A stretch of 64,000 bases of DNA, from NCBI GenBank assembly GCA_965112635.1, contig OZ218778.1, positions 2,510,966 through 2,574,965 on the forward strand, given 5' to 3'. The stretch is from an uncultured bacterium. Its GTDB lineage: Bacteria; Oederibacteriota; Oederibacteriia; Oederibacteriales; Oederibacteriaceae. The first letter of the stretch is position 1. Every line of letters begins with the position of its first letter. The notes beneath the pieces were generated by a model. That model did no database searches. It was not told the origin of the DNA and worked only from the letters and a program-made list of their open reading frames with translations. A program made the translations under genes and the position numbers. Below are positions 1-64,000 of the stretch, piece after piece.

Positions 1-1554
1 AAATCCACCCTGTGCCAGCTTTTGAACGGCATCATCCCGCACTTCCGCAAAGGCCAGCTCCAGGGCAGCCTGGCCGTCCTCGGCCAAGCTGGCGGCAAAA
101 AACCCAACGAGCTCTTTAACCGCGTCGGCATGATCTTCCAAGATTTTGAAACCCAGCTCTTTTCCACGACCGTGGAGCTGGAAATAGCGTTCGGCCTGGA
201 AAACCTGGGCCTGTCCGTGAGCGAAATTGACCGGCGCATCAAGGTCTATCTGGATCTGGTCGGCCTGTCCGGAATGGAAAAACGCGAACCCGCGACCCTT
301 TCCGGCGGCGAAAAGCAGCGCCTGGCCCTGGCCGCGGTCCTGGCCATGGAGCCTGAACTCCTCATCCTGGACGAACCCACCACGGACCTGGACCCCCTGG
401 GCAAAAAGGACATTTTGAACCTGGCCAAAAAGCTCCAAAGCGAACAAAAATCCGCCATCCTCATGGTGGAGCATGACTTCCAGGAAATGCAATCTGCCGG
501 CCAGTGGATCGTCCTGTCCCAGGGTGAGATCAAAAAGTCGGGCAAACCCGGCGAACTCCTGAAAGACATGGCTCTTTTTTCGGATAACGCCCTGCAGGCG
601 CCCCAGCTCCCCCACCTCTTTTCCAAGCTGGGCCTGTCTCCTTTGCCGGAAAATATAGAACAGGCCAAAACCGGCCTGGCCAAAGCCGGCTATACTTTTT
701 CCAAACAAAAGTTCGCCTCTATGGTCAGCCAAAAGAACAGGCGGCCAGCCGCTGACCCGGTCATCCAGGCGGATAAAGCTTCCTTCAGCTACGACAAGCA
801 AGGCACCGGCATCCAGGACATTTCCTTTTCCGTGCGAAAAGGCGAATTTGTGGCCATCCTCGGCCAGAACGGTTCGGGCAAGACAACCCTGGCCAAACAT
901 TTGAACGGCCTTATCCTTCCCCAATCCGGCTCCATCAAGGTCAATGGCAAAAAAACAAGTGAGACTCCCCTGACCCAGCTCGGCCGTGTCGTGGGCTATG
1001 TGTTCCAGAACCCGGACCACCAGATATTTTCCGATACGGTGGCGGAGGAACTGGCTTTTGGCCCCAACAACCGGGGCATCACCGGCGACCTGCAAAAACA
1101 ATACATCACCGAAGCGCTGAAGGCCGTGCATCTGGAAGGTTTTGAGCCCAAAGACCCTTTTACCCTGACCAAGGGAGAGCGTAAACGCGTGGCCATCGCC
1201 TCGGTCCTGGCCACCCGGCCCGAAGTGCTCATCTTTGACGAGCCGACCACCGGCCTGGATTTCAGCCAGCAAAAGACCATGATGCAGATGATCCAAAGCC
1301 TCAACCAGGCCGGACAGACCATCTTTATCATCACGCACTCCATGTGGGTGGCGGCCCAATACAGCGACAGGGTCATTTTGCTCAAGGACGGCCGACTGCT
1401 GGCCGACGGCCCGGCCCGGGACATCTTCAGCCAGGAGGACTTGCTGGCCAGGACCCATCTCCAAGCGCCGGACATCCTGAGCCTGAGCAACCTGTTCGGC
1501 TGTCCCTGCCTGACCCTGGAGGAAGCCTTGGAAAGCCTGGAGAAAAAACAATGA
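1..1554 (+). CDS. ECF-type ABC transporter ATPase with duplicated EcfA1-EcfA2-like nucleotide-binding domains. It is 5'-partial: the reading frame is open to position 1 and the first Walker A lies upstream of the window.
   Basis: Two ABC signature and Walker B segments are present (LSGGEKQRLALA..LILDEPT and TKGERKRVAIA..LIFDEPTTGLD). A second Walker A, GQNGSGKTT, is present. There is no stop in frame 1 between positions 1 and 22. The layout matches CbiO/EcfA-like ATPases. Confidence 0.85.
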   Translation, partial: KSTLCQLLNGIIPHFRKGQLQGSLAVLGQAGGKKPNELFNRVGMIFQDFETQLFSTTVELEIAFGLENLGLSVSEIDRRIKVYLDLVGLSGMEKREPATLSGGEKQRLALAAVLAMEPELLILDEPTTDLDPLGKKDILNLAKKLQSEQKSAILMVEHDFQEMQSAGQWIVLSQGEIKKSGKPGELLKDMALFSDNALQAPQLPHLFSKLGLSPLPENIEQAKTGLAKAGYTFSKQKFASMVSQKNRRPAADPVIQADKASFSYDKQGTGIQDISFSVRKGEFVAILGQNGSGKTTLAKHLNGLILPQSGSIKVNGKKTSETPLTQLGRVVGYVFQNPDHQIFSDTVAEELAFGPNNRGITGDLQKQYITEALKAVHLEGFEPKDPFTLTKGERKRVAIASVLATRPEVLIFDEPTTGLDFSQQKTMMQMIQSLNQAGQTIFIITHSMWVAAQYSDRVILLKDGRLLADGPARDIFSQEDLLARTHLQAPDILSLSNLFGCPCLTLEEALESLEKKQ

Positions 1555-2279
1555 GACTGTTCTTATACGCCAATGAAAGGACCTTTTTGCATCGCCTGGA
1601 CCCGCGGACCAAGTTCCTGGCTATGGTCATCGCCTTTATCATGATCCTGCTCTGGCGGGATATACCCTTTTTGGCCGTTTTGCTGGCCTTGGCCGTGACC
1701 GCCCTGTTGTGGGGCCGCTGCCAGGCCCAGCTCAAGCTCATGCTCCTGCCCTTGGCCGTGCTGTTCATCACCACGATCTTTATGTGGAGCGCTTTTAACC
1801 GCTTTACCTGGGCCGGCACCCTCTACGGCCTGGCCATGTCTTTAAGGCTCGGCTTTATCCTGCTCATCGGCATCCTGCTCCTGGCCACCACCCGCCTGGA
1901 GGACATTACCAGCGCCCTGCTTTTCATGGGCGTTCCTTATACCCTGAGCTTCAGCTTCTCTTTAGCGTTGCGCCTGCTCCCCACCTTCATCAACACCACC
2001 ACGACCATCATCGAAGCTCAAAAATCGCGCGGTCTGGATTTGAACTCGAAAAATCCCTGGGAAAGGGTTAAAAGGTATGTGCCTTTGCTGGTGCCCATCC
2101 TGTCCTGCGCCTTCAGGCAGGTGGATTTGCTGGCCATGGCCCTGGAATCCCGCGGCTTCGGCGTGCCCGTGGCCAAAAAAAGCATCTATACTAAACTGGG
2201 TTTTAAGTCCGCTGACTATCTGGTGACAGGTATAATAATAGTAGGGTTTATTGGGTTGGTTATATTGAGATGGAAGTAA
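1551..2279 (+). CDS. ecfT: ECF transporter transmembrane component EcfT (CbiQ family)
   Basis: The ATG at 1551 overlaps the upstream stop as ATGA, which suggests translational coupling. The 243-aa product is multi-pass hydrophobic and lies immediately downstream of the duplicated EcfA, as in typical EcfA-EcfA-EcfT operons. Confidence 0.75.
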   Translation: MRLFLYANERTFLHRLDPRTKFLAMVIAFIMILLWRDIPFLAVLLALAVTALLWGRCQAQLKLMLLPLAVLFITTIFMWSAFNRFTWAGTLYGLAMSLRLGFILLIGILLLATTRLEDITSALLFMGVPYTLSFSFSLALRLLPTFINTTTTIIEAQKSRGLDLNSKNPWERVKRYVPLLVPILSCAFRQVDLLAMALESRGFGVPVAKKSIYTKLGFKSADYLVTGIIIVGFIGLVILRWK

Positions 2280-2332
2280 TCTAGCCTGACAAATACTATC
2301 AGTCGTTCCACATAACTTTTATTATCTTCCAG

Positions 2333-4594
2333 CTAATCATGTAACACTAAAAACGCCGCCTTGGGGTCCCCGCAGTTGTCCACGACCTCCTGGAAGGGCA
2401 TCCGCTTGAACGGTTTCCCCGTGTTGCGGTCCACCACCAGCTTGACGATGGCGCAGTTCTTATACCCTTTGAGGGGCACCATGATGATGCTTCCGTTGAA
2501 CTGGAACTTTACCGGCCTGAGCGTATTGTCCCCCGGATACTGCACCAACACCTGTCCGATGTCGTGGCCCCTCTTGACCTGGAAGAAAGCGTATTTGTCC
2601 TTGGCAAAAGAGATATGGTCATAAGCGCTCAGCTCCTCGGTGATAATGCCGGCCACATAGCCGTCCGGCACCGTAAAAAGCTTGCCCTGCAGGTCGTTGG
2701 ACAACCTCATGGGGTCCTGCTCAAAGCAAAACACTCTCCTTTTGAAATGGCCGAATAAAGGCACATATTTCTTATAAAGCTTTAAATTCGCGTTTTTGGC
2801 TTTGGACGGCACTCCGTACATCTGCGGGGCGACCGGGAAAGAGCCGTGCAGGACGGACCGTTTCAGGTTCTCTTCGGTTGTCCTGGCGTCGCTTCCCCAC
2901 AAAAAGAAAAGGGGCATGGCCAGGGCCGCGTAAAAGAACTTTTCCTCCATATTATCCCCGTCCCCTTCCAGCATCACGCCGTCCACGTATTTCATACAGC
3001 GGATGGTCTGGGTCTTGTTGGCAAAGCAGCAGCGGTCCTGCCCTTCCAAAAGCTCCTTGTGCATCCGTTCCGTGATAGCGTCAAAACCGAAGTTGATACT
3101 GTAGGCCGGTTTGTTATGGGCCACGGTGATGCCGTCATCATGGGCAAAATCAAGGCCCACGTGCCTGAAGCAATCTAAAAAGAACCCCTCCAGCTTGGGA
3201 TAGGCCTGCATCATTTCACTGGCCGTTTTCAGCATATACTTGCCGAATGGCCCATTGAGGTCAGGGTTCATCAACCGGCACATCATCCAGCCGGTATTTT
3301 GCAATTTCCCGTTTTCCAGCGTGCAAATGGAGCTTTTGAAATACTTTTCCACCCAGGGTTCAAAACCGTCGGAAAAATTGATGTAAAACATGGGATGGAA
3401 ACCCGCGGCCTGGAACCGTCCGATGGCCTTCTTGATGTTTTCCTGGTCCATCCTATAAATACGGGGATCGATGAACCCTTTGGGAAGAAGGCCTTTTTTA
3501 ACCAGCTCCTTCTGGGAATAGCGCTCAAAAAGCCTCCAAACCTCTTTATAGGACAGCTTCTTCCCGGACCTTAGCCAGATCTGTTCCAAAGCTAAAATGC
3601 CGGGCCAGGATTTTTCCTTGGGCATGTAGTAGCCGTACCAGGGGAAATGGCAATGGAACTCGAAAAATTTGTCTCCTAGTATTTTATAAGCCTCGGCGTG
3701 CAGGGAAGTCTCTATCCAGCCTCCCACGAACACTCCGGCCTTGTCATGGATGCAGTCATTGGCCGGGTAAAAATACTCCCGGTATTTTTCCACAGTTTGG
3801 CCCAAGCCCGGACGCCAATCTCCCTCATGAAAGAACACCTTGACCTCAGTCTCTAGTTTACGGTCTTTAACCAGCCCAACGTAATAGTTCACTACCTCCA
3901 GAACCGGATAGTCTCTTGGGTCGCTCTCATGCCCGCCCCAGTTGAAATCCTTGTCCCCGTTCTGGAACTGGAATTTGGCCGCCGGCACTTTCTGGTCATA
4001 TGGCACGATAACCGAATACCCCACATCTTTGGTCCGGTCATAATGCGAAACAATGGGAACCACTATCTCGTGAGAAGTCCCTGAGAAAGGGATTTGGCCG
4101 TAGCTGTAATCAAAGGTCGTCATCCCGTCAAAAAGCAGGTCTGATTTGTTCGCCGGCGCCCACACCATCCACCCCGCTATCATCGGAAGCATGAAATACA
4201 CTCGAATGGAACGGTCTGCGACCTTTTTGCCTTTCTTTTCCATATCCACATGCCAGGTAAAACAATCCTGCTCCATGCTCAGGGTCACTTTGACCGTAAA
4301 CTTCGCGCCAGCAAACTGCTTGAGGTAGGTGATGGTATTGCCATTGGCTTGGAAATCCTTAACTGTGAATTTCTGGTCAAAGTCAGAGAACCATTTCCTT
4401 TCCAGCTCGTCGAATATCCGCAAGCCCCCGATATATCCCCGGATTTCCTGCTGTAACTGTTTGAACAGGTCGATTTGCTTGTCTTTCCAGACCATCGACC
4501 GAATCCATCCGGTCTTTTTCTCCACGCCAATGGATGACCTGGAATTCTCTATCCGGACTAATGACACTGAATAAAATAATTTCTGCTTCTTCAT
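2333..4594 (-). CDS. Hypothetical cytoplasmic protein (753 aa), paralogue A of a three-copy tandem family. It may be a carbohydrate-active enzyme but the family is not recognised.
   Basis: Long ORF with no signal peptide. The N-terminal 285 aa or so and the C-terminal 150 aa or so are nearly identical to the ORFs at 4641-6944 and 8498-10771. I recognise no catalytic motif. Confidence 0.7.
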   Translation of the reverse strand: MKKQKLFYSVSLVRIENSRSSIGVEKKTGWIRSMVWKDKQIDLFKQLQQEIRGYIGGLRIFDELERKWFSDFDQKFTVKDFQANGNTITYLKQFAGAKFTVKVTLSMEQDCFTWHVDMEKKGKKVADRSIRVYFMLPMIAGWMVWAPANKSDLLFDGMTTFDYSYGQIPFSGTSHEIVVPIVSHYDRTKDVGYSVIVPYDQKVPAAKFQFQNGDKDFNWGGHESDPRDYPVLEVVNYYVGLVKDRKLETEVKVFFHEGDWRPGLGQTVEKYREYFYPANDCIHDKAGVFVGGWIETSLHAEAYKILGDKFFEFHCHFPWYGYYMPKEKSWPGILALEQIWLRSGKKLSYKEVWRLFERYSQKELVKKGLLPKGFIDPRIYRMDQENIKKAIGRFQAAGFHPMFYINFSDGFEPWVEKYFKSSICTLENGKLQNTGWMMCRLMNPDLNGPFGKYMLKTASEMMQAYPKLEGFFLDCFRHVGLDFAHDDGITVAHNKPAYSINFGFDAITERMHKELLEGQDRCCFANKTQTIRCMKYVDGVMLEGDGDNMEEKFFYAALAMPLFFLWGSDARTTEENLKRSVLHGSFPVAPQMYGVPSKAKNANLKLYKKYVPLFGHFKRRVFCFEQDPMRLSNDLQGKLFTVPDGYVAGIITEELSAYDHISFAKDKYAFFQVKRGHDIGQVLVQYPGDNTLRPVKFQFNGSIIMVPLKGYKNCAIVKLVVDRNTGKPFKRMPFQEVVDNCGDPKAAFLVLHD

Positions 4595-4640
4595 ATCAGA
4601 ATCTCCTTCCTAATAAATTGTAATATTGACTTAATTGGTC

Positions 4641-6944
4641 CTAGTCATGTTTCACTAAAAACGCGGCTTTGGGGTCGCCGCAGTTGTCCACGACCTCCTG
4701 GAACGGCATCCTCTTGAACGGTTTTCCCGTGTTGCGGTCGACCACCAGCTTGACCACCGCGCAGTTCTGATAGCCCTGGAGAGGCACCATGATGATGCTT
4801 CCGTTGAACTGGAACTTGACCGGCCTTGGTTTTTTATCCCCCGGGTACTGCACCAGAACCTGTCCGATGTCGTGGCCTTGCTTGACCTGGACAAACACAT
4901 GCTTGGTCTTGGCATAGGAGACCCTGTCTCCCACCCCGACTTCCCTGCTCATAATGCCGGCCACATAGCCGTCAGGGATGGTATAGAGCTTGCCTTCCAT
5001 TCCACTGGACATCCTCATGGGGTCAGGCTCAAAGCAGAACACCCTGCGCCGGAAATGCTCATAGAGAGGCAGGAATTTTTGGTATAGCTTCAAATACCTT
5101 TTATACTGCTTGCCCCCGGTCTTATTTACCCTGCCTTCGTTCAGGGAAGGCGTGGTCGGGAAACAGCCGTGATAAACAGACCGCTTTAAACCTTCCTCGG
5201 CCGTGCTTTCCACACTGCCCCATGCCTCGCTGCCCCACAAAAAGAACAAAGGCATGGCCACGGACGGGTAAAAGAATTTTTCCTCCATCACCTCGCCGTT
5301 GCCTTCCAGGATGACCGCGTCCAAATGCTTCATGGCCCGGATGGTATGGGGCACATTGGCGAAATTGCACAGGTTCCGGCCTTCCAGAAGTTCCTTTTGG
5401 ATGCGCTCCGTGATGCTGTCAAACCCGAAATTGACGCTGTAAGCGGGCTGGTTATGGGCCACGGTCACCCCGTCATCGTGAGCAAAATCAATTTCCACAT
5501 GGTGGAAACAATCGTAAAAAAACCCGCCCAGCTCAGGATAGGCTCGGAGCATTTCCCTGAGGGTCTCCAGCAGCATGGCGCCAAAGGGGAACCGCACATC
5601 CGGGTTCATCAAACGGCACATATACCAGCCGCTGTTAATGGGCTTGCCGTTCTCCAGCCGGCAGATGGAACTCCGGAAGTTCTTTTCGGCCCAGGGTTCC
5701 AAGCCGTCCGAGTAATTGGTATAGAACAAGGAATGGATGCCAGCCTTGGACAGTTTCTGGATGGACTTCCTGATGTTGTTACGGCTAAGCTCAAAAAATA
5801 TTTTGTAATCCTCGGTTATCTTCGCAGGCATATCCATCAGCTTTTTCCTGCGGATATCCTGAAAAGACTCTTTCACGGACAGTTTCCAAACCTGTTCCAT
5901 GGTCAGCTTGTCTTTGTTTTTATGGTAGATGCCCTCCAATACCCTGATCCCCCGCCAGGTCTTTTCACTGGGCATGTAATGTCCGTACCAGGGAAAATGG
6001 CCGTGATATTCAAAAAATTTCAGGCCCAAAGCCCGGTATTTGGGGATATGAAAGGAGGTGTAGATGCCTCCGCAAGAATAGACCCCGGCCATGTCATGGA
6101 CGCAGTCATTGGCCGGGTAAAAATACTCCCGGTATTTTTCCACAGTTTGGCCCAAGCCCGGACGCCAATCTCCCTCATGAAAGAACACCTTGACCTCTGT
6201 CTTCAGCTTCCGGTCCTTCACCAGGCCGATGTAATAGTTCACGACCTCCAGCACAGGATAGTCCGCCGGGTCGCTTTCGTGCCCGCCCCAGTTGAAATCC
6301 TTGCCCCCGTTCTGGAACTGGAATTTTGCCGCCGGCACTTTCTGGTCATACGGCACGATGACCGAATACCCCACATCTTTGGTCCGGTCATAATGCGAAA
6401 CAATGGGAACCACTATCTCATGCGATGTCCCGGAAAACGGGATTTGCCCGTAGCTGTAATCAAAGGTCGTCATCCCGTCAAAAAGCAGGTCTGACTTGTT
6501 CGCCGGAGCCCATACCATCCACCCCGCGATCAAAGGCAGCATGAAATACACCCGGATGGACCGGTCTGCCACGTTTTTCCCTTTTTTCTCCATGTCTACG
6601 TGCCAGGTAAAACAATCCTGTTCCATGCTCAGGGTTACTTTGACCGTAAACTTCGCGCCAGCAAACTGTTTGAGGTAGGTGATGGTATTGCCATTGGCTT
6701 GGAAATCTTTGACTGTGAATTTCTGGTCAAAATCAGAGAACCATATCCTATCCAGCTCATCAAATATCCTGAGTCCACCGATATATCCCCGAATCTCCTG
6801 CTGTAACTGTTTAAACAGGTCGATTTGCTTGTCTTTCCAGACCATCGACCGAATCCATCCGGTCTTTTTCTCCACGCCAATGGATGACCTGGAATTCTCT
6901 ATCCGGACTAATGAGGTGGGATAAAATATCGAGCGCTTGGACAT
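4641..6944 (-). CDS. Hypothetical cytoplasmic protein (767 aa), paralogue B of the tandem family
   Basis: The same family as 2333-4594. An 850-nt tract at the 5' end of the gene (about 6100-6944) is nearly identical at nucleotide level to about 3750-4594 in paralogue A. Confidence 0.7.
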   Translation of the reverse strand: MSKRSIFYPTSLVRIENSRSSIGVEKKTGWIRSMVWKDKQIDLFKQLQQEIRGYIGGLRIFDELDRIWFSDFDQKFTVKDFQANGNTITYLKQFAGAKFTVKVTLSMEQDCFTWHVDMEKKGKNVADRSIRVYFMLPLIAGWMVWAPANKSDLLFDGMTTFDYSYGQIPFSGTSHEIVVPIVSHYDRTKDVGYSVIVPYDQKVPAAKFQFQNGGKDFNWGGHESDPADYPVLEVVNYYIGLVKDRKLKTEVKVFFHEGDWRPGLGQTVEKYREYFYPANDCVHDMAGVYSCGGIYTSFHIPKYRALGLKFFEYHGHFPWYGHYMPSEKTWRGIRVLEGIYHKNKDKLTMEQVWKLSVKESFQDIRRKKLMDMPAKITEDYKIFFELSRNNIRKSIQKLSKAGIHSLFYTNYSDGLEPWAEKNFRSSICRLENGKPINSGWYMCRLMNPDVRFPFGAMLLETLREMLRAYPELGGFFYDCFHHVEIDFAHDDGVTVAHNQPAYSVNFGFDSITERIQKELLEGRNLCNFANVPHTIRAMKHLDAVILEGNGEVMEEKFFYPSVAMPLFFLWGSEAWGSVESTAEEGLKRSVYHGCFPTTPSLNEGRVNKTGGKQYKRYLKLYQKFLPLYEHFRRRVFCFEPDPMRMSSGMEGKLYTIPDGYVAGIMSREVGVGDRVSYAKTKHVFVQVKQGHDIGQVLVQYPGDKKPRPVKFQFNGSIIMVPLQGYQNCAVVKLVVDRNTGKPFKRMPFQEVVDNCGDPKAAFLVKHD

Positions 6945-6966
6945 ACTGTTCTCCTTCCTAGAATCT

Positions 6967-7233
6967 TTACTCGTAATGGGTCCACATGCGGATGACTTTG
7001 ATGGTACGGGTGTCTTGTAAAACCTGATAAACCAAACGATGCTGGATATTGATGCGCCGTGAATACGCGCCTGCCAGGTCGCCTACAAGTTTTTCAAAAG
7101 GAGGATTAGCTTGATAAGGGTCATGGGATAGGATGTCTAGTAGTGCTTCAACTTTTTCATGAAGGCCTTCCGAGGATATCTTCTTGGCATCCTTGAGTGC
7201 CTGCCTGGAATAAACAACTTTCCAGGCTACCAC
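6967..7233 (-). CDS. yoeB: YoeB/Txe-family toxin (mRNA interferase) of a type II toxin-antitoxin module
   Basis: An 88-aa product with the YoeB-like C-terminal segment YSRRINIQHRLVYQV...IKVIRMWTHYE. It overlaps the upstream antitoxin gene by 7 nt. Confidence 0.85.
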   Translation of the reverse strand: MVAWKVVYSRQALKDAKKISSEGLHEKVEALLDILSHDPYQANPPFEKLVGDLAGAYSRRINIQHRLVYQVLQDTRTIKVIRMWTHYE

Positions 7234-7469
7234 TTGATTTCCTTGCTGTACTTTGAGACAGGAGTTTTCAGCCCCTTGCGAATGGACTCCCTCATCCCCG
7301 GTATAGAAAGGAGGTAAAGGGTCTCCTGGATGGACCTCCAGTCCTCGTCGGAAATAAGGACTGCATTGCCTTTTTTACCCGTGATCTGGATGGGGTCGTG
7401 TTCCCTGCCGGTCCTTTCCATTAGTTTGAAGAAATTGGCTCTTGCCTTGCTCGCCGTTAAAGTTGTCAT
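7227..7469 (-). CDS. yefM: YefM/Phd-family antitoxin
   Basis: An 80-aa product with a Phd/YefM-like N-terminus (ASKARANFFKLMERT...PIQITGKKGNAVLISDEDWRSIQETLYL). It lies immediately upstream of the toxin gene and overlaps it. Confidence 0.85.
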   Translation of the reverse strand: MTTLTASKARANFFKLMERTGREHDPIQITGKKGNAVLISDEDWRSIQETLYLLSIPGMRESIRKGLKTPVSKYSKEIKW

Positions 7470-7528
7470 TTTTTACCTCCTGAGGTAAGCGTACCATATA
7501 GTGTACCACTCGTCAAATAGGCAGGAGC

Positions 7529-8437
7529 TTAATACATCCCCTTCAGATTTTTCCATCTGCGATGGAGCCAGAGCCATTGGCAGGGGTCTGTGCGGATCTT
7601 TTGCTCCAAGTTTTTGGTTAAATCAAGTAGTGCGGTATGGACCTTTTCTTTCAGGTCCACCCCTTCCTTGAATACATATTCCGGCTCAATGGATACCGTG
7701 TGGATGTTATCAGGCCCGCGGGTGATAAAGGAGGGCAAAAGCGGGGCGCGGCTCCGTAAAGCCAGGATGATGGGCCCGTCCGTGAACAAGGTGGGCTGTC
7801 CCAAAAACTGTATCTCGATGCCGGTAGCGTAATACTGGTCGCCGGCCAGGACCACCACCTTTTTATCTTTTAAAAGCTTGATGGTATCTTTGATAATGGT
7901 TTCCCGGTTATCCCACAAATATTTACTGCCCCCGTGCATCATGACCTTGACATAGAACTGCTTGAACTGCTCATCATGGGGCGCCCGCAAAAGATACCAG
8001 ACATCATAACCCTGCTCATCGATGCGGTGCGGGAGCATGCTGAAACCGCCCCAGTGCGCCGTAAACAGGACCGCTCCCCTGCCCTTGGCCAGGGCCTGTT
8101 TAAGATTCTCTTCGCCAGTCACCAGAAAATGGCTTTCCAATTCCTTGCGGGTCAAATACGGCGTCCGCAGGGTATCGAACACGGAGCGCATCATATAGGA
8201 ATAGTTCTGGAGCGCGATAGCCTTGATCTCCTGCTGGCTTTTTTCCTTGCCGAAAACAAGGTTGAGGTTCTTGAGGGTGATGTTGCGGTGTTTGGGCCAG
8301 ACAGCATAAAAGGTCCGGGCCAGCATATCGGACAGGCGGTACATAGCGTTCCAGGATAAACGCGGGGTGACAAAATAAAGGCATTCCAAAAATATCCTGA
8401 GGAACAGCCCGACCAGGGATTTAAACAAGTTTTTCAT
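7529..8437 (-). CDS. Lipid A biosynthesis (Kdo2-lipid IVA) lauroyl/myristoyl acyltransferase, LpxL/HtrB family
   Basis: A 302-aa product with an N-terminal membrane anchor. The C-terminal motif PCQWLWLHRRWK is characteristic of the LpxL/HtrB/MsbB late acyltransferases. Confidence 0.7.
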   Translation of the reverse strand: MKNLFKSLVGLFLRIFLECLYFVTPRLSWNAMYRLSDMLARTFYAVWPKHRNITLKNLNLVFGKEKSQQEIKAIALQNYSYMMRSVFDTLRTPYLTRKELESHFLVTGEENLKQALAKGRGAVLFTAHWGGFSMLPHRIDEQGYDVWYLLRAPHDEQFKQFYVKVMMHGGSKYLWDNRETIIKDTIKLLKDKKVVVLAGDQYYATGIEIQFLGQPTLFTDGPIILALRSRAPLLPSFITRGPDNIHTVSIEPEYVFKEGVDLKEKVHTALLDLTKNLEQKIRTDPCQWLWLHRRWKNLKGMY

Positions 8438-8497
8438 ATCCAGATTTTAGCACAACCCTGCCCGTAATATTTCAAGTCGCGCGGGGAACGGACTTGA

Positions 8498-10771
8498 TCA
8501 GTCGTGAATGACCAAAAAGGCCGCCTTGGGGTCTCCGCAATTGTCCACGACCTCCTGGAAAGGCATCCTCTTGAACGGTTTCCCCGTGTTACGCGTCACC
8601 ACCAGCTTGACCACGCAGCAGTTCTTATACCCTTTCAATGGCACCATGATGATGCTGCCGTTGAACTGGAACTTCACCGGCCTGGGCTTCTTGTCCCCCG
8701 GATACTGCACCAGCACCTGGCCGATGTCATGGCCCCGCTTGACCTGGAAGTAAACGTATTTGTCCTTGGCGAACGATATCTTGTCGTTCACGCTCAACTC
8801 ATCGGTCATGATGCCGGCTACGTACCCGTCCGGCACCGTGAAAAGCTTGCCAATGAGGCCGTTGGACATCCGGATGGGGTCCTGTTCGAAACAGAAAACC
8901 CGGCGCTTGAAATGCTCATAAAGGGGGATGTACTTCCCGTAGGTCTTCATCGCTTCCTTGAACTGCTTGTCCCTTAATTTCGGCGACATATCGCTCAGGG
9001 CGGGAGTGGTCGGGAAAGAACCGTACATGAGGCACCGCTTCAGGTTTTCCTCGACGGTCCTGGCGTCGCTTCCCCAGAGGGTGAACAAAGGCATGGCCAA
9101 GGCTGAATAAAAGAACTTTTCTTCGATGACATCGCCATCCCCTTCCAAAAGGATGCCGTCCACATATTTCTGGCAGCGGATGTTCTGGGACTTGTTGGCA
9201 AAGCAGCAGCGGTTCCGGCCTTCCAGAAGTTCCTTGTGGATGCGCTCCGTGATGCCGTCAAAACCGAAATTGACGCTGTAAACCGGCTTGTTATTGGCCA
9301 CGGTCACGCCGTCGTCATGGGCGAAATCAATGCCCACGTGCCGGAAGCAGTCGTAAAAAAATCCGCCCAGCCGCGGATATACTCCCATCATCTCCCTGGC
9401 GGTTTCCAGGATATGCTTCCCAAAAGGCACGCTCAGGTCCGGGTTCATCAGCCGCTGCAAAGGCCATCCGGTATTTTGTTTTTTGCCGTTCTCCAAAGTG
9501 CAGATGGAACTGCTGAAATGCTCCTCGACCCACGGCTCGAACCCGTCCGAAAAATTGATATAGAACATGGGGTTTATCCCGTATTCCAGGAATCTATCGA
9601 TGGATTTGCGGATGCTTTCCCTGCTGAGGTCGTATAGTTCCGGGATGACATAATTTTTTGGCAGCAAACCTCTTTTGGCCAGTTCTTTCTGGGAACATTT
9701 TACGGAAAGCTGCATGGCTTGCTTGTAAGTGATCTTGCCCCTGCCTCTCCGGGCCACCTCTTCCACGATAGCGCACATACGCCATGTTTTTTCCTTGGGC
9801 ATGTAGTAGCCGTACCAGGGGAAATGACCGTGGTATTCAAAAAAGGTCATTCCCAGCGCCCGTTGCTGTTTCGCGTTAAAAGAAGTGGAAAGGGTCCCGC
9901 AATGGTACAGGCCGGCCTTGTCATGGATGCAGTCATTGGCCGGATAAAAGTATTCTCTGTATTTCTCCACGGTCTGCCCCAATCCCGGCCGCCAATCGCC
10001 CTCGTGGAAGAACACCTTGACCTCGGTCTGCAACTGGCGGTCCTTGATAAGGCCGATGTAATAGTTCACCACTTCCAGGACCGGATAATTGGCCGGGTCG
10101 ACCTCATGGCCGCCCCAGTTGAAATCCCTGTCCCCGTTCTGGAACTCGAACTTGGCCGCGGGAACCTTTTTGTCGTACGGCACGATGACCGAATATCCGA
10201 CATCCTTGGTCCGTTCATAATGGGAAATGATGGGCACTACAACCTCATGGGATGTACCCGAGAACGGGATCTGGCTGTAGCTGTAATCAAAGGTCGTCAT
10301 GCCGTCGAACAAAAGGTCGGATTTATAAGCCGGCGCCCACACCATCCATCCCGCGATCATGGGGATCATAAAATGGACCCGGATGGAACGGTCCGCGACC
10401 TTTTTACCCCTTTTTTCCATATCCACATGCCAGGTAAAACAGTCCTCGTCCATGCTCAGGGTCACTTTGACCGAGAACTTCGCCCCTGCAAACTGCTTGA
10501 GATAGGTGATGGTATTGCCTTCGCACTGGAAATCCTTGACTGTGAATTTCTGGTCAAAATCAGAGAACCACTTCTTATCGACCTCGTCATAGATGCGCAA
10601 GCCCCCGATATATCCCCGGATCTCCTGCTGTAATTGTTTGAACAGGTCGATTTGCTTGTCCTTCCAGACCATGGAACGTATCCATCCGGTCTTTTTTTCC
10701 ACACCGACGGACGACCTGGAATTCTCTATCCGGACTAAGGGAGTAGGATAAAATATAGAACGCTTGGACAT
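8498..10771 (-). CDS. Hypothetical cytoplasmic protein (757 aa), paralogue C of the tandem family
   Basis: The same architecture as paralogues A and B. It is more diverged from them, at roughly 85-90% nucleotide identity in the N-terminal tract. Confidence 0.7.
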   Translation of the reverse strand: MSKRSIFYPTPLVRIENSRSSVGVEKKTGWIRSMVWKDKQIDLFKQLQQEIRGYIGGLRIYDEVDKKWFSDFDQKFTVKDFQCEGNTITYLKQFAGAKFSVKVTLSMDEDCFTWHVDMEKRGKKVADRSIRVHFMIPMIAGWMVWAPAYKSDLLFDGMTTFDYSYSQIPFSGTSHEVVVPIISHYERTKDVGYSVIVPYDKKVPAAKFEFQNGDRDFNWGGHEVDPANYPVLEVVNYYIGLIKDRQLQTEVKVFFHEGDWRPGLGQTVEKYREYFYPANDCIHDKAGLYHCGTLSTSFNAKQQRALGMTFFEYHGHFPWYGYYMPKEKTWRMCAIVEEVARRGRGKITYKQAMQLSVKCSQKELAKRGLLPKNYVIPELYDLSRESIRKSIDRFLEYGINPMFYINFSDGFEPWVEEHFSSSICTLENGKKQNTGWPLQRLMNPDLSVPFGKHILETAREMMGVYPRLGGFFYDCFRHVGIDFAHDDGVTVANNKPVYSVNFGFDGITERIHKELLEGRNRCCFANKSQNIRCQKYVDGILLEGDGDVIEEKFFYSALAMPLFTLWGSDARTVEENLKRCLMYGSFPTTPALSDMSPKLRDKQFKEAMKTYGKYIPLYEHFKRRVFCFEQDPIRMSNGLIGKLFTVPDGYVAGIMTDELSVNDKISFAKDKYVYFQVKRGHDIGQVLVQYPGDKKPRPVKFQFNGSIIMVPLKGYKNCCVVKLVVTRNTGKPFKRMPFQEVVDNCGDPKAAFLVIHD

Positions 10772-10784
10772 ACTGTTCTCCTTC

Positions 10785-11297
10785 CTAGGATTTTTTGGAC
10801 AATGCTTCGTATTCCCTTAAAACGCCCTGGTCATAGCAGGCCAAAACCACCTTTTTAAAACCGGGATGGTTCCGGACAAAATTATTGATCTCTTTCCAGG
10901 CTATCTTGCACGCCAGGTCAATGGGATAGCCGTAGACCCCGCAGCTTATAGCCGGGAACGCGATGGTTTTGGCCCCGTTCTTGAGCGCCAGTTTCATGCT
11001 CTCATGGTAGCAGGAAGCCAGCAAGGCGGGCTCTCCCTGTCTGCCGTCCTGGTAGATAGGGCCCACGGTGTGCACGACCCATTTGGCTTTGAGGCGGTAT
11101 CCTTTGGTGAGCTTGGCATGGCCGGGCTCGCATCCGCCCAGGTTGGAGCATTCCGCCGCCAGTTCCGGACCGGCAGCCCGGTGGATGGCGCCGTCCACGC
11201 CTCCCCCTCCCATCAGGGAAGGATTGGCCGCGTTGACGATGGCGTCAACCTCCAGTTGGGTGATATCTCCCTGTACAACCTCTATCTTGGCGGGCAT
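10785..11297 (-). CDS. Macro-domain protein (O-acetyl-ADP-ribose deacetylase, YmdB-like)
   Basis: A 170-aa product with the macro-domain motifs VVQGDITQLEVDAIVNAAN and GGGVDGAIHRAAG. Confidence 0.85.
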   Translation of the reverse strand: MPAKIEVVQGDITQLEVDAIVNAANPSLMGGGGVDGAIHRAAGPELAAECSNLGGCEPGHAKLTKGYRLKAKWVVHTVGPIYQDGRQGEPALLASCYHESMKLALKNGAKTIAFPAISCGVYGYPIDLACKIAWKEINNFVRNHPGFKKVVLACYDQGVLREYEALSKKS

Positions 11298-11340
11298 TTC
11301 CGATTGTCTCCAGCAACTTTCTTTTGGCCCCTAGGAACGG

Positions 11341-12354
11341 TCAATCTTCCAGCATCTCTTCGTAAAACTCCCTGAACTTGTAGCGGGCCGGGTCATTTTT
11401 TTTCAGCGACATGATCTTCATGGCCTCTTCGGGATGCATGTTGGTAATGCCGCTGATCATGTAGGGGATATGGTATCCCCAGTCGATCTCTTCCTGCAGC
11501 GGCAGGATCTGGCCGGCGATGACGTCCAGGATGGGCCTCAGGTCGAACTTGGGGTTCTTGAGGAACCCGACCAAAAGTTCCAGGCAGCAGTTGCCCGCCC
11601 CCCGGCCCAGCCCGTAAAGTGTGCCGTCCAGGAAATTGGCCCCCCGGATGATCCCCTCGATGGTATTGGCGAAAGCCAGCTGCTGGTTGTTATGGGCATG
11701 CATGCCGATCTCGATGCCCGGCAGCAGTTTCTGGAATTTGGAGACGAAATAGTCGATATCCTCCGAATACATGGCCCCGAAGCTGTCCACGATATAGCAG
11801 GCGAGGATCTTGGTCTCGGCCTTGATCTGCTGGAGGGCCTCGTTGAGCTCCCTTTCAGGGGCCGTGGAAATGGACATGATATTGATGGTGGTCTCGTAGC
11901 CTTTGGCGTTCGCGTCATTGGAGATCTTGATGGCCTTGTCCACGTCCTTGACGTAGGTCGCTACCCGGACGACATCCACCAGGCTTTTTTGGCGGGGCAA
12001 AAGGTCCTCGCTGCTGCTTTTATGCGCGTCCATCATCACCGCGATCTTGGTCCCGGGATATTTCTTGTCACCCACGACCTGTTTGATCATCTCTTCGTCG
12101 CAGAAGCGCCAGGCCCCGTATTTCGCCGGGTCGAACATCTTTTTGCTGTTCCGGTAACCCAGCTCCACGATCTGGATGCCTGCCTCGCAAACGGCCTTGT
12201 AAACCGCCTTGACGCAATCCATGGAAAAATGGGAGTTGTTCATCAATCCCCCGTCCCTGATGGTGCAATCCACGACGGTGATCTGCGGCCTGTACATAAA
12301 TGGCTCCTCTCCTGAATGAGTCCAAACATTATAGTAATACTCTGTCGTTTTCAC
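11341..12354 (-). CDS. HMGL-like aldolase / pyruvate carboxyltransferase-domain protein (DRE-TIM metallolyase superfamily)
   Basis: The N-terminal VVDCTIRDGG motif and an overall length of about 340 aa resemble 4-hydroxy-2-oxovalerate aldolase and HMGL-like enzymes. Confidence 0.55.
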   Translation of the reverse strand: MKTTEYYYNVWTHSGEEPFMYRPQITVVDCTIRDGGLMNNSHFSMDCVKAVYKAVCEAGIQIVELGYRNSKKMFDPAKYGAWRFCDEEMIKQVVGDKKYPGTKIAVMMDAHKSSSEDLLPRQKSLVDVVRVATYVKDVDKAIKISNDANAKGYETTINIMSISTAPERELNEALQQIKAETKILACYIVDSFGAMYSEDIDYFVSKFQKLLPGIEIGMHAHNNQQLAFANTIEGIIRGANFLDGTLYGLGRGAGNCCLELLVGFLKNPKFDLRPILDVIAGQILPLQEEIDWGYHIPYMISGITNMHPEEAMKIMSLKKNDPARYKFREFYEEMLED

Positions 12355-12401
12355 AATCCCCCACCTGGCCTGTGTTAAACTGTCTAGCGGAGGTTTTCCC
12401 C

Positions 12402-13655
12402 ATGATGACGCTGAAAATAAAAGTTAGCCCCGAGGATTTCGTGGTTGAGGAGGTTTGCGACCTTCCCATCCGCGAGAAGGGCAAATATGGCGTGTACGTC
12501 CTGCAAAAAAGAGGCTGGAACACTCTGGACGCCCTGCGGGCCATCAGCAAAAGAACAAAGTTAGCCTCGCGCCTTTTCGCCTACGGCGGCAAAAAAGACC
12601 GCTACGGCCTGACCAGTCAGACCATCACCATCCATGACCAAAAGGACAGGAGTTTCACGGACAAAAATTTTTCCATCCGCCGGCTGGGCTTTTGCGACCG
12701 GCCCATGGACCCTTATTTCATCAAGGCCAACCGTTTCCGCATCGTGGTCCGCAAACTGACTAAACCGGCCGTTGACCAGGCCCTGGAAGAACTAGCCAGG
12801 GTGCAAGCCCAGGGTTTCCCCAATTATTTCGATGACCAGAGGTTTGGAAGCTATGACCCTTTGCAAGGATTCCTCGGTGAAAAGATCCTGAAAAGGCACT
12901 GGAACGGGGCCTTAAAATCCTACCTGCTTTCCATCCATCCTGAGGACAAGACCAAGGAAAAGCAGAGGAAAACAGCGCTAGGCCGCAGTTGGAAGGACTG
13001 GAAGGCCTGCGCCGGCCTGGCTGAGACCGGTTTTGAAAAAATGGCCTTTCCCGTCCTCCGCGGAACGCCCGATGACCTGCAGTCCCTGATCAGCCGCATC
13101 CCCCGGGAAGAACTGTTCATGGCGGCCAGCGCCTATCAATCCTATCTGTGGAACGAAATGGTCCGGCGTTTAATAATGGAACGCTGCCCTCCACCCTTCA
13201 AAATGTATCCGGGAAAAGCCGGCGACTATGTCTTCCCCGGCCAGCCGCCACGCCACGTGAAAAGTTCGCTGAGCGGGCTCATTCTGCCCCTGGCAGCCGC
13301 AAAAGCAAGCGTCGCCGACCCTGGCCTCCAAAATATCTACACGAGCGTCCTCAACGAACACAACCTCAGGCCGGCTTTGTTCAAGAGGGTAAAAATAAGG
13401 GAGGCGGAGTTCAAGCCCTCTCCCCGGCCCATTCTCGTCAAGCCCGAATCTTTGGAATGGAACACACGGCCGGACAGCGTTTATCCGGGGCATATCCAGC
13501 TGAACTTGAGCGTCCAGCTCCCCCGGGGATGTTATGCCACCATGCTGATCAAGGCTGTTTTCAGCCGGGACTTGGCCGCCCTAGAGCCCAGGCTAAAAAA
13601 TGGCGTTACCCGGCCAGACCCAGCCTCTTTAGTTCCTCTTCCAGATTTGGAGTGA
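12402..13655 (+). CDS. truD: tRNA pseudouridine(13) synthase TruD
   Basis: The motif FAYGGKKDRYGLTSQ matches the GxKDxxA motif at the TruD catalytic Asp. The N-terminal PEDFVVEE is also TruD-like. I chose the start at MMTLKIK (12402) because the upstream ATG at 12300 would overlap the divergent gene. Confidence 0.75.
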   Translation: MMTLKIKVSPEDFVVEEVCDLPIREKGKYGVYVLQKRGWNTLDALRAISKRTKLASRLFAYGGKKDRYGLTSQTITIHDQKDRSFTDKNFSIRRLGFCDRPMDPYFIKANRFRIVVRKLTKPAVDQALEELARVQAQGFPNYFDDQRFGSYDPLQGFLGEKILKRHWNGALKSYLLSIHPEDKTKEKQRKTALGRSWKDWKACAGLAETGFEKMAFPVLRGTPDDLQSLISRIPREELFMAASAYQSYLWNEMVRRLIMERCPPPFKMYPGKAGDYVFPGQPPRHVKSSLSGLILPLAAAKASVADPGLQNIYTSVLNEHNLRPALFKRVKIREAEFKPSPRPILVKPESLEWNTRPDSVYPGHIQLNLSVQLPRGCYATMLIKAVFSRDLAALEPRLKNGVTRPDPASLVPLPDLE

Positions 13656-14136
13656 ACCCGCCCGTCCCCAGCCCGGCCCTCAGTTCATCGGGGCTCCAGA
13701 AACGGGTTTCGCTGATCTCCACCGGTTCAAAGCGGATAGTCCCGTCATAGGATAGGATATAAGTGCGCACATGTTCTGTCTCCACGGGTGAACGCCACAC
13801 GTACTCATGGCAAAATATCAAGCTCCGGCTTTCAGTGAGGCATATCCCCAGTTCCTCCGCCAGCTCGCGCAAGGCTCCTTGCTCGTAACTCTCCCCGGCC
13901 GGGATATGCCCTCCCACCGAAGTGTCCCACTTGCCCGGCTGGATTCGCTTGGCCGGGGAACGCTTTTGGAGGCAGTATTGACCTGCGGAATTGACCACAA
14001 AGACATGCACGGCCCTGTGCTGCAAAGCGGGGTTTCCGTGGCAATCTTTCCGGACTACGGACCCGATGACCTGGTTACGGTCATCCACCAGGTCAATGAT
14101 CTCGTTTTCATGCTCGGCTTGGTTTTTTGTGGTCAA
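13606..14136 (-). CDS. NUDIX hydrolase
   Basis: The Nudix box GGHIPAGESYEQGALRELAEELGI is present in the 176-aa product. The gene overlaps the 3' end of truD convergently by 50 nt. Confidence 0.8.
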   Translation of the reverse strand: MTTKNQAEHENEIIDLVDDRNQVIGSVVRKDCHGNPALQHRAVHVFVVNSAGQYCLQKRSPAKRIQPGKWDTSVGGHIPAGESYEQGALRELAEELGICLTESRSLIFCHEYVWRSPVETEHVRTYILSYDGTIRFEPVEISETRFWSPDELRAGLGTGGFTPNLEEELKRLGLAG

Positions 14137-14294
14137 AATAAAGCCACCCCTTTATTTTGATGCGATTTTGAGGTACAAATACAGCAAGAAATACAGCCTA
14201 TCCAACCCGCCTTTAGATTTAACTAAAGGCAGTAGAAACAAGCAAGATTAAAAAGCCTTCTAATCAGGCAGAAGTTCAAGGAGTTGTCCTTAAG

Positions 14295-15752
14295 ATGCGT
14301 GGCTTTCAAAAGTTATCGCGCCTTCTAATACTGGTTTGCTCGGTCATCACGATCCTTTTAATATCCCCTGCCGCTTCTCACGCCACCAAAGCGGTGGAAG
14401 CGGACATTCTTTGTCAGTTCGACGACGCCGGGGACGCCTGGGTCAACGGCTACCCGGTCTGGTTGGACGTGACGATGACCGCTAACGACAAATACCGTGT
14501 TTATCCGCATTATCCGCCGATGTATCCGTTGACCTGCACGGCCAGGTCCATTCCGCCGGATATATTGAATGCCAGCGACGTGCTCTGCATGAAGAATTAC
14601 AACCGCGAGCCTCAATCCATGAGCATTTTTTACCTCCTTCACGTCAAGCTGGACAACGGGAAAGAATGGTATTTGGAATCCAGCCAGGAATCCGTTGAAG
14701 ACACGAAAATGCTGCACAACCCGGATGACATTCTTCTGATGATCTCCAAAGGCAATGACCAGTCCACCGGATACCTGACCAAAGCGGATGTGGCGGCCGG
14801 GAGGGAGTTTCCCTACCGGGACTACGCGGAACTGGGGCCCAAGGGTTGGTTGAACTATGGATTTAACGATTCCGAGTGGAACAGCACCATTTACGATGCT
14901 CCCAATTATATGACGGCGGTGATAAACCCCGAGTCGGGGATGGGGATAGGGGTGCTGTCAAGTTACGAGCACACGATCTCGCAGACCAGCGGCAACGACA
15001 TAGACTATTACCGCAGGCATTTCAACCTATGGCCTACGGACACGGCCACTTACACGCAGACGGAGACGCCGGTGCCGATACCGACCTCGACGGCAACGAA
15101 AGTGCCTCCATTGACCTTTACGTTCTCGGCGACGGCGGTGAATACCAGCACGCCGCTGCCTACGGCTACTCCGAGGCCCACGGTGCCCGGGTTCACTCCG
15201 GTGCCGACCAATACCGTGCCGCCCACCAATACCTTTACCCCGGCCTTTACGCTCGTGATCTTGCCGCCGACCCGCACCTTTACCCCTGCGCCGCCGCCGC
15301 CGACCAACACCCCCGGCAAGACCGAGATCACCGTGCATATTTCACCCACGGTGGCTGTGACTTCCGTGGTGACCCCCGTGGTGGTCATTACCAAAGCTCT
15401 GGTCCTGAACTATGAGGAGCAAGGCGGACAATACTTTACCTACAAGATCAACTGGACGGCGAACGCGTTCCTGAAATACGGCATGACGATCACGGACTAC
15501 CTGCCGAACTTCCTGGACATGAAGACCTTCACGAAGGGCGGCAAGGTCCACGCCGATACCGGCCAGATCGAATTCGTCATCAAAGGGCCTGTTGGCGAAG
15601 GCACCAAGGGAGAATTCCTGTACCTGATGGGCGTCAAGGATGGCCTGTCCGGCGAGCAGTCAGCCCAGAGCAGCGCCCAGGCGACCTATTACTTCAAGGG
15701 CGCGACTTCCACGGCCACTTCCAACGAGGTCGTCACGAAGATCGTTCCGTAA
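14295..15752 (+). CDS. Hypothetical secreted protein with a Thr/Pro-rich linker
   Basis: There is an N-terminal signal peptide (LLILVCSVITILLISPAASHA) and a central T/P-rich low-complexity segment (TPVPIPTSTATKVPP...PPPTNTPG). A 158-nt AT-rich upstream region is a likely promoter. Confidence 0.6.
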   Translation: MRGFQKLSRLLILVCSVITILLISPAASHATKAVEADILCQFDDAGDAWVNGYPVWLDVTMTANDKYRVYPHYPPMYPLTCTARSIPPDILNASDVLCMKNYNREPQSMSIFYLLHVKLDNGKEWYLESSQESVEDTKMLHNPDDILLMISKGNDQSTGYLTKADVAAGREFPYRDYAELGPKGWLNYGFNDSEWNSTIYDAPNYMTAVINPESGMGIGVLSSYEHTISQTSGNDIDYYRRHFNLWPTDTATYTQTETPVPIPTSTATKVPPLTFTFSATAVNTSTPLPTATPRPTVPGFTPVPTNTVPPTNTFTPAFTLVILPPTRTFTPAPPPPTNTPGKTEITVHISPTVAVTSVVTPVVVITKALVLNYEEQGGQYFTYKINWTANAFLKYGMTITDYLPNFLDMKTFTKGGKVHADTGQIEFVIKGPVGEGTKGEFLYLMGVKDGLSGEQSAQSSAQATYYFKGATSTATSNEVVTKIVP

Positions 15753-15792
15753 GCGGTCAGGGCCTTGGGGCCCGCGATCTTTCAGGGAACAA

Positions 15793-18700
15793 TCAGGCTT
15801 TCTGGACCAGCTCAACCCCTCCGAGCAGGCCGTAGTTAAAGAGCGAGAACTCGTCCTTGATGTTCCGCTCATCCTCAAAACCGTCCGGCCCGCACCACTG
15901 GTTGTCGTCCCCGGTCTTTTCATGCAGGGGTCCCCAGCTGTTCTGCAGGGAAGAGACCACTTCGATCTCCAGAAGATTCTCTCCGTCTTTGAGATACGGG
16001 GTAAGCTCCAGTTCATAGGGCTGCCACAGGATTTTCCCTGCCTCTTCACCATTGACCCTGACCTTAAAGAGGATGCCCGAGGGCTGGTTCAGCCGCAGCC
16101 AGGTTTTGGCCTTTTTCCGGACATGGAACGGTGTTGAGTAGACCATCCTGCCGCTGTAAAAAGGATAGGTCTGCCTGACCCACGACCCGAACTCCAGTCT
16201 TTTGGTTTCTTCCACGATCTTTCCTTCGTAGGGGCCCGCAAGCTCCACGCCAAAATCCCCGACCACATAGGCCGCCTCCACCTGGGTCAGGATATTGTAT
16301 TGGACCGAGAACTCCGCGACATTCCCCCCTTTTCTGACCAGGCGGCTGATGTCGACCTTGCCGAAACCGCGGTCCCAGTGCCAGGCCCCTGTCTTGGCCG
16401 GAACAGGGACGCCGTTCACTTTGAGGAATCCCTTGTTCAGGTCCTCAATGACTAAAAAAGCGCTCCTGGGGTTGGCCACGTCGCTGGTGAATTTATAGCG
16501 CAGGGTCAAGGGTCCCGTGCTGTCCTTAAAAAGACCCTTGCGGATGACGACCCACGGCTGCCACCACAGGGCATCCTCCGTGCCAAAATGTTTGGCGACC
16601 TTTTCACGGATGCGGAATTCCAGGTCGCGGGCCGTCCAGGTCTGGCCATGGTCAAAAGAGGCTTCCAGCCTGTCCATCACCAGCACGTTCGCGTCCAGCC
16701 GGCGATGCTCCCACAACTTGGGCAAAGCGACTTGTTTTGTTTGGGCAGGCAAGCCCAGCCCTTTGACCGGCCTGGCCTGGGGTATGTTCCCGGTCGATAC
16801 CAGTAGCGACCCGCAAGGAGGCAGGGTGAAAAGCACCTCGCTATCCTTGCCTTTCCGCTGGGATTCCATCTGTCTGGCCGTCCCGCTCAGGGGGTCCAGG
16901 GCCGTGACTTTCTTGGCCCCATTTTTTAAAACAAGGGAATAATGCATATCGTGGATCCTGTCCGAATTGACGATGAACAGGATCAGGTTGTTGCCGTCTT
17001 CCCTGGCGTGGACATAGGTCTGCGGAACGGATTTGCCGTCCAACCCGGCCAGCCTGAACTTCTGGGGCACGGTCTCATTCATAGCCGCCTGTAGGTTCTC
17101 GATACTGGAGGACATCGTCCGCACTCCGGGCTGGCTGGCCAAACCTCTCCATTTTTCCATTGCCGGCTCGCCCTCTATGTCCAGGGGCAGTTCTCCGCTG
17201 AAGATGAGCTGGCCGCCCTGGCTCACGAACTTTTGCAGCAGCCTGAAAGTGGAAGGCCGCCAGGTCACGGACGGCGGCACCACGACCACCTCATAGGCCA
17301 TTTTGCCGACCACAAATTTGCCTTTCTTGACGCTCCCCAGGTCCTGGATGTATCCCTCGTCGCCCAGATCGCAGTCAAATCCTGCGTTCAAAGTGGCCTC
17401 CACCAGCTTGCGGTACTGCTCGTCCAGTCTCTGGGCGTCGCTCAGGTCCTCCAGGGGCGGATTCACGGGAGTGGCCTTGGGCTGGAAATATTCGGTCCGG
17501 GTGGCGACCCCGAAACGGTGGTCGCTTGTGGCGCTCTCGATGGGATGCAGCAAAAGCACATGGGCTCCCGGCTTGCCGCAGGTCAGGGCGTAATGGACCC
17601 GCGTGAAATAATCATTGAGCGGGTTGAGCTCTTTCCAGTAGGTCTGCTGGTAGTTCCATACGGGCGGGTAGTCCCTCTTGGCCCTGCCTTTGGCCGTGTA
17701 CCAGGAAAGATGGGGGCAGAAAAAGGTCGCGCCCAGGACCAGGTCATAATCGCCCAGCCATTTAAAATCCTGGAAAGTGTTGGTGTGACGCGACACGCCG
17801 AATATCTCGGTCAGGACCCGTTTCCTGCCGAGCTGCCTGGCCGCCGAACTCACCTGCTTGACCGTCAGCAGCAGGCCGTCGACTTTGCGGCAGAGATGGT
17901 CTATGCCCGGAGCGTGCTGGAACCGGTAATGGGCCATGACGCCGCCGCAATGGCAGCGTATCTGCGAGGTGAAGGATTCCTCGGCGTTGTAGTGCCCGGT
18001 GTGCTCCAGCCCGTGCTTTTCGCACCACTCGAAGATGGGCTTGCTGTAGGCCTCGGTGAACTGCCTTAAAATGGCGCGGTGCATCAGGAGCCTGATATGT
18101 CTGGCTCCTTTGCCGTCAAAGAACATGTAGGGTAGGTCGTTCCAGAAGTTCCTGCGGTTCCATTTCCGGTAGACTTGGGGCAAACCCTCGTACCAGGGCA
18201 GGCTGTGGTCGGTCTGCCATATCTGGGGCTCGTCCGTGAAAATGCCCGGTATCCTTTTCCCGAACTCCTCCTGAAATTCCTTGGCGTAAACATCATGGGT
18301 CATCCGAATGAACTCCCTCATGGCCTCGGGGTTAAGGAGGTTGGCGTAGGATTCGCCGTTCCACCACGCTCCCTTGGAGTCATAGCGCCGGATGAGGACC
18401 AGCCGTTCTTCTTTCTGGATCTTTCCAGCCTGCTTGACCGCTACGGCCCGGTATTTAAAGAGGTCCTTGCCGCTGCGCTTTTCAATGGCATAGACCATCC
18501 TTAATTCCTGGTCCTTTTGGGAGCGAGGGAGAGGCACTCCCGGAGCCAGGAGGTATGCGTCCAGCAAAGCGGTGCGGTACTCGTCCTTGGTCCCGGCGAT
18601 GAGCCCCCCGGCATTGCCGCTGGGCCACCGGTCCTCGTCGTAAAGCCACAGGTAGCCGTCGTGTTCCTTGGCCGCCTTTAGAGCGGCCCGCATATTGTCG

Positions 18701-18888
18701 AACCATTCCTTGGAAAGATAGTCCGTAACCAGCCCGGCCCTGGAATGGAAAAACCCTCCGGAAAGGCCCACGGAGATCATGTCCGTCATTTGCCTGGCGG
18801 TCTCCCCTGTTTCCAGTTTGTCGTTGATGGACCAGAACGGCGCCGGCCTGAGGATCGTGTCGGGATTTTGGAACTTTTTGATATCCAT
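15793..18888 (-). CDS. Large cytoplasmic glycoside-hydrolase-like protein (1031 aa). It is possibly a GH106-like alpha-L-rhamnosidase, but the family assignment is tentative.
   Basis: There is no signal peptide. The N-terminus (PAPFWSINDKL...ARQMTDMISVGLSGGFFHSRAGLVTDYLS) resembles the N-terminal region of large rhamnosidase-type GHs formerly annotated as GH2 sugar-binding. The genomic context is rhamnose-related. Confidence 0.45.
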   Translation of the reverse strand: MDIKKFQNPDTILRPAPFWSINDKLETGETARQMTDMISVGLSGGFFHSRAGLVTDYLSKEWFDNMRAALKAAKEHDGYLWLYDEDRWPSGNAGGLIAGTKDEYRTALLDAYLLAPGVPLPRSQKDQELRMVYAIEKRSGKDLFKYRAVAVKQAGKIQKEERLVLIRRYDSKGAWWNGESYANLLNPEAMREFIRMTHDVYAKEFQEEFGKRIPGIFTDEPQIWQTDHSLPWYEGLPQVYRKWNRRNFWNDLPYMFFDGKGARHIRLLMHRAILRQFTEAYSKPIFEWCEKHGLEHTGHYNAEESFTSQIRCHCGGVMAHYRFQHAPGIDHLCRKVDGLLLTVKQVSSAARQLGRKRVLTEIFGVSRHTNTFQDFKWLGDYDLVLGATFFCPHLSWYTAKGRAKRDYPPVWNYQQTYWKELNPLNDYFTRVHYALTCGKPGAHVLLLHPIESATSDHRFGVATRTEYFQPKATPVNPPLEDLSDAQRLDEQYRKLVEATLNAGFDCDLGDEGYIQDLGSVKKGKFVVGKMAYEVVVVPPSVTWRPSTFRLLQKFVSQGGQLIFSGELPLDIEGEPAMEKWRGLASQPGVRTMSSSIENLQAAMNETVPQKFRLAGLDGKSVPQTYVHAREDGNNLILFIVNSDRIHDMHYSLVLKNGAKKVTALDPLSGTARQMESQRKGKDSEVLFTLPPCGSLLVSTGNIPQARPVKGLGLPAQTKQVALPKLWEHRRLDANVLVMDRLEASFDHGQTWTARDLEFRIREKVAKHFGTEDALWWQPWVVIRKGLFKDSTGPLTLRYKFTSDVANPRSAFLVIEDLNKGFLKVNGVPVPAKTGAWHWDRGFGKVDISRLVRKGGNVAEFSVQYNILTQVEAAYVVGDFGVELAGPYEGKIVEETKRLEFGSWVRQTYPFYSGRMVYSTPFHVRKKAKTWLRLNQPSGILFKVRVNGEEAGKILWQPYELELTPYLKDGENLLEIEVVSSLQNSWGPLHEKTGDDNQWCGPDGFEDERNIKDEFSLFNYGLLGGVELVQKA

Positions 18889-19034
18889 GATGAGTCCTTT
18901 CTACAATTCAGAATTAAACGCCATAACCCGGCAAAGATTGTTTGTTCTTGACCAGATGGATAATTAATAGCACAATTTTAAGCTACATAATAATGTAAAA
19001 TATCTTTGTTCTTCTTTGTAACTAGGGAGCAAAA

Positions 19035-19928
19035 ATGTCGGACAAAATTTCCGTTCTTCTGGACACGGATATCGGCAGTGACATTGACGACGCCGTAGCC
19101 TTATCCTACCTGCTCCGCCAGCCCCGCTGCGAACTGCTGGGCATCACCACGGTTTCGGGCGATACCCGCCAGCGCGCGGCCTGCGCCGAGATCCTCTGCG
19201 CTGAGGCGGGCCGGCTGGATATCCCCATCCACTGCGGCGCTGAACAGGTCTTGCTCCTCGGCCCCGGCCAGCCCGAAGTCCCCCAGTACCACGCCATCAA
19301 ACACCGGCCCCATCACCTGGACCGGCCTCTCCATACTGCCGTGGATTTCCTGAGAAAGACTATCCGCCAGCGACCAGGCGAGATCACCCTTTTGACCATC
19401 GGCCCTTTGACCAACATCGCCTTGCTTTTCGCCATGGACCCCGAGATCCCCTCCCTTTTGAAAAACCATGTGGCCATGGCCGGCGAATTTTTCGTCCAGT
19501 CAGAACGCCATTTCCGGGAGTGGAATATCCTGGTGGACCCCGTGGCCAGCGCCATGGTTTACTCCACGCCCCACAAGGATTTCACCAGCATCGGCCTGGA
19601 TGTCACCCTCCAATGCGCCCTGCCCGCTCCCGAGGTCAGGAAAAAGTTCCAGACCAAGCCCCTCAACATAGTTTTGGAAATGGCCCAGGTCTGGTTCCAA
19701 AAAGTTGACCGGGTCATCTTCCACGACCCCCTGGCCGCTGCGGTCATCTTTGAGCCCGGGCTGTGCCAGTATGAAACAGGCCGGGTCAAGGTCACCGTGG
19801 ACGCGGACCAGGAAAAGTCCGGGGCTACTTTATTTACTTCCCCTGCCTCGGGCCCTGTTTCCCACCGGGTGGCCAAAAGCGTGGACACCGCTAAATTCTT
19901 CAAGGAATATTTTGGAGTTTTCCAATGA
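19035..19928 (+). CDS. Inosine-uridine-preferring nucleoside hydrolase family protein
   Basis: The N-terminal motif VLLDTDIGSDIDDAVAL is the DxDxxxDD signature of nucleoside hydrolases. The product is 297 aa. Confidence 0.8.
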   Translation: MSDKISVLLDTDIGSDIDDAVALSYLLRQPRCELLGITTVSGDTRQRAACAEILCAEAGRLDIPIHCGAEQVLLLGPGQPEVPQYHAIKHRPHHLDRPLHTAVDFLRKTIRQRPGEITLLTIGPLTNIALLFAMDPEIPSLLKNHVAMAGEFFVQSERHFREWNILVDPVASAMVYSTPHKDFTSIGLDVTLQCALPAPEVRKKFQTKPLNIVLEMAQVWFQKVDRVIFHDPLAAAVIFEPGLCQYETGRVKVTVDADQEKSGATLFTSPASGPVSHRVAKSVDTAKFFKEYFGVFQ

Positions 19929-22030
19929 CCGAACAAGAACCCATCCCAGCCGAACAGCCCCATGAGCCCGAACAGCCTCAAGAGCCCGAGCAGCCCGCTC
20001 CACCCCCGCTGCCTCCTGTAAAAAAGAATAAACTCCGTTTTTACCTTATTGTTCTTGGGATCGCCCTGGTCCCCCTTATCTTTTGGGTCGTCCAGTTTTT
20101 CAGGCAGGATTCCGGCCCCATCACCAACCAGTCCGTGCTAAAACCTTTGGCTTACCAGCCCCTGCCTGTGGGCTCTATCAAGCCCAAGGGTTGGCTTCTC
20201 CATCAGCTCAAGGTCCAGGCCCAGGGCCTGTCCGGCCACTTGGACGAATTCTGGCCGGATATAGCTCAAAGCGGCTGGATAGGCGGCAAAGCCGAGGGCT
20301 GGGAGCGCGGCCCCTACTGGCTCGACGGCGTGGTCCCCCTGGCGGTCCTGACCGATGACAGCGGTCTCAAGAAAAAGGTTAAATACTGGTTCAATTACAT
20401 TCTGGAACACCAGGCCAGCGACGGCTGGCTCGGCCCGGACAACAGCCCCTGCGCCACGGGTTCCCTCGGCCGGCCTCCGGAATTCCGCGACCCCTGGCCC
20501 CAGTTCGTCATCCTCAAGGCTATGGCGCAGTATCAGGAGGCTTTTGGCGACAAACGCGTCATCCCGGCCATGATGGACGACCTGCACTGCCTGAACGACC
20601 AGCTCGACCACCGCCCGTTGTTTGGCTGGAACTTTTTCCGCTGGGGCGACCTGCTCCCCACCCTCTACTGGCTTTACCAAAAGACTTCCGACCCCTGGCT
20701 TTTGGACTTCGGCCGCAAGGCCGCCAGCCAGGGCTATGACTGGGACAAGCATTTCGCCGACCTGCCAGTAAAAGACAAGTCCGTCCAATGGACCTGGGAG
20801 GGCCATGTGGTCAACACAGCCATGGGACTGAAAACTCCCGGGTGGATGTATATCTTCACCGGCGAGAACCGGCACAGAAAAGCGGTCAGCCAGGCCTTTG
20901 AGGCCCTGGACCGTTATCACGGAGAGCCTTCGGGCCTGTTTAGCGGCGACGAATGCCTGGCCGGCCGCTCCCCCTCGCAGGGCACCGAGCTTTGCGCCGT
21001 GGCTGAGACCATGTTCTCCCTGGAGACCCTCCTGTCCGCCCTCGGCGACCTGTCCCTGGCGGACCGGCTGGAAAAGATCGCCTTTAACGCCCTGCCCTGC
21101 TATTTCACCCCGGACTACTGGGGCCACCAGTATGACGACCAGCCCAATCAGGTGGTCTGTCAGTGGACGCCCCGGCCAATCTACACCACCAACAACGGCG
21201 AAGCCAACCTCTACGGCCTGGAACCGCACTACGGCTGCTGCACGGCCAACATGCACCAGGCCTGGCCCAAGTTCACGACCCACCTGTGGATGGCCACCCC
21301 GGACAGCGGTCTGGTTTGCCTGGCCTATTCCCCCTGTTCCGTGGAAACCGAGGTCAACGGCGTCAAGGCGTCCATCCTGGAACAGACGGACTATCCTTTT
21401 GACGAACTGCTGAATTTCCAGATCACCGTGGCCGGAGACGCGGCCATCCCCATCTATTTCCGTGTGCCCTCCTGGACCGACAAGGCCACCCTGAAACTCC
21501 CGGACGGAAAAATCGAAAATCTAAGGCCAGGCTCCCTGCATCAGGTCATCTGGCAATGGCACGGCACCCAGACCCTCGTGATGGAACTTCCCATGTCCAT
21601 CCGGGTGGAAAAAGGTTACAACAACGCCGTGACGCTTGTCCGCGGTCCTCTCATCTATTCCCTACCCATCCGAGAGCAATGGAAAGCCGTCCAGGCCTAT
21701 CCTTACCAGCCCAAGGAGGGTAAAAAATATTACTGGCAGGTGTTCCCCCAAAGCCCCTGGAATTACGCCCTGGTCATGAACGAAGGGCACCCTGACAAGA
21801 CAGCGACATTTTTACGCGGGAAAATGAACGAGGACCCTTTTACGGCGGAGAACACTACGGGAAGGATCATGGTGCACGGCAGGAAGGTCGATTACTGGGT
21901 CATTGATTCCGGCGCGGCTGCCCCGCCGCCTGCAAGCCCGGCTAGGACCAGCCAGCCTTTGGAGGATTTGCAACTCGTGCCCTACGGCGCCAGCCGCCTC
22001 CGGGTTACGGAATTCCCGGTATTGGAATAA
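19925..22030 (+). CDS. Membrane-anchored six-hairpin glycosidase-like protein (DUF1680/GH127-like, tentative) with a Pro/Glu-rich N-terminal tail
   Basis: The ATG at 19925 overlaps the upstream stop. The N-terminus is an EQPHEPEQPQEPEQPAPPPLPP repeat followed by one transmembrane helix (FYLIVLGIALVPLIFWVVQFF). The luminal domain has GH127-like segments (QASDGWLGP, W..G..EGWERGPYWLDG). Confidence 0.45.
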   Translation: MTEQEPIPAEQPHEPEQPQEPEQPAPPPLPPVKKNKLRFYLIVLGIALVPLIFWVVQFFRQDSGPITNQSVLKPLAYQPLPVGSIKPKGWLLHQLKVQAQGLSGHLDEFWPDIAQSGWIGGKAEGWERGPYWLDGVVPLAVLTDDSGLKKKVKYWFNYILEHQASDGWLGPDNSPCATGSLGRPPEFRDPWPQFVILKAMAQYQEAFGDKRVIPAMMDDLHCLNDQLDHRPLFGWNFFRWGDLLPTLYWLYQKTSDPWLLDFGRKAASQGYDWDKHFADLPVKDKSVQWTWEGHVVNTAMGLKTPGWMYIFTGENRHRKAVSQAFEALDRYHGEPSGLFSGDECLAGRSPSQGTELCAVAETMFSLETLLSALGDLSLADRLEKIAFNALPCYFTPDYWGHQYDDQPNQVVCQWTPRPIYTTNNGEANLYGLEPHYGCCTANMHQAWPKFTTHLWMATPDSGLVCLAYSPCSVETEVNGVKASILEQTDYPFDELLNFQITVAGDAAIPIYFRVPSWTDKATLKLPDGKIENLRPGSLHQVIWQWHGTQTLVMELPMSIRVEKGYNNAVTLVRGPLIYSLPIREQWKAVQAYPYQPKEGKKYYWQVFPQSPWNYALVMNEGHPDKTATFLRGKMNEDPFTAENTTGRIMVHGRKVDYWVIDSGAAAPPPASPARTSQPLEDLQLVPYGASRLRVTEFPVLE

Positions 22031-22060
22031 GATGGCCTAGGGCTCACCGAAGGCGGCCCT

Positions 22061-22339
22061 TCAAAACTCAACCCCAAAATCCGTAAAACTACCCTGATAG
22101 GGTTCCCAGACAATATTAACATCCGTCACCCGGCTCATGGGCGGGCCTGTCTTCAGTTCGTTGACATACTCCTCTATATTACTTTTACCACCCTCTACCA
22201 CAGTTTCCACATTGCCGTCTGGAAGATTCATCACATACCCCCTCAACTCCTGCTTTCTCGCCTTTTCCTCCGCGAAATAACGGTAGCCCACCCCCTGCAC
22301 CCTGCCTTTGATAGTGATCCTTGCCCTTGCGTCAGCCAT
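22061..22339 (-). CDS. acyP: Acylphosphatase
   Basis: A 92-aa product with the acylphosphatase signature ITIKGRVQGVGYRYF. Confidence 0.85.
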   Translation of the reverse strand: MADARARITIKGRVQGVGYRYFAEEKARKQELRGYVMNLPDGNVETVVEGGKSNIEEYVNELKTGPPMSRVTDVNIVWEPYQGSFTDFGVEF

Positions 22340-22431
22340 CGCTTGCCCCTTCCATCATCTGGTCATCCCCCTTGCACTGGGCGACAGCTTTAGCTGGAGC
22401 CCAGCCCGTAGCCCCAAAGGGCGGAGGTGCA

Positions 22432-22470
22432 TTTCACATGCTCATCTTAAAACTTTATGGGCATGTGAAA
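22432..22470. repeat. Perfect 10-bp inverted repeat (TTTCACATGC ... GCATGTGAAA) with a 19-nt spacer, in the intergenic region
   Basis: I read it directly from the sequence. It lies right after the stop of the minus-strand gene at 22474-23277 and upstream of acyP. No U-tract follows it on either strand. Confidence 0.5.
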
Positions 22471-22473
22471 ATA

Positions 22474-23277
22474 CTACTTGTTCATTCCCCACATTACTAT
22501 AACCGGAACGCCTTTCTTATCCTTGGAAACGGACGCCTGGCCGTCTATCCCGGCATTCCCGCATTTGATCAGATAATTGCCGTCCTTGGCCTGCATGGCG
22601 GCGCAAGCCCAGCCTTTGGCCTTCATATTATCCATGAGCATGCTCTTGACCGCCTCCCGCGACCCCTTACCCTGATACACCACGGCAAACGCCTGTTTTG
22701 TCCCTATTGTTTGCTGTTCGGAAAATATCCGTTTGAAATATTTTTCCGCCAAAAGCGGGCTTAAGCTCGCCGTGGGTCTGGCTTTGGCCAAGCCATTCAC
22801 AGTGCCCGCGATTTCCATGGTAGCCAGATAGCTTGTGCCGGTGGTTTTGGAGAACGCTCCCACCAAAAAGACTTTCCCGCCTTTTTTAAATCCTCCCAGA
22901 CTGAGCGAACCCGGCTTGACCTTCCTTGTACTCTTGTTCAATCCCAGCAATGCTTTGAGGCTGTCCGGACGGCATTTGTCCTGCCAACCGTTCTGCCCTG
23001 CCCTGAGTTTGTAGTACTGCAGCACTTGGTTAGGAGACATTCTGGTCTTATAAATGGTCATGGGGCTGGCTGAGCCGTTTATGGCAATTATTTGTTGGCC
23101 CAAATACTCTGCCCCTGCTGGCGCGGGCAAGGCATTGCCAAGAGCCACATCCCTGGTCTCCAGAACTTTGGCCTGGAACCCAGTTGGGAACAAGAAACCC
23201 TTTAAAAAAGCCAGCACACCCAGGCCCAGCACGATTAAAATCTTTTTTTTCAGCGACATATGTCTTTTTCTCCCCAA
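22474..23277 (-). CDS. Hypothetical exported protein (267 aa)
   Basis: Signal-peptide-like N-terminus (KKKILIVLGLGVLAFL). I recognise no family. Confidence 0.5.
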   Translation of the reverse strand: MGRKRHMSLKKKILIVLGLGVLAFLKGFLFPTGFQAKVLETRDVALGNALPAPAGAEYLGQQIIAINGSASPMTIYKTRMSPNQVLQYYKLRAGQNGWQDKCRPDSLKALLGLNKSTRKVKPGSLSLGGFKKGGKVFLVGAFSKTTGTSYLATMEIAGTVNGLAKARPTASLSPLLAEKYFKRIFSEQQTIGTKQAFAVVYQGKGSREAVKSMLMDNMKAKGWACAAMQAKDGNYLIKCGNAGIDGQASVSKDKKGVPVIVMWGMNK

Positions 23278-23305
23278 AAGGCCCCTTTAAAATATTGGGG
23301 CTATC

Positions 23306-23752
23306 TCACTGCTTCATAATGACGCAGTCTTCCTTGAAAATGATCAAGTTGCCGGCCACGCTGTTCAGCAAAAAAGGCAGGCCTTCCCTGTAGGAGACCT
23401 CCACCCTGTATCCGGTAAGGTCCATCCCGAGGATGCCGAGGATATCCATGACTTCCGAAAGATCAGGGCCCAGGGTGCTGGTCACGGACACGCTGAGGTT
23501 ACCGGGGTTCATTCCCATAGCGCCTCCGCACACATTCTGCCTCAGCCAGTATTCGATCTGCGGCACGCTGGCTCCTCTGGCGTATTGCACGGCCGCTTCT
23601 CTCGCGGCCATGGTCAGCCGGGTCTTATGGACCAACAAAGAGCCCGTCCATACCACAATGACCAGGAACAAGGCGAGGAACGGGAAAATGATGACGGTTT
23701 CCATGAGCGCCTGGCCTTTCTGGCCCCTGATGCGGGATTTATTAGTGGGCAA
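23306..23752 (-). CDS. TadE-like pilus assembly protein (Flp/Tad pseudopilin)
   Basis: The N-terminal GQALMETVIIFPFLALFLVIV has the TadE-like prepilin-type hydrophobic segment with Glu at position +5. Confidence 0.65.
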   Translation of the reverse strand: MPTNKSRIRGQKGQALMETVIIFPFLALFLVIVVWTGSLLVHKTRLTMAAREAAVQYARGASVPQIEYWLRQNVCGGAMGMNPGNLSVSVTSTLGPDLSEVMDILGILGMDLTGYRVEVSYREGLPFLLNSVAGNLIIFKEDCVIMKQ

Positions 23753-24701
23753 TATTGGCCACCCCCGCTTTGTTCAGTACATTTATGATGGAGCTAAGCT
23801 CCGGGACGACTAGATCCTCCAGCATAAAAGGCTGGAAAAACGCCGAGTAAAACTTGTAGGGATTGGTTGGGTCCAGGTCCACCGGAGCAAGGGTCCCGCC
23901 GCCTATGCCGGCTTCGGACACCGCGTACATCTGGTCATACATCTTGCCCAAACCAAACAGCCCGAAGGACATGGGCCAGGACTGCTGCGGCTGGGTGCAA
24001 AATACCGCCACGCGGTGGTCCGTGACAGTCTCCACGATAAGGGCATCGCCGTTCTCTTTTTTCGGAGGGTTTTCCCTCACATAGATATAGGACATCCCGC
24101 CCTCTCCGACGCCTCTATAATGCCACCTGCCTCTCCTGTCCTGCGAACATTCGTCCTCGCTCACAGTCACGCGGGGTGAGCCGTCCTTGGGCTGGTAGGA
24201 AAACGTTCTTTTTCCAGTGTCCTGGCCAAAAATGGAATCGACCAAGGTCAAGCGGTCCACGGCCAAGGAAGGGTTCAAAACTTCGCCGTTGATGGCCACG
24301 ATGGGAGACGGCGGGACATTCACCAGGTGCTGGCAACCGTTTTCTTGGGCGATGTACAGGGCCTCCAGTTGGATCAGTCTGGGCCCCAGATTCATGATGA
24401 TATCTTGGGGAATACCAAACAATTTCCTGACATTCGGGTCAATCCCCGTGTCCAAAAAAACTCCCGTGTCAGATGCCCAGGCTACGCAATAGGCCGTGTT
24501 CAAAATTTTTAGTCCATTCAAACATTTGGCGTATACTTCCGCCCCGCTCAGGGCGGCCGCGTCGCAGCTGTTCTGCAGTTTTATCCTGTTCCTCACAGCC
24601 ACCCCGGCGTTGACCATAAAGGCAAGGAAAATAAAAAGGGTGGGTATGAGGAGCAGGAGGAGGACCAGGACCTGGCCTTTGTTTTTTTTCTTTTTCATCG
24701 G
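23742..24701 (-). CDS. TadE/TadG-like Tad pilus protein
   Basis: The start at MKKKKNKGQVLVLLLLLIPTLFIFLAFMVNAG is a TadG-like N-terminal hydrophobic segment. The gene overlaps its neighbours by a few nt, consistent with an operon. Confidence 0.5.
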   Translation of the reverse strand, partial: PMKKKKNKGQVLVLLLLLIPTLFIFLAFMVNAGVAVRNRIKLQNSCDAAALSGAEVYAKCLNGLKILNTAYCVAWASDTGVFLDTGIDPNVRKLFGIPQDIIMNLGPRLIQLEALYIAQENGCQHLVNVPPSPIVAINGEVLNPSLAVDRLTLVDSIFGQDTGKRTFSYQPKDGSPRVTVSEDECSQDRRGRWHYRGVGEGGMSYIYVRENPPKKENGDALIVETVTDHRVAVFCTQPQQSWPMSFGLFGLGKMYDQMYAVSEAGIGGGTLAPVDLDPTNPYKFYSAFFQPFMLEDLVVPELSSIINVLNKAGVANIAH

Positions 24702-25150
24702 AACATCTCCATCGGCATGCTCCAGGAGCTGTGGAAGGGCAAAGCGGGTTTGCCCCATATATTTATTTTTGCAGGATCGCTGTTGAGCAGTATCACCCGG
24801 TCAACCAGCGGGAAGACTAGGGGCTCATAATAGATGATATCCACATTGACCCCGTAAAAATTGGGTGTCGCCAGGGACGCGGTGGCAAAGGGAACCTTGA
24901 CCCAGTTTGCGGAAAGGAACGGATAGGACGACCGCATGACCCCTGCGGCAGCCTGGTGAGCGATCCACTGCGGGTCTTCGTAATGCACGCAAGCGGACCT
25001 GGCCCCCATATAGGCCGCGTAATCCACCAGGAATTTGGTCTTGAACAGCATCACAATTTGCATCAGGCAAAAGATAAAGAGCAGGACCAGCGGCAGTATG
25101 ATGGCCAGCTCCACGGTGGCCTGGCCCTTTGGGGCCCTGGGTAATCTCAT
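24695..25150 (-). CDS. TadE-like pilus assembly protein
   Basis: With the start at MRLPRAPKGQATVELAIILPLVLLFIF, the product has the typical TadE N-terminus. I trimmed the longer ORF because it overlaps lnt. Confidence 0.6.
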   Translation of the reverse strand: MRLPRAPKGQATVELAIILPLVLLFIFCLMQIVMLFKTKFLVDYAAYMGARSACVHYEDPQWIAHQAAAGVMRSSYPFLSANWVKVPFATASLATPNFYGVNVDIIYYEPLVFPLVDRVILLNSDPAKINIWGKPALPFHSSWSMPMEMFR

Positions 25151-26589
25151 GCGCCCGCCTCCCTTTTTTTGCGGATAAACCATTCCACGAGCATCCAGCC
25201 CAGGCACAAAACGCACAGCTTCAGGCAGCAGGGCGCGAACAACCAGCCCCAACGGCTGTAAAAAGTGCCGCCTGTCCGCATATAGGCCGTGCCCACCAGC
25301 ACCCCTTCCTGGTCCAAAGGCATGGCGTTTTGGATCTCTCCCAAGGGGTCAATGATCTGGGACACTCCGGATGAGGCGGCCCGGACCAGCCACAAGCCTG
25401 ATTCCACGGCCCGCATAGGGGACATGGCCGAATGCTGGAGGCGCTGGACATCGCCCCAGTCCGAAGGGTCCAGATTGGGGTCAACCAAAAGCTGGGCTCC
25501 GTCCCTGACCAGCTTGCGGGTGCCGTTCTCAAAATCCAGGTCATAACATATCTGGATGCCCAGCTTGCCCAGGCTGGTCTCTAGCGGCCTGGGATCACGG
25601 TTGGGAGGCAGGGGCCTTTCCACATAGGGGATGGGATGCTGCTTGTCGTAGCGCCCGATCAATTTCCCTGCAGGCGACAGGGCCCAGACAAAATTCTGCC
25701 ATCTCCCCTTTTTCAGGTCTTCGGACACGATATTGCACCCGACCAGGGTAATGGCCTTGGTCCCTCTAAGGCTCCGGCTCAATAATTTGAAATAGGCGTT
25801 TTCCTGTCCGGGCTGGATGGGAAAAGCGTCCTCGTGCCACACGCACAGGTCTGCGTTTCGTGCCGCCGGAATGAGGCTTAGCCTAGCCAGGGTTTCCAGG
25901 GTGCAAGACTCGCTTTGCACCAGGGCCACGGTCACAGGCTTGCCGTCTTTGGTCAGGAAATGGGACATTCGGTACCCCCCCCAGAACCAGGCCACGGCCA
26001 GCAAAAGCAGGGGCAGCAAAAGGCCCAGCAGAGACTTTTTGCGGCACAGGACCAAACTCACGCCGGCATTGACCCAGACCACTAGAGCGGACAGGCCGTA
26101 AATGCCCAGGATGCTTGCGGACTGCCGGATGTTGCTGTTCACGGACTGGCTGAATCCCAGGCTCATCCAGGAATTATTGAGCCACCAGACCTCTGACCTG
26201 AAAAATTCCAGCCCTGTCCAAAACAAGCCGGCCAGCAGCACCCAGACAAACCTGCGGTCCTTTCCCTGTATAAAACGCTGGTCCCAGGCCCAGGCTAGCA
26301 GCATCATGTGCAGGGCCATGAAAATGGCCAGGACGCACCAAAAGGCGACGGCCACGACCCCAAACAGCTTGAGGAACCAGTTGAGCGACAGGCCGTAAAA
26401 GACCAGGCCAGCCACGGCTCCCAGGTTGGCTGCCGGGCGGATGCCCTGGCTGTGCAGCACAGCGTAAATAAGGGGGACCAGGGCCACCCAGATGATGGGA
26501 CAGGTGGGATAGGGAGGGAAAGACAGGAAAAGCAGGACGCCGGACAGGACAGCCAGCAACCACGGAAATACTCTGGAAAATATTTTCAA
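25147..26589 (-). CDS. lnt: Apolipoprotein N-acyltransferase (Lnt)
   Basis: A 480-aa product with an N-terminal multi-transmembrane region and a C-terminal CN-hydrolase domain (catalytic Cys context GIQICYDLDFE). Confidence 0.85.
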   Translation of the reverse strand: MKIFSRVFPWLLAVLSGVLLFLSFPPYPTCPIIWVALVPLIYAVLHSQGIRPAANLGAVAGLVFYGLSLNWFLKLFGVVAVAFWCVLAIFMALHMMLLAWAWDQRFIQGKDRRFVWVLLAGLFWTGLEFFRSEVWWLNNSWMSLGFSQSVNSNIRQSASILGIYGLSALVVWVNAGVSLVLCRKKSLLGLLLPLLLLAVAWFWGGYRMSHFLTKDGKPVTVALVQSESCTLETLARLSLIPAARNADLCVWHEDAFPIQPGQENAYFKLLSRSLRGTKAITLVGCNIVSEDLKKGRWQNFVWALSPAGKLIGRYDKQHPIPYVERPLPPNRDPRPLETSLGKLGIQICYDLDFENGTRKLVRDGAQLLVDPNLDPSDWGDVQRLQHSAMSPMRAVESGLWLVRAASSGVSQIIDPLGEIQNAMPLDQEGVLVGTAYMRTGGTFYSRWGWLFAPCCLKLCVLCLGWMLVEWFIRKKREAGA

Positions 26590-26601
26590 AACTCTCCCCT
26601 T

Positions 26602-26862
26602 CTACTCCGCTCTAAATCTAAAATAGATGGTCAAACCCAAGAGGATCAATATAGACCTTATTATGATTACGACTGCAATATTTTCTGAGGGTATAGGCAT
26701 GGCCAGGCCAAGCAATACGAATATGACCAGCCCGATTATCCTGAACCGGCTGAGTACTCCCGTCGGCAAGAGCGCTCTTTTTTGCGGCGTCTTGCACTTC
26801 GGGCAGATGAGGGTCTGGCTGGATAGTTTCCCTCCGCATTTATAACAACGGGTCAATGCCAT
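26602..26862 (-). CDS. Small zinc-ribbon membrane protein (hypothetical)
   Basis: CxxC..CxxC (CYKCGG...CPKCKT) followed by two hydrophobic helices. Confidence 0.45.
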   Translation of the reverse strand: MALTRCYKCGGKLSSQTLICPKCKTPQKRALLPTGVLSRFRIIGLVIFVLLGLAMPIPSENIAVVIIIRSILILLGLTIYFRFRAE

Positions 26863-26896
26863 GGTCTTCCCTCCGATTCAATCCCCCTGCCCTGTC

Positions 26897-27463
26897 CTAC
26901 GGCGAGGAGGAGGATTCCAGCTCCTGAAGCTTATCCCCCACGAGTCCGCCTATCCTGTCCCCGGCCTGGTAAAGGACCACGCTAAAAACGACCAGCACCA
27001 CGGCCAGGATGACGAACGCCCACAGGTGCCTGGACTCATAGCGTTCGATGGTACGGGCAAAGGCGACCAGGCCTATCAAAGCCGCCACGACAATGACGCC
27101 GTCCACGCTGGCCCTCTGCCAGTAGCTTCCGCCCAAATGGAGCCACATCCCGAACTCGTCAAAGGTCAGGGCCAGGGCCACCCCGTAGAGCAGGGCCGTG
27201 ATCTCAGCGGCCCTTCCCGTGGGCCTGCGGAACACGCTGTAGCCGGCCACCAGGGAAAGCAGGAAAATGCCGTAATTGAGGTGGTGCACATGGGTTCCCT
27301 GCGTGAAAAAATACATATTGGGGACCGCTTTGGCCATGATGAGGAAAACCATGATCCTGGCGAGCAAAAAAGTGACGATGAACCCGAACAGGGTCCTGCG
27401 GGCCAAACGGTGGGCTGTTTCGCGGGGCATGGGTTTTTCTAAAAGAGTTTCTTTGGCCGGCAT
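26897..27463 (-). CDS. Hypothetical integral membrane protein
   Basis: A 188-aa product with four or five predicted transmembrane helices and no recognisable motif. Confidence 0.45.
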   Translation of the reverse strand: MPAKETLLEKPMPRETAHRLARRTLFGFIVTFLLARIMVFLIMAKAVPNMYFFTQGTHVHHLNYGIFLLSLVAGYSVFRRPTGRAAEITALLYGVALALTFDEFGMWLHLGGSYWQRASVDGVIVVAALIGLVAFARTIERYESRHLWAFVILAVVLVVFSVVLYQAGDRIGGLVGDKLQELESSSSP

Positions 27464-27544
27464 GTTCCCTCCAAGGTTATTGCAACTTTATGATTTTACC
27501 CTACAAAAACCTTGTTGGGGAGATATTCATGAATGTTTCGGACT

Positions 27545-28678
27545 TCAGCCCTTGAGCTTCAGCGCCGCCATGACCTGGTCCGTGATCTGGTTGATCAGGG
27601 CTTCGGTTTCCGGGGCAGCCGGGCCCGCGGCCTTGCTTTTGCCGCAATTCCCAGGGCAGGCCGAGGTACCGTGCACTTTACAGCAGCCCTTGGCTCCTGC
27701 CTGGCATTCCTTGGGGCAGACCGTGATGCCGCAATTCTCTATAGGAACATCGCACAGGGCGCACTCCTTGCCCGTGAACCGGGGGTCCACGATGCCCAGT
27801 TTTCTCTTTGTTTCAAGGAGGGCCGTGGTCTCGTTGTCCGATATCCGGGTGATGGGCTGTCCCAGCTGGGCGGCCAGCATCAGGGTCCGGCAATAGGTCT
27901 CCACGACCTCCACGCACCATTCCGCGTGGGTGACCGAATCAGCCCAGCAAACCAGGCCGTGGTTTCCCATCAGGATGGTGTTGTGGTCTTTGGCCAGGGG
28001 CACGACCTGGTCAGCCACGCTCTTGGTTCCCGGTGTGCCATAGGGAGAAAAAGCCACCATGCCCACGAATATTTCCGCCTCAGGGATGATGCAGTTAGGC
28101 GGGGTAACCCCGGTAATGGCGTAGGCCGTGGCGTGCGGCGGATGGGCGTGGACACAGGCTTTGGCCTTGGGCTGGGCTTTCATGATCTCCAGATGCAGGA
28201 TGATCTCGCTGGTGCTTTTGTTGTGGCCGGCCACCTGTTTGCCGTCCTCCAGCCTGACCATGCAGATGTCTTCCACGGTCAGGTCATTCTTGCTGACCAG
28301 GGTGGGAGTGCACAGCACGTACTGGTCCGAGATGCGGTAGGAAATATTGCCGCCGTTGCCGTCCACAAAATCCCGCTGCCATAATTTCCTGCCGGTCTGC
28401 ACCATTTCTTTTTTGATGGCCATGGCTTCACTGGAATTGAACAGCGACTCAATGGAGCCGAAATAGGCCTTGGGGCCTGCCGGGGTGGCCAGGACCGGCC
28501 TCATGATAACGACCGCGGTCCTTTTGACCGTGATCCCATGGCCCACCACGATATCCTTGGCCGTGGAGGTCACCACCGCGTCGCTGGACAAGACGATCTC
28601 CCCTGCTCCGGCGTTGACCGCCGCTTCCAGGTCCCTGCCCGTGATCACCGCTTTTCCCTGCAGGTCCATGCTGTTCAT
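27545..28678 (-). CDS. Class II aldolase (fuculose/rhamnulose-1-phosphate aldolase family) with an N-terminal extension, a Cys-rich C-terminal segment and a C-terminal amphipathic helix resembling a BMC encapsulation peptide
   Basis: The aldolase_II core carries the metal-binding His pattern (HAHPPHATAY...MGNHGLV). The C-terminal CALCDVPIENCGITVCPKECQAGAKGCCKVHGTSACPGNCGKS is followed by the amphipathic ETEALINQITDQVMAALKLKG. It is the first gene of the BMC operon. Confidence 0.85.
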   Translation of the reverse strand: MNSMDLQGKAVITGRDLEAAVNAGAGEIVLSSDAVVTSTAKDIVVGHGITVKRTAVVIMRPVLATPAGPKAYFGSIESLFNSSEAMAIKKEMVQTGRKLWQRDFVDGNGGNISYRISDQYVLCTPTLVSKNDLTVEDICMVRLEDGKQVAGHNKSTSEIILHLEIMKAQPKAKACVHAHPPHATAYAITGVTPPNCIIPEAEIFVGMVAFSPYGTPGTKSVADQVVPLAKDHNTILMGNHGLVCWADSVTHAEWCVEVVETYCRTLMLAAQLGQPITRISDNETTALLETKRKLGIVDPRFTGKECALCDVPIENCGITVCPKECQAGAKGCCKVHGTSACPGNCGKSKAAGPAAPETEALINQITDQVMAALKLKG

Positions 28679-28696
28679 TTTCTCCTCACCCCTTTT

Positions 28697-29005
28697 TTAA
28701 TTAGTTTTTGGGCCGTCGATCGGCCTGTAATCGATCTGTTCCACGATCAAACCGCAATAAATATCCACCGCTACATTCCTCGGATAATAGGCGTTGGTGC
28801 CTTCCCGGCCTTCCACATAACCAACCGTCTGTCCCACGGCCGGGTTGAGATGGGTGGCCACCACGACCTGGCGGCCCGTGGCCGCGCCCTTTTTGCTCCG
28901 TAGATCTTCCCGGGTCAGCGTGTCCACGATCAGGAAATGCGTATCCGTAAGCTCCGGGATGAGCTTGTGGTTCACGACTTTGCCTCTCACGATGCCTAAG
29001 TTCAT
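28697..29005 (-). CDS. BMC vertex protein (BMC-P, EutN/CcmL/PduN family)
   Basis: A 102-aa EutN/CcmL-like protein (MNLGIVRGKVV...). It overlaps the upstream BMC-P gene by 4 nt. Confidence 0.85.
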   Translation of the reverse strand: MNLGIVRGKVVNHKLIPELTDTHFLIVDTLTREDLRSKKGAATGRQVVVATHLNPAVGQTVGYVEGREGTNAYYPRNVAVDIYCGLIVEQIDYRPIDGPKTN

Positions 29006-29268
29006 CGGCTCACCTCGTCCACGATGCCTATGACCACCAGGCGGCTCGGCGTGCTCTTGTCGTTGGTCACACGGCGGGCATGGTCCCCGTCCGTGGAAAC
29101 CATCACCAGGGAGCCGTATCCGGCCCCGATATTGTCCATGATGATCTGCGGGTCGCCCTCGGGCTGGTAGTCCGCGTTGACCCTCTGGCCTATTAAAAGC
29201 CTCTGGTTTTGGAAGCTTTTGTGCTTGGCCGTGGAGGTCAAAGTGCCTTCAATTCTGGCTAAGAACAT
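29002..29268 (-). CDS. BMC vertex protein (BMC-P, EutN/CcmL family)
   Basis: An 88-aa product (MFLARIEGTLTST...GSLVMVSTDGDHARRV..VVIGIVDEV) with a typical EutN-fold sequence. Confidence 0.85.
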   Translation of the reverse strand: MFLARIEGTLTSTAKHKSFQNQRLLIGQRVNADYQPEGDPQIIMDNIGAGYGSLVMVSTDGDHARRVTNDKSTPSRLVVIGIVDEVSR

Positions 29269-29279
29269 TGGTTGCTCTC

Positions 29280-30749
29280 CTAGGTAAAATTCAAATTGCC
29301 GCCGATGACCAGCTGGCGCTGTCTCGTAAAGGTCAGCGGGGTGGTCACTCCCTCGCCGGTCGGAGTGGCAATGCTGTAGCTCAGGTATCCCGGCCCGTCC
29401 AGCCCCAGGCTGGCCGCGCAGTTGGCGTTCTGCACAAAGAGCGTGGTGTTCATGGCCCTGGCCATCCTGCTCACATTGTTGATGTTATTGGAATGGATGA
29501 GCGCGGTATGCTTATAGCCATGCTCGGCCTTGACCGCCGCCCGTATGGCCTCGTCGATATTGGGCACCCTGACAATGGGAACAAAGGGCATCATCTGCTC
29601 TTCCTGGACGAACGGATGGTCCTCGTCGGTCTCGCCGAATAAAAGGTCCACCTGGCCGCTCAATTTGAGGCCGGCCGCCTCCGCCAGGAAACTGGTGTCC
29701 CGGCCAATGAATTCGCGCTGGACATGGGCCTGGGCGCAGCCGGCGCCCTTGTCTTTTTCCATGGTAAAAGCCTTCTGGGTGAGCTTGGCGATCTGCTCCT
29801 GGTTGAGCTCCACGGCTCCTGCCCTTTTCATGGCCGCGATAAAGGCGTCCGCCACGCTCTGCAGGACGAACACCTCTTTTTCCCCGATGCAGAGCAGGTT
29901 GTTGTCAAAAGAAGCGCCCTTGATGATGTCCTGGGCCGCTTTGTCCAGGTTGGCGGTCTCGTCCACTACGACCGGCGGATTGCCCGGCCCGGCGGCGATG
30001 ACCCTCTTGCCCGCTTTCATGGCCGACCTCACCACAGCCGGCCCGCCCGTTACGCAGAGGAGGGCGATGTCCTTGTGGTGAAAAAGCTCCACAGCCGACT
30101 CGATGGACGGTTTTTCCACGGTGCAGATCACGTTCTCCACGCCGGTCTTCCGGACGATCTCCCGGTTTATGGACCGCAGGGCGTGCACAAAGCATTTGCT
30201 GGCCAAAGGATGGGGGCTAAAAACGGCTGTGTTGCCCGCGGCAAGGATATTGATGGCGTTGCCGGCCATGGTCGGAACCGAATGCGTGGCCGGGGTGACC
30301 ATGCCGATGACCCCAAAAGGCGCGTAAGCGGTCAGGCTCACGCCGGTGTGGTCGCTGCGGGCCCCTGTCCTCAGGGCCTCCACGCCGACCACCTTTTTGA
30401 CAAGTTTTAGCTTCTCTATTTTATGGTCCATCCTGCCGATCTTGGACTCTTCGAACTCCATCCTGCCCCAGTTTTCCGCCTGCTGTTCGCACATCTCGCG
30501 GATGACCTTGATCATGACATCCCGCTCGTCCAGGGTCATTTGCTTGACCTTTTGCTGGGCGGCCAAGGCCGCGGCCACCGCTTCGTCCATGGTGGAAAAC
30601 ACTCCGTCCGAGCCGCCTGTGCCGCCCCGAGGAGCCGCGGTCCTTACGGGGGCTGTATCTTCTTTTAAATGGGGCTGCAAACGCCGGACCACTTCCTGCA
30701 CAATGGCGGAAACGTCCACATCCTTGCCCTGTATCGTGACTGTAGCCAT
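29280..30749 (-). CDS. CoA-acylating aldehyde dehydrogenase (PduP/EutE-like) with an N-terminal encapsulation-peptide-like helix
   Basis: A 489-aa ALDH-superfamily protein with catalytic Cys in DNNLLCIGEKE. The N-terminal VDVSAIVQEVVRRL is an amphipathic helix separated from the core by a Gly/Pro-rich linker. Confidence 0.9.
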   Translation of the reverse strand: MATVTIQGKDVDVSAIVQEVVRRLQPHLKEDTAPVRTAAPRGGTGGSDGVFSTMDEAVAAALAAQQKVKQMTLDERDVMIKVIREMCEQQAENWGRMEFEESKIGRMDHKIEKLKLVKKVVGVEALRTGARSDHTGVSLTAYAPFGVIGMVTPATHSVPTMAGNAINILAAGNTAVFSPHPLASKCFVHALRSINREIVRKTGVENVICTVEKPSIESAVELFHHKDIALLCVTGGPAVVRSAMKAGKRVIAAGPGNPPVVVDETANLDKAAQDIIKGASFDNNLLCIGEKEVFVLQSVADAFIAAMKRAGAVELNQEQIAKLTQKAFTMEKDKGAGCAQAHVQREFIGRDTSFLAEAAGLKLSGQVDLLFGETDEDHPFVQEEQMMPFVPIVRVPNIDEAIRAAVKAEHGYKHTALIHSNNINNVSRMARAMNTTLFVQNANCAASLGLDGPGYLSYSIATPTGEGVTTPLTFTRQRQLVIGGNLNFT

Positions 30750-30765
30750 AAGAAGTTCTCCTTTT

Positions 30766-31062
30766 TTACGGCTTGTTGACTAACTTGCCTTCGACCTCGA
30801 TGGAATCCACGATGCCGATGATGACCGTGTCCACCGGCGCGTCCTTGGTGGCGTCCGTGAACCGGGCCGAACTGCCCTGGGTGAACATCACGAACTCTCC
30901 CTTGCCCGCTCCCACGCTGTCCACGGCCACGAAGGTGTTGCCCGTCGGAGCCCACTTGCCTTCCTTGGTGATGAAAGGCTGCACGTAGAGCAGTTTCATG
31001 CCCTGGCATTTTTGGTTCTTTTGGGACGACACCACTTGTCCGATAACTTTGCCTAATAACAT
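30766..31062 (-). CDS. BMC vertex protein (BMC-P, EutN/CcmL family)
   Basis: A 98-aa product (MLLGKVIGQVVSSQK...VIIGIVDSIEV). This is the third pentamer paralogue. Confidence 0.85.
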   Translation of the reverse strand: MLLGKVIGQVVSSQKNQKCQGMKLLYVQPFITKEGKWAPTGNTFVAVDSVGAGKGEFVMFTQGSSARFTDATKDAPVDTVIIGIVDSIEVEGKLVNKP

Positions 31063-31125
31063 GGTTGGCTCTCTTTCCCGCGCCGGTCGCTCAACACGGA
31101 CCGGCCTCGATTTTTGAAAAAAGGG

Positions 31126-31395
31126 TTACGGCAGTACTATTCCCAGGCTGTCATGCGGCCGGGGAATGACCTGGACGCTGACGACCTGTCCGGCTTCCTT
31201 GGCGGCCACCGCTCCGGCGTCCACCGCGGCCTTGACCGCGGCCACCTCTCCCACCACGAAGCAGGTGCAGAACCCGCTGCCTACTTTTTTCCACCCTTTG
31301 AACTGGACGTTGGCCGACTTGAGCATGGCGTCCGTTGCCAAAACCAGAGGCGTCAGGCCCTTGGTCTCGATCATTCCTATCGCTTGCTGTGCCAT
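31126..31395 (-). CDS. BMC-H hexameric shell protein (PduA/EutM-like)
   Basis: An 89-aa product with IGMIETKGLTPLVLATDAMLKSANV, a canonical BMC domain. Confidence 0.9.
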   Translation of the reverse strand: MAQQAIGMIETKGLTPLVLATDAMLKSANVQFKGWKKVGSGFCTCFVVGEVAAVKAAVDAGAVAAKEAGQVVSVQVIPRPHDSLGIVLP

Positions 31396-31426
31396 TTGCC
31401 TATCTCCTTTCCCCTTTTAGGGATAT

Positions 31427-32575
31427 TTAATTTTTATTCCCGATGACCTGGGCTGCGGCCCTGGCCACGACGATCTCTTCGTTCGTTTTAATGACCCACA
31501 CGGCGACCTGGGAATCCTCGCTGGAAATCCTGGTCTCCTGGTCGCCCAGGGCCTGTTCATTCCTGCTTGGGTCCAGCTTGACCCCGGCCCACTCCAGGTT
31601 GCTCAGCACGTTCTTGCGGACAAGGGGGTCCTTTTCTCCGATCCCCCCCGAAAAGGTGATGATATCCACCCCGTTGAGGCACACAAAAAAAGACCCCAGA
31701 TACCGGCGCACCCCGTAGGTAAAGGCATCAATAGCCAGTTGGGCCTGGGAGTCCCCGGCCCCTGCCGCTTTTTTGATGTCCCGCATGTCCCCGCCCTTCC
31801 CGCTCAAGCCGGCCAGGCCGGATTCTTTGGACAGGATGAGGGTGGTCTGTTCGATGGTCAAACCGAGCTCTTTCATCAAATAAAGGATGGCAAAAACATC
31901 CACGTCGCCGACCCGGTTGTTCTGCGGCAGGCCGCTCTGCGGGGTCATGCCAAAACTGGTGTCCACGGCCACCCCGTCCTTGACGGCGGCCATGCTGGAA
32001 CTGCCTCCCAGATGGCAGGAAATATGCCGCAGGTCCTTTTTATCGCAAAGAGCCTTGGCCCGCAAAGAAGCGTAGTGGTGGCTGGCCCCGTGGAATCCGA
32101 GCTTTTTAATATGCTGTTCTGTCCTCCATTTATAAGGCAGGGCGTAGGCCGACACGCAATCCGCCATGGAATCGAAAAAGGCGGTCTCGAAAAGGGCCAC
32201 CAGAGGAACTTTGGGGGCCACCTGCTGGAAAGCCCTCATGGCCGCGATGTAGGGAGGGTTATGGGCCGGGAAAAGGAAATTGTAGCTTTCCATGGCGTTT
32301 AAAAGCCTCTCGTCTACCCGGTGGCAGCCGCTCATGTCCTTGGCCCCGATGGTCTTGAAACCCACTCCGCTGAGTTCGGACAGGGACTGCAGGGGTTTGC
32401 CCGGTCCCACCATTTCCTTGAGGGAAGCGTCGATGGCGTCCTCGTAATGCAGGAATTGTCCGCCCTGCTGGCCTATCCGCTCGACTCTGCCTTCGCTCAG
32501 CACGGTCTCGGTTTCCATCTCATAGAGCCTGTATTTGAATGAGGTGCTGCCAATGTTGGCCACCAATATTTTCAC
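31427..32575 (-). CDS. ackA: Acetate/propionate kinase (AckA family)
   Basis: A 382-aa product with the N-terminal MKILVANIGSTSFKYRLYE, the acetate-kinase phosphate-binding start. It is embedded between shell genes. Confidence 0.85.
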   Translation of the reverse strand: MKILVANIGSTSFKYRLYEMETETVLSEGRVERIGQQGGQFLHYEDAIDASLKEMVGPGKPLQSLSELSGVGFKTIGAKDMSGCHRVDERLLNAMESYNFLFPAHNPPYIAAMRAFQQVAPKVPLVALFETAFFDSMADCVSAYALPYKWRTEQHIKKLGFHGASHHYASLRAKALCDKKDLRHISCHLGGSSSMAAVKDGVAVDTSFGMTPQSGLPQNNRVGDVDVFAILYLMKELGLTIEQTTLILSKESGLAGLSGKGGDMRDIKKAAGAGDSQAQLAIDAFTYGVRRYLGSFFVCLNGVDIITFSGGIGEKDPLVRKNVLSNLEWAGVKLDPSRNEQALGDQETRISSEDSQVAVWVIKTNEEIVVARAAAQVIGNKN

Positions 32576-32596
32576 TGCGTATTGCTCCTTGAACGG

Positions 32597-32872
32597 TTAT
32601 TTTAAAAACCCTTCCTCAATGCACTCGTGGGGCTGGGAAATCACGTGGTAGGCCGCCAACTCGCCGTTGACCGCCTTGACCGCCGCGATACCGGCATCCA
32701 CGGCCGCTCTGACGCTGCCCACATCGCCTTTGACGATGGTGGTCACCAGTCCGCCGCCGATCTGGATATTGTGCAAAAGCTCCACCTTGGCCGCCTTGCA
32801 CATGGCGTCGCTGGCGTTGACCAGGCCTGCCAGGCCTCTGGTCTCTATCATTCCGATCGCTTCGTTCATCAA
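32597..32872 (-). CDS. BMC-H hexameric shell protein
   Basis: A 91-aa product with IGMIETRGLAGLVNASDAMCKAAKV. Confidence 0.9.
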   Translation of the reverse strand: MMNEAIGMIETRGLAGLVNASDAMCKAAKVELLHNIQIGGGLVTTIVKGDVGSVRAAVDAGIAAVKAVNGELAAYHVISQPHECIEEGFLK

Positions 32873-32894
32873 AGTGTCTCCTTTTTAAAAGTTA

Positions 32895-33182
32895 TTATTT
32901 GCCTTTCTTGTTCCCCGGCTCCGCATAGTTGGACAACTCTTCGTGCGGGTGAGGGATCACCTGGGCGCTGACCACCTTGCCCAGCTTGGCCGCGGCTTCC
33001 GCGCCGGCGTCCACCGCCGCTTTGACCGCTGCCACATCGCCTTCAACAAAAGCGGTCACCAGGCCTGAACCGGCCGGCTCCCACTTAAGGAAGTTCACGT
33101 TGGCCGCCTTGCACATGGCGTCCACGGCTTCGATCAGCGGAACCATGCCCACGGTCTCGATCATTCCTAGAGCGTTCTTCAT
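32895..33182 (-). CDS. BMC-H hexameric shell protein
   Basis: A 95-aa product with LGMIETVGMVPLIEAVDAMCKAANV. Confidence 0.9.
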   Translation of the reverse strand: MKNALGMIETVGMVPLIEAVDAMCKAANVNFLKWEPAGSGLVTAFVEGDVAAVKAAVDAGAEAAAKLGKVVSAQVIPHPHEELSNYAEPGNKKGK

Positions 33183-33241
33183 TGGGTCATCTCCTTTCTT
33201 TTAGAATCGTGTCCGATCATGGAACAAAAACCCTCTCAACA

Positions 33242-33919
33242 TTATTTAAATAGTTCGACGTTCTTGGCGCGGTGCAAGCCGCAGGCATTCGCTTCATCCG
33301 TGTCCAGATGGACTTCCAATTTTGATTTGGGCTCCACCCTCACGTGGACCTTGTCGAAAACGACCTCAGTGTCGCCGGTGGAGACCCGCAGTTTCATGAT
33401 GTCCTTGTGCTTGACCCCGTAGTATTCCGCATCAGACGGGCTCATGTGCCCGTGAATAGCCGCGCGGACCACGCCTTCTTTAAGTTCCAGCAGACCTGCC
33501 GGCCCCATCACATACGCGCCCGGTGTTCCTTTTATATCCCCCGAGATGCGCACTGGCACATTCTCGATACCCAGGGTGATGGCGTCGGTGTAGGCCAGTT
33601 CGATCTGGGTGTAATTCCGCAGGGGTCCGAGGATACGCATATTGGAGATGAGGCGGCTCTTGGGCCCGATAAGGGTCACGGTCTCTTTGGCCGCGTAAAA
33701 ACCATCCTGGTAAAGGTCTTTAAAAGGGGTGAGTTTGGCGCCTGGCCCGAATAGGATTTCCAAGTCGGATTGCTTGAGGTGCATGTGCCGGGCTGAGGCG
33801 TTGACCACCAGGGGCGACGGCTTGCCTTTCCCTGGGGCTGGGGTACTTTTAGAAGCTGTTTGTTCCAATAGAACTTGCCGGACTACATCGGCAACCATGG
33901 ACCTGGTCAAGTTGGCCAT
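33242..33919 (-). CDS. pduL: Phosphotransacylase PduL (PTAC) with an N-terminal encapsulation-peptide-like helix
   Basis: A 225-aa product with PduL-like duplicated segments (ARHMHLKQSDLEILFGPG...; AAIHGHMSPSDAEYYGV). The N-terminal MVADVVRQVLLEQ is an amphipathic helix. Confidence 0.85.
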   Translation of the reverse strand: MANLTRSMVADVVRQVLLEQTASKSTPAPGKGKPSPLVVNASARHMHLKQSDLEILFGPGAKLTPFKDLYQDGFYAAKETVTLIGPKSRLISNMRILGPLRNYTQIELAYTDAITLGIENVPVRISGDIKGTPGAYVMGPAGLLELKEGVVRAAIHGHMSPSDAEYYGVKHKDIMKLRVSTGDTEVVFDKVHVRVEPKSKLEVHLDTDEANACGLHRAKNVELFK

Positions 33920-34030
33920 AAAACAACCTCCTTATTAAACTGGCCAAAGTATACTTCCACAATCGGTCAAAGTCAATCAAAATAATTCAATATCTTCCAT
34001 AATTGTTCAAAATGTGCTATACTCCTTGAT
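33920..34030. promoter_or_regulatory. Divergent intergenic region between pduL (minus) and deoR (plus). It is AT-rich and contains a TGnTATACT extended -10-like element at 34015-34023.
   Basis: 111 nt at about 30% GC in a 58%-GC genome. The TG-c-TATACT is read directly. I could not identify a convincing -35 element or operator. Confidence 0.3.
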
Positions 34031-34786
34031 ATGAAGGCAGCATTGCGTCAATTGAAAATAGAGGAATCTTTCAAGCAGACGGAGTTTATCGATTCTGAGA
34101 CCCTGTGCAAGAAGTTCCAAGCCTCAGAATCGACCATCCGCAGGGACCTTTCTGAACTGGAAAAAAAGGGGCTTATCCGGAGGGTCCATGGCGGTGCTTT
34201 GTCGCTTCACCTGCAGGATGACCATATGGATTTCGCCTATAGGAGCGCCCAGTCCTCCCAGGAAAAGCGCCGCATCGGCCAGGCAGCCGCGACTTTGGTC
34301 AAGGAAGGCACGACCATCATCTTGGACGGCGGTTCCACGGTGGCCGAGGTGGCCCGTCACCTGAATGGCAGGACGCTGCAGGTCATCACCAACTCCATTC
34401 CCATTGCCGAGATCTTCCACGACTCGCAAACCGTGGATGTTTCCCTGACCGGCGGATATCTCTATCCCCGTTCGGGCGTCCTGATGGGCCATTTTTGCGA
34501 GCAGATCCTGTCCATGATCAAAGCCAACACGGTCATTATGGGAATCGGAGGGATCAGCGAGAACGGGTTGAGCAACTCCAACTCGCTTATCGTGGGACAG
34601 GAAAAGAAAATGATCGAAGTCTCCAACCGGGTCATCATCGTGGCCGACCATACCAAGTTCGGCCACGACTCCACGATCTTTTTGGCTCCCCTGGAAAGGG
34701 CCAACGTCGTGGTCACGGATACCCTGGTGGACCCAAAATACGTCACCCTGCTGAAATCCCGCGGGGTCAATGTCTTAGTGGTGTAA
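34031..34786 (+). CDS. DeoR-family transcriptional regulator
   Basis: N-terminal HTH (ETLCKKFQASESTIRRDLSELEKKGLIRRVHGGA) and a C-terminal DeoR sugar-phosphate-binding domain. It is divergent from the BMC operon. Confidence 0.85.
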   Translation: MKAALRQLKIEESFKQTEFIDSETLCKKFQASESTIRRDLSELEKKGLIRRVHGGALSLHLQDDHMDFAYRSAQSSQEKRRIGQAAATLVKEGTTIILDGGSTVAEVARHLNGRTLQVITNSIPIAEIFHDSQTVDVSLTGGYLYPRSGVLMGHFCEQILSMIKANTVIMGIGGISENGLSNSNSLIVGQEKKMIEVSNRVIIVADHTKFGHDSTIFLAPLERANVVVTDTLVDPKYVTLLKSRGVNVLVV

Positions 34787-34795
34787 AGGAAGGTC

Positions 34796-36091
34796 ATGGC
34801 TGATTTCATCCAGGATAACGGGGTTGTCGGAGCCGGAGGAGCCGGGTTTCCCACAGCGGTCAAACTGCAGGCCAAGGTCTCCACTTTTATCGTCAACGCG
34901 GCTGAGTGCGAACCCCTGTTGCACAAGGACAAGGAACTTCTGGCCAACTATCCCGATGAATTTTTCAAGGGATTGGAAACCGCCATGTCCCGCACCGGCG
35001 CCGACCAGGCTGTCATCGGGATCAAGAACAAATACCACGCACTCATTGACTCCCTGCAGGGTAGTTTGCCCAGGTCGGTAAAAATCCACCCGCTGGACGA
35101 CATTTACCCTGCCGGAGATGAGTTTATTCTTGTTTATGACATCACGGGCAAGATCATCCCCCCAGGCGGCCTGCCTTTGCAGGTGGGCTGCGTGGTCAAC
35201 AATGTCGAGACTCTGGTCAACATTGGCCTGGCTAGGCCTGTGATTTCCAAGTTCGTGACGATAGCCGGCGCTGTTAAAGATCCTTGCACCCTCAATGTCC
35301 CCCTGGGCACACCCATTAGCCAGCTGATCTCAGCTGCCGGAGGTGTCACCAGCTCCGAATACGGCGTTCTGGTAGGCGGGGTCATGATGGGCCGCCTGCT
35401 GACCGACCCCCATGAACCGGTGACCAAAACAACGGGCGGAGTGCTGGTTTTCCCTGCTGACCATATTTTGCTGAAACGTTATGGCCGGACGCAAAAAATG
35501 ATTGACCGCATCGGTCGTTCTGCTTGTGACCAATGCAGCATGTGCACTGAAAAATGCCCCCGTTACCTGCTGGGCCACCCCATAGAACCGCATAAAGCCA
35601 TGCGGGCCTTGGGTTTTGCTCCTGAAAAGGACAGGATGATCATGGGCACACTGTATTGCTGTGAATGCAACCTTTGTTCCTTTGTATCCTGCCCTGAGGA
35701 CCTGGATCCCCGTTCGGTCTGCGCTCAGGCCAAGACCAAAGCCAGGGAAAAGAACCTTAAATGGGCCGGTTCCCCACAAGACATACAAAGTCATACCATG
35801 CTTCCCTATCGCCGCACTCCTACCAGGATTTTGTTCCAAAAACTGGATTTGAACGGTTTCACGAACAAGGCACCTCTGCAAAAGCAAAAATTGAGCGTTT
35901 CCAAAGTCGTCTTGCCTTTACGCCAGCATGTCGGGGTGGCTTGCGAACCAGTCGTGAAAATTGGTCAAGCGGTCAGGGAGGGTGAGCTCATTGCCAAGGT
36001 TCCTGAGGGAAAATTGGGCGCTCCACTGCATGCCAGTATTAGCGGAACAATCAAGGAAATAACGGGCACGATCACTATCGAGGCGAATTAA
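34796..36091 (+). CDS. PduS-like RnfC/NuoF-family Fe-S flavoprotein
   Basis: It has the GGAGFPT nucleotide-binding motif of the Complex1_51K/RnfC fold and two 4Fe-4S ferredoxin motifs (CDQCSMCTEKCP; CCECNLCSFVSCP). The C-terminal barrel-like domain is about 90 aa. The 431-aa length compares with about 450 aa for PduS. Confidence 0.75.
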   Translation: MADFIQDNGVVGAGGAGFPTAVKLQAKVSTFIVNAAECEPLLHKDKELLANYPDEFFKGLETAMSRTGADQAVIGIKNKYHALIDSLQGSLPRSVKIHPLDDIYPAGDEFILVYDITGKIIPPGGLPLQVGCVVNNVETLVNIGLARPVISKFVTIAGAVKDPCTLNVPLGTPISQLISAAGGVTSSEYGVLVGGVMMGRLLTDPHEPVTKTTGGVLVFPADHILLKRYGRTQKMIDRIGRSACDQCSMCTEKCPRYLLGHPIEPHKAMRALGFAPEKDRMIMGTLYCCECNLCSFVSCPEDLDPRSVCAQAKTKAREKNLKWAGSPQDIQSHTMLPYRRTPTRILFQKLDLNGFTNKAPLQKQKLSVSKVVLPLRQHVGVACEPVVKIGQAVREGELIAKVPEGKLGAPLHASISGTIKEITGTITIEAN

Positions 36092-36105
36092 AAGGAGGTT
36101 TAGCT

Positions 36106-36666
36106 ATGCCGGAGATCAACACCATCGGGATCGTCGAACTGACCAGTATCAGCCTGGGTTACCAGGTCCAGGACGCCATGCTCAAAACCGCCGCGGTCAG
36201 CCTGATCCTGGCCCGCTCTGTTTGCCCGGGCAAATACCTGATCGCCATCACCGGTGATGTTTCCTCGGTCAAGGCCAGCGTGGCCACTGGCGTGGCTATG
36301 GGCGCTGGAGCCGTGGTGGAGCAGGGCGTCATCGCCAACATTCACCCTTCGATCTTTCCGGCCCTGGCCCAGTCCGTGGAGGTCCCTCCTGAAGGAACTG
36401 GAGCTATGGGTGTCGTGGAAACATTTTCAGCTGCCAGCCTCATCGTGGCAGCGGATGCCGCGGCTAAAACAGCCGAGGTGACCATGTTACGGGTTTATTT
36501 GGCCATGGCTATCGGCGGGAAAGCATACTGTTTGATGACCGGGAAGCTGGGCGATGTCGAAGCGGCCGTGGAAGCCGCGGCCCAATCAGCGGGCGAAAGC
36601 GGCATGCTGGTCAGCAAGGTAGTCATCCCCGCTCCTCACCGGGACCTTTTCAAAGAATACATTTAA
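36106..36666 (+). CDS. BMC-T tandem-BMC-domain shell protein (PduT-like)
   Basis: A 186-aa product with two BMC-domain repeats (IGIVELTSISLGYQVQDAMLKTAAV.. and MGVVETFSAASLIVAADAAAKTAEV..). The Cys in SVCPGK is at the PduT-like pore position. A strong SD (AAAGGAGG) precedes it. Confidence 0.8.
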   Translation: MPEINTIGIVELTSISLGYQVQDAMLKTAAVSLILARSVCPGKYLIAITGDVSSVKASVATGVAMGAGAVVEQGVIANIHPSIFPALAQSVEVPPEGTGAMGVVETFSAASLIVAADAAAKTAEVTMLRVYLAMAIGGKAYCLMTGKLGDVEAAVEAAAQSAGESGMLVSKVVIPAPHRDLFKEYI

Positions 36667-36789
36667 TTCACTGCCGCCAATTTTAATCCTTGCACGATAA
36701 TATTCCCGTCATTTGAAACCCCATAGCCTTGCTGCTACAATTATTTTGTTTTCCAATACAAGCTTGGTTGCGGCCTAAAGGAGATTGTT

Positions 36790-38478
36790 GTGATAGCACT
36801 CTGGCCAGTGGATAGTCTTACCAAAGTTTTCCAGGATGACCCAGTCCCGCGCTATAGGGAGAGAGCCATCGATCTTTTTGTGGCCAGGGGTGCCGTGGAA
36901 TCAGCCCAGTGCGCATTCCAATCCGACAAGGACTTGACCGGATTTGAGGTCATGATCGACCCACCCCGGCTCCGCTCCAACCGCAAGCTCTGTCTTGGGG
37001 ATATTAAATGGCGCCGGGTGGAATATGTGCCGGTGCGCCGGCCTTCCTGGTATCTGGACCCAACACAGCGGCTCCGGAACACCGCGGGTTTTTTCCCTGA
37101 CCCACTAATAAACCCGGAAAATTTTCCCAAATTTTACAGCCCTCCAGCCGCTCATCCGGGCCTTTTGCCTCTAGTCACAGGGCACTCCACTATCCCCCTC
37201 TGGCTCACCCTGTCCATTCCGGAAAAAGCTGTGCCTGGCCTTTACACGGGTTCCCTGACCATCAAAACGCCCCAAAGTTCCCGGAGCATTAAATTGAACG
37301 TGGAAGTCTCTCCGGCCATTTGCCCCCAGGAGCGGACCCTAAAACTGACCCATTGGTTCAGCCCCCAGAACATCGCTAAAGCCGGAAAAGTAAAACTCTG
37401 GAGCCCTCAGCACTGGAAATTGTTATCGCACTGGGGCCGCGACCTGGCCCTGCACCGCGCCAATGTTATCTTTACTCCCTTGTCCGACCTTCTTCACCTC
37501 ACCAAAAAAGGAAACAGGCTCCGTATCGACTTCTCGCGGTTTGATAAGTGGGTCAGAACTTTCCAGCAGGCAGGCGCCATAGGGTATATTGAAGGCACTC
37601 ATCTGGCCAGCCGCATCAACAATTGGCAAAGCCAATACGGCTTGAATCCCTTTATCATTCATAAGGAGGGTGGAAAGACCGAGAACCTCAATAAATGTCC
37701 GGCCCAAAATCCCCGCTGCCGCGCCTTTCTGAAAGATTTCTTGGCCCAGCTCAGCGCTCATCTTAGGGAAAAAAACTGGGATTCTTTTTATTATCAGCAT
37801 GTGGCCGATGAGCCCATCCCGGAAAACACCGCTTCCTACCGCGCACTCACGGATATGGTCAGGGAATTCGCGCCTGGCCTGCCCATTCTGGACGCCCTGC
37901 TGGGCTCCGAGGCACTGGCCGGGACCGTCAATATCTGGTGCCCCCAGTCCCAGGAAGCGGAAAAGCATCTGGAATTTTTCCACTCACGCCAGGCTCTGGG
38001 CGAGGAAATATGGCATTACACCTGCTGCTCCCCCAGTCAGAAATTCCCTAACCGTTTCCTCAACCAGCCGCTCCTCGGCACCCGTCTCCTGCACTGGTTC
38101 AATCACAAAGCGGGGCTGACCGGTTATTTGCACTGGGGCTTTAACTTTTGGGTATCCGGAGGTTTTCCCGATGCCAACCCCTTTACCGACACCGAGACCA
38201 CGGAAACTTACGGGACCACCCGGCTCCCGGCAGGCGACAGCCACCTGGTCTATCCCGACCCGGACGGCAAACCGTTGGACTCCATTCGGCATGAGATGGT
38301 GCTGGAGGGAGTGCAGGATTACGAACTATTGCAGGTGCTCAGCCGCAACGACCCGGACAAAGCCATGCGTTTGGCTAAGGCAGTTCTGCCTACCTTGGTA
38401 GAATACGAAAAAAAGCCTGCGGTTTTCAGGAAAATCAGGGCCGAACTTCTGGCAGGGGTTGCCCGGGCCCAGGGATGA
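36790..38478 (+). CDS. Hypothetical glycoside-hydrolase-like protein (DUF4091/GH123-like, tentative), GTG start
   Basis: A 562-aa product with no signal peptide. An SD (AAGGAG) lies 6 nt upstream of the GTG. The WHYTCCSP segment and the overall size are reminiscent of DUF4091-containing GH-like proteins. The call is weak. Confidence 0.4.
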   Translation: MIALWPVDSLTKVFQDDPVPRYRERAIDLFVARGAVESAQCAFQSDKDLTGFEVMIDPPRLRSNRKLCLGDIKWRRVEYVPVRRPSWYLDPTQRLRNTAGFFPDPLINPENFPKFYSPPAAHPGLLPLVTGHSTIPLWLTLSIPEKAVPGLYTGSLTIKTPQSSRSIKLNVEVSPAICPQERTLKLTHWFSPQNIAKAGKVKLWSPQHWKLLSHWGRDLALHRANVIFTPLSDLLHLTKKGNRLRIDFSRFDKWVRTFQQAGAIGYIEGTHLASRINNWQSQYGLNPFIIHKEGGKTENLNKCPAQNPRCRAFLKDFLAQLSAHLREKNWDSFYYQHVADEPIPENTASYRALTDMVREFAPGLPILDALLGSEALAGTVNIWCPQSQEAEKHLEFFHSRQALGEEIWHYTCCSPSQKFPNRFLNQPLLGTRLLHWFNHKAGLTGYLHWGFNFWVSGGFPDANPFTDTETTETYGTTRLPAGDSHLVYPDPDGKPLDSIRHEMVLEGVQDYELLQVLSRNDPDKAMRLAKAVLPTLVEYEKKPAVFRKIRAELLAGVARAQG

Positions 38479-38484
38479 AAAACT

Positions 38485-39708
38485 CTACCTCACCAATTCC
38501 GACAATTTACACCCGTCGCGGGGGATAAATTTCCTCCAATAATCCACTGAAACTTTCATCCTGTCCAAAATATCCGCGTTGATGTCGGCCGTGGCTGAAA
38601 AGATCTCCAGGGTCATATAGATCTTTTCGCAGGTCCGAGGCATACCCTCAACTTGCGGCCCGCGATAGGACTCAGCCAGGGCACTGATAACCCTTTGCGG
38701 CTGGACCACGCCGGCCTTGTTGTTCTGCGGGGTAAAAGCCAGATGATGCGAGGACCTGCCGTCTGTCTGCTGTAGATGGATGATGGGCGAATAGCAGCCC
38801 AGCTCGGCCAGCCAGGCATAAAGGTCGCCGTCCTGTACCTGGGAAAAAAGATAGGGATACTGGTCCATGACTTCTTTAATGCTCCGGATAGCCTTGTCGT
38901 CGTTTTTTGCTGACTGCCTGAGAGCCTGCTGGAAAATATTTCTGGCCTTCATCGGGCCCAGCCACAACCCCTGGAGGCTTTTTCCTTTCCTCCCTGCTTT
39001 CATGGCGGCAAGGATTTGGCTGGAAGTGGGATAACAGTATTTCCTTTGGCCGGTCTGATGTCCCGTGTCTATGGCGATGTAAAACTGATGGCCGCCCCGC
39101 CTATAAACCTCTCTTAATAATTTTTTGGTGCCTGGAATGGTCCAGGGTATTTGGTGGGGAGCATACATCTGCTCCACTCCGACCGAGTCCACCCCGTGGT
39201 TAGCGCAAAACCCGGCCAAGCTGGCCAGGTTATTATAAAGCTCTTCCTCCGCATCTTGGTATCGGACCGGGTCCTGCAGCACAGCTTCGGAAAAGGCATG
39301 GCAAAAAAATCCGAGGTCCGCTTTGCACTGGCTGGCCAGCAGGGCCAATGGCTTGAGCCACTTTTCCAGCATCTTTTTTCTGACCCGCCCGTCGGTATGG
39401 GACAAACCCAGGGTGGTATAGGAGCCGTGACCTGAATAAAAATTGGCTATTTTAAATCCATGCTTCCGGCAGCTCCTGTTGACTTCCCTGACCCAATCCT
39501 TGAGATATCCCTGTTCCATATAAAAAGGGTCGCATTCGTTGTCCGCGCTGGCTTCCGCGTAATGGATGCCAAAGCTCTTGATGACTTTGACCCATTCCTC
39601 GGGTTTGGTCCAACGCTTGACGGCAAAACAGTTGTCCACCGCCAGATAGATTTTGGGGTCCACAGGGACAGTATCTTTCTTGGAATAAGTATTGGTTTTG
39701 GGTCGCAT
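38485..39708 (-). CDS. Hypothetical protein (possible TIM-barrel sugar isomerase/epimerase-like) in the rhamnose gene cluster
   Basis: A 407-aa ORF co-directional with the rhamnulokinase gene and abutting its end (39708). No definitive motif. Confidence 0.4.
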   Translation of the reverse strand: MRPKTNTYSKKDTVPVDPKIYLAVDNCFAVKRWTKPEEWVKVIKSFGIHYAEASADNECDPFYMEQGYLKDWVREVNRSCRKHGFKIANFYSGHGSYTTLGLSHTDGRVRKKMLEKWLKPLALLASQCKADLGFFCHAFSEAVLQDPVRYQDAEEELYNNLASLAGFCANHGVDSVGVEQMYAPHQIPWTIPGTKKLLREVYRRGGHQFYIAIDTGHQTGQRKYCYPTSSQILAAMKAGRKGKSLQGLWLGPMKARNIFQQALRQSAKNDDKAIRSIKEVMDQYPYLFSQVQDGDLYAWLAELGCYSPIIHLQQTDGRSSHHLAFTPQNNKAGVVQPQRVISALAESYRGPQVEGMPRTCEKIYMTLEIFSATADINADILDRMKVSVDYWRKFIPRDGCKLSELVR

Positions 39709-41201
39709 CAGCAGCCTTTGAAGGTATAGGAAGCCATTTTTGAGGAGACATCCTTGAACTTGGCAAAGGACTTGTCCCAGGCCGCCCTGTTTTTGGGAAG
39801 ATATTCCTTGATAGGGAACGATTTCCTGATGAGCTGTCGCATTTCGGCCACAGAACCGATCTCTCCCAGGGCAATAAACTGCATCCCGATGTTGCCCAGA
39901 GCCGTGGCTTCTTGCGGCCCGGCCAGGACACGGCAGCCGCTGGCCTCTGCGGTCATCCGGCAGAGCAGGGTGTTCTGGGAACCGCCCCCAAAAACATGGA
40001 TGGTGCGGACGTTTCCGTGCATCAGTTCGTTGAGCTGTTCATACACCAGTCGGTATTTGAGGGCCAGGCTTTCGAAGACGCACCGGGCCGTCGGCCCCAC
40101 GCCGCTCGGCACCTTTTGTCCGGACCTCCTGCAATACTCAGCGACGGCCACGGTCATGTCCTGCGGCGCCAGAAACAGGGGATGGTCAGGTTCTATCAAA
40201 GATTCGGACATGGGTTGTTTTTCAGCCTCCTGGCAGATCTCCGGAAAGGTCAATTTCATCCCCTTTTTGGCCCAGAGACGCTGGCACTCCTGGATGAGCC
40301 AGAGGCCCATGATGTTCTTAAGATACCGGTAGGTGGCATTGACGCCCAGCTCGTGGCTGAAGTTGTTCTCCCGGCTAAAATCGGTCAGGATGGGTTTGGA
40401 GAGCTCCAGCCCCATCAAGGACCAGGTACCCGAACTGATGTAGCACCAATCATCCTTGGTCTCGGCCGGGGTCGCGGCCACAGCCGCGGCCGTGTCATGG
40501 CAGGCCGGAAAGATGACCGGGCACTGCACGCCCGTATCTCGACTGACCCTCTGGGAAAACTTACCCACCTTGGTCCCTGGTTCCACGATTGCGGGGAGCA
40601 ATGACTTTTTTAGGCCAAGGGTTTTCAGGATAACCGCTGACCATTCCCTGGTCTTGGCGTCCAGGAGCTGGCTGGTGCTGGCATTGGTGCGGTCGGCTGC
40701 TTTGGCGCCCGTAAGAAAATAGGTCAGTAGTTCGGGGATCATCAACAGCTTGTCTGCCTTGTCGATGACCCTGGGCTTGCGCGCCATCTCGGCGGTAAGC
40801 TGGAAAATGGTGTTAAAGGGCAAAAATTGGATGCCCGTGAGGCTATAGAGGGTCTTCCAAGACATTTTTTTGAAATACTGTTTGCCGGCATTCTGGTTGC
40901 GTTTGTCCCGGTAACCGAATGGCAGGTTGAGCAGGTCGCCGTCCTTGGTCAGCAGGCCGTAATCCACGCCCCAGGTATCCATGCCGAAGGAGCCGATGGC
41001 TTTGCTGTGCTTTTTGGAGGCCAGAATTCCGTTCTTGATCTCGGCCAGGATGGCTGGTATATCCCAATGCAAGTGTCCGGCCAGGTCGTGCATGCCGTTG
41101 GGAAAGCGGTGTATCTCTTTGAGTCCCAAGCGATCCTTTTTCAAAGACCCCAGGATAATCCGGCCTCCGGAAGCGCCGATATCAGCCGCCAGAACGTCCA
41201 A
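39708..41201 (-). CDS. rhaB: Rhamnulokinase (FGGY carbohydrate kinase family)
   Basis: A 497-aa product. The N-terminal DVLAADIGASGGRIILG and the overall FGGY architecture are rhamnulokinase-like. It lies immediately downstream of the rhamnose isomerase. Confidence 0.8.
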   Translation of the reverse strand: MDVLAADIGASGGRIILGSLKKDRLGLKEIHRFPNGMHDLAGHLHWDIPAILAEIKNGILASKKHSKAIGSFGMDTWGVDYGLLTKDGDLLNLPFGYRDKRNQNAGKQYFKKMSWKTLYSLTGIQFLPFNTIFQLTAEMARKPRVIDKADKLLMIPELLTYFLTGAKAADRTNASTSQLLDAKTREWSAVILKTLGLKKSLLPAIVEPGTKVGKFSQRVSRDTGVQCPVIFPACHDTAAAVAATPAETKDDWCYISSGTWSLMGLELSKPILTDFSRENNFSHELGVNATYRYLKNIMGLWLIQECQRLWAKKGMKLTFPEICQEAEKQPMSESLIEPDHPLFLAPQDMTVAVAEYCRRSGQKVPSGVGPTARCVFESLALKYRLVYEQLNELMHGNVRTIHVFGGGSQNTLLCRMTAEASGCRVLAGPQEATALGNIGMQFIALGEIGSVAEMRQLIRKSFPIKEYLPKNRAAWDKSFAKFKDVSSKMASYTFKGC

Positions 41202-41203
41202 GG

Positions 41204-42388
41204 CTAGTGTCCTTTTTTGTAGGCCATCAGCGGCTCAGCGGGCAGACCGGCTGACCGGCGGATCTCCTGCAACAGCGGCCTGACATCCGCCAGGAACGCC
41301 GACCGCACCAAACGGTCCGCCAAACCGACCTGGCAGTTATGCTGGTATTTCCTCAGCTGGCTGAAATCTACCAGAAGGGCCTTGAGATAGGCGGTCTCGA
41401 TGTTCTCCATGGATTCTAATATCTCTTCAGTGGCATCCTTGATGCAATGGCTCTGGTCGATCATGAACGCCAGGTCGCGGATCCTGCCCAGTCCCCTGTC
41501 CTCCGCCTCGACCAGGGCGCAAAAAATACGGAACAACTGCATGGGATCAATGCTGCCCGTGGCCAGGTCGTCGTCCGCGAACTTCTTGTCGTTGAAATGG
41601 AACCCGCCCAGTTTGCCTTCCCACATCAGGTTGGCCACGATCTGTTCGATGTTGGTCCCCAGGGGGTGGTGGCCCAGGTCGACGAGCACCTTGGCGTTTT
41701 TGCCCAGCATTTCGGTCAATTTGAGCGAGCGGCCCCAGTCCGGGATGGCCGTGGCGTAAAAACCGGGCTCAAAAAATTTGTATTCCACCAGCATGACCTC
41801 GCTGGGACGCATGGCTTTATAGATGGTCTTCAAAGAATATTCCAGCCGTTCCATTTGTTCATAAAGGCTCATCTGGCCCGGCGAATTGGTGCCGTCCGGC
41901 ACCCACACGGATAGGTTCTTGCTTCCCAAGGTCCGCATGATGCCCAGGCAGTCCATATTGTGTTCAATGGAGGCTTTTTGCACGTCCGCACAAGGCGAGG
42001 TAAAACTGCCAAACCGGAGACGGTGGTCCAGAGCGGTCCCCGGCCTCATGTTGAACATGTTGGAATTGACAGCTCCAGCCTTTAATCCTGCCTCTTTGAG
42101 CCACCCTTTAATATTTTCAACGTCCCGCATGGAATTGCCGTCCCAGGGAAAATGCAGGGCCATGGTCTTGCCCTGCCCGGTCAAACGGTGCACTAGGCCG
42201 CCGGCTTTGATCCTGTCCTCCGTGGTCACCAGGTCATCCGGCCCTTTATAAACCTCAAAGCGCGTGCCGCCCCTGCCAAAACCCCAGGAAGGAATTTCTA
42301 TAAGAAGATTATGATAGCGACTCTTCACCCTTTGGATCTTTTGCTTGGTGAACTCCCCTACCAGGTTTTGCATACTGCTGGATGGCAT
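41204..42388 (-). CDS. L-rhamnose isomerase (Pseudomonas stutzeri-type L-RhI, xylose-isomerase-like TIM barrel)
   Basis: The segments IPSWGFGRGGTRFEVY, HFPWDG and VDLGHHPLGTNIEQIVANL...GKLGGFHFNDKKFADDDL closely match the conserved segments of P. stutzeri L-RhI. Confidence 0.85.
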   Translation of the reverse strand: MPSSSMQNLVGEFTKQKIQRVKSRYHNLLIEIPSWGFGRGGTRFEVYKGPDDLVTTEDRIKAGGLVHRLTGQGKTMALHFPWDGNSMRDVENIKGWLKEAGLKAGAVNSNMFNMRPGTALDHRLRFGSFTSPCADVQKASIEHNMDCLGIMRTLGSKNLSVWVPDGTNSPGQMSLYEQMERLEYSLKTIYKAMRPSEVMLVEYKFFEPGFYATAIPDWGRSLKLTEMLGKNAKVLVDLGHHPLGTNIEQIVANLMWEGKLGGFHFNDKKFADDDLATGSIDPMQLFRIFCALVEAEDRGLGRIRDLAFMIDQSHCIKDATEEILESMENIETAYLKALLVDFSQLRKYQHNCQVGLADRLVRSAFLADVRPLLQEIRRSAGLPAEPLMAYKKGH

Positions 42389-42484
42389 AGCGGCTTACCT
42401 CCTATGATTATTAATGTTTAGTTGCTTAACAAAGGCATCATATCAATTCCCTTTTAAAATCACAAGACAACGCAACCGGGCAGG

Positions 42485-43816
42485 TCACCATTTGAACTTA
42501 AAATTGAACCACTGGGGCTTTTGTGCCATTTTACCCACCCAAACCAGCACGACCAGGATGGCGGCCATGCAGGATGCCGTATACACCACGGGCGCAGAGG
42601 GATGGATGCCATACAAGTACCCTCCCAGGATAGGCGTGGGGAAACTGATCAGAGACGCCAGGATCTGCGTCAAGGCCAGCATCCGCGGCCTTTCCTGGTT
42701 GGTCATCAGGCTGGCCCAGTAACCGTTGGCCGCGGAGTTGTAGATCCCGCCTCCGAATGATCCGATCACAAAAGACACGATGACCACTCCCAACGCGCCA
42801 ATTGGCGTGATCAAGAGCAGCGCGTCGCTCAGGCCCATCAGCACGACGCTGAGGAACAGGTATCCCAGCAGAGACCTGCCGGTGATGAATGGCACGACCA
42901 AAAAGAAGGACAAGATGGTCGTGGCGCTGCTGACGGCCATCAGCAGAGAAAGGTATTCCGGCCTGATGACCAGGCCTTGACTGTCGGTGATGAAGAGGTT
43001 CAGATAGGTGCCTCCGACGGCAAAAGCGGTTCCGGCGAAGATGTGGACCAGCATGAACACTTTGAGATCCATCCTCGACCAAAGGGTCTTGACGGCCTTC
43101 AAGTTGGTGAGCCCGACCTCCTTGAGCGACTCGATCAAGGGCCTGGGTTTCCTGGGGACGCTCGTGTCTTTGACCATACTCAGCCTCATGAACCAGCCGA
43201 TCAGCATCAGGACAAATCCGATGCCCATGATCCACCGGGTCGTCCAGGAAACCCCCCAGATTTTGATAAAAATCCCCGACAAAGAGACAAAAAGGCTCGT
43301 GCCGATCCAGGTCACCTGCATCAGACCGAAATAAATGGGAGAGTGGCGTTTCGGCGAGCCTTTCAGGACCAGGGAAAAATAGGCCGGCCAGCAGATGGCC
43401 TGGAACCCCGACAGGAAGGACCCTATGAAGAACAGGAAATACCCGTGGGCAAAACCGTAACACGCGTAGATAGCCGGCCAGATGAGGATATCCGTGAGCA
43501 TGATCGCCCTTTTTAACCCCAAACGCTCCGGGAGCCATCCCCCCAGGAGCGAACCAAGGACCTGGGCAATGATATTGACCGATGTCAGGGTCCCTATTTC
43601 GACCTTACTTAAACCCTGCTCAGCCATAAAAAGTGGAAGAAAGGTGATCAGGAAGGTGCTGCTGACATTCCATAGCATTCCCGTATAGATAAGGACGCTG
43701 GCATTGCCGCTGATGGCGGAGAACATCCTTTTCACTCTGAGGCTGTGCCTCCCAAGAAGCTCCAGGGGATACCGCCAAAATAGTTCTGGAATTATGTTAA
43801 AAAGGGTTTCGAACAC
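42485..43816 (-). CDS. MFS transporter (putative sugar permease)
   Basis: A 443-aa product with 12 predicted transmembrane helices and the MFS pattern. It heads the rhamnose catabolic gene string. Confidence 0.7.
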   Translation of the reverse strand: MFETLFNIIPELFWRYPLELLGRHSLRVKRMFSAISGNASVLIYTGMLWNVSSTFLITFLPLFMAEQGLSKVEIGTLTSVNIIAQVLGSLLGGWLPERLGLKRAIMLTDILIWPAIYACYGFAHGYFLFFIGSFLSGFQAICWPAYFSLVLKGSPKRHSPIYFGLMQVTWIGTSLFVSLSGIFIKIWGVSWTTRWIMGIGFVLMLIGWFMRLSMVKDTSVPRKPRPLIESLKEVGLTNLKAVKTLWSRMDLKVFMLVHIFAGTAFAVGGTYLNLFITDSQGLVIRPEYLSLLMAVSSATTILSFFLVVPFITGRSLLGYLFLSVVLMGLSDALLLITPIGALGVVIVSFVIGSFGGGIYNSAANGYWASLMTNQERPRMLALTQILASLISFPTPILGGYLYGIHPSAPVVYTASCMAAILVVLVWVGKMAQKPQWFNFKFKW

Positions 43817-44030
43817 AGGGCCTTTCCGGGTCTATCGGGATAGCGCTTATTCACCCACGGGCTCTGCCCGTTGGGGACCCACCCGACCGCATTTGCAAAA
43901 CGTTGAACTATCGAAAACACCTCCTGGGCAAATCATAACAAAAACTTTAATTAATGCCCATTGGATAAAGGACTTTTTAGAGTGTAATATATAGTTGTTG
44001 TATGCGATTTTTCTTTTTGCGGAGTTGAGC

Positions 44031-44753
44031 ATGAATTACAACAGGAGAAAATTTACCCGTTTGCCGCTGGTGGTGAACACGGATATTTTCAACGAGAACA
44101 GCAAGCAGTTCGTGGCCACCGGTTATCTGGGCGACATCAGCATCGGCGGGTTGGGCATCTACACCGCGACAGACCTAAAACTTCAGAACACCTACCTTTT
44201 CAATTTTGGCCTGCCCAACGGGATCATCTGCAGAGCGGTCAGGGGCAGGATCATGCTGCGGCGGCAGGAAAGCGGCGCCATCTACTTCGGGATCCAGTTC
44301 ATGGCCACGGACATCCTCACCAAATGGAAACTTCTGCAGGCTATCTGGTGGCTCAAGTTCCACCCCAAGTTCTATAAGAAACAGGACATGGGGCGTTCCG
44401 GGACGCCCCGCCATGACCAGCGCCGCTATCCCAGGGTCAGGACCAACCTGGCCATGGAGATCACCTACCATAAAAAAGACAAACCCGTCATGATAGGCAA
44501 GATCGTGGACGTCAGCGAAGGCGGGCTTTGCATCGAATGCAGCAAGCCGCTCAAGACTTCCCATCCTGTTTTCCTGACCTCGTTCAGCCTTTCCAACACC
44601 GCGGACGACTGGGAAAAAATATACGTCCAATGCAAACCCGTCTGGAAGATGATACGCCAACAGTCCTATATCTACGGAGTGAAGTTTATTAGCATCGGTT
44701 ACCTGCGCAGGAGAAAGATAAGACACTATATCATCAATAAGATGGCGGCTTAA
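44031..44753 (+). CDS. Tandem PilZ-domain protein (c-di-GMP-binding candidate)
   Basis: Two PilZ motif pairs: RRKFTRLPL...GDISIGGLGI and QRRYPRVRT...VDVSEGGLCI (RxxxR and D/NxSxGG). The start is taken at MNYNRRKF. Confidence 0.7.
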   Translation: MNYNRRKFTRLPLVVNTDIFNENSKQFVATGYLGDISIGGLGIYTATDLKLQNTYLFNFGLPNGIICRAVRGRIMLRRQESGAIYFGIQFMATDILTKWKLLQAIWWLKFHPKFYKKQDMGRSGTPRHDQRRYPRVRTNLAMEITYHKKDKPVMIGKIVDVSEGGLCIECSKPLKTSHPVFLTSFSLSNTADDWEKIYVQCKPVWKMIRQQSYIYGVKFISIGYLRRRKIRHYIINKMAA

Positions 44754-44795
44754 ATCCTGGCTCCGCCCTCAGACTCCAAACAACTCCCAAGGTAG

Positions 44796-45560
44796 CTATA
44801 CCTTCATACGGTTAAAAGACCACGCCCCCACGAGGATAAAAACCACGTCAAAGCAGATCACTATCAAAAGATTGGGAAGGAACGCCAGTGAAGATGAAGA
44901 TGCGCCCAGGATGGCGCACCGCAAGCCGTCCACCGCGTAAGTAGCCGGGTCCAGGTGAGTGATGACCCGCATCCAAGCCGGCAGGCCCTTCAGCGGATAC
45001 AGGGCTCCGGACAGGAGAAATAACGGATAGACCGCAAAACTGGCTACCAGCCCGAACCCCTCGGGACTTTCCATCAAAGAGCCCAGGATAAGCCCCAGGC
45101 TGACCAAACCCAGGGTCAGGGCAAAGAGCATCACCAGGGTCAGCCCTAAACTGGCCAGGGTGAAAGGAATACCCAGGAATACCCCGATGACCAGCAAAAT
45201 GCAGGCCTGCAATAAAGAATCGGTCATGCCTCCCAGAACTTTCCCGAAGAAAATGGTGGTACGGGAAAGCGGTGTGATCAGGACCTCTTTGAGAAAATCA
45301 ATTTTTTTGTCCCACACCACATAGGCGCCGTTGAACATGGAGTTGAAGATGATGGTCATGGCCAGGAATCCGGGGAAAATAAAGAACCGGTATTCCTGCC
45401 CGTCCATTTTGGTAATGGTCCCGATCCCCGACCCAAATATGAAATACCAGAACAAGGGCAGGAAAATGGCTGAGATGATGCGGCTGTACTCTCTCTGAAA
45501 AACTTTAAATTCCCTGTACCATAAAGCATAGATGCCTTTAAAAACTTTGCTAAAGTTCAT
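44796..45560 (-). CDS. ABC-2 family transporter permease
   Basis: A 254-aa six-transmembrane protein. The gene overlaps the upstream ATPase gene by 4 nt. Confidence 0.75.
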   Translation of the reverse strand: MNFSKVFKGIYALWYREFKVFQREYSRIISAIFLPLFWYFIFGSGIGTITKMDGQEYRFFIFPGFLAMTIIFNSMFNGAYVVWDKKIDFLKEVLITPLSRTTIFFGKVLGGMTDSLLQACILLVIGVFLGIPFTLASLGLTLVMLFALTLGLVSLGLILGSLMESPEGFGLVASFAVYPLFLLSGALYPLKGLPAWMRVITHLDPATYAVDGLRCAILGASSSSLAFLPNLLIVICFDVVFILVGAWSFNRMKV

Positions 45561-46534
45561 GTGTTGGAGCCCGCATTCGAGATCGTCCGGATATATTCCG
45601 AAGGATCCCCTTCCTGGTCACGCATAGCGTGGCCCGTATAGTGGAGAAAAACATCGTTGAGGTCCGGGGAATGCACTTCCACGAATTCCACTGACCCGGC
45701 CACACGCAGTAATTCCTGCAGGTTTTTGCCTGAATTTTCCACGGTCAGCCGCAGCTGCCCCTCCATCTGCTCTATTTTTTTGACGAACTTCAGCTGTTCC
45801 AGCTGGCCGGTCGAGATACTTTTTCCTCGCAGGACCACCTGGTCGCCCCCCAAATGACGCTTGAGGCTGTCCGGCGTGTCCAGCGCTACGATCTTGCCGT
45901 GGTCGATGATAGCGATCCGGCCGCACAGCTTTTCCGCTTCTTCCATATAGTGGGTGGTAATGATGACGGTCATGTTCATTTTTTTGGCCAGGGATTGGAT
46001 ATAGTCCCAGATATGTTCCCTGGTTTGCGGGTCCAACCCCAGGGTGGGCTCGTCCAGAAACAATATCTCCGGCTCATGCAGCAACCCCCTGGCCAGCTCC
46101 ATCCGGCGCCGCATACCTCCCGAATATTTTTTGACTATGTCATTCTGGCGGTCCAGGAGGTTTACCAAAGTCAGCACCTCTTTTATCTTCGGGTCGATTT
46201 TTTTCATAGGTACGTTATACATCAAGGCGTGCAATTTCAGATTTTCATAGCCGGTCAACAGCGTGTCGGAGCTGGGGTCCTGGAACACCATACCTATGGT
46301 GCTCCTGACCTTGTCCGGCCGGGACTGGACGTCAAATCCATTGACCAGGGCGGTGCCAGAGGTGGGTTTTAAGAGAGTGGACAGGATCATCAGGGTCGTG
46401 GTTTTGCCCGCGCCGTTGGGCCCCAGTAAACCGAATATCTCCCCTTGCTTGATAGTCAGGTTAATCCCATCCACAGCAGTCAGCGAATCATACTTTTTGA
46501 CCAAATTTGTCATTTTAATGGCATCCATTGACAA
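45557..46534 (-). CDS. ABC transporter ATP-binding protein (ABC-2 / DrrA-like)
   Basis: Walker A GPNGAGKTT, signature YSGGMRRRMELA and Walker B ILFLDEPT. Confidence 0.85.
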   Translation of the reverse strand: MSMDAIKMTNLVKKYDSLTAVDGINLTIKQGEIFGLLGPNGAGKTTTLMILSTLLKPTSGTALVNGFDVQSRPDKVRSTIGMVFQDPSSDTLLTGYENLKLHALMYNVPMKKIDPKIKEVLTLVNLLDRQNDIVKKYSGGMRRRMELARGLLHEPEILFLDEPTLGLDPQTREHIWDYIQSLAKKMNMTVIITTHYMEEAEKLCGRIAIIDHGKIVALDTPDSLKRHLGGDQVVLRGKSISTGQLEQLKFVKKIEQMEGQLRLTVENSGKNLQELLRVAGSVEFVEVHSPDLNDVFLHYTGHAMRDQEGDPSEYIRTISNAGSNT

Positions 46535-46765
46535 TATTTTCCTTTATTTAAAGCACAAAAAGTCTTAGTCCCCGCCTATCTATTCATAGACCAGGCCCTA
46601 CAACCATATTCTAGCCTTGCTATACTACCATTTATACCCAAAAAATGGGTTAGGAAACCAGGTACGAAAACCACTAAACTTTAATAAAACTGGAACTTTC
46701 CTTATTAAAAAATGTCTAAATATTATTAGTTGTATCAGAGACAAAAAACAAATTAGAAGGTAATA

Positions 46766-49684
46766 TTGTTGTATTCTCGGGTTTATGGAGAGTTATCAAT
46801 GCCAGCCAAAAAATTAAATGGATTAAATACCCTGCTATTTTCTTTTTTATTGTTGGCGGTTTTCTCCCTGTCGGCTTTTGCTGAAAACTGGCCGGGTTAT
46901 AAAGGATATTTAAAGGACAGCTTCTCCAGCGTCACCATCACTCCCACTTCCCTGGGTCTGAAATGGGCCAAGCGCTTCAATATTATTGTTCCCACCTCTG
47001 GCTGGAGTAATGGCACTGAGCATTCCCGTAATCTTGCGCTGTATAACAGCAATCTGGCTTTAGTCGCCACAATTGACCCCAATGTTGGTACTAATACAGC
47101 CTGCGTAACGGTTCTTAACGCCAACACCGGGAGTGTCCTGAATTGTCTGCAAACCAACCAAAGGTATGGCCCTTATAAGAGCCAGATGGACACCTGCGAT
47201 GAAGAGTTTAGCGAACATGTCCTGGCTTGGGATCCTGATACAGGCTATTTATTTTTAGCCATAGGCGGAGACCAGGCCGACAAGACCGCCATTGATCCGA
47301 TGCAAAACAGCGGCTCGTTTGACGGGACGCATATCCAGGCGGCCGTGGGAGCCTATCAAAATCTTGTCAACAACTGGCCCGGGATCCGCAGTGTGCGGAC
47401 ATATTTAGGCGCCTTTACTGATAACAGTGGGATGACCCGGGCAGAATGCTTTGATCCCAGGACCGGGGGCCAGGGCATGGGGCCTGACCAATGGGATTAT
47501 GGTGTCACAGCTGATGGGTCTAACTCAGCCGGATTCTATGATGTGGAACCGGGAAGCAATTATCTCATCGTCAACAAAAATGAAGGCCACGATCTTGCCG
47601 GGGGCACGATGCTCATCAACAAATACACAGGCTTGGCTGCCAGCCACGATTGGGACCAGTCGTATAACACCTACCTGGCCTGGCCGGCTTTTAAAATGTG
47701 GGGAGGCTACCTGGTGAACAAGGATAAGGCTTACTACATGGGTCCCTACAGCCCCACCCAGGCCGGCAATCTGCCGGGCGCCAATGACGTCAATAGCGGA
47801 TTGCGCCTTGGATGCATCCAATACCACGATGTCAATCAATATCCCCTGGATGGTGGATATACCGGCCAGGGAATGAGCGAGACCGCGACCATGACCTCCA
47901 AAGTGTTCGACTACCAGCTTTCCAGCCCTGCCCCATGCTGGGTTGAATGGGATAGCACCTATAGGAACAAAGCTTTCCTTGTGGATAGCAGTACAGGCGG
48001 GGTGTGGGCAGCCTGGAAGCCAACCGTGGCCGGCCCTGTCCAGTTGGTCAGTGCCACCCCGCTAAGCGAACAGACCTACAATCTATCCGTCGGCGCCAAC
48101 ATGCATCAGGAAGATATCTGGCACAATATGGCCCTGGCCGATCTGGGCGCAGCCGGAAAATATATTGTATATGCCTTGTTTAACGCCCAAAGTCCCACCA
48201 CCAGGGGGGTGTCCAATAGCAACTATCCCTCGGGCCCGGCCCTGGCTCCGACAGGCCCAAGCACACTCACTGTTTTTGACGCCAACGCCGGGACTGAAAA
48301 ATGGACCTACCAGTTAAATACCGCGGCCGGGAACGGTAACTACCCTACACTTCCTCCCAATCCGTGTGTTTTATATGCGGAAAAGAACAGGATGATCGTT
48401 ACGGGGAACTATGCTTATGTGTCCTGGATAGATACGCAGACCGGGCCTAACTTAAAATTAAATGTAGTGGGTTTTGATATTACCGCGGCATCCGCTCCGG
48501 CCTCGCCGCCCACACCTTTTACCTATGACCTGGGGGTAGCCCTCAACTCCAGCCTGACCCAGGGTTCTGGAGGTAATATGGCCAGCCGGGCCACGGACAT
48601 GATCGCGGCTGACGGCACCCTCTATGTGCTGGTAGAGGAAGAAACCTATGTGTCTGGTGACGGCGGTCTTACCACGCGTCCCGGCTATGTCAACGCCCAG
48701 CAGGTCATTGCCCTGAGCCAGGTCGCCCAAACCCCGACCTTTACTTCAACCCCGACTGCAACCAGCACGGCCACGGCGACACGCACCGCCACGCAGACCC
48801 CGACTCCCATCGCCTCGTCAACTTCCACGGTGACTTCCAGTCAGACCCTGACCAGCTCCCAAACGGTGACCCCATCCCTTACCCTCACCCCTAGCCATAC
48901 CAATACAATCACTACCACTTCTACCCAGACGCTCACGAGTTCCCAGACCGTAACGCCTTCATTGACCCTGACTTCCAGCCAGACCTTTACCATCACCCAG
49001 ACCTCGACCCAGTCCTACACCTCGACCCAAACCCTGACCTCTACTCAAACATCCACTCCTAGCCAGACCTTTACCATCACCCAGACCTCCACCCAGACCA
49101 ATTCACCGACCCAAACATTGACACCGTCCGAAACCCTGACCTCCAGCCAGACCTTTACCGTGACGGTCACCGCGACTCAGACAGCCACCTTTACCCAGAC
49201 CCTAACTGTTACTCAGACCCTGACCTCTAGCAACACCTTTACCGTGACCAACACCGTAACGCCTTCCCAAACTGTGACGCCAAGCCTGACCGTGACATCA
49301 AGCGCCACCCTGACCAGCTCCCTGACCTTTACCCCGACTCCCAGCGGCAAACTACAAATTCTGCAGCATGTGCCCTACCCCAACCCGGTCCAGCATAATA
49401 ATATGAGCATTTACGTGGAGCTGGCTGATGTCCCTAATAAGATGAATTTCAAGCTTTACACCTGCGGGATGAGGCTGGTGCGGGCTTTCCATATTGAACA
49501 ACCTGGGAATAATATGCAGATCGTGTATGACAACAATGTGGCCAGGTACGCCTACACGTTCAACTACGACCTTACGGACGGGAACGGCAACTTGCTCGCC
49601 AACGGCCTTTATTACTACGTGATCGAATCATCCAAAAACCAGGTCAACTACAGGGTCATCGGCAAATTCTTCGTCCTGCGTTAA
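46766..49684 (+). CDS. Large secreted protein (972 aa). It has a signal peptide, an N-terminal domain of about 640 aa (possibly a beta-propeller), a Thr/Ser-rich linker and a C-terminal T9SS/FlgD-Ig-like sorting domain.
   Basis: Signal peptide (LLFSFLLLAVFSLSAFA). It is a paralogue of 50835-53825. The C-terminus reads VPYPNPVQHNNMSIYVELADVP..FKLYTCGMRLVRAF..NGLYYYVIES..VIGKFFVLR. Confidence 0.65.
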   Translation: MLYSRVYGELSMPAKKLNGLNTLLFSFLLLAVFSLSAFAENWPGYKGYLKDSFSSVTITPTSLGLKWAKRFNIIVPTSGWSNGTEHSRNLALYNSNLALVATIDPNVGTNTACVTVLNANTGSVLNCLQTNQRYGPYKSQMDTCDEEFSEHVLAWDPDTGYLFLAIGGDQADKTAIDPMQNSGSFDGTHIQAAVGAYQNLVNNWPGIRSVRTYLGAFTDNSGMTRAECFDPRTGGQGMGPDQWDYGVTADGSNSAGFYDVEPGSNYLIVNKNEGHDLAGGTMLINKYTGLAASHDWDQSYNTYLAWPAFKMWGGYLVNKDKAYYMGPYSPTQAGNLPGANDVNSGLRLGCIQYHDVNQYPLDGGYTGQGMSETATMTSKVFDYQLSSPAPCWVEWDSTYRNKAFLVDSSTGGVWAAWKPTVAGPVQLVSATPLSEQTYNLSVGANMHQEDIWHNMALADLGAAGKYIVYALFNAQSPTTRGVSNSNYPSGPALAPTGPSTLTVFDANAGTEKWTYQLNTAAGNGNYPTLPPNPCVLYAEKNRMIVTGNYAYVSWIDTQTGPNLKLNVVGFDITAASAPASPPTPFTYDLGVALNSSLTQGSGGNMASRATDMIAADGTLYVLVEEETYVSGDGGLTTRPGYVNAQQVIALSQVAQTPTFTSTPTATSTATATRTATQTPTPIASSTSTVTSSQTLTSSQTVTPSLTLTPSHTNTITTTSTQTLTSSQTVTPSLTLTSSQTFTITQTSTQSYTSTQTLTSTQTSTPSQTFTITQTSTQTNSPTQTLTPSETLTSSQTFTVTVTATQTATFTQTLTVTQTLTSSNTFTVTNTVTPSQTVTPSLTVTSSATLTSSLTFTPTPSGKLQILQHVPYPNPVQHNNMSIYVELADVPNKMNFKLYTCGMRLVRAFHIEQPGNNMQIVYDNNVARYAYTFNYDLTDGNGNLLANGLYYYVIESSKNQVNYRVIGKFFVLR
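48728..49350 (+). repeat. Low-complexity tandem repeat encoding a Thr/Ser/Pro-rich linker (TQTLTSSQTFT-type)
   Basis: The repetitive cagaccctgacc... units are seen directly in the sequence. Confidence 0.8.
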
Positions 49685-49769
49685 CAGCCCGCGGTTCTTC
49701 TCCAACCTTAACAGCATAACCATAGTAATTTGTGAATGATTTAGTTGTGAGCAGTGGACGAGGGGGGAA

Positions 49770-50669
49770 TTAACTTTTCTTCCGGGATACTAAGCGGAAA
49801 GCCCGCGGCGTCAGGCCGGTGACCCTCTTGAAGGCTATGGTGAAGCTATGGCTGGAGGAAAAGCCCAGGTCCAGCCCTATCTTCTTGACCTGATCATTGG
49901 ACTTGGCCAGCTTCTCACGGGCGCAATTAACACGCTGGCGGAGATAGTAGTACGCTGGAGAAAGCCCTGTCTGTTTTTTGAACTGGTTCTTGAAATAGGA
50001 AAGAGCCCAGCCCAGTTTTTTGCTGATCTCGGATAAGGCCAGGGGCCTGGCCAGGTTTTGGTTCATGAGTTGTATGGCCTCTTTGACCAGCACCGATTGT
50101 CTCGGGGGACGCGCCACGTTCTGCCCTGCTCTTAAAACCGCCAAAAGAAGTTCCAACAAAGCAGCCCTGGTGTCCAATACCCTAAATGGGTTTTCGGGGA
50201 GACTGAGGTTGGCCAAAATCCGGTCAAAAGAAGTTTCCACCACAGCTGGAACCGGAAAACAGCACTGGGGCAGTTGCCGCAGCCTCGCGCATAACGCCCA
50301 GGCTTCTTCTTTAGGTAAACCTAAAAAGTTACCTTTCTTTTGCGCCTCGAAGGACACGCAGACCCAGTACATCTCACAGGGGGTGAAAAGATTCTCCGCT
50401 GCCCCGTGCTTTTCTTTGTGCTGGGTGATGGCTACCTGACCGCTGCGCAGCTCATAAAAATGCGGCTCCTCTGACCCGAACCGCTTGCTCACCCCGCGTT
50501 TCATGTAAAGGATCTCCAGCGCGTCGTGGACGTGCAACTCATCCTCTTCGTTAATATGAGTTCTTTTTATGATAGTTTTCCCTGCGATCACCAATTCCGG
50601 GATACCAACCAACGGATCATAGTGATCAATGGCTGCGTAAAGGTGGTCGTTATGTTTTATTTTGCTCAA
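49770..50669 (-). CDS. AraC-family transcriptional regulator (N-terminal cupin-like domain, C-terminal HTH)
   Basis: The C-terminal double HTH (ISKKLGWALSYFKNQFKKQTGLSPAYY...IGLDLGFSSSHSFTIAFKRVTGLTPRAF) is typical AraC. It lies between the two secreted paralogues. Confidence 0.8.
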   Translation of the reverse strand: MSKIKHNDHLYAAIDHYDPLVGIPELVIAGKTIIKRTHINEEDELHVHDALEILYMKRGVSKRFGSEEPHFYELRSGQVAITQHKEKHGAAENLFTPCEMYWVCVSFEAQKKGNFLGLPKEEAWALCARLRQLPQCCFPVPAVVETSFDRILANLSLPENPFRVLDTRAALLELLLAVLRAGQNVARPPRQSVLVKEAIQLMNQNLARPLALSEISKKLGWALSYFKNQFKKQTGLSPAYYYLRQRVNCAREKLAKSNDQVKKIGLDLGFSSSHSFTIAFKRVTGLTPRAFRLVSRKKS

Positions 50670-50834
50670 TGTCCAGCTGCCCCTCCCCTAAAAACCATGA
50701 AAAACATAAGCAATATGCTTCCGAATAGTCACAAAGATACAGTGTACTTTTTGAACTATCATTTCAGAAACTCTACTCGGTCTTAGGTGTCTAATTATAC
50801 ATAAATAAACTACCGATACACAAATCGGAGAAAC
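50670..50834. promoter_or_regulatory. AT-rich divergent intergenic region between the AraC regulator (minus) and the secreted paralogue (plus). It is a likely promoter and operator region.
   Basis: 165 nt of low GC. It is divergently arranged with an AraC-family gene. Confidence 0.25.
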
Positions 50835-53825
50835 ATGATGGCTAAATTCAAAAATTTAATGGTTATCCTTACCCTGATCATTATTTTACCCCCGCTGGTT
50901 TTTGCGGAGAATTGGCCGGGCTATAAGGGATTTCTAAAAGACAGCTTTTCCAGCGTCACCATTACTCCCTCTGCCCTAGGTTTAAAATGGGCCAAGCGTT
51001 TTACCTACCTAGCTCCCGATAACCATGATACAGGCGGTCACCTCGCCTGCGAACATTCCCGCAATATCGTCCTCCTAAACGGCAAACTGGCGCTCTGCGG
51101 TTCTGTGGACCCCAACGCCGCTACCAACACCAATGTCTGCTATATCACCATCCTCGATGCCAATACCGGCAACGCTTTAAATTGTCTCACGACCAGCCAA
51201 AGATGGGGCCCTTACAAAAACATGATAGACGTCTGCGACGCCGAGGAAGCGGAACAAATTTTAATGTGGGACCCTGACACAGGCTATTTATTCATTGACG
51301 CTGGCGGCGACATGGCCGACAAAACCGCTATCGATCCCCTGGCCAATTCCGGCTCCTTTGACGGCACCGATGCGCAGATAGCCTTCGGGGCCTATGGGAA
51401 CCTCGCCACCAACTGGCCCAGCATTCGCAGCGTCCGCACCTACAGCGAAGTGGGCAATACTGATAATAACGGTTTGACCCGTGCGGAATGTTACAGCCAA
51501 AAAACCGACGCCGAAGGTATGGCCCCTGATGCATGGGATTACGGCACTACGGGAAACGGCTCTAACCAGGATGGTTTCAATGATTGTGAGCCTGGAAGTG
51601 AATATCTCGTAGCCAGTAAAAACGAGGGTCATGATGTGGCAGGCGGTGTGATGCTCATCAACAAATACACAGGCCTGGCTGCCAGCCATGATTGGGACCA
51701 GGCCTACAACACCTATCTGGGCTGGCCCGTATTTAAAATGTGGGGAGGCTTCCTGGTCAACCAGGACAAAGCTTACTATATGGGCCCTTATGACCCCACT
51801 GTTCCCGGCAACAGTTCTAGCCCCAATGCCAATGATGTCCAAAAGGGCCTGCAGTTGGGCTGTCTGCAATACCAGGACCAAAACCAGTATCCCTTGGACG
51901 GAGGTTATACCGGAAATGGCATGAATGAAACCGCGGTCAAAATTGCCAGCGTATTCAACTATACCTTCACCAGTGCCGGCCAGGCCTGGCAGGAAACCGA
52001 TGGTACCTATAGGAACAAAGCCTTTCTCCTGGATAGCGCGACCGGCGGTGTCTGGGCAGCTTGGAAACCGACCGTGGCCGGCACGGTCCAGCTGGTCAAC
52101 GCCACTCCGTCAACCAGCCAGACCTATAACTTGTCCGTGGGAACCAATATGCAACAGGCGGATATCTGGCCCAACATGGCCTTGGCCAACCTGGGCGCTG
52201 CCGGAAAATATATCGTCTACGCCATATTCAACGCGCAAACTCCCACTAACAGAGGCGGTCCGGCAGGACATCCGGGCAACCAGCCCACGGGTCCAGCCTT
52301 AGCGCCGACAGGCCCAAGCACACTCACGGTTTTTGACTGCAATGCTGGGACTGAAAAATGGACCTACCAGTTGAACAACACTGCAGGGAACGGCAACTAC
52401 CCGACACTTTCCCCCAACATGTTCGTACTATACTCCGAAAGGGAAAGGATGATCGTCACGGGAAATTATGCCTATGTATCCTGGATAGATATGCAGACCG
52501 GACCTAATTTGAAATTAAATGTGGTGGGCTTTGACATTACCGCGAACAGCGCCCCAGCCGTGCCCCCCACTCCCTTTACTTATGACCTGGGCGTGGCCCT
52601 TAACGGCAGCACGACCGCGGGACAGGGCGGGAATATGGCCAGCCGCGCCACGGACATGATCGCGGCCGACGGCACCCTCTACGTGCTGGTGGACGAGGAA
52701 ACCCTGGTCAATGGTGACGGCGGTCTTACCACCCGACCCGGTTACCTCAATGCCCAGCAAATCATTGCCTTGAGCCAGGCCGCCCAAACCCCGACCTTTA
52801 CCTCCACCCCGACCTCCACGAGCACGGCTACAGCGACGCGCACCGTCACCCAGTCCCCTACGATAAGCCCCACCTTGACGGCCACGGTCACCTCCAGCCA
52901 GACCACCACTAGATCTCAGACCGTAACCCCATCCCTGACCCTCACTCCCAGTCTGACCGCTACCATAACCACCACCTCAACGCAGACCGTGACCAGCTCC
53001 CAAACCGTAACTCCTTCTCTGACCCCTACTCCCAGCCTGACCTTTACTATCACCACCACCTCCACCCAGACCTATACCGCGACGCAGACCCTGACCTCTT
53101 CTAAAACACCTACTTCCAGTCAGACCTTTACAATCACCACTACCTTCACTCAGACCTGCACCTCTACGCAAACTCTGACCTTTACCCAGACATCCACGGC
53201 CACCCAGACCGCCACGGCTACCAACACAGCCACCCAGACCTATTCACCCACTCAGACCCTGACCCCTTCGCAAACCCTGACTTCCAGCCAGACCTTTACC
53301 GTGACAGTCACCGCGACCCAGACTGTCACCTTTACCCAAACCGCGACCTTTACTCAGACCCTGACCTCTAGCAACACCTTTACCGTGACCAACACCGTGA
53401 CGCCTTCCCAGACTGTGACCCCCAGCCTGACTGTGACTTCAAGCGCCACCCTGACCAGCTCCCTGACTTTTACCCCGACTCCCAGCGGCAAACTGCAGAT
53501 CCTGCAGCATGTGCCCTACCCCAACCCTGTCCAGCATAATAATATGAGCATTTATGTGGAGCTGGCTGACGTGCCCGGCAGGATGAATTTCAAGTTTTAC
53601 ACCTGCGGGATGAGGCTGGTGCGGGCTTTCCATATTGAACAACCTGGGAATAATATGCAGATCGTGTATGACAACAATGTGGCCAGGTACGCCTACACGC
53701 TTAACTACGACCTTACGGACGGGAACGGCAACTTGCTTGCCAACGGTCTGTATTATTACGCCATTGAGACCAGTAATAGCGCTATGAAGTACAGGGTCAT
53801 CGGCAAATTCGTCGTCCTGCGCTGA
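50835..53825 (+). CDS. Large secreted protein (996 aa), paralogue of 46766-49684 with the same three-part architecture
   Basis: Signal peptide (MVILTLIIILPPLVFA). It shares the ENWPGYKG...SVTITP N-terminus and a nearly identical CTD with the paralogue. Confidence 0.65.
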   Translation: MMAKFKNLMVILTLIIILPPLVFAENWPGYKGFLKDSFSSVTITPSALGLKWAKRFTYLAPDNHDTGGHLACEHSRNIVLLNGKLALCGSVDPNAATNTNVCYITILDANTGNALNCLTTSQRWGPYKNMIDVCDAEEAEQILMWDPDTGYLFIDAGGDMADKTAIDPLANSGSFDGTDAQIAFGAYGNLATNWPSIRSVRTYSEVGNTDNNGLTRAECYSQKTDAEGMAPDAWDYGTTGNGSNQDGFNDCEPGSEYLVASKNEGHDVAGGVMLINKYTGLAASHDWDQAYNTYLGWPVFKMWGGFLVNQDKAYYMGPYDPTVPGNSSSPNANDVQKGLQLGCLQYQDQNQYPLDGGYTGNGMNETAVKIASVFNYTFTSAGQAWQETDGTYRNKAFLLDSATGGVWAAWKPTVAGTVQLVNATPSTSQTYNLSVGTNMQQADIWPNMALANLGAAGKYIVYAIFNAQTPTNRGGPAGHPGNQPTGPALAPTGPSTLTVFDCNAGTEKWTYQLNNTAGNGNYPTLSPNMFVLYSERERMIVTGNYAYVSWIDMQTGPNLKLNVVGFDITANSAPAVPPTPFTYDLGVALNGSTTAGQGGNMASRATDMIAADGTLYVLVDEETLVNGDGGLTTRPGYLNAQQIIALSQAAQTPTFTSTPTSTSTATATRTVTQSPTISPTLTATVTSSQTTTRSQTVTPSLTLTPSLTATITTTSTQTVTSSQTVTPSLTPTPSLTFTITTTSTQTYTATQTLTSSKTPTSSQTFTITTTFTQTCTSTQTLTFTQTSTATQTATATNTATQTYSPTQTLTPSQTLTSSQTFTVTVTATQTVTFTQTATFTQTLTSSNTFTVTNTVTPSQTVTPSLTVTSSATLTSSLTFTPTPSGKLQILQHVPYPNPVQHNNMSIYVELADVPGRMNFKFYTCGMRLVRAFHIEQPGNNMQIVYDNNVARYAYTLNYDLTDGNGNLLANGLYYYAIETSNSAMKYRVIGKFVVLR
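52790..53490 (+). repeat. Low-complexity tandem repeat encoding a Thr/Ser/Pro-rich linker
   Basis: Seen directly. The 3' part is nearly identical to 49140-49350. Confidence 0.8.
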
Positions 53826-53913
53826 TAGGCCTACACCCTACCCTACTTTATCCCTTGCTAGCTAATAATCCGAACAGTTAACCAGAGAGAATATAGGATA
53901 GCTACCAGGCCCT

Positions 53914-56900
53914 TCATTTCAATACAATGAATTTTTTAGGTCCAATCTTGGTAGAACCCTGGTAGGTGTATGTTGAGCTGTATTTCATGCTGACCATGTA
54001 CAGGTAAACACCGGATACGAAATTCCTGACATCCAAAATGCTCGCCTGCGGCCCTCCCTGCTTTTGCTCCTCTATGGTCGCCACCAGTTCCGCGGCTTCA
54101 TTATATACCCGTATCTTCACAGTCCCCGGCCCTGCCATCAGGTAAACAATGGTCGCTGAATCCCCTGTTGCCGGCGATGGGTAAATAAACGAAGTACCAA
54201 GGGTTGGAGGGGTTGTGATAAAAGTCGGCGTGTTAGTAAAAGTCAACGAAGGCGTAAAGGTCATAGACGGGGTCTGGGTCTGCGAAGGCGTAGAGGTCTG
54301 GGTCGAGGTATAGGTCTGCGTCCCCGTCATGGTCACCGTGAAGGTCATGGTGACTGTGAAAGTCTGCGTGATCGTGGCAGTCTGGGTTGCCGTATTGGTC
54401 TGTGTGGCCGTGGCGGTCACCGTGGGAGTATTGGTCGCGGTGCCTGTCTGGGTTACGGTGGCGGTCTGGCTGGAGGTCAGGGTTTGGGTCAAGGTCATGG
54501 TGCTGGTCCCTGTCATGGTGCTGGTAGCGGTCACGGTAATGGTTGCAGTCTGCGTGCTGGTGGCTGTCTGGGTAGCGGTAGGGGTACTGGTCCAGGTCTG
54601 GGTAATAGTAAAGGTTAGGCTGGAGGTCAGAGTTTGCGAAGGGGTCAGGGTCTGGCTCGGCGTCAGGGTCTGCGTCGCGGTATAGGTCTGGGTGCCTGTG
54701 CTGGAAGGTGTCAGTGTCAGGCTGGGGGTCAAGGTCATGCTGGGGGTCAGGGTTATGGTCGCCGTGGCGGTCTGGGTCCCTGTGGTCGTAGGAGTACGGG
54801 TAGCACTTGGCGTCATAGTCTGGGTGGCCGTATAGGTGAGCGTCGTCGTCGCCGAACTGGTGGAGGTCGGGGTCGAGGTAGAGGTGTTCTGATTTTGCTT
54901 CCAGGCGCCTCCGCCGTAAGACCCAAGATATATCATGTTATTGGCAGTGTCAAAAGTCATCCGATGCGGCGATTCATAAGGCAGACCCGTCAGCCTTGTC
55001 CAAGTGCCGCCGCTGTCCAAGCTTTTCCACAAACCCTGCCCGCTGGTGGTCAGGTACATGGTAGAGCTGGTGACCGGGTCAAAGATGGGCTGGAACCCGA
55101 TGATTCGAGGAAAGATTAGTCCCGGGTCTACGTTGCACTGGGTCCAAAGCCCGCCCCCGTTGATGGTCTTGTAAAGCCCCGCGTCGCCCGAAGGCTGCCA
55201 GCCGTTGGTAAAGGTCATATACACGATACTACTGTTGGACGGGTCCACGTTATATTCCTGGGGCGTATAGGCCGGACTGCCCCCGTCTACGTTGGCGGAA
55301 ATATTGGTCCAAGTCACGCCGTGGTTCACGGACTTAAAAAGCCCTCCCGGGTTGGTATAACCAGGTCCGTCCCCAACAATGAGGCAGAACATGGTCCCAT
55401 CGCTGTGCATCCTCAAGGTATAAAGATGCGTATTGGTCCCCACAGCCAGAGAACTGTCGGACCATTTGCTCCAGTTGGTGCCTCCGTTGGTGGACCTATA
55501 AACAGCACCAGGGGTTGTGCTGGAAGACCCGTAAGCCGTGGCATAGATAGTGGCGGGATTGGTGGACTGGTCCGCGGTCAGGGAAGTGATGGGCAGAGGC
55601 AGGCCGTTGTAGGTCGGTAAACCGGTGTGGTAGGAATCGCTCCAAGTGACGCCTTTATCTATGCTTTTGATGACTCCCCCGCACACCCAGGAACCGGGAA
55701 AAGTGGGTCCGCTTACTTTTGACGGAATATCATGCTGCCAGGACTGCGCCGCGTAAACCCAGGAAGTTTTACCCGCATGGGAATCAAAAGCCAGGGCATA
55801 GATGGTATTGATCACATAGGGTTTGGGACCCGAATACCAGTTCACCCCGCTGTCCGTGCTGTAGGCATAACCGATATCGGTATAGCAGATATAGTGATAG
55901 CTGGGATCGGCCGGGTTGATGTAATAATTATGGACCCCGGTCACCTCCAGTCCCCGAGAGGTCCAGGGCTGGCTGGGCTGCAGTGTACCCACGGACGTGG
56001 AGTAGACCTGCTGCCAGTTATTTCCCCCATCCACACTGGAATAAATGTCCCCGCTGTTACTGGCCATCACCTGGTTGGTGTTAGTAGGATTAACGCTCAA
56101 CCCGTTGAGAAAAGGACCTACCCAGTCGGACTGGACCAGGTCAAAAGTTTCCCAGCCAACCGTGACGTTCGGGGGCTGGGGGCCGTACCCGTTCCAATTG
56201 ACGTTAAAAACCTGGGTCCAGGCACCGCCATCATTGGTGGTTTTATAAACCTCAGCGCCCAGAGGCGCGACTGTGTCGGTCACATAGGCCGTATCCGGCG
56301 CATTGTCGGCCACGGCCAGGAGATAATTGGTGGTGTTGCCGTCACTGGTGGTAGGGGTCCAGTTCCCCCCGTTGATGGACACATAGACCGGCTGGCCGGG
56401 CATGACCACATAGGCGGCCTCGCGGTTGGACGGGCTGGTCACACTGCCTCCGGCAAAGCTGGTCGGGTAAGAGGATCCGGTAAACGCGGGAAGCCCGGTA
56501 TTAAAAGGGGCCCAGGTGGCTCCCTGGTTCAAGGACCGGTAAACTCCCTGGCTGGTGCCGCAATAGCAGGTGCGGTTGCCCTGCTGTGTTGTCTGGTCCA
56601 CCAGGAAATTAACCACAAAACCGCTGATAGTAGGGCACAGGGTCCAATTTACTCCGCCGTTGATGCTCCGGTAGGCCTTGGTGGGCGTGCCCACGAACAT
56701 CAGGGAAGCGTCCCCCCGGTCAATGTAAATGCAGGTCAAATACTCCGACCAGGGCCCATTCACCACGCTCCAGGTATTGCCCTGGTCTGTGGTCTTTAAA
56801 AGATAGGAGGCATAATTGCTTTTTTGGTCGCCAAAACCCCAGACCGTATTGACATCCGTGGGGCTGAAAGCAAAAGGGCACTGGCGGTCCCTGATCAGGT

Positions 56901-57198
56901 TCCCGTCCCCGGGAACATTCACCAGGGAATTGATCTGCATGAAATCCAACATGACCCAGGTGTTGCCGCCATCCACCGAACGGTAAAATCCTCCCATATC
57001 GCAGGAACAAAAGATCAGGTTGGAATTCAGTGGGGAAATGGACGGGGCATAGATGGTACCTCCTCCGCCCAATCCCACGGGAGTCCAGGTAATGGTCTGC
57101 CCGGACAATATTCCTGCTAGGTTAAGACACAGCGCAACCGCCAGGAAAATGCAGTAAAACTCGTATTTACAGGCCATTATAGAGGTTCTCATCCACAA
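53914..57198 (-). CDS. Large secreted BNR/Asp-box repeat protein (1094 aa; sortilin/GH74-like beta-propellers) with a Thr/Ser-rich linker and a T9SS/FlgD-Ig-like C-terminal domain
   Basis: Signal peptide. At least 12 Asp-box motifs (SVDGGNTW, TTDQGNTW, SINGGVNW, SLNQGATW, TTNDGGAW, SVDGGNNW, STDSGVNW, SIDKGVTW, STNGGTNW, SVNHGVTW, TINGGGLW, SLDSGGTW). The C-terminus reads IYPSPATGDSATIVYL...VKIRVYNEAAELV...SGVYLYMV...KKFIVLK. Confidence 0.7.
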   Translation of the reverse strand: MWMRTSIMACKYEFYCIFLAVALCLNLAGILSGQTITWTPVGLGGGGTIYAPSISPLNSNLIFCSCDMGGFYRSVDGGNTWVMLDFMQINSLVNVPGDGNLIRDRQCPFAFSPTDVNTVWGFGDQKSNYASYLLKTTDQGNTWSVVNGPWSEYLTCIYIDRGDASLMFVGTPTKAYRSINGGVNWTLCPTISGFVVNFLVDQTTQQGNRTCYCGTSQGVYRSLNQGATWAPFNTGLPAFTGSSYPTSFAGGSVTSPSNREAAYVVMPGQPVYVSINGGNWTPTTSDGNTTNYLLAVADNAPDTAYVTDTVAPLGAEVYKTTNDGGAWTQVFNVNWNGYGPQPPNVTVGWETFDLVQSDWVGPFLNGLSVNPTNTNQVMASNSGDIYSSVDGGNNWQQVYSTSVGTLQPSQPWTSRGLEVTGVHNYYINPADPSYHYICYTDIGYAYSTDSGVNWYSGPKPYVINTIYALAFDSHAGKTSWVYAAQSWQHDIPSKVSGPTFPGSWVCGGVIKSIDKGVTWSDSYHTGLPTYNGLPLPITSLTADQSTNPATIYATAYGSSSTTPGAVYRSTNGGTNWSKWSDSSLAVGTNTHLYTLRMHSDGTMFCLIVGDGPGYTNPGGLFKSVNHGVTWTNISANVDGGSPAYTPQEYNVDPSNSSIVYMTFTNGWQPSGDAGLYKTINGGGLWTQCNVDPGLIFPRIIGFQPIFDPVTSSTMYLTTSGQGLWKSLDSGGTWTRLTGLPYESPHRMTFDTANNMIYLGSYGGGAWKQNQNTSTSTPTSTSSATTTLTYTATQTMTPSATRTPTTTGTQTATATITLTPSMTLTPSLTLTPSSTGTQTYTATQTLTPSQTLTPSQTLTSSLTFTITQTWTSTPTATQTATSTQTATITVTATSTMTGTSTMTLTQTLTSSQTATVTQTGTATNTPTVTATATQTNTATQTATITQTFTVTMTFTVTMTGTQTYTSTQTSTPSQTQTPSMTFTPSLTFTNTPTFITTPPTLGTSFIYPSPATGDSATIVYLMAGPGTVKIRVYNEAAELVATIEEQKQGGPQASILDVRNFVSGVYLYMVSMKYSSTYTYQGSTKIGPKKFIVLK
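54223..54889 (-). repeat. Low-complexity tandem repeat encoding a 222-aa Thr/Ser/Pro-rich linker
   Basis: Seen directly. The antisense frame gives the spurious VTVKV-repeat ORF at 54329-54685. Confidence 0.8.
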
Positions 57199-57322
57199 CC
57201 TCCTTAAAATTTAAGTATATCACTTCTAGGCTTGTCTGATTGGACAACAAAAAAACGTCTAAGTTCCACATTTTTAAAGGAATTTAATTGGAATTTGGGA
57301 GGAAAGGTTACAGGAGATAAAG

Positions 57323-58132
57323 CTATATGGCCACAACGCTGATTTTCAGTTTGTCCGCGGCTTTGATGAATTTTTCTCTTTCAATAAAAAGGGTCTTTCC
57401 GGCATTCACGGCCAGGGCGGTCACTCCGGCTTTTTTCAGCATGGTCAAAGTCTTTAAACCGACCACAGGAACGTCGAAACGCATATCTTGATGTGGCTTG
57501 CTGACCTTCACCACCACTAGGTTGCCGTGGGCTTCCCTGCCGGCCCTTTCAATGGTCTTATCCGTGCCTTCAATGGCTTCCACACCTATGACGGCCTGAT
57601 TTTTGACCACCAGGGTCTGGCCTACGTCAATCCCGGCGATCACCTTGGCCATCCTGAGACCGAACCGGATGTCTTTCCACTCTTTGGGAGAAGGCGCCCT
57701 TTTGGAAAGCACTCCTTTTTCAGGAACAAGCTGGGAAAGGTATAAAAGGGAGTTCTTCAGCCTGATCCCCTCCTTGGCCAGTTCGCTGGCTACCGCGCCC
57801 AATAGCGAATTGGCCTTTTTGTCCTTGAGGCTTGCCAGGAGTTTCACCGCGCGCCAGTCAAAGGTCAGGGGTGAAAAAAGCAGGTGGTGCCTGACCTTGC
57901 CGGCCATCACCACTTCTTTGATGCCGTATTTTTTCAGGATCCTGATGAGCCGTCCCAGCTGTCCCACGTGGACCCATTCACAGACAAATGCTTCTTTTTC
58001 CAGTTGGCGGTTGGCGTCCTCTTTGATACCGACGGCGATCACATTGACCCCGTGCCGACGCGCGGCCCTCACGAATAGGATGGGGAACTGCCCGCTGCCC
58101 GCGATAAGCCCAATCCTCTTCTGTGGTTTCAT
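57323..58132 (-). CDS. lpxI: LpxI-family UDP-2,3-diacylglucosamine hydrolase (DUF1009)
   Basis: A 269-aa product with the N-terminal RIGLIAGSGQFPILFVRAARRHGVNVIAVG, typical of LpxI. Confidence 0.65.
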   Translation of the reverse strand: MKPQKRIGLIAGSGQFPILFVRAARRHGVNVIAVGIKEDANRQLEKEAFVCEWVHVGQLGRLIRILKKYGIKEVVMAGKVRHHLLFSPLTFDWRAVKLLASLKDKKANSLLGAVASELAKEGIRLKNSLLYLSQLVPEKGVLSKRAPSPKEWKDIRFGLRMAKVIAGIDVGQTLVVKNQAVIGVEAIEGTDKTIERAGREAHGNLVVVKVSKPHQDMRFDVPVVGLKTLTMLKKAGVTALAVNAGKTLFIEREKFIKAADKLKISVVAI

Positions 58133-58135
58133 CCT

Positions 58136-59722
58136 CTATTCCCTGTAAACCCTGTAATCGATCTCCGGGAAAATATTGTCCTTGTATTCAATATCGGCGA
58201 GCCAGGGTTCGTCGATCTGGTTGTTCTTGATCTGCTCGTAGAGCTTGGTGAACCTGCCCACGTGGTCCACGGTCCTCTTGTGGGCGTATTCCACCATGGT
58301 GCCGGTCTTCATGATAAAGGCCCAGTCGCTGGATTGTGCCAGCAGCAGCTCCCGGGCCGCCTGGTTGAGCGCCCTGCGGGCCAGACCTTCCGCCTGCGGG
58401 AACCATCCGGCCATTTCCACCATCCGGTCGGCTGCCTTGTGCAGGTGACGGTAGATCCAATCGTTGCTCCCTTCCAACCAGACCTCGTGGTATCCCTTGT
58501 AGCCCCAGCTGGACATGTTGGGGACAAGCACCTGGTTGCGGGGGTATTTTTGGAGGTATTCCCAGGGAGTGGTCAGTTTGACGATGTCCTGGTCGTGATG
58601 GATCTTGCGGAAAAGGAAATTCAGGAACTGCGGGCCCTCATACCACCAGTGGCCGAAAAGCTCCGCGTCATACGGAGCCACGATGATAGGCTGCCGGCCC
58701 AGGACTCCGTAAAGATGCTCGACCTGTTTTTCCCGGTTGAACATGAAATTACCCGCGTGTTCCGCGGCTTTTTCGGTTCCCCGCCAGGGCACGTAGGGCT
58801 CCTTGTGATTGCCCGTTCCGGTGATACGGTAATATTTGATGCCCGTGTTGATCCTCATCCCGCTTTCATGGATATAGGGCTTGATGTAATCAATAGGGAG
58901 GTCAAAACCCACGTCACGATAAAACTCCCTGTACTCAAAATCCCCCGGGTATCCCTCGACGGCGCTCCAAACTTGCTTGGAAGACTCGATATCCCTTCCA
59001 AAAGCCGCTACCCCTGAAGGGCAATAAACCGGGGCGAACACTCCAAAACGGGGCCTTTTGGAGCCAAAAAGGATCGCGTGGGAATCCACGAAAAAAAACC
59101 TGATTCCGTATTTCTTCAGCAGGACATCGTCTCCCGGGTTGTAAGCGCATTCCGGAAGCCATATCCCCCTGGGTTTCCGGCCCAAATGCTTCTCGTGGCA
59201 CTGCACCGCCACGGCGATCTGGGCTTCCACGGCTTTTCGGTTGAGCATCAAGGGCAGATAGCCGTGCGTGGCCCCGCAGGTGATGATCTCCAGCTTTCCG
59301 GCGTCCTGGAATTTTTTGAAACCGCTCACCAGATTGCGGTGGTAGTAGTTCTCAAAAAGATCCAGGTCCCTTCTGAACTTCGCGGCGTACATTTTGGCGC
59401 ATTCGTGGAAATTCGGGTCGAAATGGGTGCGGGCATATTCCTTTTCGGACAACTCGATAAGCTTGTGCAGGTGCTTCAAGAACCTGTCCTGCAGCAGGGG
59501 ATCGGTCATCATGGAGATAAGCGGCGGGGTCAGGCTCATGGTCAGCCTGAAATCCACCCCGTCCCGCAAAAGTCCCTCGAACATGTCCAGCAGGGGCAGG
59601 TATGTCTCTAGGACGGCTTCGTAGAACCAGTCCTCTTCCAGGAAATCTTCATATTCGGGGTGGCGGACAAAAGGAAGGTGCGCGTGGAGGACTAACGAAA
59701 GATAACCTTTTTCATTACCCAT
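58136..59722 (-). CDS. Glycoside hydrolase family 57 1,4-alpha-glucan branching enzyme
   Basis: The N-terminal GYLSLVLHAHLPFVRHPEYE is the GH57 signature start. The product is 528 aa. Confidence 0.8.
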   Translation of the reverse strand: MGNEKGYLSLVLHAHLPFVRHPEYEDFLEEDWFYEAVLETYLPLLDMFEGLLRDGVDFRLTMSLTPPLISMMTDPLLQDRFLKHLHKLIELSEKEYARTHFDPNFHECAKMYAAKFRRDLDLFENYYHRNLVSGFKKFQDAGKLEIITCGATHGYLPLMLNRKAVEAQIAVAVQCHEKHLGRKPRGIWLPECAYNPGDDVLLKKYGIRFFFVDSHAILFGSKRPRFGVFAPVYCPSGVAAFGRDIESSKQVWSAVEGYPGDFEYREFYRDVGFDLPIDYIKPYIHESGMRINTGIKYYRITGTGNHKEPYVPWRGTEKAAEHAGNFMFNREKQVEHLYGVLGRQPIIVAPYDAELFGHWWYEGPQFLNFLFRKIHHDQDIVKLTTPWEYLQKYPRNQVLVPNMSSWGYKGYHEVWLEGSNDWIYRHLHKAADRMVEMAGWFPQAEGLARRALNQAARELLLAQSSDWAFIMKTGTMVEYAHKRTVDHVGRFTKLYEQIKNNQIDEPWLADIEYKDNIFPEIDYRVYRE

Positions 59723-59725
59723 TTT

Positions 59726-60616
59726 TCATCCAGCCAGTCTTTTCAATGCTTCCTGATATTTTTCGGATGTTTTTTGGACCACTTCATCGGGCAGCACCGG
59801 CGCCGGCGGCTTCTTGTTCCAGCCTATTTTCAGCAGGTAGTCGCGCACATACTGCTTGTCAAAGCTGACCGGGCTGGAACCGGGCTGATAAGCATCAGCC
59901 GGCCAAAACCTGGAGGAATCCGGGGTCAGGACTTCGTCGATGAGGATGACCCTGCCCTGATAAAGACCGAACTCGAACTTGGTGTCCGCGATGATAATCC
60001 CTTTGGTCAAAGCGTATTTGGCGCCCTCTTCATACAGCCTCAGGCTGGCGTCCCGGACCTGTTCGGCGATGGAGCGGCCCACGATGGCGGCCGCGCCTTC
60101 GAAATCGATATTCTCGTCGTGCTCGCCCTGGGGAGCCTTGGTGGCCGGCGTAAAGACCGTCTGCGGCAGCCTGTCCGCCTCTTTTAGTCCGCTGGGATGT
60201 TTTACCCCGCAGACCGTCCCCTTTTCCTTGTATTCCTGCCAGGCCGACCCGGCCAGGTAACCCCTCACCACTGCTTCAATAGCCAGGGGCTGGGCCTTTT
60301 TGACCACCACGCTGCGTTTCTGGTAAGGAACCAGCTCGGGTTTGAGCTGCGCGCTGGGCCAGGGATTTGTCGAAACAATATGGTTATCGATGACAGACCT
60401 GGTCTTGTTGAACCAGAAATTGGAAAGGCTGGTCAGTATTTCGCCTTTACGCGGGATAGGATTGGGAAGGATCACGTCAAAAGCAGAAAGTCTGTCCGTG
60501 GCCACGATGAGGAGGTTGTCTCCCATCTCGTAAACATCCCGGACTTTGCCTTGCTTGATCAGCTTGTAACCTGGAAGCTGGGACTGCAGGATATTCATGC
60601 CATCAGGGGAAGCCAT
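59726..60616 (-). CDS. purC: Phosphoribosylaminoimidazole-succinocarboxamide synthase (SAICAR synthetase, PurC)
   Basis: The start is taken at MASPDG. YKLIKQGKVRDVYE...LLIVATDRLSAFD is the PurC N-terminal signature. The ATG overlaps the upstream stop as ATGA at 60614-60618. Confidence 0.85.
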   Translation of the reverse strand: MASPDGMNILQSQLPGYKLIKQGKVRDVYEMGDNLLIVATDRLSAFDVILPNPIPRKGEILTSLSNFWFNKTRSVIDNHIVSTNPWPSAQLKPELVPYQKRSVVVKKAQPLAIEAVVRGYLAGSAWQEYKEKGTVCGVKHPSGLKEADRLPQTVFTPATKAPQGEHDENIDFEGAAAIVGRSIAEQVRDASLRLYEEGAKYALTKGIIIADTKFEFGLYQGRVILIDEVLTPDSSRFWPADAYQPGSSPVSFDKQYVRDYLLKIGWNKKPPAPVLPDEVVQKTSEKYQEALKRLAG

Positions 60617-61359
60617 CAAAACCCTCCGCTGCCGCTTCCAAAACGCCGCCACTCCTCGGAACCGTGGGCCCTGCGCCTGCCGCCGGAAAGGTCGAAGATC
60701 CTCTCCCATTCCTCCCCCAAGACCATCCACTCTTCGTCCGTGTAGGGGGAAACTCTTGCCCGCGGCATAAAGACCGTATTAGACCGGGCAAAGGTGATGA
60801 ACCGGCCATCGTCCATCCTGAGGCCGATCTCCGCGCAATAATGCCTCTCCTGGAGGGATATGCGGTAATACCAGTTATTAATCAATCCGTCCACTTCCAC
60901 GTCATTGTAACCGTGGGCGTTGGAGCCGTTAAAATCAATGTCGGTAACGTCATAGACCCTGAGCACCAGCTTGTAACCCTGGCCCTGGTTCTGGCGCAGG
61001 GTGGTTTCCCACCGGCCCTGGGTGATCTCCCAGTAGCTGTAGATCCAATCCGGGTCGCGGGGAAGCAGTACCAGCCTTTCCTCGCCATAACCCTGCGGCA
61101 GAGCATATTTCTCTTCCTGCCTTTGCGGCCTGTGGTGCTTTGGAGGTTCCGTGGATGAGGGAAAGGCCGGGGCTTTTGTTTCGGGTTCAGTAGATTTGGG
61201 GGCAACAACCTTACGACGCTTGGCCGTTGCCTTTAGCCGGGCTACTTTCTGGCTCACTTGCTCTTTGACTTTCTTTAGGACCGTGGCTCCGGCTTTCTTG
61301 ACAGTCTTTTTGAGTTTTTCCACTTTTTCTGAAGCCTTCGATGTCTTCTTAACGGGCAT
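60616..61359 (-). CDS. DUF4912-like hypothetical protein with a Lys-rich N-terminus
   Basis: The segment LVLLPRDPDWIYSYWEI resembles the conserved core of DUF4912. The N-terminal 60 aa are highly basic (KKTVKKAGATVLKKVKEQ). Confidence 0.5.
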   Translation of the reverse strand: MPVKKTSKASEKVEKLKKTVKKAGATVLKKVKEQVSQKVARLKATAKRRKVVAPKSTEPETKAPAFPSSTEPPKHHRPQRQEEKYALPQGYGEERLVLLPRDPDWIYSYWEITQGRWETTLRQNQGQGYKLVLRVYDVTDIDFNGSNAHGYNDVEVDGLINNWYYRISLQERHYCAEIGLRMDDGRFITFARSNTVFMPRARVSPYTDEEWMVLGEEWERIFDLSGGRRRAHGSEEWRRFGSGSGGF

Positions 61360-61378
61360 GGCAACCTCCGATCAGCAA

Positions 61379-61648
61379 CTATTTTTCTTCTTCTTTTTCT
61401 TCAGCCGGTTCTGTTCTAGCCTTGGAGACTCTGGTCTCCTTCTCGTTGACTTCTACCTTGAATTCTCCCAGGGCAAACTCTTCCAGGGCGATGGAAGTCG
61501 GCTTGAGGGCCTTGGTCTGAATCAGAACTAGCGCGCCGTCATTGATCTGCCTCGCCCTTCTAGAGGCCATCATAGCCAGGCGGTATTTACTCTCGGCGTT
61601 TCCAATGGTCTCTTCGATCTCCTTATGTCTTGTGGGCACCTTTTCCAT
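61379..61648 (-). CDS. rpoZ: DNA-directed RNA polymerase subunit omega
   Basis: An 89-aa product. SKYRLAMMASRRARQI is the RpoZ signature. Confidence 0.8.
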   Translation of the reverse strand: MEKVPTRHKEIEETIGNAESKYRLAMMASRRARQINDGALVLIQTKALKPTSIALEEFALGEFKVEVNEKETRVSKARTEPAEEKEEEK

Positions 61649-61760
61649 CCTCCTTATATTTAATAAATCAGCTCAAACTGCCTTAAAACAATATAACACT
61701 TTGGTTAGAATTTCGAACATTTTTTCAGGGTGTAACGGCCTGCCGGCGTGTATAAAAACC

Positions 61761-62210
61761 CTATTTCTTAAGCCCCTGGACTTCATTCATAAATTCATTG
61801 ATGTCCTTAAACTGCTTGTAAACCGAAGCGAAGCGCACATAAGCCACTTCATCTAACTCCCTCAATTTACTAATGACCCATTCACCGATCACCTGGGCGG
61901 CCACCTCTTTGTCCGGATTGGCCTGGAGCTGCCGTTCGATCTCGTCCACCACGGCTTCCAGTTTCTCGGTGGAAACAGGTCTTTTTTCACAGGCCCGCCT
62001 TAGCCCGCTCAGGATCTTGTTGCGGTCAAAAGGCTCCCGGCGTCCGTCCTTTTTTACGACAACGGGAAGTTTTTCCTCGATCTGCTCGTAGGTGGTAAAC
62101 CGTTTGCCGCACTTCAGGCACTCCCGTCTCCGCCGGATGGAATCCCCTTCCTTGCTGGACCGGGAATCAATGACCTTATCTTCACTGTAATGGCAAAAAG
62201 GACAACGCAC
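61761..62210 (-). CDS. nrdR: Transcriptional repressor NrdR
   Basis: [17 protein letters not shown]...[12 protein letters not shown] is the NrdR zinc ribbon and is followed by an ATP-cone. The product is 149 aa. Confidence 0.9.
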
Positions 62211-62222
62211 GGGAACCCCCGC

Positions 62223-64000
62223 TTAACCCTTGCTCAGGGTCTTTAAATAGTATTTGGCTGTCGAGTTGTTCGGATTGATCTTCAATACGGCCTCCATCTC
62301 GTGGAGGGCCGACGCGGTATCGTGAAGCTTGAGGTACACCAGACCCAGATTTAAATGGCCTTCTTCGTACCCGTCATCGATCGCCAGCGCCGCCTGGAAC
62401 TCATCCCGGCACTTGGGGTACTGTCCCTTGCTCATGAAAGCAACGCCCAAATTGCTGTGGGCATGCGCCTGCTCGTAGACGTTCCCGTACCAGTCCTTAT
62501 CACCGTAGAGCGACTCGGAAAGCAGGTTGATGGCCTGGTCTGTCTGTTTCCTGACCACGGCGACATAACCCTCGTAAGCGTAAGGCACGGCGAACTGGGG
62601 ATACTTGTCGCAGCAATCTTTGCTATAAGCGTAGGCCTCGTCCATCCTGTTCATGCTCATGTAACCGCTGGCCAGGTCCAGGATGAAATAGGCGTTATTG
62701 GGATCCAGGCTGATGGCTTTTTTATAATTGACCTCGGCGTCTGAGAATTTGGATCTGTCAAAGATCTCGGAATAGAATTTCTCCGCCCGGGCCAGGTTGC
62801 TGTAGTTGTAGCCATTGTAGGGATTGAGCCGGATGGTTTCAGCATAAATGTCCATGGCCTTTTGGAGAAATTCCCGGCGGTCGTTGGGTATATAGAGGGC
62901 GGACCGTTCATAGGTCAGCCCCTGCTTGACACGGTAGATCTCCATATACGGGTTCAGTTCCACGGCCCTCTGATGCAGCTGCATGGATTCCCGCAGGTAC
63001 TCTTCCCCGCCATGGCTGAAAAATTCATTGCCCAATTTGTGATAAGCGTCGGCCGTCCAAAAATTCCAGGTGTACTTAAAGCCGAAAAACACCAGGGCCA
63101 AGAAAACCAGGTACACGCCGGTCGTCATGAACCCCTTGGTGAACTTGAGGATATAATGGGTTTTGGGAAGCGGCGCCTCAGGCACATTGGCCACAATGCG
63201 GCTCAAAACTGCGATAATCCCCAAAGCGGTCCAAAACTGCATCCCCAGCGAAACCACCGTAAAACTAAAACAGTTCTGCCATAGGAAAGCCAGCACCAGT
63301 ACCATAAAGGCGAAACACAAATGCTTTTTTTCCATTTCGCGGGTCTTTTTCATGGTCCTCCAGCCCAAGGTGAAAAGGACGGCCAGGATCCACAGGACCA
63401 TCCCCAGTCCCAGCAACCCGCTGGTCGTGGCGGTCTGAAAGAACTCATTGTGGGCCTTTTCCGGGGTGCCGTTCCATTCCACCTTCCAGTAACCCAAAGG
63501 CCTGTATTCCGGGAAGATGATTTGGAAAGTGTCCAGTCCGGTCCCCAGGATGGGATAATCCCGGATGATCTCGCAGGCAGCCGTCCAAATGTACCGCCGG
63601 GGGATCTTGGTCAGGCCGTCGTAGGTCATGGTTTGTTTGAACCGCTGGTTTAGCGCCACCATGCTCGAGGAAAATATGGGCCAGACCGCGAAGAACACGA
63701 AGAGGACCACGGCCATGATGAGCCATTTCCTGTTCTCCTTGAGCAGGGTACCCCGATGGACCGTGTCCCAGACAAAGAAGACGACCCCTCCGACCAGATA
63801 CAGGAAGAAAAAGAATCCCGATGACCTGGTCTCCGTGGTCAGAATGGAAAGCCCCATGATGCCGATGCTCAAACCCAGCAAAAACTTCAAGACGGTCCGG
63901 TGCGTCTGGATGAGCATGACGGCGACAACAGGGACGATCATGATAAGGTAGGCCGCCAGGAACACAGGATTGCCCAGGGTGGAGAAATTGCGGGTCCTGA
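62223..64000 (-). CDS. O-antigen ligase-like (Wzy_C-type) polytopic membrane protein with C-terminal TPR repeats. It is 5'-partial: the reading frame is open to the window end.
   Basis: There are about 10 transmembrane helices followed by TPR-like repeats (ELNPYMEIYRVKQGL...; AISLDPNNAYFILDLASGY...; ALAIDDGYEEGHLNLGLVYLKLHD). There is no in-frame stop between 63965 and 64000, so the listed M corresponds to a GTG inside the longer frame. Confidence 0.6.
   Translation of the reverse strand, partial: RTRNFSTLGNPVFLAAYLIMIVPVVAVMLIQTHRTVLKFLLGLSIGIMGLSILTTETRSSGFFFFLYLVGGVVFFVWDTVHRGTLLKENRKWLIMAVVLFVFFAVWPIFSSSMVALNQRFKQTMTYDGLTKIPRRYIWTAACEIIRDYPILGTGLDTFQIIFPEYRPLGYWKVEWNGTPEKAHNEFFQTATTSGLLGLGMVLWILAVLFTLGWRTMKKTREMEKKHLCFAFMVLVLAFLWQNCFSFTVVSLGMQFWTALGIIAVLSRIVANVPEAPLPKTHYILKFTKGFMTTGVYLVFLALVFFGFKYTWNFWTADAYHKLGNEFFSHGGEEYLRESMQLHQRAVELNPYMEIYRVKQGLTYERSALYIPNDRREFLQKAMDIYAETIRLNPYNGYNYSNLARAEKFYSEIFDRSKFSDAEVNYKKAISLDPNNAYFILDLASGYMSMNRMDEAYAYSKDCCDKYPQFAVPYAYEGYVAVVRKQTDQAINLLSESLYGDKDWYGNVYEQAHAHSNLGVAFMSKGQYPKCRDEFQAALAIDDGYEEGHLNLGLVYLKLHDTASALHEMEAVLKINPNNSTAKYYLKTLSKG

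Follow-up and report, generated by a model that had tools for sequence, protein, structure and literature searches.

Three large genes of a common plan, which we call A, B and C, surround an AraC-family regulator gene in the 64-kb window (the whole stretch of DNA that was analysed, part of a 2.88-Mb genome). The open reading frame of gene A runs from 46766 to 49684 on the + strand (972 aa in the ORF listing), and its real start is likely the ATG at 46799, preceded by the Shine-Dalgarno-like GGAGAG, which gives a protein of 961 aa. Gene B (50835-53825, + strand, 996 aa) is entered in the database as 995 aa with a start at 50838, and gene C (53914-57198, - strand, 1094 aa) as 1092 aa with a start at 57192 and AAGGAGG 5' of it. 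Each encodes a signal peptide, a large N-terminal region predicted to be a beta-propeller, a Thr/Ser-rich linker and a C-terminal domain (CTD), in agreement with the preliminary description of three secreted multi-part proteins around an AraC gene. The signal peptides were assigned by reading the sequence directly and comprise 28 aa in A (46799-46882, + strand; MPAKKLNG...SLSAFA, followed by ENWP), 23 aa in B (ending in PLVFA before ENWP) and 31 aa in C (ending in GILSG before QTITW). They would take the proteins across the inner membrane through Sec.

The N-terminal domain of A covers about 615 aa (46883-48727, + strand); that of B, its paralogue, for which there is also a structure model, occupies 50838-52784 (+ strand) together with its signal peptide. 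Both belong to an orphan family that has no Pfam model and for which 17 sequences were found, A and B included. C presents 12 Asp-boxes over the ~740 aa of its N-terminal region (54886-57192, - strand, signal peptide included), while neither A nor B carries them; the earlier label of propeller proteins therefore suits C on account of its BNR/Asp-boxes, and A and B only by predicted fold. HMM matches of C to the PF02012 BNR and Ycf48-like models were weak, and its score against NF045728, the 'F510_1955 family glycosylhydrolase' (E 1.6e-25, 89.8 bits), lay below the cut-off of 175. The passenger of C is probably a tandem BNR/Asp-box propeller distantly like those of GH74 xyloglucanases (6p2o, 5fkt), with which it shares the Asp-boxes and sequence matches (E 2e-9 to 1e-5; 6p2o at 2.2e-9). 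It differs from them in that these matches are partial, non-collinear and below cut-off, residues 619-746 of C aligning out of register to GH74 residues 72-200, and in that the catalytic Asp residues were not identified in C. The best homologues of the A/B passenger were found in Planctomycetota and Elusimicrobia, not in the FCB superphylum. The Elusimicrobia homologue combines the propeller with CarboxypepD_reg repeats and a FlgD_ig/Por_Secre_tail CTD, and the Planctomycetota copies end in a Gly-rich-CGLLGxE-hydrophobic-basic tail; the presence of other C-terminal devices on these homologues fits a surface-displayed passenger. A and B had also been called polysaccharide-acting, a claim that could not be upheld: the passenger has neither a family nor a catalytic assignment, and only the surrounding glycan-degrading genes and a distant relative that carries CBM96 hint at an action on glycans.

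A and B are 74% identical as proteins and 89% identical over their CTDs. At the nucleotide level, positions 49148-49648 and 53289-53789 are 88-99% identical per 100 nt, the next 100 columns show 78% identity, and the regions 5' of the linker 52-84%. The two CTDs had been described as nearly identical in DNA, and the likeness is indeed high, although 'nearly identical' overstates it. Ks between A and B was 1.43 for the N-domain, 0.31 for the distal linker and 0.235 for the first 80 CTD codons. This approximately five-fold drop favours gene conversion over selection alone and, as the earlier reading had proposed, supports partial gene conversion between the 3' ends of the two genes. A and B would then be an old duplication whose 3' ends were later partly homogenised.

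The CTDs of A (49346-49684, + strand) and B (53487-53825, + strand) each consist of 112 aa plus the stop codon and show the pattern VPYPNPV...GKF(F/V)VLR over ~105-112 aa. The CTD of C (53914-54189, - strand) has ~90 aa (91 aa plus the stop codon by its coordinates), with the pattern FIYPSPA...KKFIVLK. The A/B and C domains share 22% identity with a pairwise E of 0.03, indicating two CTD subfamilies instead of the single common domain first described. When the curated models were applied, the CTD of C scanned alone passed marginally (PF18962, 27.1 bits against a cut-off of 27; TIGR04183, 25.4 against 23), while the full-length protein reached 22 bits against 27; the A/B domain fell below the threshold of every curated model (TIGR04183, 10-10.7 bits against 23; FlgD_ig, 12-15 against 27). 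The expected resemblance to Por/T9SS or FlgD-Ig domains was thus found at the cut-offs for C, and for A and B through profile-profile comparison, intermediate sequences and predicted fold. The profile-profile comparison by hhalign aligned the A/B subfamily profile with the canonical CTD profile over its full length (99.9%, E 5.8e-33) and the CTD of C with the same profile at 92% (E 6e-7). The canonical profile in turn matched PorU 6za2 (1.4e-10), PorZ 5m11 (1.4e-4) and the T9SS CTD 8glj (1.9e-3), and FlgD structures were also matched; the A/B subfamily-only profile reached just E = 1 against the PorU CTD. The best single-sequence E-values of the A/B domain were 0.02 for FlgD_ig, 0.018 for CHU_C and 0.4 for TIGR04183.

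A phmmer search against 1.84 billion representatives located the A/B CTD solely in the final 95-115 residues of proteins that are otherwise unrelated in their N-terminal parts (P0023, P0024, P0026, P0028-30 and P0032), and it also reached canonical NYPNPF...GK.A..R tails at E 2e-7 to 9e-4. Among 20 aligned tails, TIGR04183 was matched by 12, the PorU CTD model NF033707 by 13 and PF13860 by eight. The AlphaFold2 model of the A/B domain (pLDDT 93.5) is an eight-strand Ig-like sandwich, for which Foldseek returned the PorU CTD (E 4.4e-4, TMq 0.67) as well as FlgD and PorZ; the fold is generic, Fn3-like, FlgD and antibody domains appearing at comparable E-values. YPNP, G-x-Y-x-Y and a G-K ahead of the terminal hydrophobic-basic residues were conserved over the CTD alignment. 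Taken through profiles, intermediates and predicted fold, the A/B CTD is homologous to T9SS type-A/FlgD-Ig-like sorting domains in spite of its sub-threshold scores, and the tail of the two paralogues is a divergent variant of a known design that current database models miss.

With the type-A cargo of Bacteroidota (TIGR04183/PF18962; PorU 6za2 and PorZ 5m11 of P. gingivalis) these proteins share an N-terminal Sec signal, a terminal Ig-like sandwich of ~80-110 aa, the YPNP, G-x-Y and G-K...basic motifs and the use of one tail on many unrelated hydrolase or adhesin passengers. The A/B domain differs in an insertion of ~15 residues (...QPGNNMQIVYDNNVARYAYT...), in scoring below all curated cut-offs and in being nearly confined to one uncultured lineage. 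The type-A CTD is known to hold a conserved, functionally important lysine that binds PorV (PMC12398890). The FlgD Ig-like domain (PF13860) is annotated at the C-terminal ends of proteins secreted by members of numerous uncultured phyla, and the Elusimicrobia homologue of A/B passes this model (30 bits against 27). A and B themselves score low, a flagellar context is absent, and their relation to FlgD is one of fold and sequence, not of function.

The same genome codes for no fewer than 17 proteins built to this plan, at least 12 with an A-type and at least five with a canonical CTD. Their unrelated, carbohydrate-active passengers include a beta-helix with CBM11/CBM30, esterase-like domains, CBMs, BNR and malectin, and Thr linkers were present in all those inspected. 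On many passengers that have nothing else in common, the CTD forms the very end of the protein, as expected of a sorting signal. A, B and C are seen as three cargo members of a larger group encoded across the genome, whose proteins would be secreted or displayed on the cell surface and several of which bear recognisable carbohydrate-active domains. As a whole explanation, we favour, with a probability of roughly 0.6, a plan in which these proteins are exported by Sec and by a T9SS-type CTD, with control by the AraC protein and with paralogues altered by conversion. The Ig-like CTD would serve as the signal for passage through the outer membrane, followed by release at the surface or attachment to it.

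It is unlikely, though it deserves some weight, that the CTD is an ordinary Ig-like, FlgD-Ig or Fn3-like module for carbohydrate or envelope binding or for oligomerisation, the proteins leaving the cell by a T2SS, vesicles or lysis. The sub-threshold scores of A and B would agree with such a module, as would the generic fold, for which FlgD, ScpA Fn3 and the carbohydrate-binding domains of Wzt score about equally, and the T9SS is itself only inferred in this genome. Against it, every C-terminal phmmer match stops at the protein end or a few residues short of it, and the internal multi-stretch matches look, as judged by eye, like those of a YD-like segment to repeat proteins. Moreover, passengers of unrelated kinds carry the domain behind the same linker, the G-K-hydrophobic-basic C-terminus that characterises type A is conserved, and homology to the PorU and PorZ CTDs can be demonstrated.

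In the literature the T9SS is described as a system restricted to the FCB superphylum (PMC12398890). If the organism lay outside that superphylum and had no canonical T9SS, the CTD could be a T9SS-CTD homologue read by a different, lineage-specific machine, with the A/B-type insertion variant as the adapted signal, a reading that we consider quite improbable. It would account for the A-type subfamily being found nearly entirely in this genome and in a handful of closely related ones and being missed by the standard T9SS models. No close relative of the genome was found among 185,579 GTDB species representatives, and the non-FCB homologues of the passenger, of which that from Elusimicrobia likewise has a FlgD_ig-type CTD, point in the same direction. 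The ~160 kb that were read held no T9SS component, but this is 5-6% of the 2.88-Mb genome, a sample too small to inform. On the other hand, C and at least four other proteins of the genome have canonical-type CTDs, which makes a normal T9SS the simplest explanation.

The linkers of A (~206 aa, 48728-49345, + strand), B (~234 aa, 52785-53486, + strand) and C (~232 aa, 54190-54885, - strand) measure 221-256 aa when delimited by a T/S/P content of 50% or more, and over these stretches they contain 38-42% Thr and 53-55% Thr plus Ser; Pro makes up 6-7%. The Thr/Ser/Pro linkers are thus real, as first reported, and do not arise by chance, but by this measure they are somewhat longer than the 200-230 aa first given. 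In gene A the linker alternates (T/S)-x in constant register (autocorrelation +0.6 at even and -0.6 at odd lags, with a peak of 0.71 at lag 6). Its DNA, like that of B, carries degenerate tandem repeats with periods of 18 and 84 nt (66-90% matches), B having one 28-aa (84-nt) unit more than A. The linker of C follows the same period-2/period-6 pattern, yet its similarity to that of B is limited to ~50-nt patches with 72-82% complementarity, so that C has not recently exchanged sequence with A/B. That the linkers and giant reading frames are artefacts of collapsed or mis-joined repeats is very unlikely: the DNA is repetitive, and some CTD genes are called with shorter products in the NCBI version of the genome than elsewhere (P0026 has 575 aa, whereas P0175, a member of its 90% cluster, has 794 aa; P0022 is called at 284 aa), but repeats only 66-90% alike are not expected to collapse, the frames stay open over 200+ codons in A, B, C and at least ten other genes, the register holds along each linker, and the identical sequence is on record under the NCBI contig (2.88 Mb) and a 631-kb ENA contig.

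Pro/Thr-rich, O-glycosylated interdomain linkers occur in secreted cellulases and other glycoside hydrolases. Those of A, B and C resemble them as low-complexity, hydroxyl-rich spacers between the catalytic and the C-terminal module of secreted carbohydrate-active proteins, but are far longer (205-255 aa), poor in Pro and built on the regular alternation with its six-residue super-period. With Q/L/F/V/A/P/S at the x positions, this regularity suggests an extended amphipathic beta-like ribbon and not a simple disordered PT linker; it could act as a spacer or stalk and is plausibly O-glycosylated. In a sequence scan, the Bacteroidota sequon D(S/T)(A/I/L/V/M/T) was essentially absent from the three linkers.

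The gene between the paralogues (49770-50669, - strand, 299 aa) is convergent with A and divergent from B, from which a 165-bp intergenic region separates it. Its HMM matches (HTH_18, 65.3 bits against a cut-off of 33.6; HTH_AraC, 50.1 against 26.6) confirmed its earlier assignment as a genuine AraC/XylS protein, with a weak N-terminal AraC_binding/cupin match (15.8 bits against 21.1). AraC genes adjoin CTD-protein genes in one other sampled locus of the genome, and the three AraC genes observed beside CTD genes share only 23-30% identity. The window also encodes GH127, GH123, a rhamnosidase-like gene, an MFS transporter and a microcompartment locus, which we take to be of the fucose/rhamnose-degrading type. 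A sugar-regulator gene amid genes for secreted glycan-active proteins recalls PUL-type loci that have an AraC/XylS or hybrid regulator of their own, but a SusC/SusD pair is absent here and the regulators are little alike across loci. The AraC/XylS protein would most likely turn on the neighbouring gene or genes when it senses a sugar or a product of glycan degradation. The motif TGTCTAAATATT (46713-46724, + strand) precedes the gene A ATG by 75 nt and may represent either a promoter element of the extended -10-like kind or a site for a regulator; TGTCTAATTATA (50788-50799, + strand) precedes the gene B ATG (50838) by 39 nt. The pattern TGTCTAAWTWWW occurs in the window only at these two places, with 0.05 occurrences expected, and elsewhere in the genome it was also found ahead of two further genes with an A-type CTD (L009 9949 and L010 9812).

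The four genes of the locus lay in the mechanical ORF list exactly where the preliminary description had placed them: gene A (46766-49684, plus strand, 972 aa), an AraC-like gene (49770-50669, minus strand, 299 aa), gene B (50835-53825, plus strand, 996 aa) and gene C (53914-57198, minus strand, 1094 aa). In the public collection, the products of B and C were recorded as 995 and 1092 aa, respectively. The architecture proposed for the paralogues A and B and for the BNR/Asp-box protein C, consisting of a signal peptide, a large N-terminal region, a Thr/Ser-rich linker and a C-terminal domain (CTD), was confirmed in the three proteins. Their N-termini, read by eye from the sequence, presented a basic n-region, a hydrophobic core and a small-residue cleavage site, and an alternative start of gene A (ATG at 46799, behind GGAGAG) produced a more typical signal peptide. 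A, B and C all combined an N-terminal Sec signal peptide with a CTD located at the extreme C-terminus.

We then compared the CTDs with the available family models. When scanned alone (last ~90 residues), the CTD of C reached TIGR04183 (25.4 bits, cut-off 23) and PF18962 (27.1 bits, cut-off 27), although the full-length scan gave 22 bits and the pass was thus marginal. In contrast, the CTDs of A and B (last 112 residues) remained below every cut-off, with 10.0-10.7 bits for TIGR04183 (cut-off 23), 10 bits for PF18962 (cut-off 27) and, for the FlgD Ig-like model PF13860 (cut-off 27 bits), 15.3 bits in A and 12.3 bits in B. Their best E-values, 0.02 for FlgD_ig and 0.018 for CHU_C, likewise belonged to sub-threshold matches. 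The A/B and C domains were only 22% identical, so that the single common CTD that had been proposed for the three proteins held as one superfamily and had to be divided into two subfamilies, the divergent A-type of A and B and the canonical T9SS type-A one of C.

A phmmer search with the CTD of A against 1.84 billion representatives retrieved 36 proteins. In the best matches, unrelated N-terminal regions and the same kind of Thr-rich linker preceded the domain, which formed the last residues, and in all C-terminal matches it ended no more than a few residues from the C-terminus of the protein. Multi-stretch matches in giant proteins, which by eye apparently aligned the 'Y.YDL.D..GN' segment with repeat proteins, were set aside. 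The weaker significant matches (E 2e-7 to 9e-4 in the whole library) carried classic '...NYPNPF...KIYT.SGRLI...W.G.D..G..VANGVYFY...GK.A..R' tails. Among 20 aligned tails, 12 matched TIGR04183, 13 the PorU model NF033707 (CTD part), nine PorZ and eight PF13860 (counted at E <= 0.01). When an A/B-type profile (12 sequences) was compared with a canonical profile (10 sequences) by hhalign, both aligned end to end (99.9%, E 5.8e-33), the main difference being an insertion of ~15 residues. The intermediate tails had themselves been picked from the matches of the A CTD, but an E-value of 5.8e-33 is far beyond what such a selection could yield. The canonical profile in turn matched the solved CTD of PorU (6za2, 1.4e-10), PorZ (5m11, 1.4e-4), an isolated T9SS CTD (8glj, 1.9e-3) and FlgD, and the tail of C aligned with it at 92% (E 6e-7). 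The profile made from the A/B-type subfamily alone reached the PorU CTD in the PDB only at E = 1, indicating that the link between A/B and PorU depends on intermediate sequences; similarly, the direct hhalign comparison of the A/B subfamily with the CTD of C gave a probability of only 16.6%, both being joined only via the canonical group. At the level of sequence profiles, the CTDs of A and B are demonstrably homologous to canonical T9SS-type CTDs, the two groups being subfamilies of one superfamily.

The AlphaFold (AF2) model of the A CTD (pLDDT 93.5) presented an eight-strand Ig-like sandwich. Foldseek matched it in the PDB to the CTD of PorU (6za2, E 4.4e-4, TMq 0.67) and to PorZ (5m11, E 4.7e-3), and also to FlgD and Fn3-like domains. 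The predicted sandwich is a generic fold, and its likeness to solved CTDs is supportive only. In the CTD alignment, columns P12, P14, Y38 and G87 were invariant and Y89, Y91, G106 and K107 nearly so. The resulting YPNP, G-x-Y-x-Y and G-K before a hydrophobic-basic end correspond to motifs described for type-A CTDs, in which a conserved lysine near the C-terminus is reported to contact PorV (PMC12398890). By its position, K107 would be the equivalent of this lysine. The current T9SS-cargo predictors (TIGR04183, PF18962 and PF13860) overlook an entire subfamily of demonstrably homologous sorting domains, and the secretomes of uncultured glycan degraders are under-called as a consequence. A new model could be started from the present CTD alignment.

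Many of the phmmer matches of the A CTD were proteins from the same 2.88-Mb contig, whose genome encoded at least 12 A-type and at least five canonical CTD proteins. In another of its loci (L009), five large genes followed one another, all of them encoding a signal peptide and a Thr linker, and two AraC genes were interleaved with them. A CTD, either A/B-type or canonical, was visible in four of the five products, and the fifth gene ran off the locus. Other loci encoded beta-helix proteins with CBM11/CBM30, BNR proteins with Por_Secre_tail and CBM proteins. In the window, the neighbours included GH127, GH123, a rhamnosidase-like protein, an MFS transporter and a microcompartment locus, making it a glycan-catabolic neighbourhood. 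Except for the transporter, these neighbours suggest plant or algal glycans with rhamnose, fucose and arabinose as candidate substrates.

The linkers stood apart from the rest of the window, as the maximum T+S content per 100 residues was 59-63% in A, B and C and no higher than 34% in all other ORFs. Defined as regions with at least 50% T/S/P, they measured 221, 250 and 256 aa in A, B and C, respectively, and were composed of 38-42% T, 11-17% S and only 6-7% P, with essentially no charged residues. The autocorrelation of threonine switched between about +0.6 (all even lags) and about -0.6 (all odd lags), peaking at 0.71-0.75 at lag 6, and Q, L, F, V, A, P or S occupied the other positions. This alternation in constant register would make one face of an extended chain almost purely T/S. 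A recent exchange between the linker of C and those of A and B was rejected, as they shared only patches of ~50 nt that were 72-82% complementary. The possibility that the linkers were assembly artefacts of collapsed repeats, which the preliminary description had named as a refutation, was not borne out either. Repeats with periods of 18 and 84 nt did exist in the DNA, but they were degenerate (66-90% matches), the register was constant and the same protein was recorded from two contigs, the 2.88-Mb one of NCBI and one of 631 kb in ENA, making such an artefact very unlikely. In the linkers of A, B and C, the Bacteroidota O-glycosylation sequon D(S/T)(A/I/L/V/M/T) occurred 0, 0 and 1 times, respectively; if these are glycosylated, it would therefore not be by the Bacteroidota rule. 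A search of the available literature for a threonine-rich linker together with T9SS gave no match. Four CTD genes were recorded short in the NCBI copy of the 2.88-Mb contig (P0022, P0026, P0027 and P0033, with 284, 575, 78 and 124 aa), and the 575-aa P0026 belonged to the same 90% cluster as the 794-aa P0175 from an ENA/NCBI 387-kb contig, which suggests frameshifts or differing gene calls in repetitive linkers. Elsewhere in the window, a plus-strand ORF at 14295-15752 encoded a 485-aa protein in which a signal peptide was combined with a stretch of moderate Thr/Ser content (34% in 100 aa); it matched no family.

The 3′ ends of A and B had been described as nearly identical at the nucleotide level, which had been taken to suggest conversion. 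Synonymous divergence, calculated by the Nei-Gojobori method on the A/B codon alignment, varied strongly along the pair. Ks was 1.43 in the N-domain, being saturated at its 5′ end and 0.65 near its 3′ end. It then changed from 0.95-1.0 in the proximal linker to 0.31 in the distal linker and 0.235 in the first 80 codons of the CTD, and rose again to 0.85 in the last 32 codons. Such a drop is beyond the reach of protein-level constraint and supports a putative conversion or recombination tract at ~49180-49590 (versus 53320-53730). The suggested conversion was thus supported, while the near identity was reduced to ~90% within the tract. The linker of B also contained one 84-nt unit more than that of A.

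Regarding the N-terminal regions, C contained 12 Asp-boxes and showed weak Pfam matches to BNR and Ycf48-like models. It also matched the NCBIfam 'F510_1955 family glycosylhydrolase' below threshold (1.6e-25, 89.8 bits versus 175) and GH74 xyloglucanases partially and out of register (E 2e-9). By these sequence features, C is a predicted tandem BNR propeller of GH74-like type. The first ~640 residues of A and B had no match in Pfam, NCBIfam or PDB sequences, and did not place them in a described PQQ/BamB/WD40-like propeller family. A search of 5.8 billion clusters yielded 17 sequences of this propeller family, A and B included, and a scan of 185,579 GTDB species representatives found only three distant loci (Elusimicrobia, Phycisphaerae and Planctomycetaceae), the species of the window itself not being among these representatives. 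The Planctomycetota homologues (database proteins P0003-P0011; locus L002, 6862-8907) shared 49-55% identity, had mostly 650-680 aa and ended in a Pro-rich (PPPP) segment, Gly7-9, CGLLG(L/P/I)E, a short hydrophobic stretch and Arg/Lys. A scan of these Gly-rich-Cys tails against NCBIfam gave no known CTERM sorting model, and the tail looks like an undescribed CTERM-type sorting signal. The homologue from Elusimicrobia bacterium RIFOXYA2_FULL_39_19 (locus L004, 3911-7435; 1174 aa, 34% identity to A/B) shared the mature N-terminus AENWP.YEG with A and B and carried five CarboxypepD_reg-like repeats where these have the Thr linker. Its CTD was of the FlgD_ig/Por_Secre_tail type (PF13860, 30 bits, cut-off 27), a T9SS-like tail in a phylum that is not counted in the FCB superphylum. 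The propeller family thus used three different C-terminal surface-display devices among phyla, and this swapping of anchors argues that the A/B propeller would work at the cell surface. The presence of CBM96 in a distant relative hints at a possible carbohydrate ligand. This orphan secreted propeller may well represent a new carbohydrate-active or carbohydrate-binding family.

The AraC/XylS protein encoded between A and B (299 aa) had the C-terminal double helix-turn-helix domain of this family, matching PF12833 (65.3 bits, cut-off 33.6) and PF00165 (50.1 bits, cut-off 26.6), with a weak match of its N-terminus to the cupin-type PF02311 (15.8 bits versus a cut-off of 21.1). Its gene was divergent from B, with 165 bp between them, and convergent with A. 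The AraC proteins of L009 shared only 23-30% identity with it, a divergence that is to be expected of locus-specific regulators. Upstream of A and B, a motif search detected TGTCTAAWTWWW, which had only two copies in the window (46713-46724 and 50788-50799; 0.05 expected), located 75 nt (A) and 39 nt (B) upstream of the ATGs. Two more copies were found outside the window (L009, 9949-9960; L010, another locus of the genome, 9812-9823), and all of them preceded genes of A-type-CTD proteins. TGTCTAAWTWWW may act as a promoter element of the extended -10-like kind or as a binding site. A scan of the locus for sigma-70 promoters and terminators did not rise above the shuffled expectation.

Outside the window, four secreted-protein genes of the same genome, with the CTD confirmed in three, were preceded by a conserved leader of ~50-110 nt (L009, 13930-14046 and 16640-16760; L010, 9905-10000; L011, 7770-7925). 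Its core consisted of AAGAAC.AGCGA(A)AAAGCCG, a hairpin and GGGAGAGCTA.CCG, followed in three of the four copies by a terminator-like end, GGTTCTTTTTTT. Three pairs of the hairpin were altered on both sides among the four copies. Neither an Rfam match for this leader nor a copy of it in the window was found, and we consider it a candidate cis-regulatory RNA.

Altogether, it is well supported that A, B and C work like T9SS cargo, and we infer that they are secreted by a T9SS. The preliminary interpretation was largely right, its single CTD having given way to two subfamilies and the A/B domains lying below threshold for every model. The core components of the system (SprA/Sov, PorV, PorU, PorK/L/M/N or GldK/L/M/N) were not seen in the window and L009-L013, five other places in the genome, which together represent ~160 kb of 2.88 Mb, too small a part to address absence from the genome. 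The window also contained no rRNA or other RNA family, and proteins from a wide range of phyla shared ~70% identity with a conserved GH57 enzyme, the closest reaching 72%. T9SS and CTD-bearing proteins have been described as restricted to the FCB superphylum (PMC12398890, PMC9170169), and a search of the available literature retrieved no paper on T9SS CTDs of candidate phyla beyond Bacteroidetes. The combination of signal peptide, enzyme, linker, CTD and local AraC regulator is an already known design. What is new is the lineage-restricted CTD variant invisible to current models, the orphan surface propeller family and the remarkably regular Thr-striped linker. A broader reading, to which we assign a probability of only about 0.2, is that an unsampled lineage outside FCB sorts dozens of glycan-active proteins to its surface by T9SS-type CTDs, including a private variant, that the (T/S)-x linker (205-255 aa) is a structured, probably glycosylated, Thr-faced stalk rather than a floppy spacer, and that the A/B propeller is a new carbohydrate-active family. 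If the host did lie outside FCB, the locus would bear on the reach of T9SS-type sorting: either the T9SS extends beyond FCB or a different machine reads the CTD signal. Likewise, a Thr-faced stalk would hold the enzymes away from the cell.

Two other regions of the window were also noted. Three paralogues of 753-767 aa (2333-4594, 4641-6944 and 8498-10771, minus strand) resembled each other closely at both termini and lacked a signal peptide; the only copy scanned (2333-4594) gave no Pfam or NCBIfam match. Interspersed with them were a gene for a lipid A acyltransferase and a toxin-antitoxin pair, the latter being annotated by Pfam in the public contig as PhdYeFM antitoxin and ParE-YoeB toxin (~6967-7469, minus strand; 7126-7628 in L013) between two of the ~750-aa paralogues. 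Lastly, a bacterial microcompartment locus at 27545-36666 encoded a class II aldolase, an aldehyde dehydrogenase, a PduL-type phosphotransacylase, an RnfC-like protein, a PduT-like shell protein and an ORF that was acetate kinase-like by its N-terminal sequence, and is presumably of the fucose/rhamnose-degrading (Planctomycetes-Verrucomicrobia) type.
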